64,000 bases of DNA from Takakia lepidozioides. Taxonomy: Eukaryota > Plantae > Bryophyta. Positions 1-64,000 of the stretch are shown here, in pieces (position 1 is the first letter of the stretch; every line of letters begins with the position of its first letter). The stretch covers positions 5,828,001 through 5,892,000 of the forward strand of contig CM060734.1 in NCBI GenBank assembly GCA_030704615.1, given 5' to 3'. Both the position numbers and the translations under genes were made by a program. The notes beneath the pieces are model-generated. The model did no database searches, was not told where the DNA came from, and saw nothing but the letters and a program-made list of their open reading frames with translations.

Positions 1-134
1 TCTAGAAGGTTCTTGGGAGGACCATGTAACCTAAGAACTAATGATGTGCCTGACTGAGAGATAGGGCTGGGACCAACACTCTCTACTGTATTGTGAGCTC
101 GGGGATGCCCTAATGGATTGGCTTTTCAATGCAG

Positions 135-858
135 CGTGCAGCTGAAGCTATTGCCAAAGCAGCTTTGGTTAGTAATACTCTCTCTCTCTCTCTCTTTCTC
201 AGTTCATGGTGGGCAATGCAGAAAAGATGTTCAACATATAATCTATTCATCGGGTTGATCAAATCTTAATTAAGGATGCAGTAGGTCTTGCACTTTGCTA
301 ATTGTGGTTTGGTTTGGTCTATCCTGCTGGATCAACACTGAGATAGAGAGAAATATGCTCATATGACTCTGCATGCTGTAGTAGCTTTGTGGCAACAGAC
401 CCTCCACTGGTTGGACAGCAGGAAAGGGCGCAAAGGGTTTCTGGCAAGGGAACAAGTAGATTACTACCATCCTGTGAAGGCCTGCTCCATTAGTGAGACT
501 CTGCTGTTGTACATGAAGTTGGTTCTGTGCTTAAAAGAGCTCCCTTAAAAAGTCATTCACTGAGTGAGAGAGTTAAGGAGTTCTGGGGGGGGGGGTGTGT
601 GGAAGATGGTTCTGGCTACCATTAACAACAGCTGACTACAAATAAATTTGTGTGGTTCTCCCTGGTGCATTCTGGAGTTATGCTCTAGGAACCCATACTG
701 TAGGTGTTAGCAGCAGGAAAAGATAGCCAGATGATTTAAGGAAAATTATATCTGACCATGGACAAATTCCAGTGTGATTCTTGCTGACAGAACTGTTCCT
801 GGATCTTGCAGATGCGAAATGGGCAAGACAACGTTAGCATTATCATCATTGATTTCGG
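135..858 (+). CDS. C-terminal exons (135-167, 812-858) of a PP2C protein phosphatase, PPH1/TAP38-like; upstream exons outside window, last exon not located with confidence
   Basis: AG/GT-bounded exons translate to RAAEAIAKAAL | MRNGQDNVSIIIIDFG, containing the PP2C C-terminal DN(V/I)S motif; resembles the C-terminus of plant PPH1/TAP38 as recalled. Confidence 0.75.
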
Positions 859-2039
859 GTATTTATCGCTCTGTTCTGCTCTCTGTGGCTCTCTCCCTGT
901 ATTTGTGAAGCAAGTTTATGGCATGTCAAGGCTACTGTGTCTATCACCATCTGTCCCTCTTTGAAACACTGGGGTTAAAACCCCCGCATCCAACTACCAG
1001 AGGGTTAGTAGTCTGTGGTGATCCCCTCTCCTGGATCTCTCCCTTTCATGCTTGAGGGCTAGTCTCTGGAGGATACCAACCCTCGTGGAGTGGGTGAGGA
1101 CTAAAGTGTGAAACTCGCTCCGAGATTGCACGTTGGATAGCTGTCAACAGTTCATTAGATGGATACTGGAGTATTCATTTAATGGTTGGTCATAGAAAAT
1201 GAGAAACATCTTGTTGACTTCAACTCGTTACATATCTGGGTTGACACCAAGATGACACATGGCTTGGTGACAGTAGTATGAAAAGGGTGTGCGACTAGAG
1301 GAAAGAGGCTGTTATGATTGAAAGCCAGATGGTGTTGCAGGAGATTGTACCAACCAAATGGAGCAGCTCAAAATTCATTGTTTGGGGTATCAAAATGGTG
1401 GTGATAACAGGGGAAGATCAGGAGGCAGATTATATGTTTGGTGAATTGATTTTCAGTATTAATAGCCAAGTGGAGACATACTCCATCAGTTTTTGACGTG
1501 GGAATTTGCATGTACAACCCTATTCATCTGGATTTTCTTTCTACATTATTTGGTTAGCTCACAATGTACATGTTCGACCCTGCTCATGGTCGGTTACTCT
1601 ATAGAGAGTAGAGATTACACACTTGCAAGGTGAATGCAACTGGTGATGCCATAGCGGCCGGGGAAGTGACAGCCCCTTGCACGCCAAGCATGTATGCTTG
1701 GAGGAGAGCAGCTGCACCTGAAAGACGGTAGTAAGCCCCCTGGAGGGGAACCTGTCATAAGAGGCAACCTCATATGGACTTTGAATTGCTGTCATTTGTG
1801 TTTCTTAACCTCAGTACTTGGAATTTCTCTTGACATAGCTGATCAATTTCTAGAGTCAGGCAACCAAAAGTTGTGTTTGTATAAATCAAGAGCGTTTCAG
1901 TGGTGTTGTGTGTAGTACGGTTTTGAGGACTGAAAATGTTGGGTGTGAATCAAATGTAAATTGTTTCTTCCCAAAGTCAAGTCGCAAGCCCTGGTTGGCC
2001 TGTCACATGTGATGATTCCATGGGAATGGGGGCTCAGCT

Positions 2040-2490
2040 TAGGGGGAGCAGGCATGTGGGGAGATATGGCAAAAGGGGAACACATATGGGGGAGGACCTG
2101 ACACAAGTGGAACAAACATGTAGGGGATTTGACATGGGGGATCAGACAGAAGGGGAGCAGACGTGGGGAGATTTGACTAGAGGGAGCAGACACGTGGGGG
2201 AGATCGGACAGAAGGGGACCAGACATGTGGGGGGATGTGACTAGAGGGGAGCAGACGTGTGGGAGGATCGCATAGAAGGGGAGCAGACACGTGGGGGGAT
2301 CTGATAGAAGGGTTTTCAAACGTGTGTGTGTGTGGGGGGGGGGGGGGGGGGGGGGGGGGGGGTCTGACAGGAGGGGAGCAGACATGAGGGGATCAGAGAT
2401 GGGAGGGGGGAGATGTGACACATTTTGGAGGATCTCATATGTGTGTGTGGGGGGGGGGGGGGGGGGTCGTGGGAGGGTCTCATGGGGGGG
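2040..2490. repeat. G-rich tandem repeat (~40-bp unit, GGGAGCAGACAYGTGGGGGAGAT core) with poly-G tracts
   Basis: Unit recurs about ten times; explains the Pro-rich 1897..2604 pseudo-ORF. Confidence 0.8.
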
Positions 2491-2499
2491 GACTAAGAT

Positions 2500-2715
2500 G
2501 TCCCTATTACGGTGCCGTAATTCATCCACGACATCCCATTTCACTTTGTTTGACGGCCCGTTCATCCCTACTAGGGCGCCGTAAATCATCCTGGATATCC
2601 CCATCCACTTTGTTTTTCAGCCCATTCATCCCTATTGCGGCTCTGTTATTCATCCGGGACATCCCCATCCACGATGTTGTTGAGCCCATTCATCCCTATT
2701 ACAGCGCCGTAATTC
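2500..2715. repeat. Short repeat cluster (TACGGYGCCGTAA / CCCATTCATCCCTATT units), probable DNA-TE subterminal sequence
   Basis: Three to four ~65-bp imperfect units visible directly. Confidence 0.5.
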
Positions 2716-2779
2716 TTATATCCACAGACCATCAATACGCGAGAACATACCCGCAAAGTTTGGGAAGGATCTAAATTTG

Positions 2780-3426
2780 TATACCCACAAAATTCGCTTA
2801 TGACAGGAGTAGACTCCTCATTAAGCCTCATCGACGGATTCTACCTCAAAAACCCAGGCAGGATACCAACTTATCTCAAAAGCCACATTCACAATAGCAT
2901 CTGCAACTCAAGCCACTTACCCAGTCTCCGTCTCTTTCCCCCCTTCTATTATCCCTATCCGACCCATCCTGTCAGCACAAACCCACACCCCCCAACCAAG
3001 AATCCTTTCACCATTACCTCAACACAACATCACCACATTCCTAAACCACTTCCAACCTACTGCCTCGCTCCTTATCCAAAACCTCTCCCACCCTTTCCGA
3101 CACAAATATGGCACGATCCCTCGATACCACTTGGCTTGACGTTGAGCGCACCCTCACATCCATCATCCAAGAAATGATTAAAAGCAGTCTAGCCACATGC
3201 TCTGCCTCCCCAGACCTCCCGATCGAAACAAAATGGTAGTTACCTTACCCGATCGCAAAAGCGTGCTTGGACCTCCCACCTCAACATCCACCATACCATC
3301 CGCCGTGCTCTCACTGTCATACCCAACTCTCCCTCCAACTTACTTTACAAAAAATGGAGATCTGATCATTGTATAACCTGCTTAAACACCCTCCCTGCCT
3401 GCCAAACCCTCATCCCAACCCATCCC

Positions 3427-3469
<43 letters not shown>

Positions 3470-4507
3470 ACCCCCCAAGACCCCACCACTCTCCCCATTT
3501 GGGTTGCTGCTTTATTAAAGTTCGTGCACACACAAGTATTCGTGGTAACGATGCGGCCAACCTCCTTGCCCAAGAAGGCGCCTCCAGGTTGTTGAACGGT
3601 TTTTATGCACCCATCCCTTAGCCAATCTTGGTGGGTATTCTAGATGGGAGGCATTGGAATACTCTAAGTATTCCTGCCATTCAGAATCGGATGGTATCAT
3701 GACGGATTAATGTTGCACTATCATTTTGGCTATGACAAAGCCTCATGGCATCAGTGAACTTGGGTATCCTTTACGTAGATAGGGTGGTTCTCCTTAAGAA
3801 AGATAATACATTGACTTTGTGTAAGGATCTTGACTAGCTTATGCAGCTACAAATCGCTACTAACTATTCCTTAGTGCTGGTGTTCCTATATCAGTATAGT
3901 CCTAAGTGTTAAAGGATCTCAATATCCGGATGTTGAGATCCCATGTTGTATTCCTCTTTAAGTAACATAAGCATCCACATTACCAAGCTCAAAACATAGG
4001 CACGGTTTCCGAATAGGTATCATCATCTTTATCAGCTCATAGTAGCAATTACAAGGTCCTTTGTCCCTCATCATGCTCTCTCTAAGTACAGTATACTCTG
4101 GAACAAATGCATAGACTCCTACGTGCAGGCATAAGGCAGTGTCATAACTCAAACTCCCCGAATACAAAGTGCGATCCCCTGTACAGCTTTGTTCATGTCT
4201 TAAATACCCTACGGCTTCCTTAACCGCCATCATAGCCTATGGTTATTTAACTCCCCTATGGTGGAATAACTCCTATGGTAGAAATTGCTTAACTCCCCAA
4301 TGACTAACTGATGTCTTTGGTTGGTCCATGGCTATGGTTACCATAGACATATCATAGTGACTACTGTCGATGGTCAGCCTATGGCTATGGTGAGCATAGA
4401 CGCCTCATAGTGCCCTATGGCTATGGTCTATGCTGTAATCGCAAAAAATAGGGGTACTTCCCTTCTACCTCTACCTTTGCCACTATGCTAGCTATGGCTG
4501 CTCTACC
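2780..4507 (-). mobile_element. Degenerate LTR/leader of an LTR retrotransposon carrying a homolog of the ORF0 N-terminus
   Basis: Minus-strand start GTAGAGCAG at ~4506 matches the LTR end at 7437; CTATGG-rich U3-like repeats 4240-4500; TATA-like TATTTAA near 4200; ORF 3515..3700 (YLEYSNASHLEYPPRLAKGWVHKNRST) aligns with ORF0 at 48386. Left boundary uncertain. Confidence 0.5.
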
Positions 4508-4509
4508 TA

Positions 4510-6393
4510 GTGTACACTATCCTCCCCTCTGCGAGAAAGGCCGTGTCCCACGGTTCACCTTCGTTGCTCCGTATGCTGCTAGGGAGTTGGTGTGACATCT
4601 CTGGTCCGGGAAGGTGATCGGTGTGTCTGAGAACCCGACCTCCTTTGTCTATCCCGAGGCTCCACATCCCATCCTGTAGGCCTGCGGGCACCTTCCTCCT
4701 CCGTGGTCGGCATGTCCATGTCCAAATCCAGGCCCATGTTCTACAAGGACAGAAACAATGGTGAGGGAAAATAGAAATGTGTGGAATAGAACGACAACTG
4801 CAGTAAAAGTCTGACATCACACCTCCCGCATGTACTGACCGAACTGTCCATACCGGTAATGCCACCACCCCAACCAACTGTGCAAGGCTCGTAGATTGAT
4901 TGTCTCCACTGCACCTGACGTGTTCCACTAAGCCTCGATGATTGCAAACCTCCGGGTCATCAAATGTAGGTGCATCCTTCCACGCCATACAAAGGACACA
5001 ATGTTCAGCTTGGAAGGAGCTTGCAACAAATTTGCCTGTGTAGTGAGAAAGACTCTGCATCCAATGAAATCCACAGGATCTCTCTTTCCCCTCCATCGGA
5101 ACATTTGGGTCCTCCCCATACATACGCCGCACCGCTGCCCAGTTGGCCTGAGCATTGTCTGCCATGAGTCCCCTGAAATTTGGCTTGGGCAACCCCACCC
5201 TTGCCATCTGCTTGTTTATCCCTCCCACAAATGTATCTCTGATTGTGTGTCATCCCTTTTCATCTCACATATTGCAATCGTCATGAGCCTTTTGGAGTGA
5301 TAGTCTAAACATGCGCACCCATGGTCACCCACTGATGGTTTGTAATTCGCTTGATGTGGTCAAACATCACCCAAGCATTCGATAAGTTCCCATTTGTCAT
5401 TCGAGTGACCAAGTCCACTCCACTCCCAGGCCAACAGGTGGACATTTTGAAGATGAAACAACGGTCGGTTTCACTGCCTTGCCCTGGAAACCTGCTACCT
5501 TGGATGTAGTCATATCCACATCTTTGTTTCATCTCCAGGATTGAGTGCATGTCCGACCCCCGGCCGAATTCTTGCTTGCAAGAGACGACGTGATTCCGCA
5601 CATTCAGGCTACAAACGTGCGAGACGGACTCCAAGAGGTCCACCATGTCCTTGTCGTCCAAGGGCACCCGGTCCTTTCCATCTTCAGACATAATTTTTCC
5701 CAGAGCAATCTTGTGGGCTACCTTCAGCTGAATCTGCTTTGGTCTGGCTCCGGGGCTCAACTTCACCTCCTCCTTTATGATCTCATGTGCTTCATGCACA
5801 GCCTCTAGCATGTTGCCTCTCGCCAAGGGGTGGCAGTGCACACCAACGTGTATGCAAGCTCTTGTCAAGTCTGGCAACATACTACCGACATAATATTGCT
5901 TGGCTTTGCACATTGACATGCATGTTTGTGGATCTTTGCAATGGGCGCACTTGAAAGTACTCGCAAGAGCCTGGCTGGAGACAATGAATGGCTGATGGGT
6001 TGTGCCCGTCCAATCGTCTTGTTTCTCCGCCCTCCTTATATCATAATTATGGGCCCATAATTTTGTTTTCGTTTTGTTTTTACAAAAACAGGGGGAATAA
6101 TCCCCATAGGACACCAAATTTCCAGTTACGCAGGTTACGTGTTTGCCTCCCGAGGTCGATGGGAATGTGATCTTTGAGTTTCCACCTGTGGAATGCATTT
6201 CCGTCGACTGGGACACCTTACATAGGCAGGAACGGAAAGGCGGTACCACATTTATGTCCACTGTACCAGCTGGCACATGGTTGAACGGAAATGCGGTGCC
6301 GCATTTCCGTCCCAGGGGACACCTAAAACATGGTGGAACGGAAATACGGTACCGCATTCCGTCCGGGATGTTCCTTTCCAAATTGTGAAACAT
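4510..6393 (-). pseudogene. Mutator/MULE-like DDE transposase, frameshifted and 3'-disrupted
   Basis: Cys/His zinc-ribbon (CAHC...CMSMC...HVGVHCH), then VMFDH, a 1-bp frameshift near 5305, MADNAQANWAAV and ERSCGFHWMQSL (MULE CxxH motif). Confidence 0.7.
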
Positions 6394-6649
6394 ATGCCAA
6401 AATAGTAAGACAGTAAGAAATCACATGTTCAGGAAGAAGTCCGATTATGTAAGATTGAAAAACTTGCAGACTTCAGGCAGACAATGACAACAACCACAAC
6501 GACAACTATAAGAAGCTGAGGACATGACGATTCACAGGAAGAATCCATACTTCACCAAAATCTTTTATTTATTCTTGATGGGAACAAGTCCCAGCATCTG
6601 TCCTCTCTAAAAAACTATACTCCCCAAATGGAGGACAGGACTACCACGG

Positions 6650-7090
6650 CCTGTATCAATAAACACCCCCGATAATGTTCCTCCTGTTTCCCGTTCCAAT
6701 GCTTGTTCCATTGTGTTCATATCGACTACACGAACGACAGAGTCTTGAAATAACAGGTCCAGAATGAGGAGTGTTCTCGGTGGATGTACCGTGAGCAATA
6801 CATGAAGACTTTGTTAAAGCACATGTAAGACAAATGGCACACCCGGAGGGTAGCATGGCAGAGGGGTATACATTGCAAGAGGCTATGTTCTACTGCATGG
6901 AGTACTTGGTAAGGGTGGATAAGGAAGCCCTCCGATGTGGAAAGAAGATGAGGATGTACAAACCAATGACATCGTTTTGCCCAAAAATTCAAAGGGGGTA
7001 AAATTACCCATCATGGTGATTAACCAAGCGCATGAGTTCATACTGAAGAACACCCCATCCATACATGAGTGGGAGGCAAGATACAATAAC
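6650..7090 (+). pseudogene. CACTA (En/Spm) transposase fragment, DUF4218 region
   Basis: Frameshifted translation RWMY...QYMKTL...HVRQMAHPEGSMAEGYTLQEAMFYCMEYL, typical of TnpD DUF4218. Confidence 0.8.
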
Positions 7091-7129
7091 CTTGTTCAGC
7101 ACCTCCCTGCTGGTAGTCGCACCTATTTA

Positions 7130-7437
7130 CTGATTTAGTAGGTAGTAAGTTAGTACGTAGTAAGAGGGGGGGGGATCCCTTATATAGCCTCTCAGGGCGG
7201 TGGGACCCTTCTAGAAGCCCGCCGACCCTGGGAGCCTTCTAGAAGGCCCTGGACACATGTCAACCCTACAGAACTCCCTATTCTAAATTTAGCCAATTCC
7301 TCTGTTCTTTTTTTGGACCCCCTCATCTCATTCCTTAATACACGTGGCCTTCCTACATAGGCGCCCCACTCTAATTCCTGGGCCACAGTAATTCCTGGAC
7401 CACTCTAGAATCAGGGCCCAAATGAAACTGCTCTACA
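7130..7437 (-). mobile_element. Truncated LTR fragment
   Basis: Minus strand begins TGTAGAGCAG at 7437, TATA (CTATATAAGGG) near 7185; no matching TSD found. Confidence 0.45.
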
Positions 7438-7595
7438 TATTATTCGCACCTATTTGACAAAAAGAAAAATGGTCCGACCACCCCCCTGCTGGTGGTCGCA
7501 CCTATTTAAAAATAGAAAATTCTGCGACCACCCCCTTGCTGGTGGACGCCCCTAAAAAAAAATGGTGCGACCACCCCCCTGCTAATGGTCGCAGA

Positions 7596-7832
7596 TTTTT
7601 TATTTTATTTTCATTTTTTTTTTAAAGGGAAACACCTGGGAGCGACAGCTCACAAATCAAGCCCCTTAGTAGTGAGAGGAGAAAATAACCTCTTTCATTT
7701 ATGCGCCATGAGGCGTAGGAATGGGGCACCACCCACGAACCATACCACACCCATCAAGTAGCAAGATTTGACCCCAGAATCGTCCGGGTCGCACTCAGTG
7801 CACTTAACCAACTGAGCTACTGACTGTTGGTA
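7596..7832 (-). mobile_element. tRNA-derived SINE inserted in array A
   Basis: Minus strand: A-box TAGCTCAGTTGG, B-box-like GGGTCAAATC, A-rich tail (T-run 7596-7623 on +), possible TSD AGAT(T/A)TT. Confidence 0.6.
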
Positions 7833-8462
7833 GATATTAAAAAATCGGAAAATTATGCGACCACCCCCTGCTGGTGGTCGCATCTATTAAAGAAAAGAAA
7901 AATAGTGCGACCACCAGCAGGTGGTGGTCGCACCTATTTTGTTTAAGCAAAATTTCTGTGACCACCCCCCTGCTGGTGGTCGCACATAATAAAGAAAAGA
8001 AAAAATGATGCGACCACCCCCTGCTAGCGGTCGCAGCTATTACTAGCGTGCGTAGTCATGATGACAGCGCGCGCCCCGAGTGTGGAGGGGGGCTTATAAG
8101 GCCTTCGAGGCCATTCTCTCCCTCACTTTTCTCCACACCAGGACTTGGTGGGCGATGGAATGTTGCATTATTTGTCGTTGAGTCTGAGTGGAGAGGGGTG
8201 CTATTGGTTGGGTGGGGGATATTTTGGGCCGTTGGTTTCTACGAAATCGATGCTGAGTACCTCCCGGGAAGCCCTCCTCTGGCACCCACGTTTTTTTCAT
8301 TGCACATTGCATTATATCACTTAGAACTGCGGAGGGAGTGACATGTGCCTCTAGTATTTGGGGAGGATTCATTAGGAAGTAGGATTAGGTACGATTTAGG
8401 AGGGTTGGGAGGACATTTTTCTTAGCAAACACCTGTCGAGTAGGGGTAAGCCAGAGCCATAA

Positions 8463-11022
8463 ATGGCGGAGGAGGAAGACAGAGGAGGTCATCCCAGGGA
8501 TGACGATAATGAACCTGGACCTCCAAAAAAAAAACCGAAAGGGGCCAGGCGCGAACTTCGTTGAGATATATACAATGACCCCAACATTCTTGCGGAACCA
8601 GGTTGGGAAATTTGGAGGTTGGGGCAGCGGTGGTCGCTTGGTGACTGCAGGAAATTTGTGGATTGGTGTCACATAAATCGTTTGTGGCCCAGAGATAGGC
8701 ATGATCCACAAACCAAACAAAATCAAACTAGCTTGCATTCCTGCGCCAACCCGCATTTCCGCCACAGGGCAGAGGAGGTACATACAACATTGTGGGATCA
8801 ACCGCTCGTCAACAACAAGGTCCTGTATTTATTTGCGCCCATGTTGTACACAAAGTTGATTTTATTGCGACCAGTGGATTGGCAAACTGCCACTGCGAGA
8901 CAGCGTACTAGACTATACATGTTCTCTGATATCCCAGACTTGTATATACATCAGGGGCAGGACAACATACGGTTGGATGGAAACGACGACGTGGAAGAAG
9001 AAGGAAAGGCAGACGCATGGTGGTGTGGGAGGTGCAGGAGGACCAACCTCCAGATTATACGCCGCAACAGGTCTCCGCAGCCGGGCCTTCAACGTCTGAG
9101 GTGGAGGGGGCGAGGTACGCTCTCCATTGGAGGAACAGTTGGCCGCACATGAACAGCACATCAAGGACCTGCATGACATTGTTCATTTGCAACGGTGGCA
9201 AATAGCAAAGTTGCTGGAAAAAATGGGGTTGTGAACTCTCGACAGCGTACGTGGTGTGCTTCAGGACCCGAGGCCAATCACCAACGAGCAAGACATATTG
9301 GCGCGTTTGGATATGCCACCAATGGACATTGACCGCGTCATCGACGAGGTTGACTCAATCGGACATGGGAATGAAGTGCAAACGCCTGAACTGGACCCGG
9401 CGAGGGTTGAGGAAGAAAGACTTGCGGCGGAGAGGGCAAGAAAAGGGAAAGACCCCATAGTGGAAACTGGGGAATGTTCAGCCGTGCAAATTACATCGGC
9501 CCAGGAACAGGAAGTAAAGCAGCTTGTGGGGGAACGTGAGCAAACTAGGGCTGTTGCATATCGGTACTCAAATGTCATGCAAATCCGATCGTGGCCATGG
9601 TTGAAGGGGAATTGGTGGAATTGGGTGACATGGGCGGGCCATCTAGCATCGCGGGAAACACGGATAGAAGAAGCGTTGTCCTCCCTCCAACGTGCAGCAC
9701 GTTTGTGGAATCGAAGCGTAGATAGCATCTCTGCTGATTTGCAAAGGCACGACACTGTGCGTGATGTATTCACGTCGAAGTACACTGGATTCACCACATA
9801 GGGTGATGTGGATGTCATGTTTGAGCACTGTGTGCATACAATTTCCGATACCAATAAGAGCATAAACTGGGATTTGGAAGTAGAGGAGGAGTGGGACAGC
9901 AGGCCGAGGATGTCATCCGACATTCATGAGGAATCACGGACATGGATACCACGGAGCAATCTAGCGTCATGGGTAACAGATGGTACGATGTGCACAATGT
10001 GCCTAAACCCTTAGGACCGGAGGGAGGCTATATGCTTGGTTCATGTGGCCATTTGTTCCACCTCGCATGTCTCATATCGGCAGCCATGCGAGCCACCCAA
10101 TGCCCTGACTGCCGTGGACCAATCCATCGACGTTTCTATGAGTTGTTTGGGTTGCAAGACAATATGCCCATCGGATACGAGTACAACCAGTACAACACGC
10201 CATTGGATGTGGAGCCTTATGATATTTTAAATTGTCGGCATTGGGGGGAGACAATGACATGGGATGCTCCAAGAGAGATGCACGCCTTGAATGCTATGAC
10301 ATTATTTAGGGTTAAAGATTCGGTGACCTTTTGGGTGACATCCAACTGGGAAATAACCGTGCGTGCTAGAGGCATACGGGACCCAGTCCAAAGGGAGTTT
10401 TTTTGCCGGAACTTGGGAGGGCATTGGAGCTGTACCAGACAAAGATAATTCTTCCGTTTGCCTAAGGATCCATGGGTGCCAGCGGAAAACGACCCATACA
10501 ATCGCGAACCGATTGGGAGAGACTATTTCTGAGGGAGTTGGAGGACGTTAGCATCCGTTGGGATGATATGAATGAGAGTACTGGGTGCCTCGTCGGGATG
10601 AAAGGCCATTTCCTCCAGAGTTGCGCAGAGACCCCCAACAGGAGGAGGTGTTGGACAATTTCTAGGCTGACATCACGAGTGTTGTAAAGTATTGGCAGAA
10701 CACATGGCGTGACCAAGTTGCCCCTATTCCAGGGGTGTTCTTGCCACTTCCAAACATATCGGAATTAATTGAAAAATTGCATGAAGCCGTAGCAAGAGCG
10801 ACAAACCCGGCTCTGGCAAATGTGGAAGAGAGTCAGCACTCGCCTAGAACGCTACGCATGTTGGCAAGGGTGGACCACACAACACTGGGTCCTTCTTTGA
10901 CCACTCGAGCCCAGGCTCGAGCTCTCCGTACTGGTGGAGGCACGTCCTCTACACCCGGAGCATCTTCATCAACATCTGGAGATGACGACAACGAAGTAAT
11001 TAATCTAGATGAAGATGACTAG
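8463..11022 (+). pseudogene. TE-borne RING-H2 E3-ligase-like gene (NLS, helical domain, coiled coil, RING-H2, C-terminal SIM-like tail), disrupted
   Basis: ATG 8463 (MAEEEDRGG...PPKKKPK); joining frames gives CTMC-x14-CGHLFHLAC-x10-CPDC at 9991-10112; ends EVINLDEDD*; TATA-like CTTATAAG near 8093. Confidence 0.7.
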
Positions 11023-11099
11023 AAATGCTAGAAACGTAGGGAGTAGGCCAAAGGTCTCAGGTTGCGAAAACTTAAATGTGCAACCCACTGTATAGTCTA

Positions 11100-14000
11100 C
11101 GTAATTTTTGGAAATACGAGGTTCATCCTTTGAACCATTTTTGAATGACCTCATACTTGTTCGGTACCTGTTCGACGACATGTACAATATACTGGCAAAG
11201 TTTCAAAACAATCAAAAATTGCTGAATGAAGATACCATTGGTTCACCCATTGCAATATTTAAATCGAACTCATACTTGTCCAGTACCTTTAAGAGGGCAT
11301 GTACAATGCAATGGCAAAGTTTGAAAGCATTCAAAAAATTGGCACATCAAGTAACCATTGGTTCATCATGTGAACCATTTTTTTATTGATCTCATACTTG
11401 TCCGGTCCATGTAAGAGGGCAAGTAGAACATACTGGCAAAATTTCAAATCATTCAATTTTTTTTTTATCAAGGAACCTTTGGTTTATCCTTTTCACCATT
11501 AACGATTAATCACGAATAAATGAACAGGCGAATAAATCATTTGTCTCCCCATCGACACCAAGCCATTCCAGAATGTAATTGAATTTAAAATTAATTTTAA
11601 GCCAATAAATAGGTTTGCACTGCCTTTCATTAGGGGTTTTTGGCACGTATCGATTTGTTTTTGGCTTAATTTTGTTCTGCGGCTTCAAGCATCCCACTGC
11701 TACTCCCCCGCCAAAATTTGGACCAATCAAAAATGCCCCAAAAAAAAGGTGTTCTCTTCGCTCACTATTGCAGAACTCTCTCTGAAGAGTGCATGAAGTA
11801 GAGCACAAATCAAGTTTGGAGTGCAAAACAGGCAAGAAACTGTGGTTTTGGGTCCAAATGAATTTTGATCGCTCCCAAATTTGGCACGCACGTTGCATAT
11901 GGAGTCATTACACGTCCCATTCAAAACCAAAATGAAAAAAAAAACATGAGCACGCGAAATGCAGTCCAAACAGGTCCCAAGGTAATAGCAGATCCAACAG
12001 AATACATTCAATGGGTGAACGGATGGTTGCCCATCCAAATCATTTTTGTTTGCTTCCAAACTTTGCCAGTACGTTCGAGACACCCTCTCACAGGTCCCAG
12101 ACTAATATCAGATCAATCAAAATTCATTCGATGGCTCAACGGATGGTTGGCCATCGAAATTATTTTGGTTTGCTTTGAGACTTGGCCAGTATGTTCAATG
12201 TACCATGGAAGAGGCCCCAGAGTAATATGAGATCAATCAAAATTCGTTCAATGGGCCAACGGATGGTTGCCTATCCGAATGATTTTCGTTCGCTTTGAGA
12301 CTTGGCGAGTGTGTTCAATGTACCCTCTGATAGGTCCCAGTGTAGTATGAGATCAATCAAAATTCGTTCGATTGGCCAATGAGGCATTCATTTGTCATCT
12401 GGTTTTTGTTCATTGCGAAAAATAAATCATGCAATGCGTGCACGGCTATTGCACCCATTGAACGAATGTGGTTGAAGCCCCTCTTTTGCCCGCATGTGCT
12501 TGAACATGTGTGCGACACATGTGCGGAGACACAACAGACAAATATCGACGCCAAGCCATTCCAGAATGTAATTGAATTTAAAATTAATTTTAAGCCAATA
12601 AATAGGTTTGCACTGCCTTTCATTGGGGGTTTCTGGCACATATCGATTTTGTTTTTGGCTTAATTTTGTTCTGCGGCTTCAAGCATCCCACTGCCAAAAT
12701 TTGGACCAATCAAAAATGCCCCAAAAAAAAAGTGTTCTCTTCGCTCACTATTGCAGAACTCTCTCTGAAGAGTGCATGAAGTAGAGCACAAATCAAGTTT
12801 GGAGTGCAAAACAGGCAAGAAACTGTGGTTTTGGGTCCAAATGAATTTTGATCGCTCCCAAATTTGGCATGCACGTTGCATATGGAGTCATTACACGTCC
12901 CATTCAAAAACAAAATGAAAAAAAAAACATGAGCATGCGAAACGCAGTCTAACAGGTCGCAAAGTAATAGCAGATCCAACAAAATACATTCAATGGGTGA
13001 ACGGATGGTTGCCCATCCAAATCATTTTTGTTTGCTTCCAAACTTTGCCAGTACGTTTGAGACACCCTCTCACAGATCCCGGACTAATATCAGATCAATC
13101 AAAATTCATTCGATGGCTCAACGGATGGTTGGCCATCGAAATTATTTTGGTTCGCTTTGAGACTTGGCCAGTATGTTCAATGTACCATGGAAGAGGCCCC
13201 AAAAGTAATATGAGATCAATCGAAATTCGTTCAATGGGCCAACGGATGGTTGCCCATCCAAATGATTTTCGTTCGCTTTGAAACTTGGCGAGTGTGTTCA
13301 ATGTACCCTCTGATAGGTCCCAGTGTAATATGAGATCAATAGTTAACGATTAATCATGAATCATCCAACAAGGGAACTGTTGGTTCACCCTTTGAACCAT
13401 TTAACATTGACATCATACTTGTTCAGTAACTTTAAGAGGGCATGTACAAGACACTTGCAAAGTTTCAAATCAATCCAAAATCATTTGGCAGGGGAATGAT
13501 TGGTTCACCCATAGCCAATTTGAGGGGCTAAAATTGCCATTTCAGGGGCTGCACTAGCAATTGTCATTTCAGGGGCTAGAATTGCAATTTGAGGGGTTGG
13601 AATTGACAATTTCAAGGGCTTAAATTACAATTTGAGGGGCGGCCGGGGTTGGTCATTTTAGGGACTGACATTACCAATTTTAAGGGCTTGAATTGCATTT
13701 TGAATTGTAATTCAAGGGTTAGAATGGGCCATTGGGGGGCTAGAATTACCAAAGCAATGACATCCAAAGCAATATAAAATCATTTGATAGCGGAATGATT
13801 GGTTCACCCTTTCAACCATTTTTTATTCACGTCATACTTGTCCGGTACTTGTAAGAGGGCATGTGGCTGACACTTGCAAAGCTTCAAAGCAATGTAAAAT
13901 CATTTGATAGGGGAACAATTGGTTCACCCTTTCAACCATATTTTACTGACCTCATACTTGTCTGGTACCTTTAAGATGGCATGTGAAAGACACTTGCAAA

Positions 14001-15030
14001 GCTTTAAAGCACTCAAAAATCATTTGATATGTTCATGATTGATTCACCCTTTCAACCATTTTAGATTGACTTGAAACTTGTGAAAGACCTGTAAGAGGGC
14101 ATGTACAAGACACTTGCAAAGTTTCAAATCAATTTAAAATCATTTGGTAGGGGGACGATTGGTTCACCCTTTAAACCATTTTAGATTGATGTCATACTTC
14201 TCAAAGACGTGTAAGAGGGCATGTAGAAGACACTTGCAAAGTTTCGGAGCAATAAAATATCATTTCATCGGGGAAGTTTCCATTCACCCTATCATCCAAT
14301 TTTGAATTGAACTGGATTTTTACTAAATAAAATGATTTAGAGGCCATAGGATTGTGAGGCGCATGGTATGGGGCGCAATGATTTTGTTTTTGGCTTGATT
14401 TTGTTCTATGAGTTGAACCCTCACACTACCACATCATTCCCAAAAAATGTACCAAAAAAAAATGTTTGAAAAAAAACGTTCATCATTTGCTCTATGCTCA
14501 CTATTGCAGAACTCTTTATGAAGAGTGCATGAAGTTGAAGATAACTTCACCTTGGAGTGCAAATGAGGGAATAAAATGTGTTTTGGATGCAGACGATGTC
14601 TGTTCATGGTGATATTTTGCATGCAATCCTTCATGTTGTTATCAAGCATATGGCTTCATAATGGAATTAAAAATAATTCATGTGCAGGCGAAAGGTTGTT
14701 TTCTATACTACCTCCGTTATGAATTTGAATAACCCATTCAAACAACTTTGTTGAAGTTCAACTTTGGTCCATATGTGCTTAAGTACGTATAAATCACATA
14801 CACAAAGTTGCAAGTGAAGAAAAAATCATTTGCCCCCCGAACGACTCGTTAAACCTTTCAACCAATTTTCAATCACGATCATTTAATAGGGGAACTATTG
14901 GTTCACCCTTAGAACCATTTTAGATTGACCTCATACTTGTCCGGTAACTTAAAAAAAACATGTACAAGACACTCCCAAAGTTTCAAATCAATCTAAAATC
15001 ATTTGGCAGGGGAACGATTGGTTCACCCAT
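11100..15030. repeat. Complex satellite: ~120-bp monomers in both orientations, internal ~0.8-kb duplication and ~21-bp subrepeat (13520-13750)
   Basis: Monomer GGTTCACCCTT...TCATACTTGT...AAGAGGGCATGT recurs; 11960-12370 and 12960-13340 are reverse-complement monomers; 11535-12360 duplicates 12548-13340. Confidence 0.9.
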
Positions 15031-15219
15031 TGACCCGGTGTACACTGTTACTCTTTAAGATTCGTGGGCGTGGTGCTTGATTATCCCATATGATGGACCC
15101 AGGTGTCATGGCCAAGTAACAAACCATTAAAACATTATGGTACGAGACAAACACAATTGAAAACAACATTTATTCAAACATGATATACAGTCAGAGGTCT
15201 ACAAGTTTTTATCCATCCT

Positions 15220-16594
15220 CTAGCAATTTTTGGGCTCAGGCCAATTGAATAGCCCTGTCATGAAACGCTTCACAACATTTTCTAGTTTGTACCGCAACTC
15301 TACTGTGTTTACACACAAGTTTTCTAGAGCCGAAGCAAAACATGTTCCAGTAGACATATCGTTGAACAGGCTTGCATCGAACGTGTTACCCCTATTTATT
15401 GCCTGGGCTATCTTCCCAATTGCAAAGGTCTCTGATGGCACGGTTAGAGGGGGCCTATGAGGTGTGCCATTTGACTGGTTGTTGGCTACATTATGAACAA
15501 TTGCAATTTCAGGTGCAATCCACCATCTATGTACGAGAGTCTTTATCATCTTGTCTCTGCTCTCGAAAATGTACAACGTGATTTTTGGGTCATCCATCGT
15601 GGAGGCCATCCCCCAATCGCATTACCCGATGTACACATCTTCAGACTCTTGTGGAAAATGCAACAAAATGTTGTCGGGGGACATGTCGTTGTGCAAGAGG
15701 TGGTGATTATGGACGTTGAGCATGATGTGCAAAAACGCCCATGCCAATTGGGTGCGATTCTGTCGGAATCAAACTAGTCGGTTGACCTCCTGCATTTCCT
15801 GCTCCGCCCCTCGTCGTTCCATTAACTCCCTGTTATCCCGATCATTTCTCCATCGCAAAATACTTTATGATGCCAAAATGATGGAACTTTACAGCCAACG
15901 CCTCATTGTTATGTTGGACTTTGGCAAGCATTTGTTACGAGAACACCTGTAGCTGCCAACTTCGGAGGAAGAGTTGTTTGTGCTTGTGGATTGGTGGTCA
16001 AACATGGCAAAGGCCCACATCAAACGACGTACGAAACCACTCCCATGGAAGGCAGGGTCCTCGTCCGCGGATGCGGCATTGAACGTGAGATACATATCCA
16101 CAAACGCACATGTACAACAACTCGATGCGCCCAAACGGGGAGGGTTGGTACAATTCGGAGGATTAGAATTGTTGGGGATCAATTCATTTCTCCATCCTGG
16201 GAGCTAGCAAGGAAAACGCCCAGGGAGTTTACCTCAGATTCCATGTGGCATCATGGGCCCGGTCCTCCATCCATTTCGTGAACTCGAACTTCGCATTGTC
16301 CTCCTCCCATTCATCCCCGGCCAAAGCTTCCCTCATTCTTATCTCCATATTGTGTTGGAATCTAAGGAACCCCTCATTCCCATGTCGGACATACAAAAGA
16401 TTCAAACGTATTATGTCATTGTCCTTCAAATAATCCAGCACTACTTACTTCACCATCTTCGCGGCCTCTGCACTTGGATAGTCTTTTTTGTTGACCTGAC
16501 TATCTCGTTCATGTGCATGTTTACGCTTCCTACCTTTACGCCCACTTCCCGAGGAACCCCCTGACACTGCGTTCGGAGCAATGTTTCCGGACAT
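15220..16594 (-). pseudogene. TE-borne Ser/Thr protein-kinase-like gene, disrupted and partly inverted
   Basis: Minus-frame translation through stops: HNDMSPDNILL (HND 15693-15685), CDWGMAS (DWG 15618-15610), WWIAPE (APE 15516-15508), SETFAIG; N-terminal MSGNIAP...GRKGRKRKH (NLS-like). Confidence 0.8.
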
Positions 16595-17202
16595 GATGAA
16601 AGTACTCTGTGAAATAGACGCGGCTTCGTAACGGAAAACTAAACCCAGACTATTGATAACCTTATATACTATCAGACCAATTTCCTCACCCTCTATTGGT
16701 ATAGTACCTAAAGCAAACTGTCTCCCGCAGTCCCAGGAAAAAAAAGGCAAAAACTCCTCCCCCACACAAATCCACCTTCTCCCCCCCCCCACGGCTCAGT
16801 CCTGGCCACCGAAGTTGAAACTCCAAGAAGCCCCAGAAGTGCACTCAGAGAGAGGGAAAAAAGTGGGTTGAGAATGAGGGGTAGGCCCTTATATACTGCT
16901 TGGAGAGGCCTGCCTTGAGCGGCGCGCGACCGCCTCTGCTGCCCATTCACGCCTCGTCACGTGTCCACGTAGCGGTCGCGCCTATGGGTGGTCGCAGCTA
17001 ATAACAAAACAAAAAAACTGCTGCGACCCCCCCCTGCTGGTGGTCGCACTTTTTTAAAAACAAAACGAAAATGTGCGACCCCCCATAAGCGGTCACACCT
17101 AATAACAAAAAAGAAAAAGTCTGCGACCACCACCGGCTGGTGGTCGCACCCATTTAAAAAATAATTAAAAATATGCGACCATCCCCTGCTGGTGGTCGCA
17201 CC

Positions 17203-20200
17203 CAGTGTCCGGGAAATATTTTGAGTTGAACCAGCCAGTGGCCGCTCATTTTCAACACCAACCGGCTAAGTGGGTTGGGGGGTCGGCTGCTGCCCCTTAG
17301 TGGTAACTTCAGGCGGTCAATTTCCTACATATTGTTTTACAACCGGTAATTTTTTTATTTTTTTTTGGTGTGTTCGGCTATAAATCCGGCCATTGTACAT
17401 ATCAACCGGTTCATTTCCTGCAAATGAAAATTAAATTCGGCTGCATACAACAAATTCAACAAATGAAACACAATAAATAATCGCAACCAATTTTAAGCAA
17501 TTCAAACAAGTGCAGAAAAGTATCCTTGGCAGGAGTTGAACCTGTCAATGCCCTCCACCAGTTGGAGGCCAAGGATCGAACCCTTCTAAAATGCAAGGAC
17601 CTCAACCAAAAGTTGAAGGGCCTTGAATTTTAGAAGCGTTACCTATCTAAACAAACAAACAAACATAAATTCAAAACTGCAAATCATCATTCGTACCTTC
17701 TGCATATGATGGCCCACCTTCTGGTTGTCCAACTATTGGCTGTCCAGCTAAATATAGCTCAGGATGAGAGAACAAATGTTTGAAGTTTGTGGAGTTCTTC
17801 CACAAAGATATGGCCTCAATCAAAACAGGTTGACATGCCTGCACACTTGGCCCTTCCAAAGCAACACGAAGCACACTTTCCAAGTTCTTTGTTTTCAACT
17901 TGTTTCGAAATTTAGTTTTGATTGAGTTTTGAACTGAGAATGCCCTCTCACATGCGGCAGTGCTTACACATTGAACTCGAGCAATTTCAGAAAGCACAAG
18001 CAATTTTCATACTTCATCGTTAGAGAAGGGTTCCAAGTCACCATGCCCCAAAGATCCTTGAAAGTTTTCTCCATCCACTCGGTACTTGCCTGTAGTTTGA
18101 AAGCAAAGAACTCTCGTTTCACCGCTGCTATGTCAACAAGGGCAGGCAATGTCCTTCCTGCAATATGTCTTTCGACACCATAGTGCGCACATAATATTTC
18201 CAACTCTACTACACCCCAACTTGCTAACCCCACTTGCCTAGTTGGTAGGTTACATGGACTCAATATTTTGAATGCACTTACAACTCCGTTGTCCTCAAAA
18301 TCTGGCATCCAAAGCATTGCAAACAGCCTCTGCATAAAGCTTTTGGAAGGTAAGTGCTGCCTCCAAATCACCCCCCATCCTCTCTCGTGTCATTTGTACC
18401 CATGAAAATTGGATCCCCTAATCTCAGAGGCTAGCCGCCTCAAATACCCACCAGGAGGACCAAATTCCGGATGATGTGATAACCCATTTCCTCATTGAAG
18501 GTAGATTGGTTCAAATCCGTGCTATCCTCAATGAAAAACATTCGTATTTGTGCAATCTCTGTCTTAACTATGGACCCAATGCTGGTTACATCCACAAACT
18601 TCCATTGGAACACACGTGAGAGTAGAGATAGACCGTGCAACATATCAGCCAAAAAATACAAGACATAAATCATTTTGAATGACCTAAGCTTGTTATACAA
18701 AAGAGAGGCTGATCCATCATCATTGGCAACCGGCACATCTCTAAAATACGTGACAACACTCTCAAGACTATCACAAAGCGATGTCACGGCCTGCCACCTA
18801 GATAACCAACGAATCTTGTGAAACCTTTTGAGGCACTTCTGAGCATCATTAAGCTCGGTCTGCAAAGCTTGCAAGGTTGCCTTACGCTTAGATGATTTGC
18901 GAAAATGACCAACAAGAGAGTTCAAAAGTGTGTCAACCTCATTTGAAATAAGATGACATGCTGATGTCTTGGCAGCTTCTAATGCTGCCAAGTTGGTCCT
19001 ATGTGCTACGCAATGGACGGCCAACATAAAGGGGTTTACCTTTTGCTTAAGACGAGCAGCCACGCCGGATCGAGCCCCCACCATGGTTGCTGCCCCCATC
19101 CGAACCAAACCCCAAAAACTTATCTACATCCAAACCCCACTCTTTCAAACTAGTTAGTAAACACTCATATATCATTGCGGCATCCTTCTTGCCATCAATA
19201 ATCTGAAGTAAACCAAAAACAGAGTGACTGGCAAACCCTCTTCAACAAAAGAAGCAAAAACAACAAGATGACCGGTCACTGAAATGTCAGTTGACTCATC
19301 TATCATGATTCCATAGGACTTGGAATCCTTCACTCTATCCAACACCTTTTTCTGAACAACACATGAGATACAATACAATATATCAGCACACGACTTCTCA
19401 GTACAGTTTCTGGGTAATACAAGCTTTGAGAGTAACCAAAAGTTGACACAAACCTGGAAATTTGCTAAATGGCAAGGCCTCCAAACCAATGTAGTAAGCA
19501 ACTTGGAAAAGAGCCAAAACAGCATCATCACAAGCTCGATTAGCACTAGCTATGGCTTTCTCCATGGCTTTCTTACCAGATTGTAGGGCCCAAGAGAACT
19601 TACGATGCTCTTCTGACCTAGCATGGTCTTGGAATGAACTCACCTTGACATTGACAGAACCAGCATTTGCAAAGACTGTCCTCCCTCCTTTCCCTCTACA
19701 AACTTTACAAAAACCCTACCTAGATCATGGTTAAACTCAATCCAATCAAATTGAGTGTACCAAACATCTTTCCATGCTTTCTGGGCTGCCTCTACACTAT
19801 TCGATGGCTTGTCCATACCACTTGAAGATGAGGCAGGGGGGACAGCGGAAGGAGACTCCTCATCACAATCACCCAGTGCGACCAGCCCTAAATAACATAT
19901 TTCTTAGATTCCTTTGGCGCTTGGCCATAGCCAAGACCTTACAAAATACAAATTTATAGCACGGAAATTGCAACAAGGAAGGGCCAGCGAGTGCAAGCAG
20001 GCGGGAGCGTCGGCAGCACATCAACATACAGCCAGTGGTAAGTGCGGGCCCCGGCAGGTGAGATGTGGACTTAGCAAAGAACGAGTGCAAGGCCTGCCAA
20101 CTGCCTGAAGCAAATCAGAAAATAGAAGGGGAGGTGGGTCAGAAATGGGTGCGAGGTGAGATGCAGCCCTCCCAGCCGCCTTTGCCCGACACAAAATAGA

Positions 20201-21143
20201 CACAGCTTGTGCCTGCTGCAAAGCAACAGAAACCGTGGTCGAAAGAACGGTAGAAGAACCGAAGGGGGAGGCCTACCAATGCCTTTGCTTTTTACTGCAT
20301 GATGAGCACAAAGTATGCAGAAAGTCATGTAGCTGTAGACTTCGAAAGGCAAAAGTCATAACCTCTCACTAGGAAAAGCAAAGACATAACCAAATGAAAC
20401 AAAGACTCATGCCTGGGCCTTGAAGTGTGGTAGCACGCAGCGAGTGCAAGCAGGCGGGAGCGTCGGCAGCACATCAACATACAGCCAGTGGTAAGTGCGG
20501 GCCCGGCAGGTGAGCAAAGGACTTAGCAAAGAACGAATGCAAGGCTGAAAACATGCCTGGGCCTTGAAGTGTGGTAGCACGCAGCGAGTGCAAGCAGGCG
20601 GGAGCGTCGGCAGCACATCAACATACAGCCAGTGGTAAGTGCGGGCCCGGCAGGTGAGCAAAGGACTTAGCAAAGAACGAGTGCAAGGCTCTTCTAGGGT
20701 TTGCCCCCAACCACCCTGGCTCCGTCCGTTGGATGTAACCAGGCGTGGGCCCTGGCATGCTGGATTTCCGCCACGTGGCAAGGCTCTTCTAGTCTCTTCT
20801 AGGGTTTGCCCCCAACCACCCTGACCCCGTCCGTTGGATGTAACCAGGCCTGGGCCCTGGCATGCTGGATTTCCGGCACGTGGCAGCATTCAACGGCCAT
20901 TTTCCGTTTTCTTATAAGATAAGAACGGCTGGAATCCGTCCAGGCGTGCCAACTAAGGCATATTTCCGGCATTTACTGATACGGAAAGGCAAAAATCCGT
21001 CCTCTGAGTCAGGCACTCGGATGATTTCCTCTTGGGCCATTTTTTCCGTCGGTTCATTTTCCGGAGGTTTCATGTTATACCCGGAAATTCCAGGATGGCA
21101 CTCGGCTGGCATGTAACTGGCTGCCGGTTCTTCCCGTTCATTG
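17203..21143 (-). mobile_element. Full-length hAT DNA transposon (3941 bp)
   Basis: 8-bp TSD GTCGCACC at 17195-17202 and 21144-21151; imperfect TIR CAGTGTCCGGGAA / CAATGAACGGGAA; internal ~145-bp tandem repeats 19985-20690. Confidence 0.92.
17671..19900 (-). pseudogene. hAT transposase (ZNF862/DUF4371-type) with hATC dimerisation domain, frameshifted
   Basis: FCKVC...DHARSEEH zinc finger, IMIDESTD, HCVAHRTNL, IRWLSR, STAACERAFS...RNKL. Confidence 0.9.
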
Positions 21144-21360
21144 GTCGCACCTATTTAAAAAAAATGAAAATGTTGTGACCACCACCTGCTGGTGGTCGTA
21201 CCCAATTTAAAAAAAAGAAAAAATGTGCGACCACCCTCTGCTTGTGGTCACACCTATTAAAAAAAATGAAAATGCTGAGACGAGGCCGCCTGACCGGCGT
21301 GGGGCCCACTGTTGCAGAGCGTCCGCTTGCTCGCTTTGCGCTGCTACCGCTGTCGCTACT

Positions 21361-24300
21361 GCCAACTTTTCCTTCTTCTTGCTCTTCCTCCTGAGCTCTT
21401 CTCTTCTTCCTCATCTTCTTCCTCATCATCATCCCTCTTATCTATCCTGAGCATTCCCAATTGCACAATTATGTTGGCTGTTTTGAATGCCTCCTCCACT
21501 GTATTATGGGGTAGCATATCCATTTTCTTTTGTAACTCGGGTCTTAGTCCACTCACAAACCAAGTCTTCTGTAATCCTGGTGCTGATACAACAACTAGCT
21601 TTTTCATCATTAACTCCATCTTTTCCATATATTATTCAACAGTTTCATGCTTCTTTTGCCTCAACTGTTGTAAATTCCCATACACATCATCCTTAGTTTT
21701 GTTTGTCCTGAAACTGTTTCGGAATGTTGTACTAAGGCCATTCCAGGTTAGGAAATGATTATTAGGAAACCTTGCATACCATTCACTTGCTTTCTTGATA
21801 AGTGAACAAGGAAACAGTCTCAATTTAACATCATCGCCATTCTCATTGTTCACTATACACATGTGCTCAAATTGGCTGATGTGTACATCAGGATCCCCTT
21901 TTCCTGCATATATTGGAAAATGTGGCTTTGCCCGTGTTGGAGGTACCGCCATCTGTGGCCCTACACCCTGCCCTTTGACAGGTGCTGGTCCTTGAGGACC
22001 TGCTGTTGTAGTGGTAGAACTCCCACCAGGTGTTGGCCCCTGAGCACTCCCTGTTGCTGCCCCCCCTGTACTTGCAGTACCCTCAGCTCGAGTTGCACTA
22101 CTTCCCACACTCTCCATCCCCCCAGAGCCAGATCCAAGCTGCCCGCCTGATCCCCCTGAGCCGACACTTGTGTTGGCTTGTGATCTAAGTGCTCCACTTG
22201 ATCCAGGTCCAACAGGTTGGGATGTCCTGGTTGTAGTCTCAACCTCAACTGTTGGGTCTACTTCTTCATACTCTTCATCTTCCAAGTTCTTCTCTCTGTT
22301 TTCATCTTCCAAGTTCTTCTCTTGGATTTCTTCTTCCTCACTCATATAACTCAACTGACGTGGTGTTGGAGAGTCTGAACTCTCCATTGGCTCTGCCACA
22401 TCTTCCTCTCCTTCTTGTCGTGTGTTTTCAGAAACTCTGGAGTTCCTGCTTTTGGTGTTCCATGCCAACTCTGATCAAAGATTTCTGTCAAATCTTTAAT
22501 CCCAGGTGTACCTCAAGATCTTTCCCCTCGTGGCTGATCTTCTTCCTTACTTTACCAAATCCCTTAAAGCTTTCTTGTAAAGAATAAGAAGGAGTGGCTT
22601 CCAATTCTGGTTCTTCCGGTATAGGTGATGTACTCTATAGCCTTAATGGTTGAGAGGTCCAGATGATTCCCCTATGTCTATTCCTCTCGCTCCCAGAGAT
22701 ATGGATAATTAGCTTTCAAATAACTTTCTCTTTTTGCTGAATATCTGTGGAGTCTAGCTTCATTTTCATAATTCATGTCCCATGACTTTCACTCTTTAAA
22801 TGAGGCAATACCAAAACTCTCTTAAGTAGTATCTCTCTCGTATATGCCTGAATTTTTTTCAAGCTTTATGCACCCTTGGCTATATTAGATGGGCTTCGTT
22901 GCCATATAACCCATATGGCAAGCACGTCTGAAAAGTTTTTCTTGGTGTAAGTTTGATCCACAGATATCCTTAGGAATCCAATTCTTTACCAGTACAAGTT
23001 CTTCATGCATATGAGTAAAACATTCACTTTCCGTTCCTCCCAGCCTTCAAACTCCACTCGTTTAATGGATAGCAACGCTATCACATAACCAATGTTGGCA
23101 ACCATCTAGCTCTCCTTTTACAGGCCACTTGATAAATCTTTATCACTCCTTCTCTCCAGACCCTACTCTGGATCACACCATACACTCTCTTAGATGTTTT
23201 CTTTGCAACCGTCTTGGCAATTCCAAGAACCTCTGAAAGAATTGTTTTTGGACAATATTTTCTTTCTTTCTTAGTTTCACAGGGAATTTGATTCACATCA
23301 ATTCCTTGATTCTCATCCCCATGATCCCATCGGAGCCTGTTGACCACATCGGGTTGTTCTTGACTCAGTTCCCCAGTATGGGTCTTCCAAATGTCGAGCG
23401 GGCTTTTACACTCACCCATCCCCTTAGCTATCCGGGTGGAACTCCAAGATAGAAGAGTTGGAAATCTCTAAATACTTAGCCCCTCTCAGAACAATCAGTC
23501 ATGACCTACAACTAGATGTATCATGGGGTGCTTCATATTTGTTATCCTTCTCACATTCATGTTAGCAAAGTTACTTAACTGTCTATGATTAAGTATCAGA
23601 TTGCTTCTCAATCTACCATGTTTCATCTACTCAAACTTCATTCCACAGCTTCACTCATTCTCTCTACGACGTGTGAATATACAATAATAATCATATTAAT
23701 ATCTATCAGTATCAGGCCGAAGCATGGGTGTCTCTAACTGTTCTACATTGCAGCTCTACAGCTTGCATGTATCAAGCATCATCTCGTCGTATCTCCTCCT
23801 CTATGTAAACTCCATCCCTATACTCCAAGATCGTGCTCTCCGTCGTGATGCCAGAACATGTCCCAGCCGTGATCTCCCCAGTAACGTCCAAGAAGTTCCC
23901 CTCCCCTCGTCGCTACTCTGCATATTCTACTTGCAAGCTGTTCGAACCGCCTAATTAACTAACTGCCATCCCAGACAGAATGCACGTTCCCTCTGCAGAT
24001 GTCGTTACCACACAATCATTCCCTGCCAATGATAATCGTCCCCTGTGAACGCTGTGACAGGCTGTGCCAAGCTATGTCGGGCTGTGACTTGCCGTGTCAG
24101 ACTGTGACTGGCTGTGTGAAGCTGTTTCGGGTTGTGACTGGCTGTATCAGGCTACGTCTGACTGTGTCAGGTTGTGTCGGACTGTGTCAGGCTGTGATAG
24201 GCTTTGATAGACTGTGATAGATTGTGTCGGGCTATGATAGGCTGTGTAAGCCTGTGACTGACTGTGTGAGCCTGTCTGCCACCCCTAAGGTCTGTGTCTG

Positions 24301-24407
24301 TCACCCTAAGGCCTGTGTTGGTCTGTTCCTACCATCCGAAAGTATGCGCAAAATTAAGGGTACCCCACATACCCGTAAACTGTCTAAGTCCCAGACAGCC
24401 CTCGAAC
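21361..24407 (-). mobile_element. 5' part of a Ty3/Gypsy element (LTR, ORF0, gag), truncated; same family as 41170-48690
   Basis: TGTTCGAG start at 24407, CTGTG-type repeats 24040-24280, retrotrans_gag motif DPDVHISQFE...KLRLFPCSLIKKASEWY; high DNA similarity to 46260-48690. Confidence 0.85.
22800..23503 (-). pseudogene. ORF0 (F-box-like) upstream of gag, frameshifted copy
   Basis: Homologous to 47712..48386 (QFFQRFLELP...VIKIYQVACKRRARWLPTLV). Confidence 0.6.
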
Positions 24408-24419
24408 AATATTTCCATA

Positions 24420-25810
24420 ATGACGGTTGTCTATTGTGCTTTCCGTTTCAATTTGAATTGACATGGAATTGTTTGTTATCTCCTTGTCTCGTCCTTGTGT
24501 TTCTCCACCCTATACCACCCCGATCCTCTGGGATACAGACCTTCTTCCGAACTCGTCGCGGAGGCTTTTTCAAATCCGACAACCTCCACTATTCAGTGGA
24601 GGTTATTCTTTGTTTGTACAATGACCATGTAAGTTCGTTTGTGGGCAGAGTTTCATGGAGATGCTGCCGATGCCAACTTCTCGTCGGGACTCCACTGGCA
24701 TCCTCCATATCAGAAATTCGTCGACAAGAGGGACAACATTCACACTACTGTTGAGATTTCTGTCATCAACGGTGAAGCATCAACCAGGCACTTGACCTTC
24801 TTTCAATTGCACGACCCTCTGCTTCAGTCCACTCCTGCAAAGGAAGTTCCATTGCATGATTGTTTAAGAGGGATGTAAAGGTGAAAGTCAACAAGACAAT
24901 TTGCAGGGGATTGGGTGGACCTCACTCTACAATCCTCACACTTCCTGTTAAGTGTCAAGGGTCTGAAATCTACCTCGAGAATGACAGCCATTGAGGACGC
25001 GTCTGAGGCTGCGGCTCCGCAGTATACTGTTGCCTCTCTTCCCTCCTTCTCTCCCCATCACAAGGGTTGGACAACCCAAATCATAAGGAATTAGGTGACA
25101 TAACTTATATCTGAATTCTAACTCGTCATTTTGTTTTCCTTAGTATTGGGTCTGATGTTCTTGTTTTACCCCAGGCCAGAAAATCTGCGTATTATGACCT
25201 TCCTATCAAACGACGGGAATTCTGTTCCGAGGTAATCCCTTCATTACGTGTGCATTCCATTCAGGATGTGGAGTGCTCAAGGGACAACACCAGATAGATT
25301 CTCAGGCACTTCAACGTATACGAACAAACCACTATATGCTGAAGCATGGCGCCAGGCAAAATACCACTTTTCACCGTTGGTCCTGGACAAAGACCACCCC
25401 TTCAGAGACACAGGGACGCAAGTTGTTAACTGGTTAATGGGCAACATGGCGACCAAAAACATTGTACCCTATACCAATGAGGAACTGCAAACCTACCGAG
25501 AAACCTTGATCACCCAAATCGACATGGTACGCACGGACGTAATAGCAAAACACCCTGATGACGAAAACTGGCCCACCCACGAACCACAGGAGCAACAGAC
25601 AGTGATGACAACAGAACAAGAAATCTGCCCCCACGACCCATCACCATCCTTGGACACGCCTTCCCAACCACCAGCAGACAGGCATGTCCCCCACCCTACA
25701 TCCCCAAGACACACAACACACACCGGATCTGACGAAATTGTGCGGACACAATTTCAAAAGAGAGGGGGGAATAAATGATAACGGCTAAATGTCAGTGCCA
25801 CGCAGGACAG
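24420..25810 (+). mobile_element. 3' internal region of an LTR retrotransposon: extra ORF (25248-25778), PPT 25756-25771 and first bases of the 3' LTR (25776)
   Basis: AAAAGAGAGGGGGGAA-TAAA-TGATAACGGCTAA; the same LTR terminus and ORF occur on the minus strand at 38947-39290. Confidence 0.75.
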
Positions 25811-25899
25811 CTGAAGCCACAAGGGTATATGACGGGTAGTGAATACTGTTCGATTGTATGAACAAAAAAACTTCAGCCTTTTCGACTAAGATCTTTTAG

Positions 25900-27830
25900 G
25901 CGAATGAGACTGCAAGTTAGGCTTAATCAGTAGGATTAAGCAACCTGCAGAAATGTTGATTGGTTTAGCTATCCATAAAACAATTACTCTATAATTGTTT
26001 CTGAAGGCATACCGTCGGACAACCTCTGTTGCATGTCTTGGGAAATGGGTAGTGGTGCTGAGAGCCTGTTTTGTCTAAGTCATAAACCAGCGATTAACAA
26101 GGAGCTGCAACATACACTCCATGTACTGTCCTAGAAATGGGGGCAGAATGAACAAGCATACCTTCCAGTACGGTAGACTCCAAAGACATGATCTTCTCTT
26201 CATGCCATGCTTTTTTGAAAGGTCCGAGTCCCCCCCTGGCCTACCTCTGTACGCATGAAACTCTTCAACGTTCTGAAGCTGATCCAATGCAGTTACGGGT
26301 GGGGGGGATGCTCTCAGCTCTATGGCCCCATTGACATGGGCGTGATTGCACCTGTATGGATGGGTTCGTGGCAAGTACCGTCTATGCCCAAGGTACAACA
26401 TTTTCCTGCAGGCCGGGGAGTACCTAGCCCACATACTGGACAGGCCTTGTAACCTTGATGTGCACACCCCGCCAACAACCCATATGCGGGATGGGATAGT
26501 CATGTACAGACCACATTAGAATGGCTCTCGTTTGAAACCTTCGACTTCCTTCTTCCTCCATACCTGCATCAATAGCCCATACACCTTCTTCCCACAACAA
26601 AATCAACTCATCCCCCAAAGGCTGTAAGTACACATCGACATTGTTGTTCTTCATGGATTCTTTTCCAGGAATCAGAAGTGTCAACATCAGGAAGAAGCGT
26701 TTTGTGCTTAGCCAGGGAGGGAAATTGTAGTTAATGCAAAGGACGGGCCAAGTAGACCATGATGGTTGTTTTTGTCCAGAAGGATTGACACCATCAAGAG
26801 CCAAGCCCAACCTCAAATTGCGAGGCTCTTGACCAAATGCAGGCCACTTGTTGTCAATGTGTTTCCATGCAAGACTGTCACATGGGTGCCTCATCTTCCC
26901 GTCTTCATTTCTATTCTGTGCGTGCCACACCATAAACTTGGATATGTCCTTGCACTTGTACATTCGTGGAAGCCTGGGAATGAGAGGAAAATGCCTCACA
27001 ACCTTTTGTGGAACTAGTGTCTTCATGCCAGGAACATAGCGGCTTGCCCGACATTTTGGGCAACTAAGAGCTTTCCGCAACTCACCCCTATAAAAAAAGA
27101 GGTGGATGCGTTGCCGAAGCAAGCGTAACTTATGGTGTCACTTGACCCCATAGGGCTCCTGCCTTCCAGTGGGAAGGTGGACACCGTAACGACTTCCAAC
27201 AGGGTGGATTGAACCCACAACCACTCGTGAGAGGGTATGTGCCCTTACCACTGGGCTACATGCTAGTTGTCCCTCGCCCCTATACAACACACACCCTTCC
27301 CGGCAAAGCATGGATTTTCATGTGTGCAAGGCCTAGTTTTGATACAAGCTTTTTTCCTCATAGTGAGACTTAGACAGGGAATTTGGTTGTGGCAATAGAT
27401 GTCCGTGCATCAATTTGAGAAGCTCGTCCCCTGCTGCATTAGAAACACCGTGAGTAGCACTTACGTTTAAGAGGAGCAAGCTGGCTGCCAGACGACTTGT
27501 TCGGCAGCCAGGATACAGAGGGGTCTTCGCCGCATATTCATACTCGGATGCCACACGGGCGCATAGTCGCCATCTCCCCCGGCTTGCCCGCTCTCTTCGT
27601 GGGCATTCACTTGTTGTTGTCCACCACTGTCCACAATCGAAAATGTCTCCCGCAACATCCTCAGCATGTCCATTTGCGAGTCTAATCCTTCCCCACCCAC
27701 AACCAAGCGCAGACTTCCAGCATCGTCGTCCTGTGCAGACCGCGGTCCATCCCCGTTCCCCTGCACCAGTCACTTCCGCACGTGTCATAATACGTGTCAT
27801 CCCCCATCTGCAATCAGCCAAAGCGGAATT
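25900..27830 (-). pseudogene. CACTA TnpD transposase (Transposase_21), disrupted, with a SINE insertion
   Basis: CVLYRGE...CPKC, FPLIPRL, MRHPCDSLAWKHID, EPRNLRLGLALDGVNP, STWPV, YLGHRRYLP. Confidence 0.93.
27093..27272 (-). mobile_element. tRNA-derived SINE (family B, copy 1) with T-tail
   Basis: A-box TAGCCCAGTGG, B-box GGTTCAATCC; 12-bp TSD CTC(A/G)CCCCTATA at 27081-27092 and 27273-27284; removal restores the TnpD LYRGE-LRKALSCPKC sequence. Confidence 0.85.
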
Positions 27831-28199
27831 CAAAAAGTACGTTGAAAGATTTTGAGATAGAACCCAGAGGATAGAGGAGAGGCATTCTCACCGGAAGAAA
27901 GCGCAGGTTGGGATCTCGAAAGTCTTGGCAGTGCTCAGAAACTGCAGGCGCCCACCATGGCATTCACCATATTTGCCGCATACCCAGTCTCCTTGCATTT
28001 GTTCTTCTTGTTGCCATAGAATCGCGTCTAACAGACGATCTGGGTCAGAAGCTTCTGCCATGGTCTGAATGAGTTGACCTCCCCACGAACTTACTAATTT
28101 TTTACTGTCTACTGCTCCAACTGACTACCTATGCGTGCGTGACAATGTGAGTATGTGCCCTCACCCTGAGGCCTATTCTTTTTCTTTTTGTTCCAGTGT

Positions 28200-31100
28200 C
28201 TCCTTCGCGTTTTCACCCCCTGAGCATGGTGAAGCTCTGTGAGGTGTCATTCTGTGATCTAGACGACATTTCCAGCGACGATATGAAAGAGATTGAGAGG
28301 AAGAGTGCATACGAGGCCGCAAGAGACGCGCAAGTGAAGAGTAACCTGGAAACGCTAGCAATGCTAGACCTAACCAGCCACGAGAAAGTTCATGGTGCTG
28401 CATTGAAGTGAGCATATTTTGGCTTTCCGCAATACTTTAGATTTTGCTTCTTCTTTTCAAATTTTGGATTTTTGGTTCTGTGCAAAATGAGGATGCGACG
28501 TCGCTGGCATTGTGCAGCTTAGCACGATTGTCCCGGAGGCCAAGCAGGAAAGACAAGTTCGCGCATACTGGGCCTCCCCGCCGAAGCGGCCGGCTGAAGA
28601 CATTGACAATGCCGTCCATGGAGGAGGCGGAGGCTCCTGCAACGATGGAGCTGCAAGGATCGGACATGGAGGAGGGAATGCAGAAAGAGCAGCATGGTTC
28701 GGACGACATGGACGAGGCTATGGAGAACGAGGAAGAACTAGATGTTGTCTACGATATTGACGACGACCCCGACGACGAATCTAACGAAGATGAAGAGCAA
28801 TCGGGTGACGACCTCGTCGATCATCTGATTGGGAAAGCGCTAGGAACGGGACAGGGTCCGGTGCCACGTCGGGCACCAGAGAGCCAGGCTCCTTCCCATG
28901 CACCGGTGTGCCATAAACCTTCTTTTTGATTCCATGTGCAATACCATAAACCCTCAATAGAATTGGGATAAGCTGGGTATGTCATGTTCACAATAAGCTG
29001 AAATGGTGGGCAGCCTTCGTGTTGATAGCAATTTCGGGAGGTTAAAGTCTATTCTGGGACAGTGGTAAAGTGGGGAGTATGCTCTCAATGGTAGTCAGTG
29101 TACAGTCCCCCAGTGCACAAAAAAATGGTAACATCCACTTCATTTGTCAAGATACGCAATCACATATTCCGGCTATCTCCCGATCATTTCACAAAATGCA
29201 CCGTGGCAGTCACTGAACAAAACAGTAGCAGAAAAGTCCTATGCAAACAGCAAGTCAAAGAGTCAGAAAAATCCTTTAGAGCCCAGTAACTGATTGAATC
29301 AGGGTTATTGATGGAATTTCCCAGTCTTGCAACCACCTTCGACGGAGTCCACAAAGTTCCCTGTTCTTTCCACCACCATACGGGCACCTTGTCAGTAGCC
29401 CAATACTCCCCATCTCTCTCTCCCACTCCCCTTTTCCTTCCTTCTCCTACCCGCCCCGATATCGTGAACCCCTGCAGTACGCCTCATTTTCTGGACACGG
29501 AGCGCAATACAATCAAGGCCCACCCCCATTTGCCAACTACCACCTCCCCCCCAGCCCGACAGGTGAGTACTCGTGTTATCCTGGGTCAGTGGGGCAGCAG
29601 CAGGACAATGCTACGGTTGCTATGCATGGTCATTACCACCAAGGCGTGTGGTATCCTGCTATAACCCCGCTTCATCCGGCATACCGTCCTCCTCCCTTGC
29701 AGCATCCCACAAGTCCTGCTATGCGGGCAGATGTGCATGGCCCATACCATGGCCCCCCTCATGCCGGACCCAGCTGCACGGCGCAAAGGCCGCTTCACTT
29801 CACATCCTCCCCTGGCTCGGGTGGCGGTGGAGTGCCACAGCCCCACCAGATGCCGCCACGGCAGGGCACATCTCTGCAAACGGGCCCAAGCAACATGGAA
29901 GGGGCAGAGGGAAGGGAGGAGGCCTTTGACTCCAGCAATTCTCCGGACCTAACACCCATGAGCAGTAAGGAACGAGCAAACCACTTGAGGAAAATGAGAA
30001 GACCTGCCAAGAAGGACATGAAAGCGAAGGCAGCAGAAAATGCAGCAGCGGGGAGGAAAACGTTTACCATTGCACTTGATGCAAAAGGCGCTCCAGTGGG
30101 TGATGCACGCAATGAGTGGTTTTGTGCCCTACGTGGTCAGTGCCAGCGTCTTCTGGACTGGTCAGTGCCTATTCTCCAACAGCCTCAAGACAAGATTGCC
30201 GAGATTGGGAGAATTCTAGATGTGGACTGGGAGTAAGACGGGGCACTGCGTTCTGAGGTTGGCGGCGTTTTGAAAAACCAGCGTCTGAAGCTATACAAGT
30301 GGGTGTACAAGCTCGGGAAACCTAGACCCGCCCACATTGCCAACAGAACTTGGGCTCAATTATGTTCTTTGTGAAGTACACCAGAGTGGGCAGCCAGTTC
30401 CTTGAACGGCAAAAAAGCCAGGTCGCATGTAGTCAACCCGAGCAGGTCTGGACGCTCAGGCCTAACTGGTGTGGAGACAAGGCTGGTACAGCCTGAACAC
30501 TATTTCCATCTATTCACGTCATGTTGCATTGCCCTGTCCGGATTTGATGGAAGTGTCTAGTATGTTTTTTTGGCTTATGTGCAGGAGTGTGCAGTCATGT
30601 TGGTTACTGTGTGCATGTACGATTTCATGTGCAGGCCGCTACAACAGGTCGTCCACCGCTCCTCAATGAGATTGCTGGGAGCAAGAATAGCAACAAGGGC
30701 TATGGCTCCTCTTCTGCTGGGGGCTCGATGTCTGTAAGCACAGAAGTTGGAACCCCATTTTTTAATTGCAAGTGCATAGAGTTGCCCACAGCTCGATCTG
30801 TTTTGAAAATTGGGTTGGCTGTACACTGCATGTCTACCTATGTTGTTTGACGTTTCTGGCGTTCTTTACCTGTGACAATTGTCTATTATTTCTGAAGTCA
30901 GGCCCACTGTCACCGTGATCCGGGTTTTCCAGATATCCTCTAGAAATCCCTTCACACAAGCTTCAATCTGCTGTGTGGTTTGCCCAAGTTCAGGGAAATA
31001 TGAATGTCATTGGCCCTCAGACTTGCCCCACTTCAAGTTGTTGCCTTTGGTTAGTCAGCCCTGAGAAGTTGAACTTGTGCCCAGCCGCAAGCCTGCCCTT

Positions 31101-31940
31101 TGCATGTGAATTGTTTAGTAGGTGAACATAGTAAGTGACATGCATTTTTGTTGACGAGGTCAGGTCCTCTGCAGCCACCTTCAGGTAGGACCTACTGGCT
31201 GGTATTGATTGGTGTTCATTCAGCTGATCAACCAATTAACCACAGAGCTGCAAGATGATTTTTGTCAATCCCAATCTCCCAGCATGTATGTTGTCCCATG
31301 ACCATGACAGGCTTATTCTCCAGCGTTGGCGTTGGATTGTCGTTCTTCTTGTTTCCTGAGGCACTCACACTTTCCGTGGTGGTTTTGCTGGGGCAGGGGC
31401 TTGGAGCGCTGGCGGCCCGTCTGGATGGCTTGGAAGGATGGAGGGAGTCAGTGGAACAGCACTCCCATGAACACAAAGCTCAGCTGGAATCTGTGAAAGC
31501 TCTGTTTGAAGCCCAGGTAATGAAAACTGAATTGTTTAACTTGGCACTGGCTGCCAAACTTTGGATTGGACCTGCAGGCCTCGGCAATTCCTGCAGCGAC
31601 ACCACCACCAGCAACCGTACCTGGCACTGCGGGCAATGATCCCGTAGTTGCCCCAACAACGGAGCCGTCGGTGGGGGAGGCAGTGGAGGGGGATGCCCTG
31701 GTGGAAGGCCTCCTCACAGGTGAAGGCAGACCTATGGTGGCAAAAGCAGGTGAGCCAAGTTCCACAGTTGCCGGCCAGCCCGCTGGTGTTCACGTGGGGA
31801 TGGCAGTCGCGGGTGCTGAATCAGGCGAGGAGCCCAAGGAAGGCAGTGAAGGGGGAGACACGGGGCTTGGCCCCTCTCAGGCAGCCATTTCCCCCCAGAA
31901 GCGCACAGTGTCTCCTCGCCCAGGTTGTCCAAAGGTATTT
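28200..31940 (+). pseudogene. CACTA TnpA-like (Transposase_24-type) multi-exon gene, degraded
   Basis: LDAKGAPVGDARNEWFCALRG...LDWS...QRLKL...RPAHI...W...RSHVVNPSRSGRSGL; GT-AG intron-like gaps; lies upstream of the CACTA terminus. Confidence 0.6.
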
Positions 31941-32459
31941 TCCACGTGCCTACTATCAGTTAAACTTTACTTGTTTTGCTACTCCGGGCCTCATGTAGTC
32001 ATGCCCTAACTTGGCATGTGCTTGTCCTTGGCGACAATGCTGGATCTGCTGCTTCGAACGACCTTTAGTCAGGGAGTAGTGTGTTGGCTGATAAAGTGCA
32101 GAAGTTCCAACTAGGCGGTAGCATTTTGCGTTGTTAAGGTAGTATCTGATTTGTATGTGTAGAGTAGTTAAGTATGTTGAGGTGCCACCACATGCATTTT
32201 GACTTGTAGGCACCTGGATGCTCGATGTGTATCTTCATGCTATCGCGGACCTTGATGCTGTTGGCTTCCAAAACTTTGACATGTCAATGATTAAATATTT
32301 TGGAAACCCTTTGGTCTTTTGTTTGTCATGTATGCTGCATCTGTTCATGTGTAGGGTCTATATAGTGTATTTGTGCATTGTGTGCAATGTGTATGTATGT
32401 ATGGATTTGTTGGTTTGCAGTGTGTTCATGTGGACTAATCCCCATTTCCCTCTCTGTAC

Positions 32460-33081
32460 ACAATGTCACTGCCATGTGAGACCGTTTACATGGCGAAGTT
32501 CAGTGCCACTGTGAAGAATTCCACACCCTGAACTGTCACATTTCCCATGTGCACACAGGTGGAAACACCCACACTGGCGTCGCGTGACCATGACCACCCC
32601 CACAACCCACCCCGACCACGTGTCCCCCCCCCCCTCATTGTCGCACGTGTCGCAATCCTATCATTCTGGAAACGCACGTGTCGCCACCGTTTTTTTGCAC
32701 GCGTCTGTCTCCCATGGCCATGGCCAATTGGCACGTGTCATTCCAAAATCATGCCACGTGGACGACCTCCAGTGCCCTTCCATTCCACGTGGCATCATAT
32801 TTTGATTTTCCAAGACTGCACGTGTCATCTTCTCCGGGATCCACGTCGAATGTCCAGGTGGCGCTATGTGTGCACATGTCCAGGTGGCCACCCCACATGG
32901 CAATGTGTCCATGTTAGCTGTGGACAAAGTGTGGCATGGCTGTTTCCACATGACCACCGTTTGCAACAGGTGTCCGAATCTTCACGTCTGTTTACACACT
33001 TGCTAAGGGTGTGACCCCTGGCTTTTCTCACACCAAATTGTGTGAATTAGGCCGTGGCAAAAACCAGTTTGTGTTGTAGTG
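32460..33081. mobile_element. CACTA right terminus and subterminal repeats
   Basis: Ends ...GTGTTGTAGTG at 33081 (CACTACAAC on minus); preceded by dense CACGTG/TGTCAC/GCCA repeats; interrupts ORF 33003..33713. Left TIR not found. Confidence 0.75.
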
Positions 33082-34180
33082 TCTGGCTGTTGCTCCTCTC
33101 TTTCTCTATGCAGTGTAGAATCTGCCGTGGAAGTGAGCGTGACTTCCGCCATCCCGCTCGTTGTGCCGTCGTCTATACGGGCCTTTTTTGCAAGTCCGCC
33201 CTCCTCCTGCCATGCATGTTCCTCTTCTTCTTGTACTACGGTTGTCTCGCTCTCATCCTCCTCCACTGTTACTGCTCGTTGCATGATTCCCAGAGCTGTT
33301 TGCTCTGCCGGTGTCAAATGAACCGCGTGTCGGATCATTTGTAGTAATAGGGGGGTCGCCATGGTAAATGTCGACTGGTTCTTCTTCTTCGTCAATTGGG
33401 TAAGCTCCTGGAGCAGATTATTCAACAAGAAGCCTGCCCAGTTAATGATTTGCCCGTTGAGGCAAATCAAAACTTGCTCTACCAGCTCCTTAGTGGAGTA
33501 GCTGTTGTTTTGCCTAGGGCAAGGCAACGCGCTAAGCACTCGGCCGATCTTCTCAGAGCCCGGATCCTTGCTGTCTTTGCATGTCACGCCTTGGTTGGGT
33601 TGTGTGAGTTTCTCAAACAGATCTGAAATGACAAACCTATGGGGTTTGTTGTTGTGCGCTGGAACGTCCTGACTAGGAAGATGAAACACCTCCGCCAAGT
33701 ACTGCTCGGTCATTAGGATCTGTGTGTCGCGGACGCGTGTCGACCGACTGTTGGTGTTTTAATTCTCCAAGAATTTCCTGCAAAGCTCGTCATGCTTGAG
33801 GTTCCAGTCCAGGGTGCTGATGAAGTACCGTAGGTCAAGACTCGTCAATGTTGCCTACGTTTCTACATTGTCGTCAATCTTCCTCAAGGCTGCGCTGATC
33901 TTGAAGGTGACATGTGCAACGGATCCCTGTGTCTTCCGATTGGTGCCTACCATGTCTCTAAGTCTTGCTATTGCTGCAAGGAATTGGAGAGCCAATTCCT
34001 GCGTGATTGGCTGAGGCCCACGGATGGCGCGGGACCTGCAACGCGGCGCCCAACGAGTAGGGCCTGCGGGTGACGGCCGCCCAACGGGCCGTCACTGGGA
34101 TCGTCTCCTTCGCTGGGGACGACACGCAACCCGAGCTGCTTGGGATTTGAGGTCAACCCCCATATGGTGCCCAGCGCCAC
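33082..34180 (-). pseudogene. Retrotransposon accessory ORF (plant-transposon-protein/PMD-like helical domain)
   Basis: ELCRKFLEN...RVRDTQILMTEQYLAEVFHLP...LNGQIINWAGFLL pattern; directly downstream of LTR 34290-35108. Confidence 0.5.
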
Positions 34181-34289
34181 TGGCACATGGTGGCAGCAGC
34201 CCCTGGCTGTCCGCCCAACTCATGCACACCCCGCGAGCTCCTTCGCATGGGCCACACTAGCCTGCCTAGCCCTTGGGGCTGGCAGCTAT

Positions 34290-35108
34290 GGTCAAAACAA
34301 GAACAAAAAACCAGAGAATAACAACCAGATCAAAACTCTTAGATCTCACACATGGCCTTCACTTGAACAATCCCGAGCTTCTTGCTCATAAATCATCAAA
34401 TGGCTCAATGGCCTGCAAGGTGTGGGGCTAGAAGCCAACTCTAGCTCCCACGACAACAAATGCTTCAATGGCATACAAGGTGTGGGGCTAGAAGTCAACT
34501 CTAGCTCCCACGAAAACAAATGCTCTAATACTATGAGGATCAAGCTCAACCTTCGTAGGACCTAGGCTCCTCAAGAAAACTAAGAGAAAAGTATGACGCC
34601 TCCCAAAGGGAGCGTAACTTATGGTGTCACTTCACCACAAGGGTTACTGCTTTCCAGCTGAAAGGTGGACACCTTCATGACACAGCAGCCGTGGTTTGAA
34701 CCCACAACCACATCCAACGTGGTATGGGCCCATTACCATTGGGCTACATGTTGGTTGTCAACTAAGACTAAAACAAGAGGAAGCAAGACACAAGCAAAAC
34801 CAGATGCACAACTAGATGAGGAAACAAAGGGGGCCTTGCTCCTCTTATATACTACTTTTGCCTTCATAAAAAAGACTCATTAAGATAATGAGTAATAATA
34901 TTAGTTTATTATTATTACTCCATGCTGGATTTCATCCCACAAGATGGATTTTCTTCCAATAGGATGAATGATTGTTGACGTTGTTGCTTGCGCTGGATGG
35001 ATGAAGTTATGCGCTCCCCTTGGCTGCTCCGGCCAATCAGATAATGAATAAACATTTTAAAGTGGATCACCACGAGTGCTCCTCGCCTCGTAATTTGGTG
35101 CCGCTACA
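34290..35108 (-). mobile_element. LTR (minus orientation) containing a SINE
   Basis: TGTAGCGGCACC start at 35108, TATA (TATATAAG) near 34848, ~60-bp duplication 34400-34520; 3' end approximate. Confidence 0.55.
34586..34759 (-). mobile_element. tRNA-derived SINE (family B, copy 2)
   Basis: Alignable to 27093-27272; A/B boxes; TSD AACTAAGA at 34578-34585 and 34760-34767. Confidence 0.8.
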
Positions 35109-36033
35109 AACTTTAACCGTAAATTCCTAAATTTTGTGGGTAATTTAGGTAAGAACCTCTTGACGTCCCGGTAAATTCTCAGGCTAATCAGAGCCTTCTA
35201 ACTCTTTTTTGTCGACGTACTCTTTGCGACCCGTCGCTCCGGAAGACTACAGCTTCCGTGGTGCTTCTCCGGGTCTTTGACCCTGCCACTGACTCTCTGA
35301 CTGCGGGAGACATCTCTTTCTTCAAACTGGCTTCGACGTCGTCTTTGCACTTCTTTGAAACTGTTGCAATTGTCCATCGCGCTGCAAATCAACTAATTCC
35401 TACTTTGCAATATTTCATCGTTGTACATTTTTGTCAAGCTACTTTATTATTGTATTTCTATTGGATAGATAGAAGGGAGGATAGACCATCGCAATCCTTC
35501 GTAAAACAGTCTAATCATGTGCTGTTGCGAACAGGTCCAACTCGCTGAATTTGGGACCGACCCGACAGCCTAATATGCTGACTACTACAGCTTTTTACTG
35601 TCGTTTTGACGCCGGAGGGCCTTTCCTCGTTCATCTCAGACGCAATCTGGGGGCCAGAGTTCATCTCCATTGACATCTCCTAGACGCAAACCAATCCTAA
35701 GTCGCTATACCGCGGTTTCCACTTTTCTAACTAATGGCTTGGTTTTGGCACTACAGTGTCCAAACTGTCTTCCTTATGAATAAAAAACGATCGAAAAAAT
35801 AAATTGTACCAGTTATGCATCTACAGTCTCCAACAATGTCGAACACAATTTTTTCAGAGAAATAGTCATAATCAGGGACGAGGATAAGATGAGGTAAGAG
35901 CTTGCCAAAAGGCTGCTAACGAACCAACACTTGACACCTACGAGGTATGTGAGAGGAGAAGCAGCAAATAATCTCACTCAAACCGCAAACCAGAGGAGGT
36001 CGGGTTCCAGCCTTACGTCAGTGCGATGATCAC

Positions 36034-36252
36034 TCATCCCTTTAATCCCCATTTGTCATCTTTTTTCGCAATTGAAAGAAAGATCTTCTGTTGTATTGCT
36101 ATCGGTAAACCATGAAATTTTTTGAGGAATGCTTTCCATTCCCCTGTTTCCGTTGACTCGTACTTTTGTGATTTCAAGAAATCACTCAGTAGCCATCCTT
36201 CCTTGAGTTCACTTGAACTCAACATACCGTTAGTCCCCAGTATAGTCGCCAA
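36034..36252 (-). pseudogene. F-box-like ORF0 homolog fragment from another retroelement leader
   Basis: KKFHGLPIAIQQKIFLSIAKKDDKWGL aligns without gaps to QRFLELPDGCKENILKRVHDADHEWGL. Confidence 0.55.
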
Positions 36253-36902
36253 ATGTTAACTGCTGGTTTATGACTTAGAGGGCGGTTGCAGGATTGGGTG
36301 GATCAAAAGCGGTACATGTTGAGTCCACTGGAAGTCCATGGATTTTTTTTTTTGTTGAGTCTCTTGATTTATTTTTTAAAGATAGATAATAGTATACATA
36401 ACATTTTTAGTAAAGAGTCCCTCGTCAAATATTGAAAACAATCTTTACTAGATATTTTAATCTTTAATTTGGAAAAACATTTAGACGTCAAAATCTAGAG
36501 TTTACAACCACTTGTCCATATACCACCTAACACCTCTAGATTATAGATTTGTATGTCTTTTTAGTAAAAGACGACACCTCAAAAACCCAAAACATAAGAT
36601 GTTATGGACTAGAGCAAATCAACCTGTTTTTATGTGCAAAATAGTCCATTTCCTTTGTCCAGTGTATGAGTGTACATGATGTTTTTTCAGTCCATAAGAT
36701 TTTATGTGTAATATCTGCACTCCACAGTAATCAACTTTAAAAGTCCATGGCTCTGTGGTACATGATTGTTTTTGCAATCTAACAATTGGTACACATACCT
36801 ATTGTAGTTAGAAACCCTATACCATATAAATTTAGATGAAATATTGAGTTGTTGGACAAATATGGGTAAAACCATGGAGAGAAGTCACTGCAGAAATTGC
36901 CA

Positions 36903-37845
36903 TGTTACACAAATTGAGACACCCAATCCTGCAAATACCCTAGACAAAATAGGCTTTCAACTCTACAGCCCATTTCCCAAGACATGCAACAGAGGTTGTC
37001 CGACGGTATGCCTTCTGAAACGATTACAGAGTAATCATTTGAAAGATAGGTAATCTCTGCATTCTTCGGGGTGTTGGAAAGGTGGGAATACTCCGCCAGT
37101 GTATCATCCGTTATCTCCCGGAATGACTCCTGTGCCCCGGTAGTCGTATGAATCAACATCTCTGCAGGTTGCTTAATCCTATTAATTAAGTCCAACCCGT
37201 AGTCTCATCAGCAAAAAAGGTCTTAGTCGGAAAGGCAGCATTTTTGTTCATACAGTCATACAGTATTCAAGACAAACAAGATATATTCTGAGATGATACA
37301 CATTCTCACCATCTCACGTTCTCTCATAATGCACATTCTCTCCATCTCACAATCACTCTACACAGAGATACTTGGAATAGCATGGTTTTACTTCAGAGTT
37401 CATCTCATCATAACATAAGTATACATCAAATCACTCTGAGTTCACTGGATACACACTGATCACCGATACCTTCTAAGTTGCGTGCAGCCCTTTTATACTA
37501 TGCTCGAAAGAGCCGTTACAGCCTGCAGTCGTTAATGACCGTTGCCTAACTGCCTACGCAATCTAAAGGGTTTGTCAAAAAGTGGCTCGTGATAGTGGTC
37601 GTAACTTGTGTGCCATAGTGGTACACGGTCCATGGCCCTTCACTACTTCTTCTATTAGTAAAACCTATGCTACCGTGGCCGTGTGATATCGTGGTTCACG
37701 GCCCACGGCTGCTACACTATCCACTACTGCTCCCGTGGTAGTGTACCATTGTTCCGTCGTTTGCTAAGTGCCGCGCACTTAGCCTTTTTTGCCCGTGACT
37801 CTCGTTGCCCGGCCCTCGTAGTTATGTTATACTTAGCCGTTATCA
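36903..37845 (-). mobile_element. Solo LTR (943 bp)
   Basis: TG...CA ends (TGTTAC / GTTATCA), decayed 5-bp TSD TGCCA/CACCA, TATA near 37495; similar to 38030-38947. Confidence 0.8.
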
Positions 37846-37850
37846 CACCA

Positions 37851-38030
37851 CTTTCCAGACGATTGATGGTGTGCAAAGGAAAGTGAGCCACAGCCTTCCC
37901 TGGCCCATAATGAATCCTCATTGTTTCTATTTCAGTATCCACCACGGCTCTGAACTTTTTCAGAAAGTCCAGCCCCAACAACATATTGTAGGTGTTTATA
38001 TCCACCACTATAATGGAGATTTTAACTGCT
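37851..38030 (-). pseudogene. Retroviral-type aspartic protease C-terminal fragment
   Basis: IIVVDINTYNMLLGLDFLKKFRAVVD. Confidence 0.7.
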
Positions 38031-39290
38031 AGTGCGTGACTTAGACAAAATGGGCTTTCACCAGTGCAGCCCATTTCCCAAAGCACTTATCAAAGGTTGT
38101 CCAACGGTATGTCTGCAAGATGATTACAGAGTAATCGTCAATGGCCGTGGAATACTCGGGTTCTGTGAATCAACATCCCTGTTACTGCTTTAAGTCCTTG
38201 GATTGATCATAAGCGGTATCCTATAGCTAATCAGTAAGACTCAGAACTTAGGCGAAGCTATAGTGCTACAGCTGTGACTAAGTTCTGTCTAATCATACAG
38301 CAATGCGATATATTATGTGCTATTGCAAACAAGATCTATTCAGAGATGATACACATTCTCACCATCTCACGTTCATTCATAATACACATTCTCTCCATCT
38401 CATAGTCACTCTACACATAAGTACTTGGAAAAGCATTGTTTTACTTCAGAGTCACCACATCATAACATAAATACACATCGGATCGCTCTGATCACACACT
38501 GATACACTGATCATTCCTAAGTTGCATGCAGTCCTTTTATACTATGCTCGAAATAGCCGTTTACAGCTTGTGGTCGTTAATGACCGTTGCCTAACTGCCT
38601 ATGCAAGCTAAAAAGGTTTGCCAAAAAGGTGGCCTATGGTAGTGGCTCGTGATCGTGGTCGTGGTCGTGTGCCTTAGTGGTACATGGCCCACGGTCCCTC
38701 ACTACTCCTACTAGTGAAGCCTATGCTACCGTGGCCGTGTGATATTGTGGTTCACGGCCCACGACTACTACACTACCCACTACTGCTCCACGTGGTAGTG
38801 TGGCCCGTCCTCTGCTGCTGCTAAGTGCCGACCACTTAGCCATTTCTGCCTCATGGCCGGGTAGTGTGAAGTAAATCACTATCCGCCGTTATCCCGTCGT
38901 GACTCAAGCTGCCATGCCCTCGTAGTACTGGCACTTAGCCGTTATCATTTATCTTCCCCCCTCTTTTGAAATTGTGTCCGCACAATTTCGTCCCCCTGTC
39001 TCTTCTGGGGAATGTAAGGTGGTGGCATGCCTTGCTGTTGTTCATCTGTTGGATTGCTTCCCATGTCGGTGATTGATTTGGTGGCAGCTTCTTGTTCCTG
39101 TTGTCGTCGCTGTCTGGTGCCTCATTTGGTTCCTATATGGGTCAGCTTTCGTCGTCTGGATGTTCTGACCTCCCGTCCCTGCGTATAGTGTCGATCTTGG
39201 TGGTCAGGATCTCGCGGTATGTGAACAGTTCCTCCTTTGTCCACGGTACAATGTTTTTGGTCGCCCTGTTGCCCATTAACCAGTTCACGG
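38030..39290 (-). mobile_element. 3' end of LTR retrotransposon: extra ORF remnant, PPT (~38952-38968) and truncated 3' LTR (38030-38947)
   Basis: Minus AAAAGAGGGGGGAAGATAAA-TGATAACGGCTAAG; VNWLMGNRATKNIVP matches 25248-25778. Confidence 0.8.
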
Positions 39291-39294
39291 CTTG

Positions 39295-41165
39295 GTGTAG
39301 ACTAGTCTACACGAAGCGGCTTTTCTTACACTGGCTCAATTTATACCAATAAAATTCTACAGGGGTGTCAAATTTTGTGTAAGAAAAACCAGGTGTGAAC
39401 TACCCTAGATGTAAAAAATACCAGGATCTCTTGTAGTGCAGCTCTGTATGGTTTACAAGTCCTAGAACTCTGACTGTATAGAATGAAACTTAGTTAGAAC
39501 AAGCCCATTTAATGAGGCCCCTCGTTTCACGCTACACAACATTGTACCCTCAAACTGATCCCTAACCACCCCGAAATACTAGGTTTAGTAAATATCTATT
39601 CGTTTTGTTCCTTACAAAATTGGACACAGGGTCGATGGCCACAAGGCTACAGTACAGAGCAAACAATGCTTATGAGTACATTCTCTTTGTATCTGTCAGA
39701 CCATAGTCAGAGGACTCAACACCTCCATGAAAATCCGTTCAGAGAAGCTTCAGACAGCTCGAGAACTCATTTTTGGTTTTTTCGGGTAGTCCGCACAGAT
39801 TCAAAAAAAATTGACAACGAAACGTGGCGACAATGATGTGGCAATGATGACATGGCATTATGGCACCCTATTCCCGCTCTACGCTAAACTAGTGTCTGAC
39901 CTTCAGTCGTCGCTAGAATGTCAATGTGGGGGATTGCTGAAGCGTGAGCAGAAAATTCCGTGAGCATAATTCTGCTCACGCTTCAGGATCTACTCACCTA
40001 TAACCGCGGACACCAATTCGGCTTAGAGGACTTATTACTACGGACAGTGGCCAGTATAACATGCATACCGACAAGCTCGTTATGGATGAATGGCGGATGA
40101 ATGTCTGTTGGACGAATGGCACATGGATTAATGTAGTAAGTGGATGAATGGAAAAATACAAAGCAGTTTTTTAGTACTGGTTGCCAAATCCCCCGAGCTC
40201 CAGAGTGAACCCTTGCCAGTCTTGGTAGTCTTGCTTGCAAATCAACTATGAAAGTGCAGTTTGTATGTTCTGCATTGCCAGTAAGGAGATGACATTGCTT
40301 TGTCATAGTGAGGAGGGTTGAGGTTGTCCTTTTCCCAGGTATCCAAAGTCGAGAGAGATGCTCACACCCAATTGCAAAGAATGTGAAGAGGCAATTTGGT
40401 GCTTTAATAAAAATCGTTTGAAAACAGTCGATTCATTCCGACGAAGAATATCCACTGCTACAGGAGTTAGTGTCCAAAATGAAGGCACAACTGTCTATGA
40501 AGACACTAGCCCTACTTTGCACAAAACCATCTATGTTGTAAAGCACAGGATGGGGAGATGAGAGGAGACAAAATCACCCGTTGCAGCCTTCGCATAACAT
40601 GACAACTCAAATGACGCCACCTTAATTTGGCACCTTAATCCGTATTTTTTTTTTCCCCGAACGTGCTAGATTAAGGTGGCGTTGACGCCACCTTAATCTG
40701 GCTGGTCTTCTGGTGTGCTATTTGGGGTGAATGGCATCTACAAATTGCTCGGACTACATAACTTATGATTCGTTGTCATGTCCTTCTTCCAGGTGACCAG
40801 AAATCCATGTTGGGTAAACGCCAGGTCTTTTGCTTGCAAAGCAGGGGTTGGGTTCATTTGCAAGTTTTCCTTAAAAAAAATAAAAAATTGTTTGTCTGTT
40901 TGTTTTTTGTTTTTTTTCCCGAATGTGTCAAATTAAGGTGTCGCCAGATTAAGGTGTCGTTGACGACACCTTAATCTGGCTGGTCTTCTGGTGTGCTATT
41001 TGGGGTGAATGGCATCTACAAATTGCTTGGACTACATAACTTATGATTCGTTGTCATGTCCTTCTTCCAGGTGACCAGAAATCCATGATGGGTAAACGTC
41101 AGGTCTTTTGCTTGCAAAGCAAGGGTTGGGTTCATTTGCAAGTTTTCCAAAAAACCAATTTTTAT
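39295..41165. repeat. Unclassified palindrome-rich repeat with a ~295-bp tandem duplication
   Basis: GTGTAGACTAGTCTACAC palindrome at ~39295, 17-bp inverted repeat 39937-39953/39970-39986, GACGCCACCTTAAT hairpins, 40680-40975 duplicated at 40975-41160. Confidence 0.45.
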
Positions 41166-41169
41166 TTTT

Positions 41170-43672
41170 ATTACCCCTGCAATACTTGTGTACATCCTTG
41201 AACAAAATAGGCCACCAGTAACCTGCAAGTAGTAATTTTCTGCTAGTAGTCTCCTCTCCAAAATGACCTCCAGCCACTTCTTTATGAACTTCTTCCAAAA
41301 CTTTATTTACTTCATGGTGGTACAAGCATCGTTTAAGTACTCCATCAGGTCCTAGCTTATACAATCTTCCACCTATCATAGTGTATGGTAAAGCCTTGAT
41401 AGCTATTCTTTTCCTTTGCTCCTTCCCATAATTGGGTGGGCACTGACCATGAGTAAGATAATATCTGATTGGCCACTGCCAATCTAACCAATCATCTGCA
41501 CTTCCCTGCACCTCCACTGCAAATAAACTCGCATCAGGCAGTTGGTCGTCTACTCCCGTGGCGGCCTCTCCCGTTGATAGCCGTGACAAGTGATCTGCCA
41601 CAAGATGCAAACGGCCAGGCTTGTAAACAACTTCGAATTCAAACTCGTGCAAGATTATCATCCATCTTGCTATCTTGCCACTTATCAAAGGCTTGTTCAC
41701 CAGATATATCAAAGCTTGATGATCCACATAAAACATAAACTTCCTTCCCAATAGGTAATGCCTGAATTTCTTGACTGCATAAATCATTGCCAAAGCTTCT
41801 TTTTCAGTTGTGCTATAGTTCCTCTCAGCACTGTTCAACAATCTGCTAGCATAGTACACAAGTGAATCTATGTTTCATGTGATAACACAGCTCCCAATGC
41901 TTCTCCTGAGGCATCACAGTGTACATGAAATACTACATGCCAGTGAGGGTTAATCAACACAGGTGTAGTTGTTACTGACAATGTAAGTGCTTCAAATGCC
42001 TGTTGACATTCAGCTGTCCATGCAAACACTGCATCCTTCTTCAAAAGCTTGCGTAATGGAGTTGCCATCTGTGCATACCGTCTGACAAACCTTCTATAAT
42101 AAGTAGTTTGTCCAAGGAACCTCCTTAGACCCTTAACGCTACTTGGTGGTGGTGAGACTTTAATAGCCTCTGTCTTTCTAGGATCCACAAGCAGTCCCTT
42201 CTTACACACAATGTGTCCTAGTAGTACCCCTGAGTTCACACAGAAAGTACACTTTTTTGGATTCAAACCAAGACCTCTCATCCTGCATCTGGCCAGACAT
42301 AACTCCAACTTTTGCAAGTGCTCATTCTTAGAACTGTACACACTGAAGTCATATAAGAACACTTGCATGAAATCATCCAGATACTCATGGAAAGATTCAC
42401 TTATCACTCTCTGGAAAGTTGCTGGTGCATTACAAAGTCCAAAAGGCATGACTTTGTATGCATAAGCACCCCAGTCTGTGATGAAAGCTGTCTTTCCCTG
42501 GTCTTCTTCTGCTACCTGCACTTGGTTATACCCACTGAAGCCATCCATGAATGAGTACATCTCATGGCCTGCCACAGTGTCCAGTACAGCTTCTGTGAAT
42601 GACAAAGGAAATGGATCTTTCTTTGTACACACATTCAACTTCTTATAGTTTACACAACCTCTCAGTTTGTCATTCTTCTTGGGGACTATCACAATGGGTG
42701 ACAGCCAAGTTGTATACTCTATCGGGTATATGAACTTAGCCTCAGCCAGCTTCTTGATCTCTTCCCCTTCTGTGCATAGTTAGGATTCATCCTATACCTT
42801 GCCTGTTTAATTGGTACTGACCCTGGTTCCAGTTCAATCTTATGCTGGCAAATCTCAGGTGGTATCCCCTTCAGATCCTCATGCCTCCAAGCAAATACAT
42901 CCTTGTATTTGATAAACAGGCTCTTAGCTTCCTCAAAGAATTATGGCTCCAAGTCAGCCCCTACTTTCACCATTCTTGATTCCTCCTCAGTTCCCATATT
43001 CACTTCTCTCACCTGCTCTTCAGCTGTGATTGTCCATCCAGCCACTACTTCATCCTGTAAACTCACAGTGGCTGATTCTTCTAGGATTTCTATTTCTCCC
43101 TCTCTTTCCTCATAGAAATATGGTGGGTAATTACTTGTTTCCCCCTCCATTGGTGTTGTTGTTACTGCACCGCAGCAGATACCTTTAAAACAACTCAGAC
43201 CTCCCAGTTGCATTTCTGCAACCTGCTCCCACTCTGGGTGTGCAGCAAACAGGGTAGCTTCCTGCTCCTCATCAAGTCCTCCCCTCCAGTCATACTCCCT
43301 AACTCCACGAGGTCTTCTGGTAGCAGGTAGCTTACTAGATTTCTTAGTGGTGACCTATATCTTGTGCTTCCCATCAGCACAGTCAGTAACTGGGAATTCC
43401 AATCATGGAATACCCTGGCCTGTTTCAGCCATGGTCGACCCAGCAATAAGGAGTAAGCTTCCATAACATCATCCATTTTCAACACAGTCACTGTGATCTT
43501 AAAGATCATCTTCTAGATCTGTATCTTTACTCCTCTTATCAAGCCTAAAGGCTGTACACTCCTTTGATCTGCCATTGTTACTGTGAATGGGCTGGTTTCA
43601 TGTTACTTAGACCAAGCTTCTGCCTTAATTGGTCTGTCATAATATTCACTCCTGAGCCTCCATCTATCAGTA
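41170..43672 (-). pseudogene. Gypsy pol (PR-RT-RNaseH-integrase zinc finger), frameshifted
   Basis: ORFs 43195..43509, 41868..42692 and 41041..41859. Confidence 0.93.
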
Positions 43673-43810
43673 TGTAGAATAAAACTAGAATCAATCCTAA
43701 AAGATGATCAATTAGTTCTAAGGTTCGTTCGCTGGGGAAAGCACTATACGACTAATACATAATGATGCTAGACTATTCTACCTCTCTCTATCCCTTCTTT
43801 GAAACAACTT

Positions 43811-44113
43811 TTACCAACAGTCATCTTCATCCAACACGATCATCATTCTCCTAGATTCATAAATATTCTCTCCATCTTCTATTAACTCTGCTCCATCGGC
43901 TGAAATCAAATACCACTGCTCCACTATGTTTTTCCTCCAATAATCTCTCTGATACAAAGCCAACAACTCTCGATACCATTCTTTACTGACTAACCATAGA
44001 TTGATTATCTCTTTGTCGCTACATTGTAGTCTTTTAAAGATATCTAGAGACAAACTATTAGGCAGTCCGGTAATTAGTTCTACAGGATATGCTATCTGTT
44101 CTCCTTCACACAT
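43811..44113 (-). CDS. F-box mini-protein B (100 aa) within solo LTR
   Basis: Intact ORF; ELITGLPNSLSLDIFKRL...NLWLVSKEWYR; paralog of A (30/57 identities by manual count). Confidence 0.75.
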   Translation of the reverse strand: MCEGEQIAYPVELITGLPNSLSLDIFKRLQCSDKEIINLWLVSKEWYRELLALYQRDYWRKNIVEQWYLISADGAELIEDGENIYESRRMMIVLDEDDCW

Positions 44114-44129
44114 CGCTAGTGATCATTCT

Positions 44130-44438
44130 TCACCACCAATTTTGTTTCTCTAGTCGCTCCAGGGATTTTCCCTCACCAAAATTATGATTCCATTCTCTCA
44201 TAAGTTCATGATAGCCTTTAAATGGTCTATACCACTTCTGCAACCAACTATGCTTCCAATAACAACTCCGGTATAAGATGAATATCTCCCTACACCATCC
44301 TTTATTGACCAATTGCAATAAGAATACTTCTTTATCACTGCAACAAAGCTTCTGAAATATTGTTATCGATAAATGGTCTGGTAATCCAGTTATCAACTCT
44401 GACACTTCCTTTATTCCCTCACCATGGCTCTCTGCCAT
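44130..44438 (-). CDS. F-box mini-protein A (102 aa) within solo LTR
   Basis: Intact ATG-to-stop ORF; ELITGLPDHLSITIFQKL...LLQLVNKGWCR fits the F-box LP..I...L...V.K.W consensus. Confidence 0.75.
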   Translation of the reverse strand: MAESHGEGIKEVSELITGLPDHLSITIFQKLCCSDKEVFLLQLVNKGWCREIFILYRSCYWKHSWLQKWYRPFKGYHELMREWNHNFGEGKSLERLEKQNWW

Positions 44439-45123
44439 GCAAATGATTTTACTTCACAATTACACTCCCATCCTGAATCCAATTGAAGACTCTTTCTATC
44501 TTTGTTTCCTTAATCTGCTCCTTCTTGAGCTTTGAATCTCCTTATCGATATTTCTCTTGATAGACTAGAAACTAATTCTCACATCCAAATTCTTATCTGT
44601 TTCATTTATGCACATTCTCACCATCTCATATAATTATGGTTCTTCAATTCTTACACAAAGAAACACCTTCTCATTCCATCACTCCATTCTTCACACATAC
44701 ACAAAGTGAATTGCACTTTCTTTTTCTTCTTCTTCTCATTCATAAATCACAACACTGCAAGAACGCAATACTAAATCTACCATTGCAGAATAACTCTATA
44801 GTCTATCTTCTACTCACTCTACTCTCCCTACTCCCGGTCACGACTCTCTGGCTCAATTGACACTTCTGCTTCTCAAGAACGCATTATATAGCAGAGCGCT
44901 TCAATAACTGTAATAACCGCTCAAACTCCTTCATCCATCATTTACAATTATTCATCCATCTCTTCTATCATTCAGTCCAAGATAGACTATCGACTGTATA
45001 CAAGATATCGAAGAACATTGCCCTATCGCAGCAATATCGAAGGTATCGCAGGCTATATCGATGAGAAAGATATTAAAAAGTTCTAAAAATTGTCATTAAG
45101 TCAGAAATTCCTATTATTCTACA

Positions 45124-47691
45124 CAGTACATCAGTCAAGTCTGTGCTTCCAATTCTCAATTGGATTACTGGCATAGAATCATCAAAGTCCATGACTGTTT
45201 CTCGCCCTTCAGGCTTCACATTATAACTTGTCACCTTGCTGCTCAGGTCTGTGTTCTCTGTCACATGAGCAATCTGATTGATTGCTTGATACAGCCTGTG
45301 CCTACAATGAGGTGCCACAGCCAATAGCTGTCCAATGGTAATCTCAGCTTTGGACTGGCATATTACTTCAGCCAAAGTCCCTTCATTACCCTGCACTTGT
45401 GAAGCCTCCTGCTTCACTTTCTCTAAACCGTCTTTATCTTCTCCTTCAGAATCAGAAGAATCTGCCATAGGGATATCAGTATCATTCTGCATTTCCCTTA
45501 TGGTATCAGCCACTTCCTTGTGCAGTTCCTTCTCATCTCTCCAAGCCTCATCATCTTTAGGCACATCACTGCCATCTTCATTAACATCTTCTTCCTCATC
45601 CACTGGAGGTATTAGTTTAGCTTTGCTTCTGGTAACTATCATTGTACTTACTTCTGGTACAAAATATGGCCTAACCATGTGAGCTGCCACTACTGGGCCC
45701 TCATTCACAGGAGTTCTCATCTCATTCTGGTGCCTGATCCAGAATGGACAGGCTGCTTTGCGATGTCATGCCTACGATAGTAACACAGTTCTTCACCATT
45801 GGGTCCTCGCCCTTGGTCTATTATGGGATTATTTCTATAATCCTGATTCCCTGGCTGGTAATTCCCCTTTGGATTACCCTGATAATTGCCTCTGGGATTG
45901 CCTTGGTAATTCCCTCTTGGATTACCTCTTCCTGCCATACCATTGTTATATCCACCAGGCCTACCATAGTGGTCATGTTCATTGTTTCTTCTTGGCTGGG
46001 GCTGCACTTGATGGCAGATGCACCCTCATTTGCCTAGGTTCTATTGCAGCTGTCCTTCTGTTGTAATAACAATTCTCAGTAGAACGGTTATCCATTTTAC
46101 AGATAGTATAGTGTTTCTCCTTCATGTGGCATTCAGCTGTGGTATGGCCTTCATTCTGGCATTTTGCACACCAAACACCCTTCCTTCAATGTGTTGCAGC
46201 CTCTGTGGCATACTTCTTCAAGATTTCCTCCAGTCTTTTCTCATAGTTGTCCCTCTTCAACTTTTCCTTCTTCTTGCTCTTCCTCTTGAGCTCTTGCTCT
46301 TCTTCCTCATCTGACTCATCTTCAGAGTCCTCATCCTCCCTTTTATCTCTCCTGAGCATTCCCAATTGCTCAATTATGTTGGCTGTTTCAAATGCCTCCT
46401 CCACCGTATTATGGGGTAACATATCTACTTTATTTTGTAATTCAGGTCTTAGTCCACTCACAAACCAGGTCTTATGTAACCATGGTGCTGGTACAGCAGC
46501 CAGCTTTTTCATCATTAACTCCATCTTTTCCATGTACTCCACAACAGTTTCATGCTTCTTTTGCTTTAACTGTTGTAAACTCCCATACACTTCATCCTCA
46601 GTTTTGCTTGTCCTGAACCTGTTTCGGAATACTGTACTAAGGCCATTCCAGGTTAGGAAATGATTATTAGGAAACCTTGCATACCATTCACTTGCTTTCT
46701 TGATAAGTGAACAAGGAAACAGTCTCATCTTGGCATCATCGCCATTCTCATTGTTCACAATACACATGTGCTCAAATTGGCTGATGTGTACATCAGGATC
46801 CCCTTTTCCTGCATATATTGGAAAATGTGGGTTTGCCTGTGTTGGAGGTACTGCCATCTGTGGCCCTACATCCTGCCCACTGACAGGTGCTGGTCCTTCT
46901 GTTGGTGCTGGTCCTTGAGGACCTGCTGTTGTAGTGGTGGAACTCCCAACCAGGTGTTGGCCCCTGAGCACTCCCTGCTACTGGCTCCTCTGTACTTACA
47001 GTATTCCCAGCTACAGTTGCACTACTTCCCACACTCCCTGTCCCCCCAGAGCCAGATCCAAGCTGATCGCCTGATCCCCCTGAGCCGACATCTTTGTTGG
47101 CCTGTGATTCAAGTGCTCCACTTGATCCAGGTCCAACAGGTTGGGATGTCCTAGTTGTAGTCTCAACCTCAACTGTTGGTTCTACTTCTTCATACTCTTC
47201 ATCTTCAAATTCTTCTCTCTGTTTTCATCTTCCAAGTTCTTCTCTTGGATTTCCTCTTCCTCACTCATATAACTCAACTGAAGTGGTGTTGGAGAGTCTC
47301 AACTCTCCGTTGGCTCTGCCACATCTTCCTCTCCTTCTTTGTCTCGTGCTTCAGAAACTGGAGTTCCTGCTTTTGGTGTTCCATATCAACTCTGATCAAA
47401 GATTTCTGTCAAATCTTTAATCCAGGGATGTACCTCATATCTTTCCCCTCGTGGCTGATCTTCTTCCTATACCAAATCCCTTAATCTTTCTTGTAAAGAA
47501 TAAGAAGGAGTGGCATCCAACTCTGGTTCTTCCGGTATGGGTGAGGTACTCTCTGGTCTTAATGGTGTGAGAGGGCCAGATGATTCCCCTATGTCTATTC
47601 CTCTATCCCAGAGATATGGATAATTAGCTTTCAAATAACTTTCTTTTTTTACTGAATATCTGTGGAGTCTAGCTTCTCTTTCATCACTCAT
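45124..47691 (-). pseudogene. Gypsy gag, frameshifted
   Basis: Retrotrans_gag core in 46186..46971, NPRGNYQG repeats, degenerate zinc knuckle near 45760-45790. Confidence 0.88.
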
Positions 47692-47711
47692 GTCCCATGT
47701 CTTTCATATCT

Positions 47712-48386
47712 TCAATAAGGCAATAACCAAAACTCTCTTCTGTAGTATCTCTCGTATATGCCTGGATTTCTTTCAAGTTTTAATGCACCCTTGGCTATAC
47801 TAGAAGTCTCCGTTACCATATGGCAAGCACGTCTAGAAAGCTGTTCTTGGTGTAAGTTTGATCCACAGGATATCCAATACTTTACCAGTACAAGTTCTTC
47901 ATGCATGTGAGTGTAAACATTCACTTTCCGTTCCTCCCAGCTTTCAAACTCCACTCGTTTAATGGATAGCAATGCTATCACATAAACCAGTGTTGGTAAC
48001 CAACTTGCTCTCCCCCTACAGGCCACTTGATAAATCTTTATCACTTTCTCCAGACCCCACTCATGATCAGCATCATGCACTCTCTTAAGAATGTTTTCTT
48101 TGCAACCGTCTGGCAATTCCAAAAACCTCTGAAAGAATTGTTTGGACAATCTTTCCTTCTCAGTTCCACAGGGAATTTGATTCATATCAAATTCTTTGAT
48201 TCTCCAACCACCATGATCCCACCAGATGCCTGTCACATCTGGTTGTTCTTGACCCAGTTCCCCAGTACGGTCGCCAAATGTTGAGCGGCTTTTACTCACC
48301 CATCCCTTCGCTATCCGAGGTGGAAACTCTAAGATATAAGAGTTGGATATCTCTAAGCACTCAGCCCGCTCAGAACAATCAGTCAT
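47712..48386 (-). CDS. ORF0 (224 aa) upstream of gag with an internal F-box-like motif
   Basis: Open ORF ending 20 bp before the gag ATG; FLELPDGCKENILKRV...VIKIYQVACR...W. Confidence 0.6.
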   Translation of the reverse strand: MTDCSERAECLEISNSYILEFPPRIAKGWVSKSRSTFGDRTGELGQEQPDVTGIWWDHGGWRIKEFDMNQIPCGTEKERLSKQFFQRFLELPDGCKENILKRVHDADHEWGLEKVIKIYQVACRGRASWLPTLVYVIALLSIKRVEFESWEERKVNVYTHMHEELVLVKYWISCGSNLHQEQLSRRACHMVTETSSIAKGALKLERNPGIYERYYRREFWLLPY

Positions 48387-48691
48387 GACCTACAGTTAGT
48401 GATACGTCCTTCTCCTCTCGATGACCAAGGCGTGATCCCAGAAGTGTCCCTCCCTGTTGCTACTCTGCCTATTCTACTTGCAAGCTGTTCTAACCGCCTA
48501 ACTAACTAACTGTCACCCAGAATGTACGTTCCCTCTGTAGATGTTATTCCCACACAGTTGTTCCCTGCCATGGTAACCGTTCCCTGTGAATGCTGTGACG
48601 GACTGTGTCAAACTGTGAATGTTATGACTGTGCCGAGCTGTGACTGGTTGTGTCGGGCTGTGTCAGGCTGTGATAGACTGTGATAGGCTGT

Positions 48692-49630
48692 GTTCGATCC
48701 CTCTCCTTGGCAGTCACAGTGGCTGCCGTGTCTCTAGTGCGGAGGTAGTCCAACACAGCCGAATCCTCATGTATATCTCTAGCACCACCTGGCTCATCAC
48801 TAGCCTCAGGGTCCTCAGACACTCCGTTTACAGTTATCCCTGTTGTAGGTCCAACCTGACCTCCCGATGCCAAGATACACAAAAATGCAGATGCGTGCTA
48901 TCCTGGCACCATCTCCTCGTCCGTCTTAACCATGTCACCGAGCTCTAGTGTCATCCTGCTGGCTCGTGCATGGATTGCGACTCAATCCATCCGCATCCCG
49001 ATTGACCAAACCTGGTCGATGCACAACCTGAAAGTCATACTCTTGGAGTATAAGTGCCCACCGTGCAAGCTTCCCCATAAGCTTGTCTGACTCCATCAAC
49101 CACTTGAGTGGCTGGTGATCTGTGACAAGGGTGAAGAGATTGCCATATAGATAGCACCTGAAGTGTGTCACGGCCCACACTGCAGCTAAGCACTCTCCCT
49201 CATATGAGCTATACTTAGCCTCTGCAGCGTTGTTCGAGCGGCTAGCATAAGCCACAACAAACTCTCTTCCCTCATCATCCACCTGTGTGAGCACCGCTCC
49301 AAGCCCCAACAGGCTCCAATCCATGTGCAGCTGAAAGGAACGCCCCCTGATAGGTCGTCTCAAGATGGGCGCCGAGGTTAACCTCGCCTTGAGATCTTGA
49401 AAAGCTCGTTCTTGCTCATCTTCCCATTGCCACTCCTGGTCCACCTTGATAAGCTTGGTTAGAGCCTTTGCAATAGCACTAAATCCCTTGACAAACGGTC
49501 TATAATAGTTTGCAAACCCCATGAAAGCTCAAACTCGGCTCACATCCGTGGGGCGTGGAATCTGTGCAATGGCCTCTATCTTAGTCTGCTGTACCCCCAA
49601 TCCTCCAGGATATATCATGTGATCCAGAAC
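48692..49630 (-). pseudogene. RT-connection/RNase H fragment of a second Gypsy family
   Basis: GFANYYRPFVKGFS...DWSLLGLGAVLTQ...YSSYEGECLA...TDHQPL...DADGLSR. Confidence 0.92.
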
Positions 49631-49639
49631 AAAAGGCTG

Positions 49640-51259
49640 GACTGTTCTCTGTCGTTTATGGATTTGGGACGCATTCGAAGGTGGTCTCAGAGAGGGGTGT
49701 GCCTGAGATGGACCGGCATTAGATGGTCCGGCATGTGAGGAACCACGGGTCTGCTGCACAACACGTTGGTTAAGGTGGAATTGTAGTGGCAGTTGTCATC
49801 ATCCGAGGCTTCAACTTCCACCCGGTCCAATGCAGCAGAATGATGCGTGTGTGTTGAAAACAGATCAACCCTATTGCTCCTTAATGCCCGTTGTGTTGAT
49901 GGGGAGTTGGATCGGTTTTCGGATTGTGGTGAAGCTGGTCATATCGGTGAGACATGTTCCCGTCTCGTCGACTGTACAATGGGTTTGGCACCATCGTTTG
50001 TATGAACAAGGTTGCGTACGTCACTCGGTCGTGGTAGATCATCACCCCCGAGCTCCATTCGGCCTCTGCCGGTGGCTTCAGCGTATACTAGGGGGCGAGA
50101 GTCGACCCCGACTTCATTTTGAAGACCATTTTCTGGGGAGGACACAATTGCAGCTTCACCCTCATCTGCGATACGTACTTCGTCAAGAAGGTCATCAAAG
50201 GTCAGGTGGATATAGACATTGTCCTCTATGAACGTAAACGGGTCATATGCATTGTCGGGAGCATCATCAGACCCATCTCCACTATCGGAGGCAGATGAGT
50301 CCCTTCGAGACGCAGTATCGTCACTCATCGAATCTGCCTCAGAAGCAGAGTCTTCGGAATGCAAGTTCCTCTCGTACCATGCTGCAGCATCATCCGCTGC
50401 CATCTCACCGAAGTTGGACGATTGGGCATCTTGGAGCAGATGGCGGCCTCACGCTGCACTTTTGCCACCCTCTTGGCCGGGGGTGGTCTTCAGTTCGGCC
50501 GATTTCGCTGCCAGAGCTCTTAAGTTCAACACCAGACGATCAAGGTTCCGTGTACACATCTTTCCCTGGACCTCAGTTCATATAATGAACTGTGACAAAT
50601 ATGCATGCCCTCACAAGCCGAGGTAAGCCAAAAGTATGCATGCAATCCATGCTCAGGTAAGTTGGGAATTTGCTGCCGTGTTGCACTGTTATCACCAAGT
50701 AGCTGGAACCTCGATTGGCCTCTCAACAAGCTCATGATTGACTGGGTGTCGGTAGGTGAAGACAATGGATGCAGTCCGCTCCCCTGTGCTATAGTGGACA
50801 ACGGTGTCGTGTCCTCCAATATATGCACCATCGTTTAAATGGAGATTTTTGTTGTGGAGCCTCTATGTCCATAGGACTCATCCTCGTAGCTTATGAGAAT
50901 GTCCCCATAGACTGTTTGCGAGGGAATCCGCGGAGGCTTGTATGTACACCCGATGCAATCGTCGTAGGACACTGGCAGCAATTCCAACGATACAGTAAGG
51001 CCGTGTGGCTTTTGAAGATGTCCCATGCAGGCGGATACTGCAGATCGACAATTCGTAGGCACCAGACCTGCACGAGGCTATCCCCGCAAGTGCGATCGTG
51101 GAAGCCAGGAAAGTACTCAAGAGCGGACAGGTGCACCCGTCTTTGCTGAGACTGGTCTATCCAATCCTGCAGGTATATAAGAATGTCCCTTGACTTGGGC
51201 TTGAAGTTCCACGGGGATCGAGCCCCGTTGGGGCAATTGCTGGGATCCCGACACGCCAT
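49640..51259 (-). pseudogene. Unknown TE-associated gene (Cys/His-containing N-half, acidic C-half), disrupted
   Basis: Chain of same-strand ORFs 50891..51259, 50835..51062, 50526..50831 and 49939..50403 from ATG 51259; no family recognised. Confidence 0.4.
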
Positions 51260-51699
51260 CGCCGAATAGTGAAAAGAGCTGCCAGGAAGCAGAGAGGGAG
51301 CGCTGGGAAGCAGACTTGCAGACCTGAGAGTATGGGAGGAGAGGAAGTGGGAGGAGAGGAACTAGTCCTGCTGGCCAGATCTGAAACGGAGTGGGTGTAG
51401 GGGGAAATTTGGACAAGTGGCAAACAAAAAAGCAGCAAACAAAAAAACAGCATTTAATATGCCCGTACCCGGGAATGAGGAGAAATTTGGAAGTAGTATG
51501 GATGACGTTCCATAAACCCTATAATTCATTCATCTTCCATGTCTCATCCGTTACTGCAGTTTGAAATATAGTGCTAGCCACGTGGCGGAAACGTAGGAAA
51601 CCACATGCAGCCGGGCACGTGGTGACGTTGCACTTGCGTAATCTTATTATTGCTCACGTAGGTCCACTTTTCATCATTTTCCGGCTTCTGCAGTGTGTT

Positions 51700-53565
51700 C
51701 AGTGATCTGAATTCTCCTCTGCTGTTCCCGACTCTTTAGCTTCTTTTCCATTGTCGAGGAGGGGAAAGTCGTGTTCATGGAGCACATTGAGGAAGAAGAG
51801 GAGGAATTCATGCTGCCCATGCAAACACGCAAGGTTCTGTGCAATCGGATGGTTGTCTCCCAGCAGACAGTGAGGGTGGTGGCGATAGACCTCCAAAGAG
51901 GATTGGGAAACTTCGGAAGAAATCCATGACTTCATAGGAAGCAGGAATGGTGTTCACGGCCACCACGTCCGGGGAGCGCGTTCCTATCTCCCCCATTTCT
52001 GCAAGCGGTGCCTCGTCAGGTCCAGCCACAAGCGCACAGGGAGTTGGGAGCACGAATCCTGGAAGTGTGTATGAAAACGTGTTTGCCGACGTTGTATTGA
52101 CTAGCAACATGCGCAAGCAAGCCCTGTTGTCATTGACGACATGTGCGATGAACCACACAATGAGCTCTATTTAGCACTTGCTAAAGAATGGGGCTCCTCC
52201 ATTGATTCCATTATGCAGGATGAAGCCCCTCCCGGCTGTGCGCATGGCTGAGCGCCCTGGCATCAACAAGCTCAAGCTGTTCTTTGAGGCCGACAGGTAC
52301 AACGATGCTCTTGCATCACTGTTGCTTTCTACCAACGACGACGGAGGACAGAGCCAAGAGATCGAACAAGCAGATCGGGATGCATGGTTTGTACATTGGC
52401 AGGCAGCGGATGCCGCATTTGAGGAGGACATAAAGAATACAGAGTGGGAATTCCTCTCAAACAAAAGGCTGCACATCTACGACATGAATCACAGGTGGTA
52501 CGTTTGGATGGAGGTAATATCCAAGCAGCATCCAGAAGACGCGAGCTGGCACTAACGGGTGAATGCAAAAATTATGGATGTGAGGAGTTTGGATCTGGGG
52601 CTAATTCGACGTGCAATGAATCGAATGAATGTGTGAGTGTCAATCCCCTTTTCTGCTCACATGAGCTTGGGTTTCATATCCGAATATGAGCGTTGCATTT
52701 GTGGATTCTGCATCAGAATAGGTTACAGATCAAGGATAAATTGTCATAATCGGGACCGACTATAACAAAGTACACACAAAGGGCACTGCACTGTAGCATC
52801 TTCTGCACAGTGAACAATAGTTAAACTCTGAACGAATTATTAAAGTTCCCCATTCAACAATACTCCCAGCAGTCTTGTTTAAGGTCGCATGTATTCCAAC
52901 TGATATAGTCGGAGCCGACTATAGCAGTTAGCAGATGTATAGCTCGACTGACCGTCATAGCCCTTTTTCGTTCTTGACAGTTTGGTGCAGTGATCGAGGT
53001 AGAACAAAACTGACACATTCATAGTTTGCAAGTTGTTGAGGCTGCTGTTATAGTCGGAGATGACTATAGTAGTTTGGTAGACTATAGCAGTTAGCAGATG
53101 TATAGCTTGATTGACATTCATAGGCATTTTTCGTTAACGACAGTTTGGTGCAGTGATCGAGATAGCACAAAACTGACACATTCACAATTTGCAGGTTGTT
53201 GAGGCTGCTGTTATAGTCGGAGACGACTATAGCAGTTTGGTAGACTGGATACGGGACCTATGCTATTTACCTAGAAACTATTCGGAGGTTCTTCAAGGTA
53301 GCAGACGAATTTCCATGAGGTCGTTGCCGACTAAAACGCCCTTTACTATGTGTTTTGCAGCGTTACAGATCGAGGAAATGTGTCCTCCGAGCTTCCACAC
53401 AAGCTATTCTACTTCCAGAAGTGCGCAACAATACTTGTTGAGAAGTTGAAACAGCTTTTCCACCAGACGTGTACAAGAAGTGCTTGAATAAGCGGGACAA
53501 GAATTGGATGACGATGTCGCGGGACGCTCTCATAGAGTACATGGGTCATGCGGGATTTCGTAGAA
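51700..53565 (+). pseudogene. Spliced ParB/Srx-like domain gene, truncated
   Basis: IPLCRMKPLPAVR...INKLKLFF...IYDMNHRWYVW (GxxR-box equivalent at 52481-52495); phase-2 intron 52633-53360 (GTGAGT...TTTGCAG) joins in frame to VTDRGNVSSELPHKLFYFQ; in-frame stops. Confidence 0.65.
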
Positions 53566-53784
53566 ACGGAAACGCCTGCTTGGATGTCCATGCGCCCCGG
53601 TTATCAGCGTCACGTCGTCAATCAGCGTCAGGTCACGCCAGACCTGACGCTGACGGGACCTCCGTCACGTCAGGTTTCGGGAATATTCTAGTAAAAAAGT
53701 ACCGGGTAAAATATTGCCACTTAAGCAGCCACGTTGCCGACACGGTGGCGGTGACAAATATATTTTGAAAAATAATAAAATGAA

Positions 53785-54685
53785 AGCGACCACCAATTTT
53801 GGCGGTCGCTTTATATTTCGAATTTAAAAAAATAAGTGCGACCGCCGTATTGGCAGTCGCTTAATTGTTTAAAAAAAAAACAAGATTGGCGGTCGCATTG
53901 GCGGTTGCTTAATTTAAAAAAGAAAAACAGCGACCTCCGTATTGGCGGTCGCATAATGTTAAAAATATACAAAAAACAAGCAACCCGCCATAAGGCAGTC
54001 GCTTAATTTTAATAATATATAAAAAACAAGCAACCGCCAGAATTGGCGGTCGCTTGATTTTGAAAATAAAAACAAACAAGCGACCGCCATATGGCGGTCG
54101 CTTAAATATACAAATATTAAAAAAAAAACCAACGACCGCCATAATATGGCGGTCGCTTTATTTTTAAAATATAAAAATTTAAGCGACAAAAAAAACGACC
54201 GCCACACCGGACAGTCGCTTATCTTAAAATAAAAAATAATGGCGACCGCCAAACTGGGCAGTTGCATAAATTTAAAAATATATAAAATAAAAGCAACCGC
54301 CACAGTGGCGGTCGCTTAAACTAAAAAATATAAAGATTAAAACCGACCGCCGTACTGGCGGTCGATGTATTTTCAAGATATTAAGAATAAAAGCTACCAC
54401 CATCTTGGCGGTCGCTTTATTTTTAATATATAAAGAAATGAAGCGACCGCCATATTTGCGGTCGCGTTATTTAAAAAATATAAAAAATAAGCGTCATAAT
54501 AAATAAAATTGACCGCAGTATTTCTGAAAATCAAAGGAAATAAAAGCGACCGCCGCAATATTGGCGGTCGCTTGTGTTTTGTAAAAATAAAAATACCGAC
54601 CGCAGTATGAGCTGCCGCTTAATTTTAAAATTATAATAAATATGGTTGTACCGCTTTTTTCGGGTGGGCACTATTGGTCGGTCAT
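53785..54685. repeat. Palindrome array B: AAGCGACCGCCA-n-TGGCGGTCGCTT units with A-rich spacers
   Basis: Roughly 18-20 units at ~40-50-bp period; core related to array A. Confidence 0.92.
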
Positions 54686-55039
54686 ATTTTCATTTCACTT
54701 TCATCCTTCCTGGAGCATATATAAGGGAGGAGGGTCACCAAGCTCCTCACTTCTTTTGGCGCAAACATTTGAGGTTGCTTTGGATGTTCTTTTCCATTGA
54801 ACGAGAGTGTAGCTCAAGAGGAGGGTGCGCACCTTTTGCCGTTGTGGCTTCCACCAAAGCCACTCAGCAGATTGTGTATAAACTCAACACTACAACGTGC
54901 ATCGACCCACTTGGGTTGGTGACATGTGTAGAAGTGTTGGGCTGTCGCATTGTACTCTACATTCATAGGTTCATATATAAGTCACTGTTTTTTGTTGCTT
55001 ACATCACTAGGGCCCAGGGGAGTGGATATTGGGTAAAGA

Positions 55040-56986
55040 TGAGGGAGGAATGAAGCCCTTGGTATACGGTAATCCCGAACACTGTCAGTGTCACTGAAAC
55101 TGTTGGGTACAAACTATGTGGACTGCAGCTTTTTTATCGTAAAGATCGGCTGTTCGCTCACCTCGGCTATAAAGGTGTGAAGAGCAATGGGGTGGGTTTA
55201 TGCCCAAAAGCATCTATGCGGATAATTTGCCCAGTGTGGAGGCAATTTTCCGATGTTTCTGGATCTAGACACGGCCTCTGAGCATAACACTTCATTTTCC
55301 CGTCAGGATGCCCCGATTAGTACCCAATGGGACTCTTGTGAGGCTTCAGGTGTTCTTGGACAAGTATGTTGTGCCGGAGCAACACCTGCAACAGCTCTTT
55401 GTACCCCTACATTTCAACGGAGTAGAGGATTACGGCAGCAATCCATGCATGAAGGCCTTAACTTGTCTGCGAAAAAACAGTTGGATAAAAAATGAACGCA
55501 GTTTTTCTTCGAGGCCAACATACCATTTAATGTGACAAGACTTTCGACATTTGTTTCAGCTGTTAAAGCAACCTCGGAGTCCAAATCCACGTACGTGCCT
55601 CCTTTTTATCACAATCTCCACACATGATTGCTAGAAGACGCCATGACAGAGCTTACCCAAAAAGTCAACAATAGGACGGGCGAGTCTCTGAGAAAATATG
55701 AAAGCACTATATGTGCCGATGGATGAAGTTTCGTTACAAACAGACCATTGTTCAATGTCATGCTCGAATGTTCAGCTGGGGAACAGTTCTTGGGATTGGT
55801 GGACAATAGTAGCAAGAAGAAAGATGGACGTTATCAATGTGGGCTATTGATGGACTTCATCGAACAGGTCAGAAGTGATAGAATTGTGTAAATATACACG
55901 GACAATGCCGCTAACATGAGGAACACTGCAGACATGTTATTGGCACGATATCATATGTACTACCAAGGCTGTGCAGCTCATATCCTTGATCTCATTTTGG
56001 AAGATTGGGGAAAAAAAACAGTGGGTGAAACAACTTGTGCGGCGAACGAAGATGGTTGTGTCGTTCATCCGCACACACCACATCCCTTTGGCAATATATA
56101 TGAGGCATGAACCAAAATACAGCCTCCGGAATCCAGGCGAAACCCGTTTTGTCATTAACTTCTTGATGGTGGATCGGTTGGTGACGATGAAGAGCAGTCT
56201 CGAGCACACCGTCATCGATTCTCAATAGGAGGCGTATACACGGACGTTGTGGGACTGCCAAGTCATTGGGCAAAAGTCGAAAAGTTCGGAACACCATTCG
56301 CAACGATGATTTCTGGAAGAAATGTGAGAACTTTATTTATATGAGTCGGTGCTAATTGTCTTGTGGGATGGAAAACAACCAGTAATGGGCAAGGCATGGT
56401 TACTAATGCAAAATCTAGAGAAGCATGTCCAATCCCTAAGGCATCCTCCTGAGCTTGCGGATAGTGCCGAAGATGCATTTTACGAGCGTCGGTCGATGGT
56501 TCGAACGAACTTGCATTATGCGGGGGTTGTGCTCAATCCATTCTTGCTCGACAAATACCATGCTCCGAGACGACGCAGATGCCAAGGCTGGCCTCGTATG
56601 AATACTCATGCGACTGGTTCCTTTGAACATGGCAGAGAGAGCTATATCCGAGTACCAATGTTTTTCACATCGCCGCGACCCTTTTGAGGATATGCCGGAT
56701 CCGAAAGAGCTCAACATGTTGCCCACATGAATGGTGGGATTTGATTGGAGCTGGAGCAAGAACATTGGCTCCTACTGCGACGCGTATTCTTGCCCAAGTG
56801 TGCTCTGCCTCATTTTGCGAACGCAATTGGAGCAGTTACTCATTTGTTTTCAACAAGATTCGCAACAAGTTGAATCCCGCAAGGGCTGATAAATTGGTAT
56901 ATGTGTATATCAATTGCCGACTGTCGGGCCCAGTGTCTGTCTCTGATGCGACCCGGAAAGTGAAGAAGAATGTCGTGCTCAGTTAG
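55040..56986 (+). pseudogene. hAT transposase (BED-like finger, DUF659, hATC), multiple stops
   Basis: FFEANIPFN, ICADG*, YTDNAANM, CAAHILDLILED, GETRF, HEWW, SASFCERNWS...RNKL...LVYV. Confidence 0.92.
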
Positions 56987-56999
56987 CAATTTAGAGTGT

Positions 57000-57850
57000 G
57001 TTTTGATAATCTCCATATCGAGGTTGAACACCGGCTGATCGTCTTCCATGAGGGCCACGTCCTCATTCCAAATCTCAACCGGCTTAGCGGGTGGGGAGGA
57101 GAATCTTGGCGCATTAACGAGAATGCCAGGACCTGACTGGCGCTGACTAATCCAGGACCCCCTGGTGTCTCTGAGATCTCTGTGAGGGCGGGAATTGGCC
57201 GAACGCCCTGGAAGACGTTCGCCCTGCAAGGGCCTACTGCTGCAGGAGAAGGGTAGGCTCCAACTCTGCGTGAACCCCCAACTGGAAAAGAGTAGGGCCT
57301 CATCTTGGAAAAGGGAGAAAACCTTGGAAGACACACTAAGCGACCGAAGAGGAGATTGGGGCTGAAGCAAAAGGAGGGCCGAAGGGGGGAGATTGAAGCA
57401 CGAACAGAAGAAGAGCAAGGGGGATCCAAGAGAAGACGTCCAAGCGGAGAATGGGCGGGAAAAACAGAGGGAGTCAAATAGGAGGCGCGGAGAATAATGG
57501 GGGGAAGACGGCGAGCAAATGATGAGCCGCCTAGGTCATAATGCTAAAGCTTAAGATAATGACGATAGGGGCGGTTCCTACATTGGGAGAAGTGAAAACA
57601 GAAAAGCTCCAACGGGAAGCAGCTTACAGCCAGACAATAGTAACCACGCAAACATAGAGAGATGCCGCCTTTTGGAAAAGACTGCTACAAGCTGCAGGGA
57701 GACTAAAGGAAGCGTGAGAGAGATAAGGGGATCCTAGGCCCGCAGGCATTCTGAGCCAAAATGGCCAAGTCCCGGGGGACTCACTCAGCAAACTGCGGAG
57801 CCCCCATCCCCCCATCCCACCTTCAAGTCTGTTAGTCTTTAGACTCATGT
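57000..57850 (-). mobile_element. Possible degraded LINE (L1-like) fragment
   Basis: KTNRLEGGMGGWGLRSL resembles the post-RT GGLG motif; weak. Confidence 0.3.
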
Positions 57851-59319
57851 GGCTCACGAATTAAAGCCTGATATTTTCCAAGGAAAGAAAAAAGAAAATA
57901 AAGGTAACAGGGGAAAGTTGGGTAATTCACTACCCGATGTCCAATATAGCACTTTAAACATGATGCCAGGAACTTCAGTTGCTGAAGTAAGAGAGCTGAG
58001 AAATCCATTGATATAGCAGAGTGACAAGAACTTGCTGGAGATGACGGACAGCTGTGTTCACAACAGCAGGACCTCATGATGTAGCACAGATGCACTTGGT
58101 ATCAACCTTGTAGTTTGCAAAAGCCTCGTTGAAACGAGGGGCAAGCAGCTACAGCGTTCCCAGGAACCATCTGGTGACCTTGCGCAGCCAACAGCTTAGG
58201 CTACCGAACAAGGGATGGATGAGAATGCTGCAGGGTTGCGGCCACCCCTTAGGAAACAGTCAAAGAATACAGACAGCACAGAGATTGAATCGCGCATCAA
58301 GGACTAAAGCATGAGACAAGGGAGAAGAGAGACGACATATCAGATTAGGGATGAGGCAGCAGATATGTGGAAACCAACAGAAATGTTAACAGGTTGATTA
58401 GGACACAAGTTGTGGTTGTAGGGCTGCAGAGCCACATGATGACAACCCAGCCCTCCTAGCACTAGTTTGTGCTGGATTGTCACTTAAAGCTCACCTGCAC
58501 ATTAGCTGAGGTTGAACTGAAGTTGTCACAGCTATTACAGGTCAAGGGCCGATCAAAGGTCCCCGGTTGTTGACCGATTTTTCACCCTTTAAGCTGATGT
58601 AGCAATGCCAATGTGAGCAATCAGAGACATAGATAACAAATATGGGTCTTGCAATGGGAAGTGAGCGACACACAAATTGGACAAAACAGGCCTTTGTGGT
58701 TTATCCACATGACTTGATACACAGGACAGAAGTCCCATGTAATAATTCCTCCAATTGAGCAGATGACTTACATGTGGTATCAAACAATTATTGAGACATC
58801 AGCTCAGTGACTGAGGGAGAAATAGAAATCTGCTCAAGTAGCGTACATCTATTATTGACTCATATTCTGGTATGTTACAGCCTTTGCCTACACAATCTAC
58901 GACATCTCTCTTCTCCCCATCCTCTTTTGGCCAAAAGCTGTTAATTCTGAGATCATTCACTCTCGTGGACATCATAAAAGACTACAGCCACTGTCTATTG
59001 AGACGAGAAGAGTATGAAACATCGTGGGAAACATCCTGTCTCTTTTCGGTGTTTTGGAAACTTTACACAGAGGAATTGGCCAAGACAAGGGGTCGCACTC
59101 TCACCAGTTGCAATTACAAATCCACCTACGCTAACACATCTGGCATCTTTAGACATCTACCATCCAACTGGCAACAGAACGCACCTTGTATTCTCAAAGT
59201 AAGCCCCCAAAAAACAGGGCAAGAGATATAGGAGAGAGAGCACCGATATGATGGACAGGTCCCACATGTGGGCCGAGGTGAGGATGATTAGTAAAGAAAT
59301 GTTTATAGTGTGTGGCTCT

Positions 59320-62300
59320 TTACTCCATGGCCTTGGGATCCCAGTCAAGCCCTTGCAGCTCATACAGTTGGCGAATGTTGCCAGAAGCTGTACAGCACAC
59401 CACCATCACCCAGCCATAGTCAGAAGAACAATGGAAGGGAGAACAGTCCTTTGCGATGAATGTTAGCTAGTACAGGAGAGTGGAAGGAAAAAGAGAGAAT
59501 GAGAGAGCACTGGCTCATACCAAAAAGCCATTCATGGAATTGGGCATGGATGGCAGTGGCGAGATCACGCTTTTTGCCGTCTTCCAGGGATACACTCTTT
59601 AGCATCTGCCTCAGACTCTCCACTGATTTACTCTGCTTTCCCAGAACAACAAACAACTTTAGTGGTTGAATTGGGGGCCAGAGAACATTACAGGCTCTTT
59701 TGATTTTGTGTGCTTTCGGAGCTGTCAACAGATAGACAAGTCACATTTACACAGTCGTGGTTCAAATGCACATAGGCCTATGCTGGAAATCAAATTAAGA
59801 AGGTCACTTCGATGCAAGGGAAGTCCCTGCCAGTGAGAATTTCTTTAGTTTTCTGGCAGAGGAGCGGGGTGGTTGTTGGCATATGCTTCATAGAGAACCT
59901 TTGTTATAACTGCCAGAACCTGGATCGGTCCACAGAGCAAGAGTAAAACCAGTGTCTTACCCTGTGTTGATGAGCTAACAGGTAGGGCTTGGGCAAGAGG
60001 AAGGGGTTAGCCCTAGTGAGGAGTTGCTGCTCCGACTCTGCTTCACACCACCTTGGAACCTGCCATGCAAATGGTGCAAATAGCTGGGAGAAGAAAACAC
60101 CAGTTTGGTACTCCAAACAGCTGGCTAATCCCAGAATATCTAGCAACTGTAAAACAATGAAGGAAAATAAGAAGAGCTCTACAGAGAATTGCACTGGGAG
60201 GCCTGCTTGAATAAGAAAGCTCTCAATGGAGGATGCATGTAAACTCAATTAGTAACATACCGTAAAATTTGTAAACTTCTCAGGCTTAAGTAGTGCCGCA
60301 CCCTCAGCTTGCACATCAGCAATGCCAGCAGGGTGGGCGAAGGAGTCATGCGGGTCAACCAGTCCCAAGGTTAAGATCCGATCCCATCTATTGACTGTCG
60401 CATCAACACCCACCTGTGCCAAATGCGCTTCCAACTTTGGATAGAAGGTGTTATATGGTGCCACCTACTCCACCCGTCACCCCATGCCTGACTTCAGAAA
60501 TGGAAGAAATCAGGGTCAAACAGTAATAGTGGTTTATCAGACTCCCAGCTATTGGTATAGTTTCCCATGCATATCTCTGAGTGGAGAGTTCAAATATATA
60601 TGCTTGATAGTTCTTTCCCTCACTAGGAATTGGTATCCCAAAAAATCCAAACTGTGGCAAAGCAGTTATTGCTGCAGATAGAAGATGCTAGCCCCTGCAA
60701 AGGACTAGATACCAAATGACAGATAGAAAAGCGATATCAACCACTGCAATCCCACAACAGAAAGTCTTTCTCCAAGGGAAAAATGTTGCACACCCATCCA
60801 TGGTACCCCTTGTTCTCTTGGTATGGCATGAGATGCACAACACTGCTTTAGAATTTTTGTTTCTTCTGATTAAGTAAAGCGATTTCGGGTGCTTAAATTG
60901 TACTTCTGAGCAAGGGGTTCACATACCACACTATTAAAATATAGTGCTGTGCACTGTATCATATCTCCAACAAAGAGGAAGTAAAATAGTAACACCAAGA
61001 AGATGGTCTTAGGTCTTACAAATAATGTAGTAATAAAAATGAAACATAAAATAAATTATTAACCTGGAGGCACAGCTGATTATAGCATGGAAGGAATACC
61101 AAAAATCTGAAGATTTCACAATTGACCTAATATGAATTCAGTTTGCACACTTAGTAGATGGCGAGCATCGATTGGAAGTACCATGTCATTGTACCTGCAG
61201 GTTGTGGTTGTCACCAAGAATGAGTGGCCGTTGATTGACTCCAAGATAAAAGAGGCATTCCCGGCAGTTGGCAATGGATATGCGCACAGTTGGCACGATC
61301 AATTGTACCCTTTCACAATTCTCCATTTTCACTGCCTGCACACATTGAAAGATCAAGCCTATTAATCCAATGCTCAAGTTCTATTGAAGCAAGAGGGCAT
61401 ATTGCTCATTATACCCTCTCATTATATCTCATTATATTTCTCATGCCCTGTTTCAAAGGTTTTGCTTGTTTAGGCAGGACTAAGACCATGTAAGACCACA
61501 AATCTAGGTGAGACATTTTGTCCACTTAAACCAAAAGAAAGACTGACTCCACTTATTGGACACACAACTTTCCTAAGAGAATGTCTCTTTTACCTTGCCA
61601 ACAGCACCCAGGACAATGATGGAGTCGGAGCAGCCAAACACGGAGACATACTTCAGAGGGGCCAGGACGTACACTACTGAATCATGACAGTGTAACACCT
61701 GCAGCAGTGCAGGTTATGTTAGTCCCTTGTCACTCAGTAATTAGATACACAGAGCACATCAAGTAATGCACTTAAACAAGTTTGATTGATGGTCAAATGC
61801 TGTAGGATCGACGCAACCAAGAGATGGCCTAACAGTCTGACAACCAAGTTCAGGACGGGCAGTGGTGTAAGCACTGTGTGTGAGAGAGAGGAGCACCTTC
61901 ACTGAATCCCCCTTAATATCCTGCTCGCCTTTCAACACTGAGGCCCTGGTCACTCCATCTACAAAGGTCAAACCTTCCGGGTGCCAGTCTTTTCGAAACT
62001 GCGAAAACCCATTGGGTAGAACGATGGTCTTGGTGCTGGACGGTGTCCCGCCAGTAATGCTCGCTGAGGCATCCAGCATCGTAATATCTGCTGCTTCTGA
62101 CGAAACAACGGCAGGAGGGCCATTCTCCTTGACCAAAGGCTTCTCCCGTAAATTTTCTGATGCAGAACAGATATGCTGTGATATCCACTCAAGCACTTGC
62201 ACCAGTAGTGCAGGGGCAGGTGGCATAGCTGGGTCCAAGTCGGCAAAAAAGGGGACTGCTTGAGTGAGGGGCACTGACTTTGAGTCTGCATCTTTTGCTC

Positions 62301-63618
62301 GAAGAAGAAACCCAAGATGCTCAAACTTCTCTGCCGTTATCACCTGGAAAGACAAGCACAATGTAACACCATCACACTTGTTATTATGCTTATTATGAAA
62401 ATTATGCTTGCCCTGCCGTGATGACAACCGAAGACACAGGCTATCTGCATATATTGCACAGGCTTTAGATCATATCAGCCCGTGTATGGTTTCCCAGGAT
62501 AAGGCGTCCATGTTGTTGAAGCAGCTTTGCCAGCCATATTTATTGCTTATTTAAAATCTGGGACTGTTGATTGTAAGAGGCCATCTTAAGGGTGTAGAAC
62601 AAAATTCTTCTGTGTTATAAAAATAGCGATATAATGTACTCATAAGAGCAAAAGGAGCGAGAGAGAGATAGGTGATTGACCTTCCTCTCTGAATGTTGGC
62701 TATGACATATCACTCAGGGTATAGTCCGATGTTGAATGGGTATCACCTCTTCTGGGTATTAGGATAAAAAGACTTGCGTTGGTTATCAGTAATGTCATAA
62801 TTTCAGAATACAGTTATCAACTATCCTGGGTACCTAAGGAAATTTATCTGTCGGTTATGCATACCGGTTACCAACTCAGATATTGAAAACCCTTTAATAA
62901 CCAGTGCTTCCCAGGGTGGATCAACAATAACATTAGCTCAGAGGGAAAGGGAGAAACTAGAAAATAGAGGGAGTTATCCTGATACCCAGGTTGATACTCT
63001 GAATTTACTACCACAGTTCTCTATTGAGTTGATACCGGGCATCCTACAATGTATCCGGAGAATCTGGGTATCAGGGGGTCCTTTGAAGGTCCTCAATCCC
63101 CATCATGGATAACCAGGTTAATACCTGGGCCAACACTGGTATAGTCTCCGACGGATATAAAACCCTACTGAAGTAGAGTTATTGCCCAACAGCTATTGAA
63201 ATTAACATATTTTCCATACACAACAACTGACAAACAAGTTACAGGGAATTGACTTTTGACTTTCAGCCTAGGACAGACATCATGCTAGAAAAAACAATGT
63301 TAACCAGCACTGCTGAACTCCTAATCTGCTAGAAACTGGCAGAGGAAGAGAGAGGAGATAGCAACGATCAGAGACACGAGAAGGTAAATAGTAGGGCACA
63401 TCAGAACTAGAGGACCTGCCCATATGATTGACCTACAATGCTGCGCCCCTGTTCAGCAGAGACAGATTCCCTACCTTAGCATCACTTTCTTCCTCATGTG
63501 TCGACTCTGCCAACAGACTAAGCAAGTTCAGCAAATGCTTCTGGACATATGCCAGCTGATGAGCCTCCTCCTCTGCTTGGCAAGGCATCGATCGTCGAGC
63601 AAGTGCTGCTGCCCTTGC
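59320..63618 (-). CDS. TBCCD1: TBCC domain-containing protein 1, 3' exons: 63475-63618, 61897-62343, 61594-61698, 61195-61335, 60261-60464, 59961-60059, 59521-59632, 59320-59387; 5' exons outside window
   Basis: All exons GT-AG bounded and in frame: QAEEEAHQLAYVQKHL..., FEHLGFL, VLHCHDSVVYVLAPL...LGAVGK, IANCRECLFYLGVNQRPLILGDNHNLQVAPYNTFY, EWLFASGNIRQLY...*. Confidence 0.93.
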
Positions 63619-64000
63619 CTGCGGCGAGCCAACCCCAAATCACTAACTCCTTCAAAAGAATTGCTTCCGATAGAGTCTTGATTTACGGCATTCTTCTTTG
63701 TACACGACTCTTCGGGAGCAGGTGTCGTCAGTTAGCAGTATAGCACTTGTTTTGACACTTTGCAGCCAAGTGAACTGAGGATTCACAAGTACAAACACAA
63801 ACAAAGAGACCAGCTATATAGCTAACTGCCTGAGGTTTGCTATGTTCCACATACAACTGCAAATAAGATGGCATCTAGTTGCTCAATTGTGTCATCAAAC
63901 CCTAAAGGTAAGCTAGGGTTAGTGGCAGACAGAAACCCACAGGTGGAGAAGATACTCAGTAACCAGAATTACAGGTATATTATTTATCTAACGATATGGG

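Follow-up and report, generated by a model that had tools for sequence, protein, structure and literature searches.

A decayed palindrome-array unit in Takakia lepidozioides is very probably an internal fragment of a multi-gene hAT lineage encoding a protein kinase and a RING-H2 protein

The 64,000-nt window of the Takakia lepidozioides genome analysed here contains a unit (7100-21281) that is very probably a dead internal fragment of a lineage of large, multi-gene, DUF659-type hAT elements of mosses and related plants. The explanation that best accounts for the whole, an internal hAT remnant with counter-silencing accessory enzymes, is considered likely. The hAT elements are textbook one-gene transposons, and typical members encode only a transposase; by contrast, the relatives described below reach about 16 kb and add two or three accessory genes to the transposase, with a separate array in front of every one. 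The literature searched gave no description of such an element, in agreement with an earlier note on this DNA that had called the unit apparently uncharacterised.

The proposed order, array A, RING-H2 gene (+), satellite, kinase gene (-), array A, was confirmed in the sequence. The array A unit is a palindrome, GCGACC-N-GGTCGC, with a period of about 50 bp, and there are 14 units in total, eight on the left (7100-8034) and six on the right (17023-21251). A strict form of the unit pattern gave 15 matches across the window, 10 of them in array A and five in the related array B, versus 0.03 in Markov-resampled sequence. On the left, a truncated unit (7100-7130) lies against a CACTA transposase ORF without a terminal repeat, followed by three units (7444-7600) and then four units (7835-8042) immediately 5' of the putative RING promoter (8067-8099, +), which consists of a GCGCGCG tract and TATAA. 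On the right, four units (16987-17202) stand 5' of the putative kinase promoter (16889-16928, -), with TATATAA and GCGCGCG, and the remainder of the array, two full units and a cut unit (21144-21281), abuts a gypsy gag, also without a terminal repeat. The GCGCGCG tract reported before both TATA-like sites is indeed there, occurring in the whole window only at 8067 and 16922, each time about 25 bp ahead.

The RING-H2 pseudogene (8463-11022, +) has several frame changes and in-frame stops, the latter including those at 8562, 9232, 9799 and 10446. It comprises a conserved N-terminal domain (~8544-8945), an acidic/coiled middle, the RING-H2 domain (~9990-10120, with a frameshift near 10011 dividing it in two) and a conserved region after the RING. 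The Pfam model zf-C3HC4 scored above its cut-off, with other RING models slightly below theirs, and all eight ligands of the C3H2C3 pattern were found, spanning the frameshift. The kinase pseudogene (15199-16594, -) is intronless and encodes a helical N-domain and a kinase fold with the motifs HND..N, DWG and APE; it contains indels, in-frame stops at 16445, 15769, 15622 and 15220, and a 296-bp inversion (15931-16226, +) that includes the G-loop and the strand with the catalytic lysine. In the dominant contigs of the species, this inversion is missing, as are two of the stops. Neither the pseudogene state of the two genes nor the kinase inversion had been noticed earlier. Between the genes lies a fold-back satellite (11098-15104), in which a 120-bp unit recurs about 15-17 times with its orientation alternating; the satellite also contains a 983-bp duplication, duplicated linkers and 21-bp units and found a DNA match in none of the related loci compared.

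Because TIRs, TSD and transposase are all missing from this copy, the hAT ancestry of the unit rests on gene homology and layout. No CAGGGTT-type end occurs on either side, both ends break inside array units, the only 8-bp TSD there belongs to an inserted hAT, and DUF659 homology in the window is limited to 55-57 kb, with a different array. That DUF659 transposase may be the missing half of the unit but was not adopted as such: it is 34 kb distant, behind its different array, and nearer to the transposase of locus L010, whose kinase belongs to another clade. The termini and transposase of this copy would have been lost by deletions breaking within the arrays, with decay afterwards.

Relatives were sought with the separate pieces of the broken genes, never with a joined protein; the RING piece of the window gave no result in a word-indexed search, and relatives were located via the kinase instead. 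The window kinase, in pieces, shares 31-45% identity with intact kinases of about 500 aa, and in a quick tree, for which it was entered as a single reading frame with X at stops, it forms one clade with the relatives' kinases at 99% support, on a long branch. The window RING gene matches the relatives' RING genes in three collinear blocks (29-48% identity). The intact relatives, on metagenome contigs and in Ceratodon, have a fixed terminus and belong to the DUF659-type hAT elements; their gene set comprises a transposase, a kinase of about 500 aa, a RING-H2 protein of about 1000 aa and often a fourth gene, which shares the N-terminal domain of the RING protein. Locus L011 is a complete 15.8-kb element, with TIRs at 445 and 16201, encoding the kinase, the fourth gene, the RING protein and a DUF659 plus Dimer_Tnp_hAT transposase. 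Its terminus recurs in L002, L003 and L004 with three different flanks, and its own flanks, on the sole two-ended contig, are unlike each other, as expected from a collapsed metagenome assembly. L008 and L017 have the same gene set as L011, and L010 shows kinase and transposase only, in the part of the locus covered. The Ceratodon locus L012 has a similar terminus, then kinase, fourth gene and RING, and Ceratodon L019 has kinase, RING and a DUF659 remnant, with an end similar to the L011 type. L018 and L020 contain kinase and RING-domain genes, with no array motif or transposase in view. Short TIRs starting with CAGGG, subterminal repeats and the DUF659 plus Dimer_Tnp_hAT transposase ally these relatives with the DUF659-type hAT superfamily, of which the window copy has lost both the ends and the transposase.

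The unit was proposed to belong to a large DNA transposon with linked kinase and RING genes, and this is borne out; the same pair occurs in L008, L011, L017, L012 and L019, is multi-copy and does not represent two host genes. DUF659 hAT transposases accompany the kinase and RING genes of relatives; array A found no DNA match in any related locus compared. A ParB-like ORF, suggested as a co-occurring gene, had no Pfam hit, and its single match, in L012, lies 7.5 kb beyond the terminus, so that this lead was given up.

In the array-type relatives, a CpG-rich palindrome array stands directly ahead of the TATA of each gene, and motif clusters were present within 1 kb upstream in all 14 genes examined (window, L010, L011, L012, L017 and L019). 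Gene order and orientation vary among the relatives, and each gene keeps its own array. The arrays, taken earlier for the element boundaries, are promoter-linked internal arrays rather than termini. Convergence of kinase and RING genes holds in the window and is not a conserved trait, the genes being co-oriented or divergent in other relatives; L019, the one convergent case, may represent two nested elements.

The accessory enzymes appear to have been conserved over long divergence. Between lineages, pS is 0.75-0.85 (saturated) versus a pN of 0.27-0.45; for the close copies L011 and L008, w is 0.45-0.63 and uninformative, because it rests on just 10-19 changes. The intact kinases of the relatives have an ePK fold with the catalytic Lys, HxD..N and DxG; 51 of the 52 full-length kinases retain K, HND, N and DWG, and all eight RING proteins retain the zinc ligands of the RING. 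The RING N-terminal domain had no Pfam match, and its PDB sequence and fold searches were empty; the nearest model belongs to the PF20167 (Transposase_32) cluster, at a borderline TM of 0.48. This domain did not match the 33-kb transposon ORF of the window, and Atlas feature searches with the RING and kinase N-domains were blank. Assignment of the RING protein as a SUMO-targeted ubiquitin ligase was unsupported, in that no full-length relative has the window gene's SIM-like tail at its C-terminus.

In live copies, the transposase or the RING N-domain would bind the repeated palindromes, which would turn on all element genes together, and the trans targets of the kinase and RING ligase would be nuclear proteins, with silencing factors at the element the most likely among them, so that the element stays expressed. 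Such a counter-silencing role of the two enzymes is proposed tentatively. A more specific version is doubtful: in early land plants, one hAT lineage would possess its own signalling and degradation module for removing host silencing factors, with a RING ligase carrying a DNA- or chromatin-targeting N-domain, a partner kinase and, as recruitment sites, the palindrome arrays at every element promoter. No RNA runs containing the window stretch were found. Plant transposases and TnpA can activate their own copies sequence-specifically (bioRxiv 10.64898/2026.08.24.746577), and the targets of VANC are tandem repeats (PMC5735166).

The kinase and the RING ligase could instead target the element's own transposase, timing or limiting transposition rather than countering host silencing; phosphorylation would then trigger transposase activation or destruction. 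We regard this as rather unlikely, despite several points in its favour. Kinase and E3 together are the classic partners in a phosphodegron; a DUF659 transposase is always near the kinase and RING genes where the contig is long enough, and the relatives' transposases continue past the dimerisation domain into a long C-terminal tail, about 300 aa, that is acidic and rich in Ser/Thr. However, L010 shows kinase and transposase alone in the part covered, and most hATs manage without such partners.

The arrays have also been sites of insertion. The right array holds a separate, later hAT (17203-21143, -), outside the unit proper, with the 8-bp TSD GTCGCACC, imperfect TIRs and a frameshifted transposase with Dimer_Tnp_hAT; the empty-site joint is present in other DNA, and the earlier note had rightly set this insertion aside. 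It overlooked two small insertions interrupting the left array, namely a 307-bp TG..CA insert (7131-7437), probably solo-LTR-like and without a matching TSD, and an apparently tRNA-derived, SINE-like insert with an A-rich tail (7600-7830, -), in which ARAGORN found no true tRNA. A right TIR candidate (21352-21361) with a putative TSD was rejected because gypsy-family sequence begins at about 21281. That the array-to-array segment is a cassette moved or reshuffled by recombination at the palindromes, independently of the hAT ends, is very unlikely. Both breaks fall at the identical point of the array unit, right after the GAC of the left arm, and the array stays with each gene as order and orientation vary in relatives. 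Nevertheless, the elements bordering the segment, CACTA to its left and gypsy gag to its right, are unrelated to each other and show no TSD, no recombinase gene is present, the junctions are explained by deletion with 1-2 bp of microhomology, and the arrays, having attracted three independent insertions, may simply be fragile or open.

Known plant systems offer partial parallels. VANDAL (MuDR) elements with VANC (PMC5735166; PMC13547354) are also large DNA transposons of plants that combine accessory genes with repeated, family-specific motifs in non-coding sequence, but they belong to another superfamily; the accessory genes here encode a kinase and a RING-H2 protein instead, without detected VANC/MAIN homology in a comparison whose structure library may hold no VANC. 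CACTA/En-Spm elements with TnpA (bioRxiv 10.64898/2026.08.24.746577) have repeated, partly palindromic, CpG-containing motifs by the promoter, and, by analogy, an element protein could bind and activate the promoter-side motifs seen here; nevertheless, no CACTA terminus or Transposase_21 occurs in the unit or its relatives, and the arrays here stand at every gene and not at the ends alone. MuDR (mudrA/mudrB) also has two convergent genes with a repetitive spacer between them, but neither window gene is a transposase, the promoters lie outside TIRs and orientation varies among the relatives.

It is highly improbable that the unit is itself a CACTA or MuDR/VANDAL-like element to which the flanking remnants belong and whose termini are the arrays. 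The transposase remnants reported on the left comprise a CACTA DUF4218 fragment, verified by Pfam and adjoining the left array, and, further left, a MULE-like remnant recognised on motifs with no Pfam hit; these, together with the genes converging on a repeat spacer, would fit such an element. On the other hand, the left junction falls in the middle of the CACTA DUF4218 ORF with no CACTA terminus there, the MULE-like remnant carries a separate array of its own, and the RING N-domain model is without a match in the PDB. Moreover, the long related loci contain no MULE or CACTA match, and DUF659 plus Dimer_Tnp_hAT transposases recur among the relatives with a hAT-type terminus; the MuDR, VANDAL, CACTA and virus-like leads are either mistaken or unsupported. 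Another reading would be host genes captured passively, Pack-type, and without a function for the element; capture of host fragments is known for hAT and other plant DNA transposons, but this reading is scarcely credible for whole, intronless genes of 500-1100 aa that keep their catalytic residues across synonymous saturation, each have their own promoter array and have no close host counterpart named by the searches.

With the unit read as an internal hAT remnant, this dead copy mainly records the breakdown of such elements, both breaks and three insertions lying inside arrays. That the lineage has kept both the kinase and the RING-H2 protein through deep divergence suggests that a transposon may encode its own means of modifying proteins. 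If the more specific version, with recruitment to the arrays, is true, counter-silencing would here work through enzymes bearing no relation to VANC or TnpA. The intact copies in Ceratodon purpureus and on moss-type metagenome contigs make transposon counter-silencing testable outside flowering plants.

The unit at 7100-21281 is described as a relic of a hAT lineage that carries kinase and RING-H2 genes, a wording chosen because no TIR, TSD or transposase marks the window copy itself as a hAT; the hAT linkage was tested on independent loci, and the intact relatives have both transposase and TIRs. With the broken genes used as queries piece by piece, the C-terminal piece of the kinase led to a family of intronless ~500-aa kinases. 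One related metagenome contig, L011, holds a complete 15.8-kb element bounded by a TIR at either end, with the kinase, a 343-aa gene, a 1039-aa RING-H2 gene and a DUF659 plus Dimer_Tnp_hAT transposase in that order, and the L011-type end was found with three different flanks. The same four genes are present in L008 and L017 (in L017 in a different order), and L010 contains kinase and transposase. In Ceratodon purpureus, a similar end is followed by kinase, small gene and RING (L012), while L019 contains kinases, RING and a transposase remnant, a set that probably derives from two nested elements. The window kinase clusters with the relatives' kinases in a quick tree with a long branch, and the window RING gene aligns to their RING genes in three collinear blocks. 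The unit is not MuDR, VANDAL or CACTA, although the earlier note had pointed to MuDR and VANDAL parallels and to a flanking CACTA remnant; the related loci examined contained no MULE or CACTA gene. Kinase-carrying hATs appear to be nested in one another: L003 has a kinase fragment at 4-144, immediately beyond its terminus, and L019 contains an additional, internal terminus at 12242.

The window is land-plant DNA crowded with transposons, and the layout first read for 7100-21281, with arrays enclosing convergent genes and a fold-back satellite in between, was borne out. Array A consists of short palindromes and A-rich spacers with a period of ~50 bp (8 units left, 6 right); the strict unit pattern has 15 matches in the window, five of them related units of array B, versus 0.03 expected by chance. 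A GCGCGCG tract, found nowhere else in the window, and a TATA-like site lie on the inner side of each array, and the genes converge on a satellite built of 120-bp units. Two inserts interrupt the left array, one of TG..CA type and the other SINE-like, and the right array is split by a 3.9-kb hAT (17203-21143, 8-bp TSD), whose empty site is present in Takakia lepidozioides contigs. This hAT belongs to a multi-copy family, with several internally deleted, MITE-like derivatives in contigs (~17270-17320 joined to ~21100).

Elsewhere in the window, a second DUF659 hAT transposase remnant (53762-57000, +) is preceded by a TATA and by array B, which has 14 palindromic units; the arms of array B are mostly GCC/GGC, versus ACC/GGT in array A, both arms having changed with the palindrome kept. 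A MULE-like remnant recognized by motifs only (4506-6420) carries a separate 53-bp palindromic array (6229-6358). Several DNA transposon types of this genome appear to have palindromic promoter arrays in common. A ParB-like ORF (52175-52552), identified by motif only and having no Pfam match, has a 29% identical relative in L012 (1042-1416), outside the hAT terminus. A CACTA Transposase_21 remnant (26078-27900, -) is broken by a small insert near 27114-27271, which recurs at 34603-34759.

The unit has no ends of its own. On its left side, a CACTA DUF4218 reading frame gives way without transition to array A. On its right side, gypsy-family contigs start at ~21281, preceded by other sequence, which places the TIR-like candidate at 21361 within gypsy DNA and led to its rejection as the unit end. 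The breaks at 7099/7100 and 21280/21281 interrupt the array unit at an identical position, immediately past its left arm, possibly by chance. Three later insertions likewise sit within arrays, as do both breaks. Two gypsy gag regions (21363-23510 and 46258-48394) are 88% identical, and the unit cuts the 3' side of the first.

Both genes are dead in the window copy. The RING gene (8463-11022) contains stops and frame changes, one splitting the RING-H2 motif, and the kinase gene (16594 to ~15199) has four in-frame stops, with its G-loop and catalytic-lysine strand on the wrong strand. At high depth, contigs join 15931 on one strand to 16227 on the other; the dominant kinase copies therefore lack the inversion, and two of the window's stop positions are sense codons in those copies. 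Compared with other copies, the window has T/A for C/G at 56 positions versus 29 in reverse (run X1), which would match the expectation for a long-methylated copy. Kinase contig depth was ~3,100 in one run versus 40-60 for rare joints, compatible with tens of copies, although depth cannot be read as a copy number.

The lineage shows signs of function. Of the 52 full-length kinases, 51 retain the catalytic residues, and each of the eight RING proteins retains its RING ligands; synonymous sites are saturated, with non-synonymous divergence of 0.27-0.45. An intact kinase, when modelled, combined the fold of eukaryotic kinases with a helical N-domain. A CpG-rich motif cluster lies just upstream of 14/14 genes, transposases included (five array-type loci plus the window), its sequence varying by family; such array-type motifs were not found in L018 and L020. 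A 140-aa domain containing conserved Cys, His and Trp forms the N-terminus of both the RING protein and the small gene's product; it is confidently predicted (pLDDT 84) and unmatched among solved structures. Its nearest predicted structure is in the Transposase_32 (PF20167) cluster (TM 0.48), a likeness that may serve as a hint only. In the small gene, this domain is followed by a Gly/Tyr/Ser-rich low-complexity tail, and the gene has its own array (L011:4704-5732; L017:3987-5165; L012:13424-13921); it is missing from the window unit.

Linkage, conservation and promoter arrays are the observed part of this account. An element protein would bind the arrays and, once bound, could co-activate the element's genes together. 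Plant transposases and TnpA activate their own copies (bioRxiv 10.64898/2026.08.24.746577), and repeated family-specific targets also characterise VANC systems (PMC5735166). More tentatively than this co-activation, the kinase and RING ligase might target silencing factors or, somewhat less probably, the transposase itself. The window stretch was in none of the RNA runs searched. The literature searched, which covered few subscription papers, contained no account of hAT elements that carry kinase and RING genes. The window copy is among the least complete of its lineage, and a hAT lineage carrying kinase and RING genes is both surprising and testable.

Follow-up and report, generated by a model that had tools for sequence, protein, structure and literature searches.

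Tandem F-box-like mini-genes inside a probable solo LTR of Takakia lepidozioides

Introduction

The F-box is a module that plugs proteins into the protein-destruction machinery of the cell. LTRs can themselves carry a gene: the superantigen Sag of MMTV is encoded inside the LTR, in the U3 part that precedes the promoter, and spliced RNAs express it from their 3' LTR region. To our knowledge, very few counter-defence proteins of transposable elements (TEs) have been described, and they do not include an F-box protein from an LTR retrotransposon.

F-box proteins that hijack the host have been described in viruses and bacteria, including polerovirus P0, nanovirus Clink, Agrobacterium VirF and baculovirus LEF-7 (excerpts of PMC3588083, PMC6410027 and PMC6105029); LEF-7 is described as holding three F-box domains (excerpts of PMC6105029). 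Plant LTR elements, for their part, may carry accessory modules, such as the extra ORFs of Retand/Ogre elements (PMC11963269) and an ALKBH m6A-demethylase domain found in orchid Ty3/gypsy elements (PMC9289625). Anti-silencing proteins are encoded by Arabidopsis VANDAL transposons (VANC; PMC5735166, PMC10398659). An F-box is not mentioned in an atlas of Arabidopsis TE products (PMC13547354), and our full-text literature searches found no paper that reports F-box genes within LTRs or elsewhere in LTR retrotransposons.

Here we describe a 1451-bp insert, read as a solo LTR, that carries two short ORFs with an F-box signature. It lies in a window of the Takakia lepidozioides genome (the window is the whole stretch of DNA that was analysed, 64,000 nucleotides of contig CM060734.1). 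As with P0, Clink, VirF and LEF-7, the parasite would encode a small protein whose F-box-type motif would attach it to the SKP1 of the host, and as in LEF-7 the F-box is repeated, though in LEF-7 it occurs three times (excerpts of PMC6105029). Unlike those viral and bacterial hijackers, the carrier here is an LTR retrotransposon, and each F-box has a mini-gene to itself instead of forming part of a multi-domain protein; with P0 there is no sequence relation, and docking on SKP1 is in our case a prediction. The location resembles that of MMTV Sag, in that an ORF within the LTR is present twice per provirus and is kept in solo LTRs. The present ORFs, however, are downstream of the TATA box (the R/U5 side), are two in tandem and encode F-boxes.

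The same kind of comparison can be made with TE-encoded accessory functions of plants. What the locus shares with Retand/Ogre and with the orchid ALKBH elements is an extra host-derived coding module fixed by a plant LTR element, presumably for regulation of its cycle or for evading control; but those modules lie in the internal region, where they either follow pol and precede the 3' LTR or form a fusion with gag/pol, whereas the present one is in the LTR and is F-box-only. VANC is likewise a TE-encoded accessory protein that presumably counters host control, fast-evolving and existing in several variants; it is, however, a DNA-binding protein of a DNA transposon that causes sequence-specific loss of methylation, and it has no F-box or ubiquitin link. 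The ORFs also resemble the small F-box-only proteins of plant hosts (∼75-150 aa, an F-box at the N-terminus, no substrate domain that can be recognised). The latter are host genes, either single-copy or clustered, that have promoters of their own, whereas no host homologue of the present ORFs was found in the protein collections searched.

Results

A 1451-bp insert in a degenerate Ty3/gypsy element

The insert occupies positions 43673..45123 of the window. It starts with TG (43673-4) and ends with CA (45122-3), its termini form a perfect inverted repeat of 10 bp (TGTAGAATAA / TTATTCTACA), and it is flanked by two copies of a 5-bp target-site duplication, CAGTA (43668..43672 on the left and 45124..45128 on the right). 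We aligned public contigs to positions 43300-45500 of the window and observed an empty site: in contigs of runs X1 and X2 (one sample) and of run X5 (from a separate study, labelled plant metagenome), position 43667 is joined to position 45124. This joint omits 1456 bp, i.e. the 1451-bp element plus the 5-bp duplication, with five letters common to both sides. Because the same host sequence exists without the insert, the 1451-bp element is a true insertion, and its boundaries and its duplication are real. The initial annotation had proposed exactly such an element (1451 bp, TG...CA, with a CAGTA duplication), which is thus borne out both by the sequence and by the empty site in two independent studies.

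We consider it highly probable that the element is a solo LTR, since its TG..CA ends, the 5-bp duplication, its length and the lack of a transposase all fit this reading. The LTR is present once in the 64-kb window (there is no second copy), and no full-length element with this LTR was found within the window. Scanning the LTR for Rfam families and for tandem repeats gave nothing notable. Probably the insert is a by-product of LTR-LTR recombination, young, and silent at this locus.

The insert disrupts a degenerate Ty3/gypsy element on the minus strand, in the protease region of the latter. Recognisable parts of this host element, all on the minus strand, include its gag (46186-46971; PF03732), a protease-like LLGRPWL motif (43195-43509) and a polymerase-like ORF (41868-42692; read by eye as reverse transcriptase). 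ORF0 of the host element (47712-48386) has no Pfam match at E-values up to 1. We also considered this ORF0 as a possible F-box-like relative of the two ORFs described below and rejected it (hhalign against the mini-protein profile gave a probability of 0.4 %).

Sense strand, promoter-like motifs and leader

We infer that the minus strand is the sense strand of the LTR, because the TATA box and the two ORFs are on this strand, a cluster of CGATA motifs is upstream of the TATA box, the strand has a C-poor bias and a contig of run X6 has a PBS-like joint. The TATA box, TATATAA at LTR position 234 (44884..44890, minus strand), is the sole TATA[AT]A on the sense strand; the initial annotation had likewise placed a minus-strand TATA near 44890. 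The six CGATA motifs, which are candidate factor-binding sites, lie in a U3-like part at LTR positions 64-136 (44988..45060, minus strand) and are spaced by 9-21 nt. The sense-strand composition of the LTR is A 34, G 26, T 30 and C 11 %, and the same C-poor bias is seen on the coding strand of the host Ty3/gypsy element.

The run X6 contig contains (in minus-strand reading) a 70-nt relative of the LTR end, followed by TCTTTT and then by TGGCGCCGCAGCCGG, which starts with TGGCGCC. We take TGGCGCCGCAGCCGG to be PBS-like: TGG is complementary to the CCA end of a tRNA, and it is followed by an acceptor stem and by a T-arm-like CCGG. No tRNA genes were found in the 64-kb window.

Downstream of the TATA-defined start, a putative leader extends to the first of the two ORFs (44439..44860, minus strand). 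At LTR position 307 it contains a GTGAGT that resembles a splice donor; TTCTTGCAG, which ends at LTR position 369, resembles an acceptor. A leader intron in the LTR, running from the donor-like site at position 307 to one of the acceptor-like sites downstream, is therefore conceivable.

Two ORFs with an F-box signature

There are two tandem ORFs on the sense (minus) strand, together covering LTR positions 686-1313. ORF A (44130..44438; 102 aa) encodes an F-box followed by an aromatic tail ending in WW, and ORF B (43811..44113; 100 aa) encodes an F-box followed by an acidic aromatic tail ending in CW; both rest on the ORF list, the Pfam HMMs and a PDB profile search. The F-box segments, as delimited by the Pfam HMMs, are residues 17-57 of ORF A (44268..44390, minus strand) and residues 15-48 of ORF B (43970..44071, minus strand). 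A spacer of 16 nt (44114..44129, minus strand) separates the stop codon of ORF A from the start of ORF B; with respect to ORF A, ORF B is read in the +1 frame. The proteins share 38 % amino acid identity over 98 residues without an internal gap (∼52 % in the first 60 columns), and the genes are ∼50 % identical as DNA. Two tandem sense ORFs of these lengths and spacing were already part of the initial annotation, which gave ∼53 % identity over 57 aa; our coordinates (44438..44130 and 44113..43811) and the ∼52 % measured here agree with it.

A check against PF00646 and PF12937 by HMMER, which had been proposed at the same time, gave N-terminal matches for both ORFs, but only in part above the cut-offs: ORF B scores 20.9 bits on PF00646 (0.4 bits above the cut-off of 20.5) and 22.3 bits on PF12937 (cut-off 24.3), whereas ORF A, with 15.2 bits on PF00646 and 16.4 bits on PF12937, is under both. 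Both ORFs align to both models from model position 2. The residues L19, P20, L23, I27, F28, L31, D35, L41, L43, V44, K46 and W48 are invariant in the two ORFs, and both ORFs have the hydrophobic pattern of the three F-box helices, LP..(I/L)..(I/L)F..L ... (V/L).K.W. When a profile of the two ORFs was compared with the PDB, the top match was the F-box of yeast Cdc4 (1nex_B, E 0.019), with an alignment that passes through the LP..L..IF..L....V.K.W columns; the F-box protein Dia2 is also in the match list. The closest ESM-Atlas clusters, based on language-model features, are small F-box proteins. AlphaFold2 gave strand-rich models of such low confidence that they are uninformative (mean pLDDT of 49.8 with the two-sequence alignment and 44.6 with a single sequence). 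As HMMs, PDB profile and language-model features agree with the N-terminal F-box-like character first read from the translations, we regard F-box homology of both ORFs as likely.

The tails are ∼45 residues long and rich in Trp and Tyr. YW, WY and EL pairs and a C-terminal Trp are kept in both; a GW dipeptide of ORF A is absent from the same place in ORF B. Upstream of ORF A, a search for a third, eroded F-box unit (Smith-Waterman scores against shuffles) gave z of about -1 to 1, which is not significant.

The F-box mini-protein family rests on these two sequences. No homologues of ORF B, or of the two-ORF profile, were found in the protein collections searched; the lone match among 1.84 billion protein representatives (P0001) is a translated simple repeat and was rejected. 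Exact-sequence look-up of ORF A, ORF B and two ORFs of the host element returned no record. Neither metagenome contigs (searched with the protein profile and with a degenerate DNA pattern for ELITGLP..LS) nor viral contigs yielded related loci, and the P0 family was not found among Pfam matches at E-values up to 10 or in the PDB and protein searches. The absence of homologues from protein databases is to be expected, because annotation pipelines mask the repeat in which the ORFs are hidden.

Translation of the two ORFs is a separate matter. There are 13 ATGs between the TATA-defined start and ORF A, AATAAA motifs are found within ORF A, and run X6 (which is guessed to be RNA) has no contigs over the ORFs. 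Because of the 13 upstream ATGs, and because ORF B lies 16 nt behind ORF A in another frame, both ORFs would be poorly translated by ordinary scanning, and translation of ORF B would depend on reinitiation, on a separate start site or on another non-standard mechanism. The simple picture of a TATA box followed by translation is weakened by these upstream ATGs and by the bicistronic layout.

Protein-level constraint on the paired ORFs

The differences between ORF A and ORF B have a coding signature. Identity at codon positions 1, 2 and 3 is 52, 64 and 35 %, respectively (chi-square p 2e-4), and pN is 0.39 and pS 0.96 (saturated), which gives a pN/pS of 0.41 (bootstrap 0.30-0.55); for the other two reading frames of this DNA alignment, the ratios are 0.98 and 0.99. 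Constraint is stronger on the F-box half (pN 0.29) than on the tail (pN 0.54). As a single LTR holds both units, with 16 nt between them, the duplication occurred in the element and not in the host, and it was therefore the lineage of the retrotransposon that experienced the constraint. The two ORFs are old duplicates that diverged under protein-level purifying selection and were kept as coding accessory genes, and it is well supported that an LTR retrotransposon has retained these F-box mini-genes.

Dinucleotide shuffles of the LTR contained two ORFs of at least 100 aa in five out of 3000 cases (0.17 %), a test that ignores the shared strand, the tandem layout and the homology of the ORFs; at least one ORF of 100 aa was found in 5.8 % of the shuffles.

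Contigs from other family members point in the same direction. The variant data on these contigs cover 40 of 361 variant places and are partly redundant. Among the listed divergent contigs that are wholly inside the ORF block (8-19 % different) there are no gaps, one listed contig that crosses the 16-nt spacer has two gaps, and all the indels listed inside the element are outside the ORFs; the gap-free state of the ORFs in divergent family contigs is suggestive. Some family contigs have joints (44175 to 44433 or 44492, and 43946 to 44329) that drop about one unit, which is suggestive of family members with different numbers of F-box units.

Copies of the family and age of this copy

The summed contig depth is ∼2-7 thousand over the insert and 10^5-10^6 over the host flanks, and single divergent contigs have depths of ∼50-75. 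Read roughly (depth is not equal to copy number), these values correspond to tens of copies for the insert family and to thousands for the host family. Many divergent contigs of the insert family are found among those listed. Run X5, from an independent study, has a near-identical piece of the family (record 21, three differences in 262 nt), so the family is not an assembly artefact. The best explanation of the data is that the insert belongs to an LTR-retrotransposon family that is moderately repeated in a seedless land plant, and that it is inserted into a Ty3/gypsy element that is older and far more abundant than the insert.

The copy in the window has at least 13 private changes in 1451 bp relative to the family majority (among the listed places), i.e. 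∼0.9 %. Of the listed changes, six are in the 612 nt of the ORFs (four synonymous and two not) and seven in the 839 nt outside them. A divergence of ∼0.9 % alone predicts intactness, so the intact ORFs of this copy reflect its age and not selection on this locus. It had been pointed out initially that the ORFs are intact while the surrounding TE ORFs are broken; this is true but uninformative, as the insert is merely younger than its host.

Discussion

Our reading of the locus as a whole is that the insert is a solo LTR of a family with tandem F-box mini-genes, whose products dock on SKP1 to the benefit of the element, and we lean slightly towards it. According to this reading, the part of the LTR downstream of the TATA box, which would be the R/U5 leader, carries a tandem duplication of a ∼320-bp unit, each unit being a gene of ∼100 codons for an F-box domain to which a tail of ∼45 residues, rich in Trp and Tyr, is attached. 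Every transcript of the element, and any transcript of a solo LTR, would then have the ORFs near its 5' end. Through the F-box the protein would bind SKP1 of the host, and the tail would bind a host protein and bring it to the SCF ubiquitin ligase for ubiquitination; alternatively, the tail may be inert, and the protein would tie up SKP1 as a decoy, which would also benefit the element. A role as an SCF adaptor, a decoy or an anti-silencing factor, as first suggested for these ORFs, is plausible by analogy.

The locus may be read differently at several levels, starting with the nature of the insert. It could be a complete small mobile element of another kind, defined by its 10-bp inverted repeats and 5-bp duplication and carrying the F-boxes as cargo; the single copy in the window without a paired arrangement would fit this, a perfect 10-bp inverted repeat is rather long for LTR ends, and neither a PBS nor a PPT is seen beside the family's own ends among the loose ends listed. 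But TG..CA ends with a 5-bp duplication are the signature of LTR integrase, the length, the U3-like motif cluster with a TATA box and the strand-biased composition fit an LTR, the related terminal 70 nt adjoins a PBS-like sequence in run X6, and no transposase is present; we know of no DNA-transposon family with such ends, and we consider this alternative very unlikely. Even if the insert is an LTR, the ORFs might be due to chance, as spurious F-box look-alikes in a tandem enhancer repeat. LTRs often hold tandem repeats, and a C-poor strand has few stop codons (hence the 5.8 % of shuffles with at least one ORF of 100 aa), but two such ORFs appear in just 0.17 % of shuffles, the codon-position asymmetry is specific to the ORF frame and the two paralogues independently match F-box models at the same position, so that this explanation is disfavoured as extremely unlikely.

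A different question is whether the ORFs, if they are genuine F-box genes, do anything for the element. The LTR may have captured part of a host F-box gene, the ORFs now being functionless cargo that has not yet decayed, with a coding signature that dates from before the capture or from a brief early period. Capture of host gene pieces is known in plant TEs, LTR retrotransposons among them, and such passengers would be consistent with the lack of run X6 contigs over the ORFs (if this run is RNA, as guessed), with the upstream ATGs and the bicistronic layout, which are unfavourable for translation, and with the similar numbers of private changes inside and outside the ORFs (6/612 nt versus 7/839 nt, among the listed places). 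We nevertheless consider passengers unlikely, as the 16-nt spacing inside one LTR places the duplication in the element rather than in the host, about half of the bases have changed while both frames stayed open with no internal indel and a pN/pS of 0.41, and the ORFs of the divergent family copies, among those listed, have no gaps. At the other extreme is a narrower version of our preferred explanation, in which the mini F-box proteins, in the manner of polerovirus P0, target an Argonaute or some other silencing protein for degradation. The F-box signature of both ORFs is in line with it, the Trp-rich tails vaguely recall the Trp motifs that bind Argonaute, P0 is described as requiring both an F-box-like and a GW-type motif (excerpts of PMC6410027), and TE-encoded anti-silencing proteins such as VANC exist (PMC5735166). 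However, Pfam, protein and PDB searches revealed no sequence similarity to P0 or to another known suppressor, and the GW dipeptide of ORF A is not kept in ORF B; this specific function is quite unlikely.

Beyond the SKP1-docking reading that we prefer, one may imagine a group of LTRs in a seedless plant whose leader serves as an array of F-box-only genes, variable in copy number, with products that hijack or jam SCF and so remove a restriction or silencing factor. We regard such an array as doubtful, and equally doubtful that it would be the retrotransposon counterpart of the viral F-box suppressors, delivered from every LTR including solo ones.

If the mini-proteins do engage SKP1, retrotransposons, like plant viruses, would exploit the ubiquitin system, and the LTR would be a protein-coding module besides a promoter. 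Solo LTRs scattered over the genome could then stay sources of a trans-acting factor, and the tails could be used as baits for the host factor by which early-diverging land plants restrain such elements. Should the function turn out to differ, the locus is still a clear case of selection keeping tandem mini-genes in a repeat that is masked by annotation pipelines. That the F-box genes were kept readable suggests that a retrotransposon may interfere with its host by a means not described so far.

Structure of the host element

The older, degenerate Ty3/gypsy element that is interrupted by the putative solo LTR (the host element, minus strand) has an ORF0 of 224 a.a. at 47712-48386 (minus strand), immediately upstream of gag. 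Directly upstream of this ORF0 is an intact RNase H piece of 195 a.a. (48935-49522, minus strand; PF17917, E-value 2e-35), which is part of another LTR element. The host element is probably truncated or nested at its 5' side, because the RNase H piece leaves room for a 5' LTR of only ∼500 bp between itself and ORF0.

The window holds another copy of the host's gypsy family, at 21363-23510, with a DNA identity of 88%; ORF0, when compared with this copy (22800-23502), gives only piecemeal matches with 35–38% amino acid identity and numerous gaps. No Pfam family was found for ORF0. Its similarity to the F-box mini-proteins encoded by the LTR (102 and 100 a.a.) is not significant, although a LELPDG..ENILKRV stretch is present in ORF0.

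The gypsy family to which the host element belongs is extremely abundant: its sequence on either side of the LTR (43300-43670 and 45130-45500) reaches a depth of 10^5–10^6 (summed over the aligned public contigs, and not a copy number), as compared with ∼60 for single contigs, and exceeds the depth of the family of the inserted LTR by a factor of ∼50–100. Elsewhere in the window, 120-bp satellite arrays occupy several blocks between 11100 and 15100 (63–97% identity between copies), and this region holds a higher-order duplication of 983–993 bp (11551-12357 versus 12544-13340, 95% identity).

Composition and a probable relative of the LTR

On its presumed sense strand (43673-45123, minus strand) the LTR contains only 11% C, versus 26% G. 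The same skew is observed throughout the host element (plus-strand GC skew of -0.2 to -0.3 from 42 to 48 kb), and the C-poor composition of these retroelements may reflect a mutational or selective bias that is specific to one strand. Six CGATA motifs, spaced by 9–21 nt, are located ∼100–170 nt upstream of the TATA box, in the U3-like region of the LTR (44988-45060, minus strand); these are candidate transcription-factor binding sites.

A contig of 691 nt (record 26) from X6, a public sequencing run guessed to be RNA, was aligned at 43681-43751 and has in common with the LTR just its terminal 70 nt. Beyond the LTR-like end, the contig (in minus-strand reading) continues with TCTTTT and then TGGCGCCGCAGCCGG, a primer-binding-site-like sequence similar to what the 3' end of a tRNA-Asp-type tRNA would give as its complement. 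This contig suggests that a related element family exists and is possibly transcribed.
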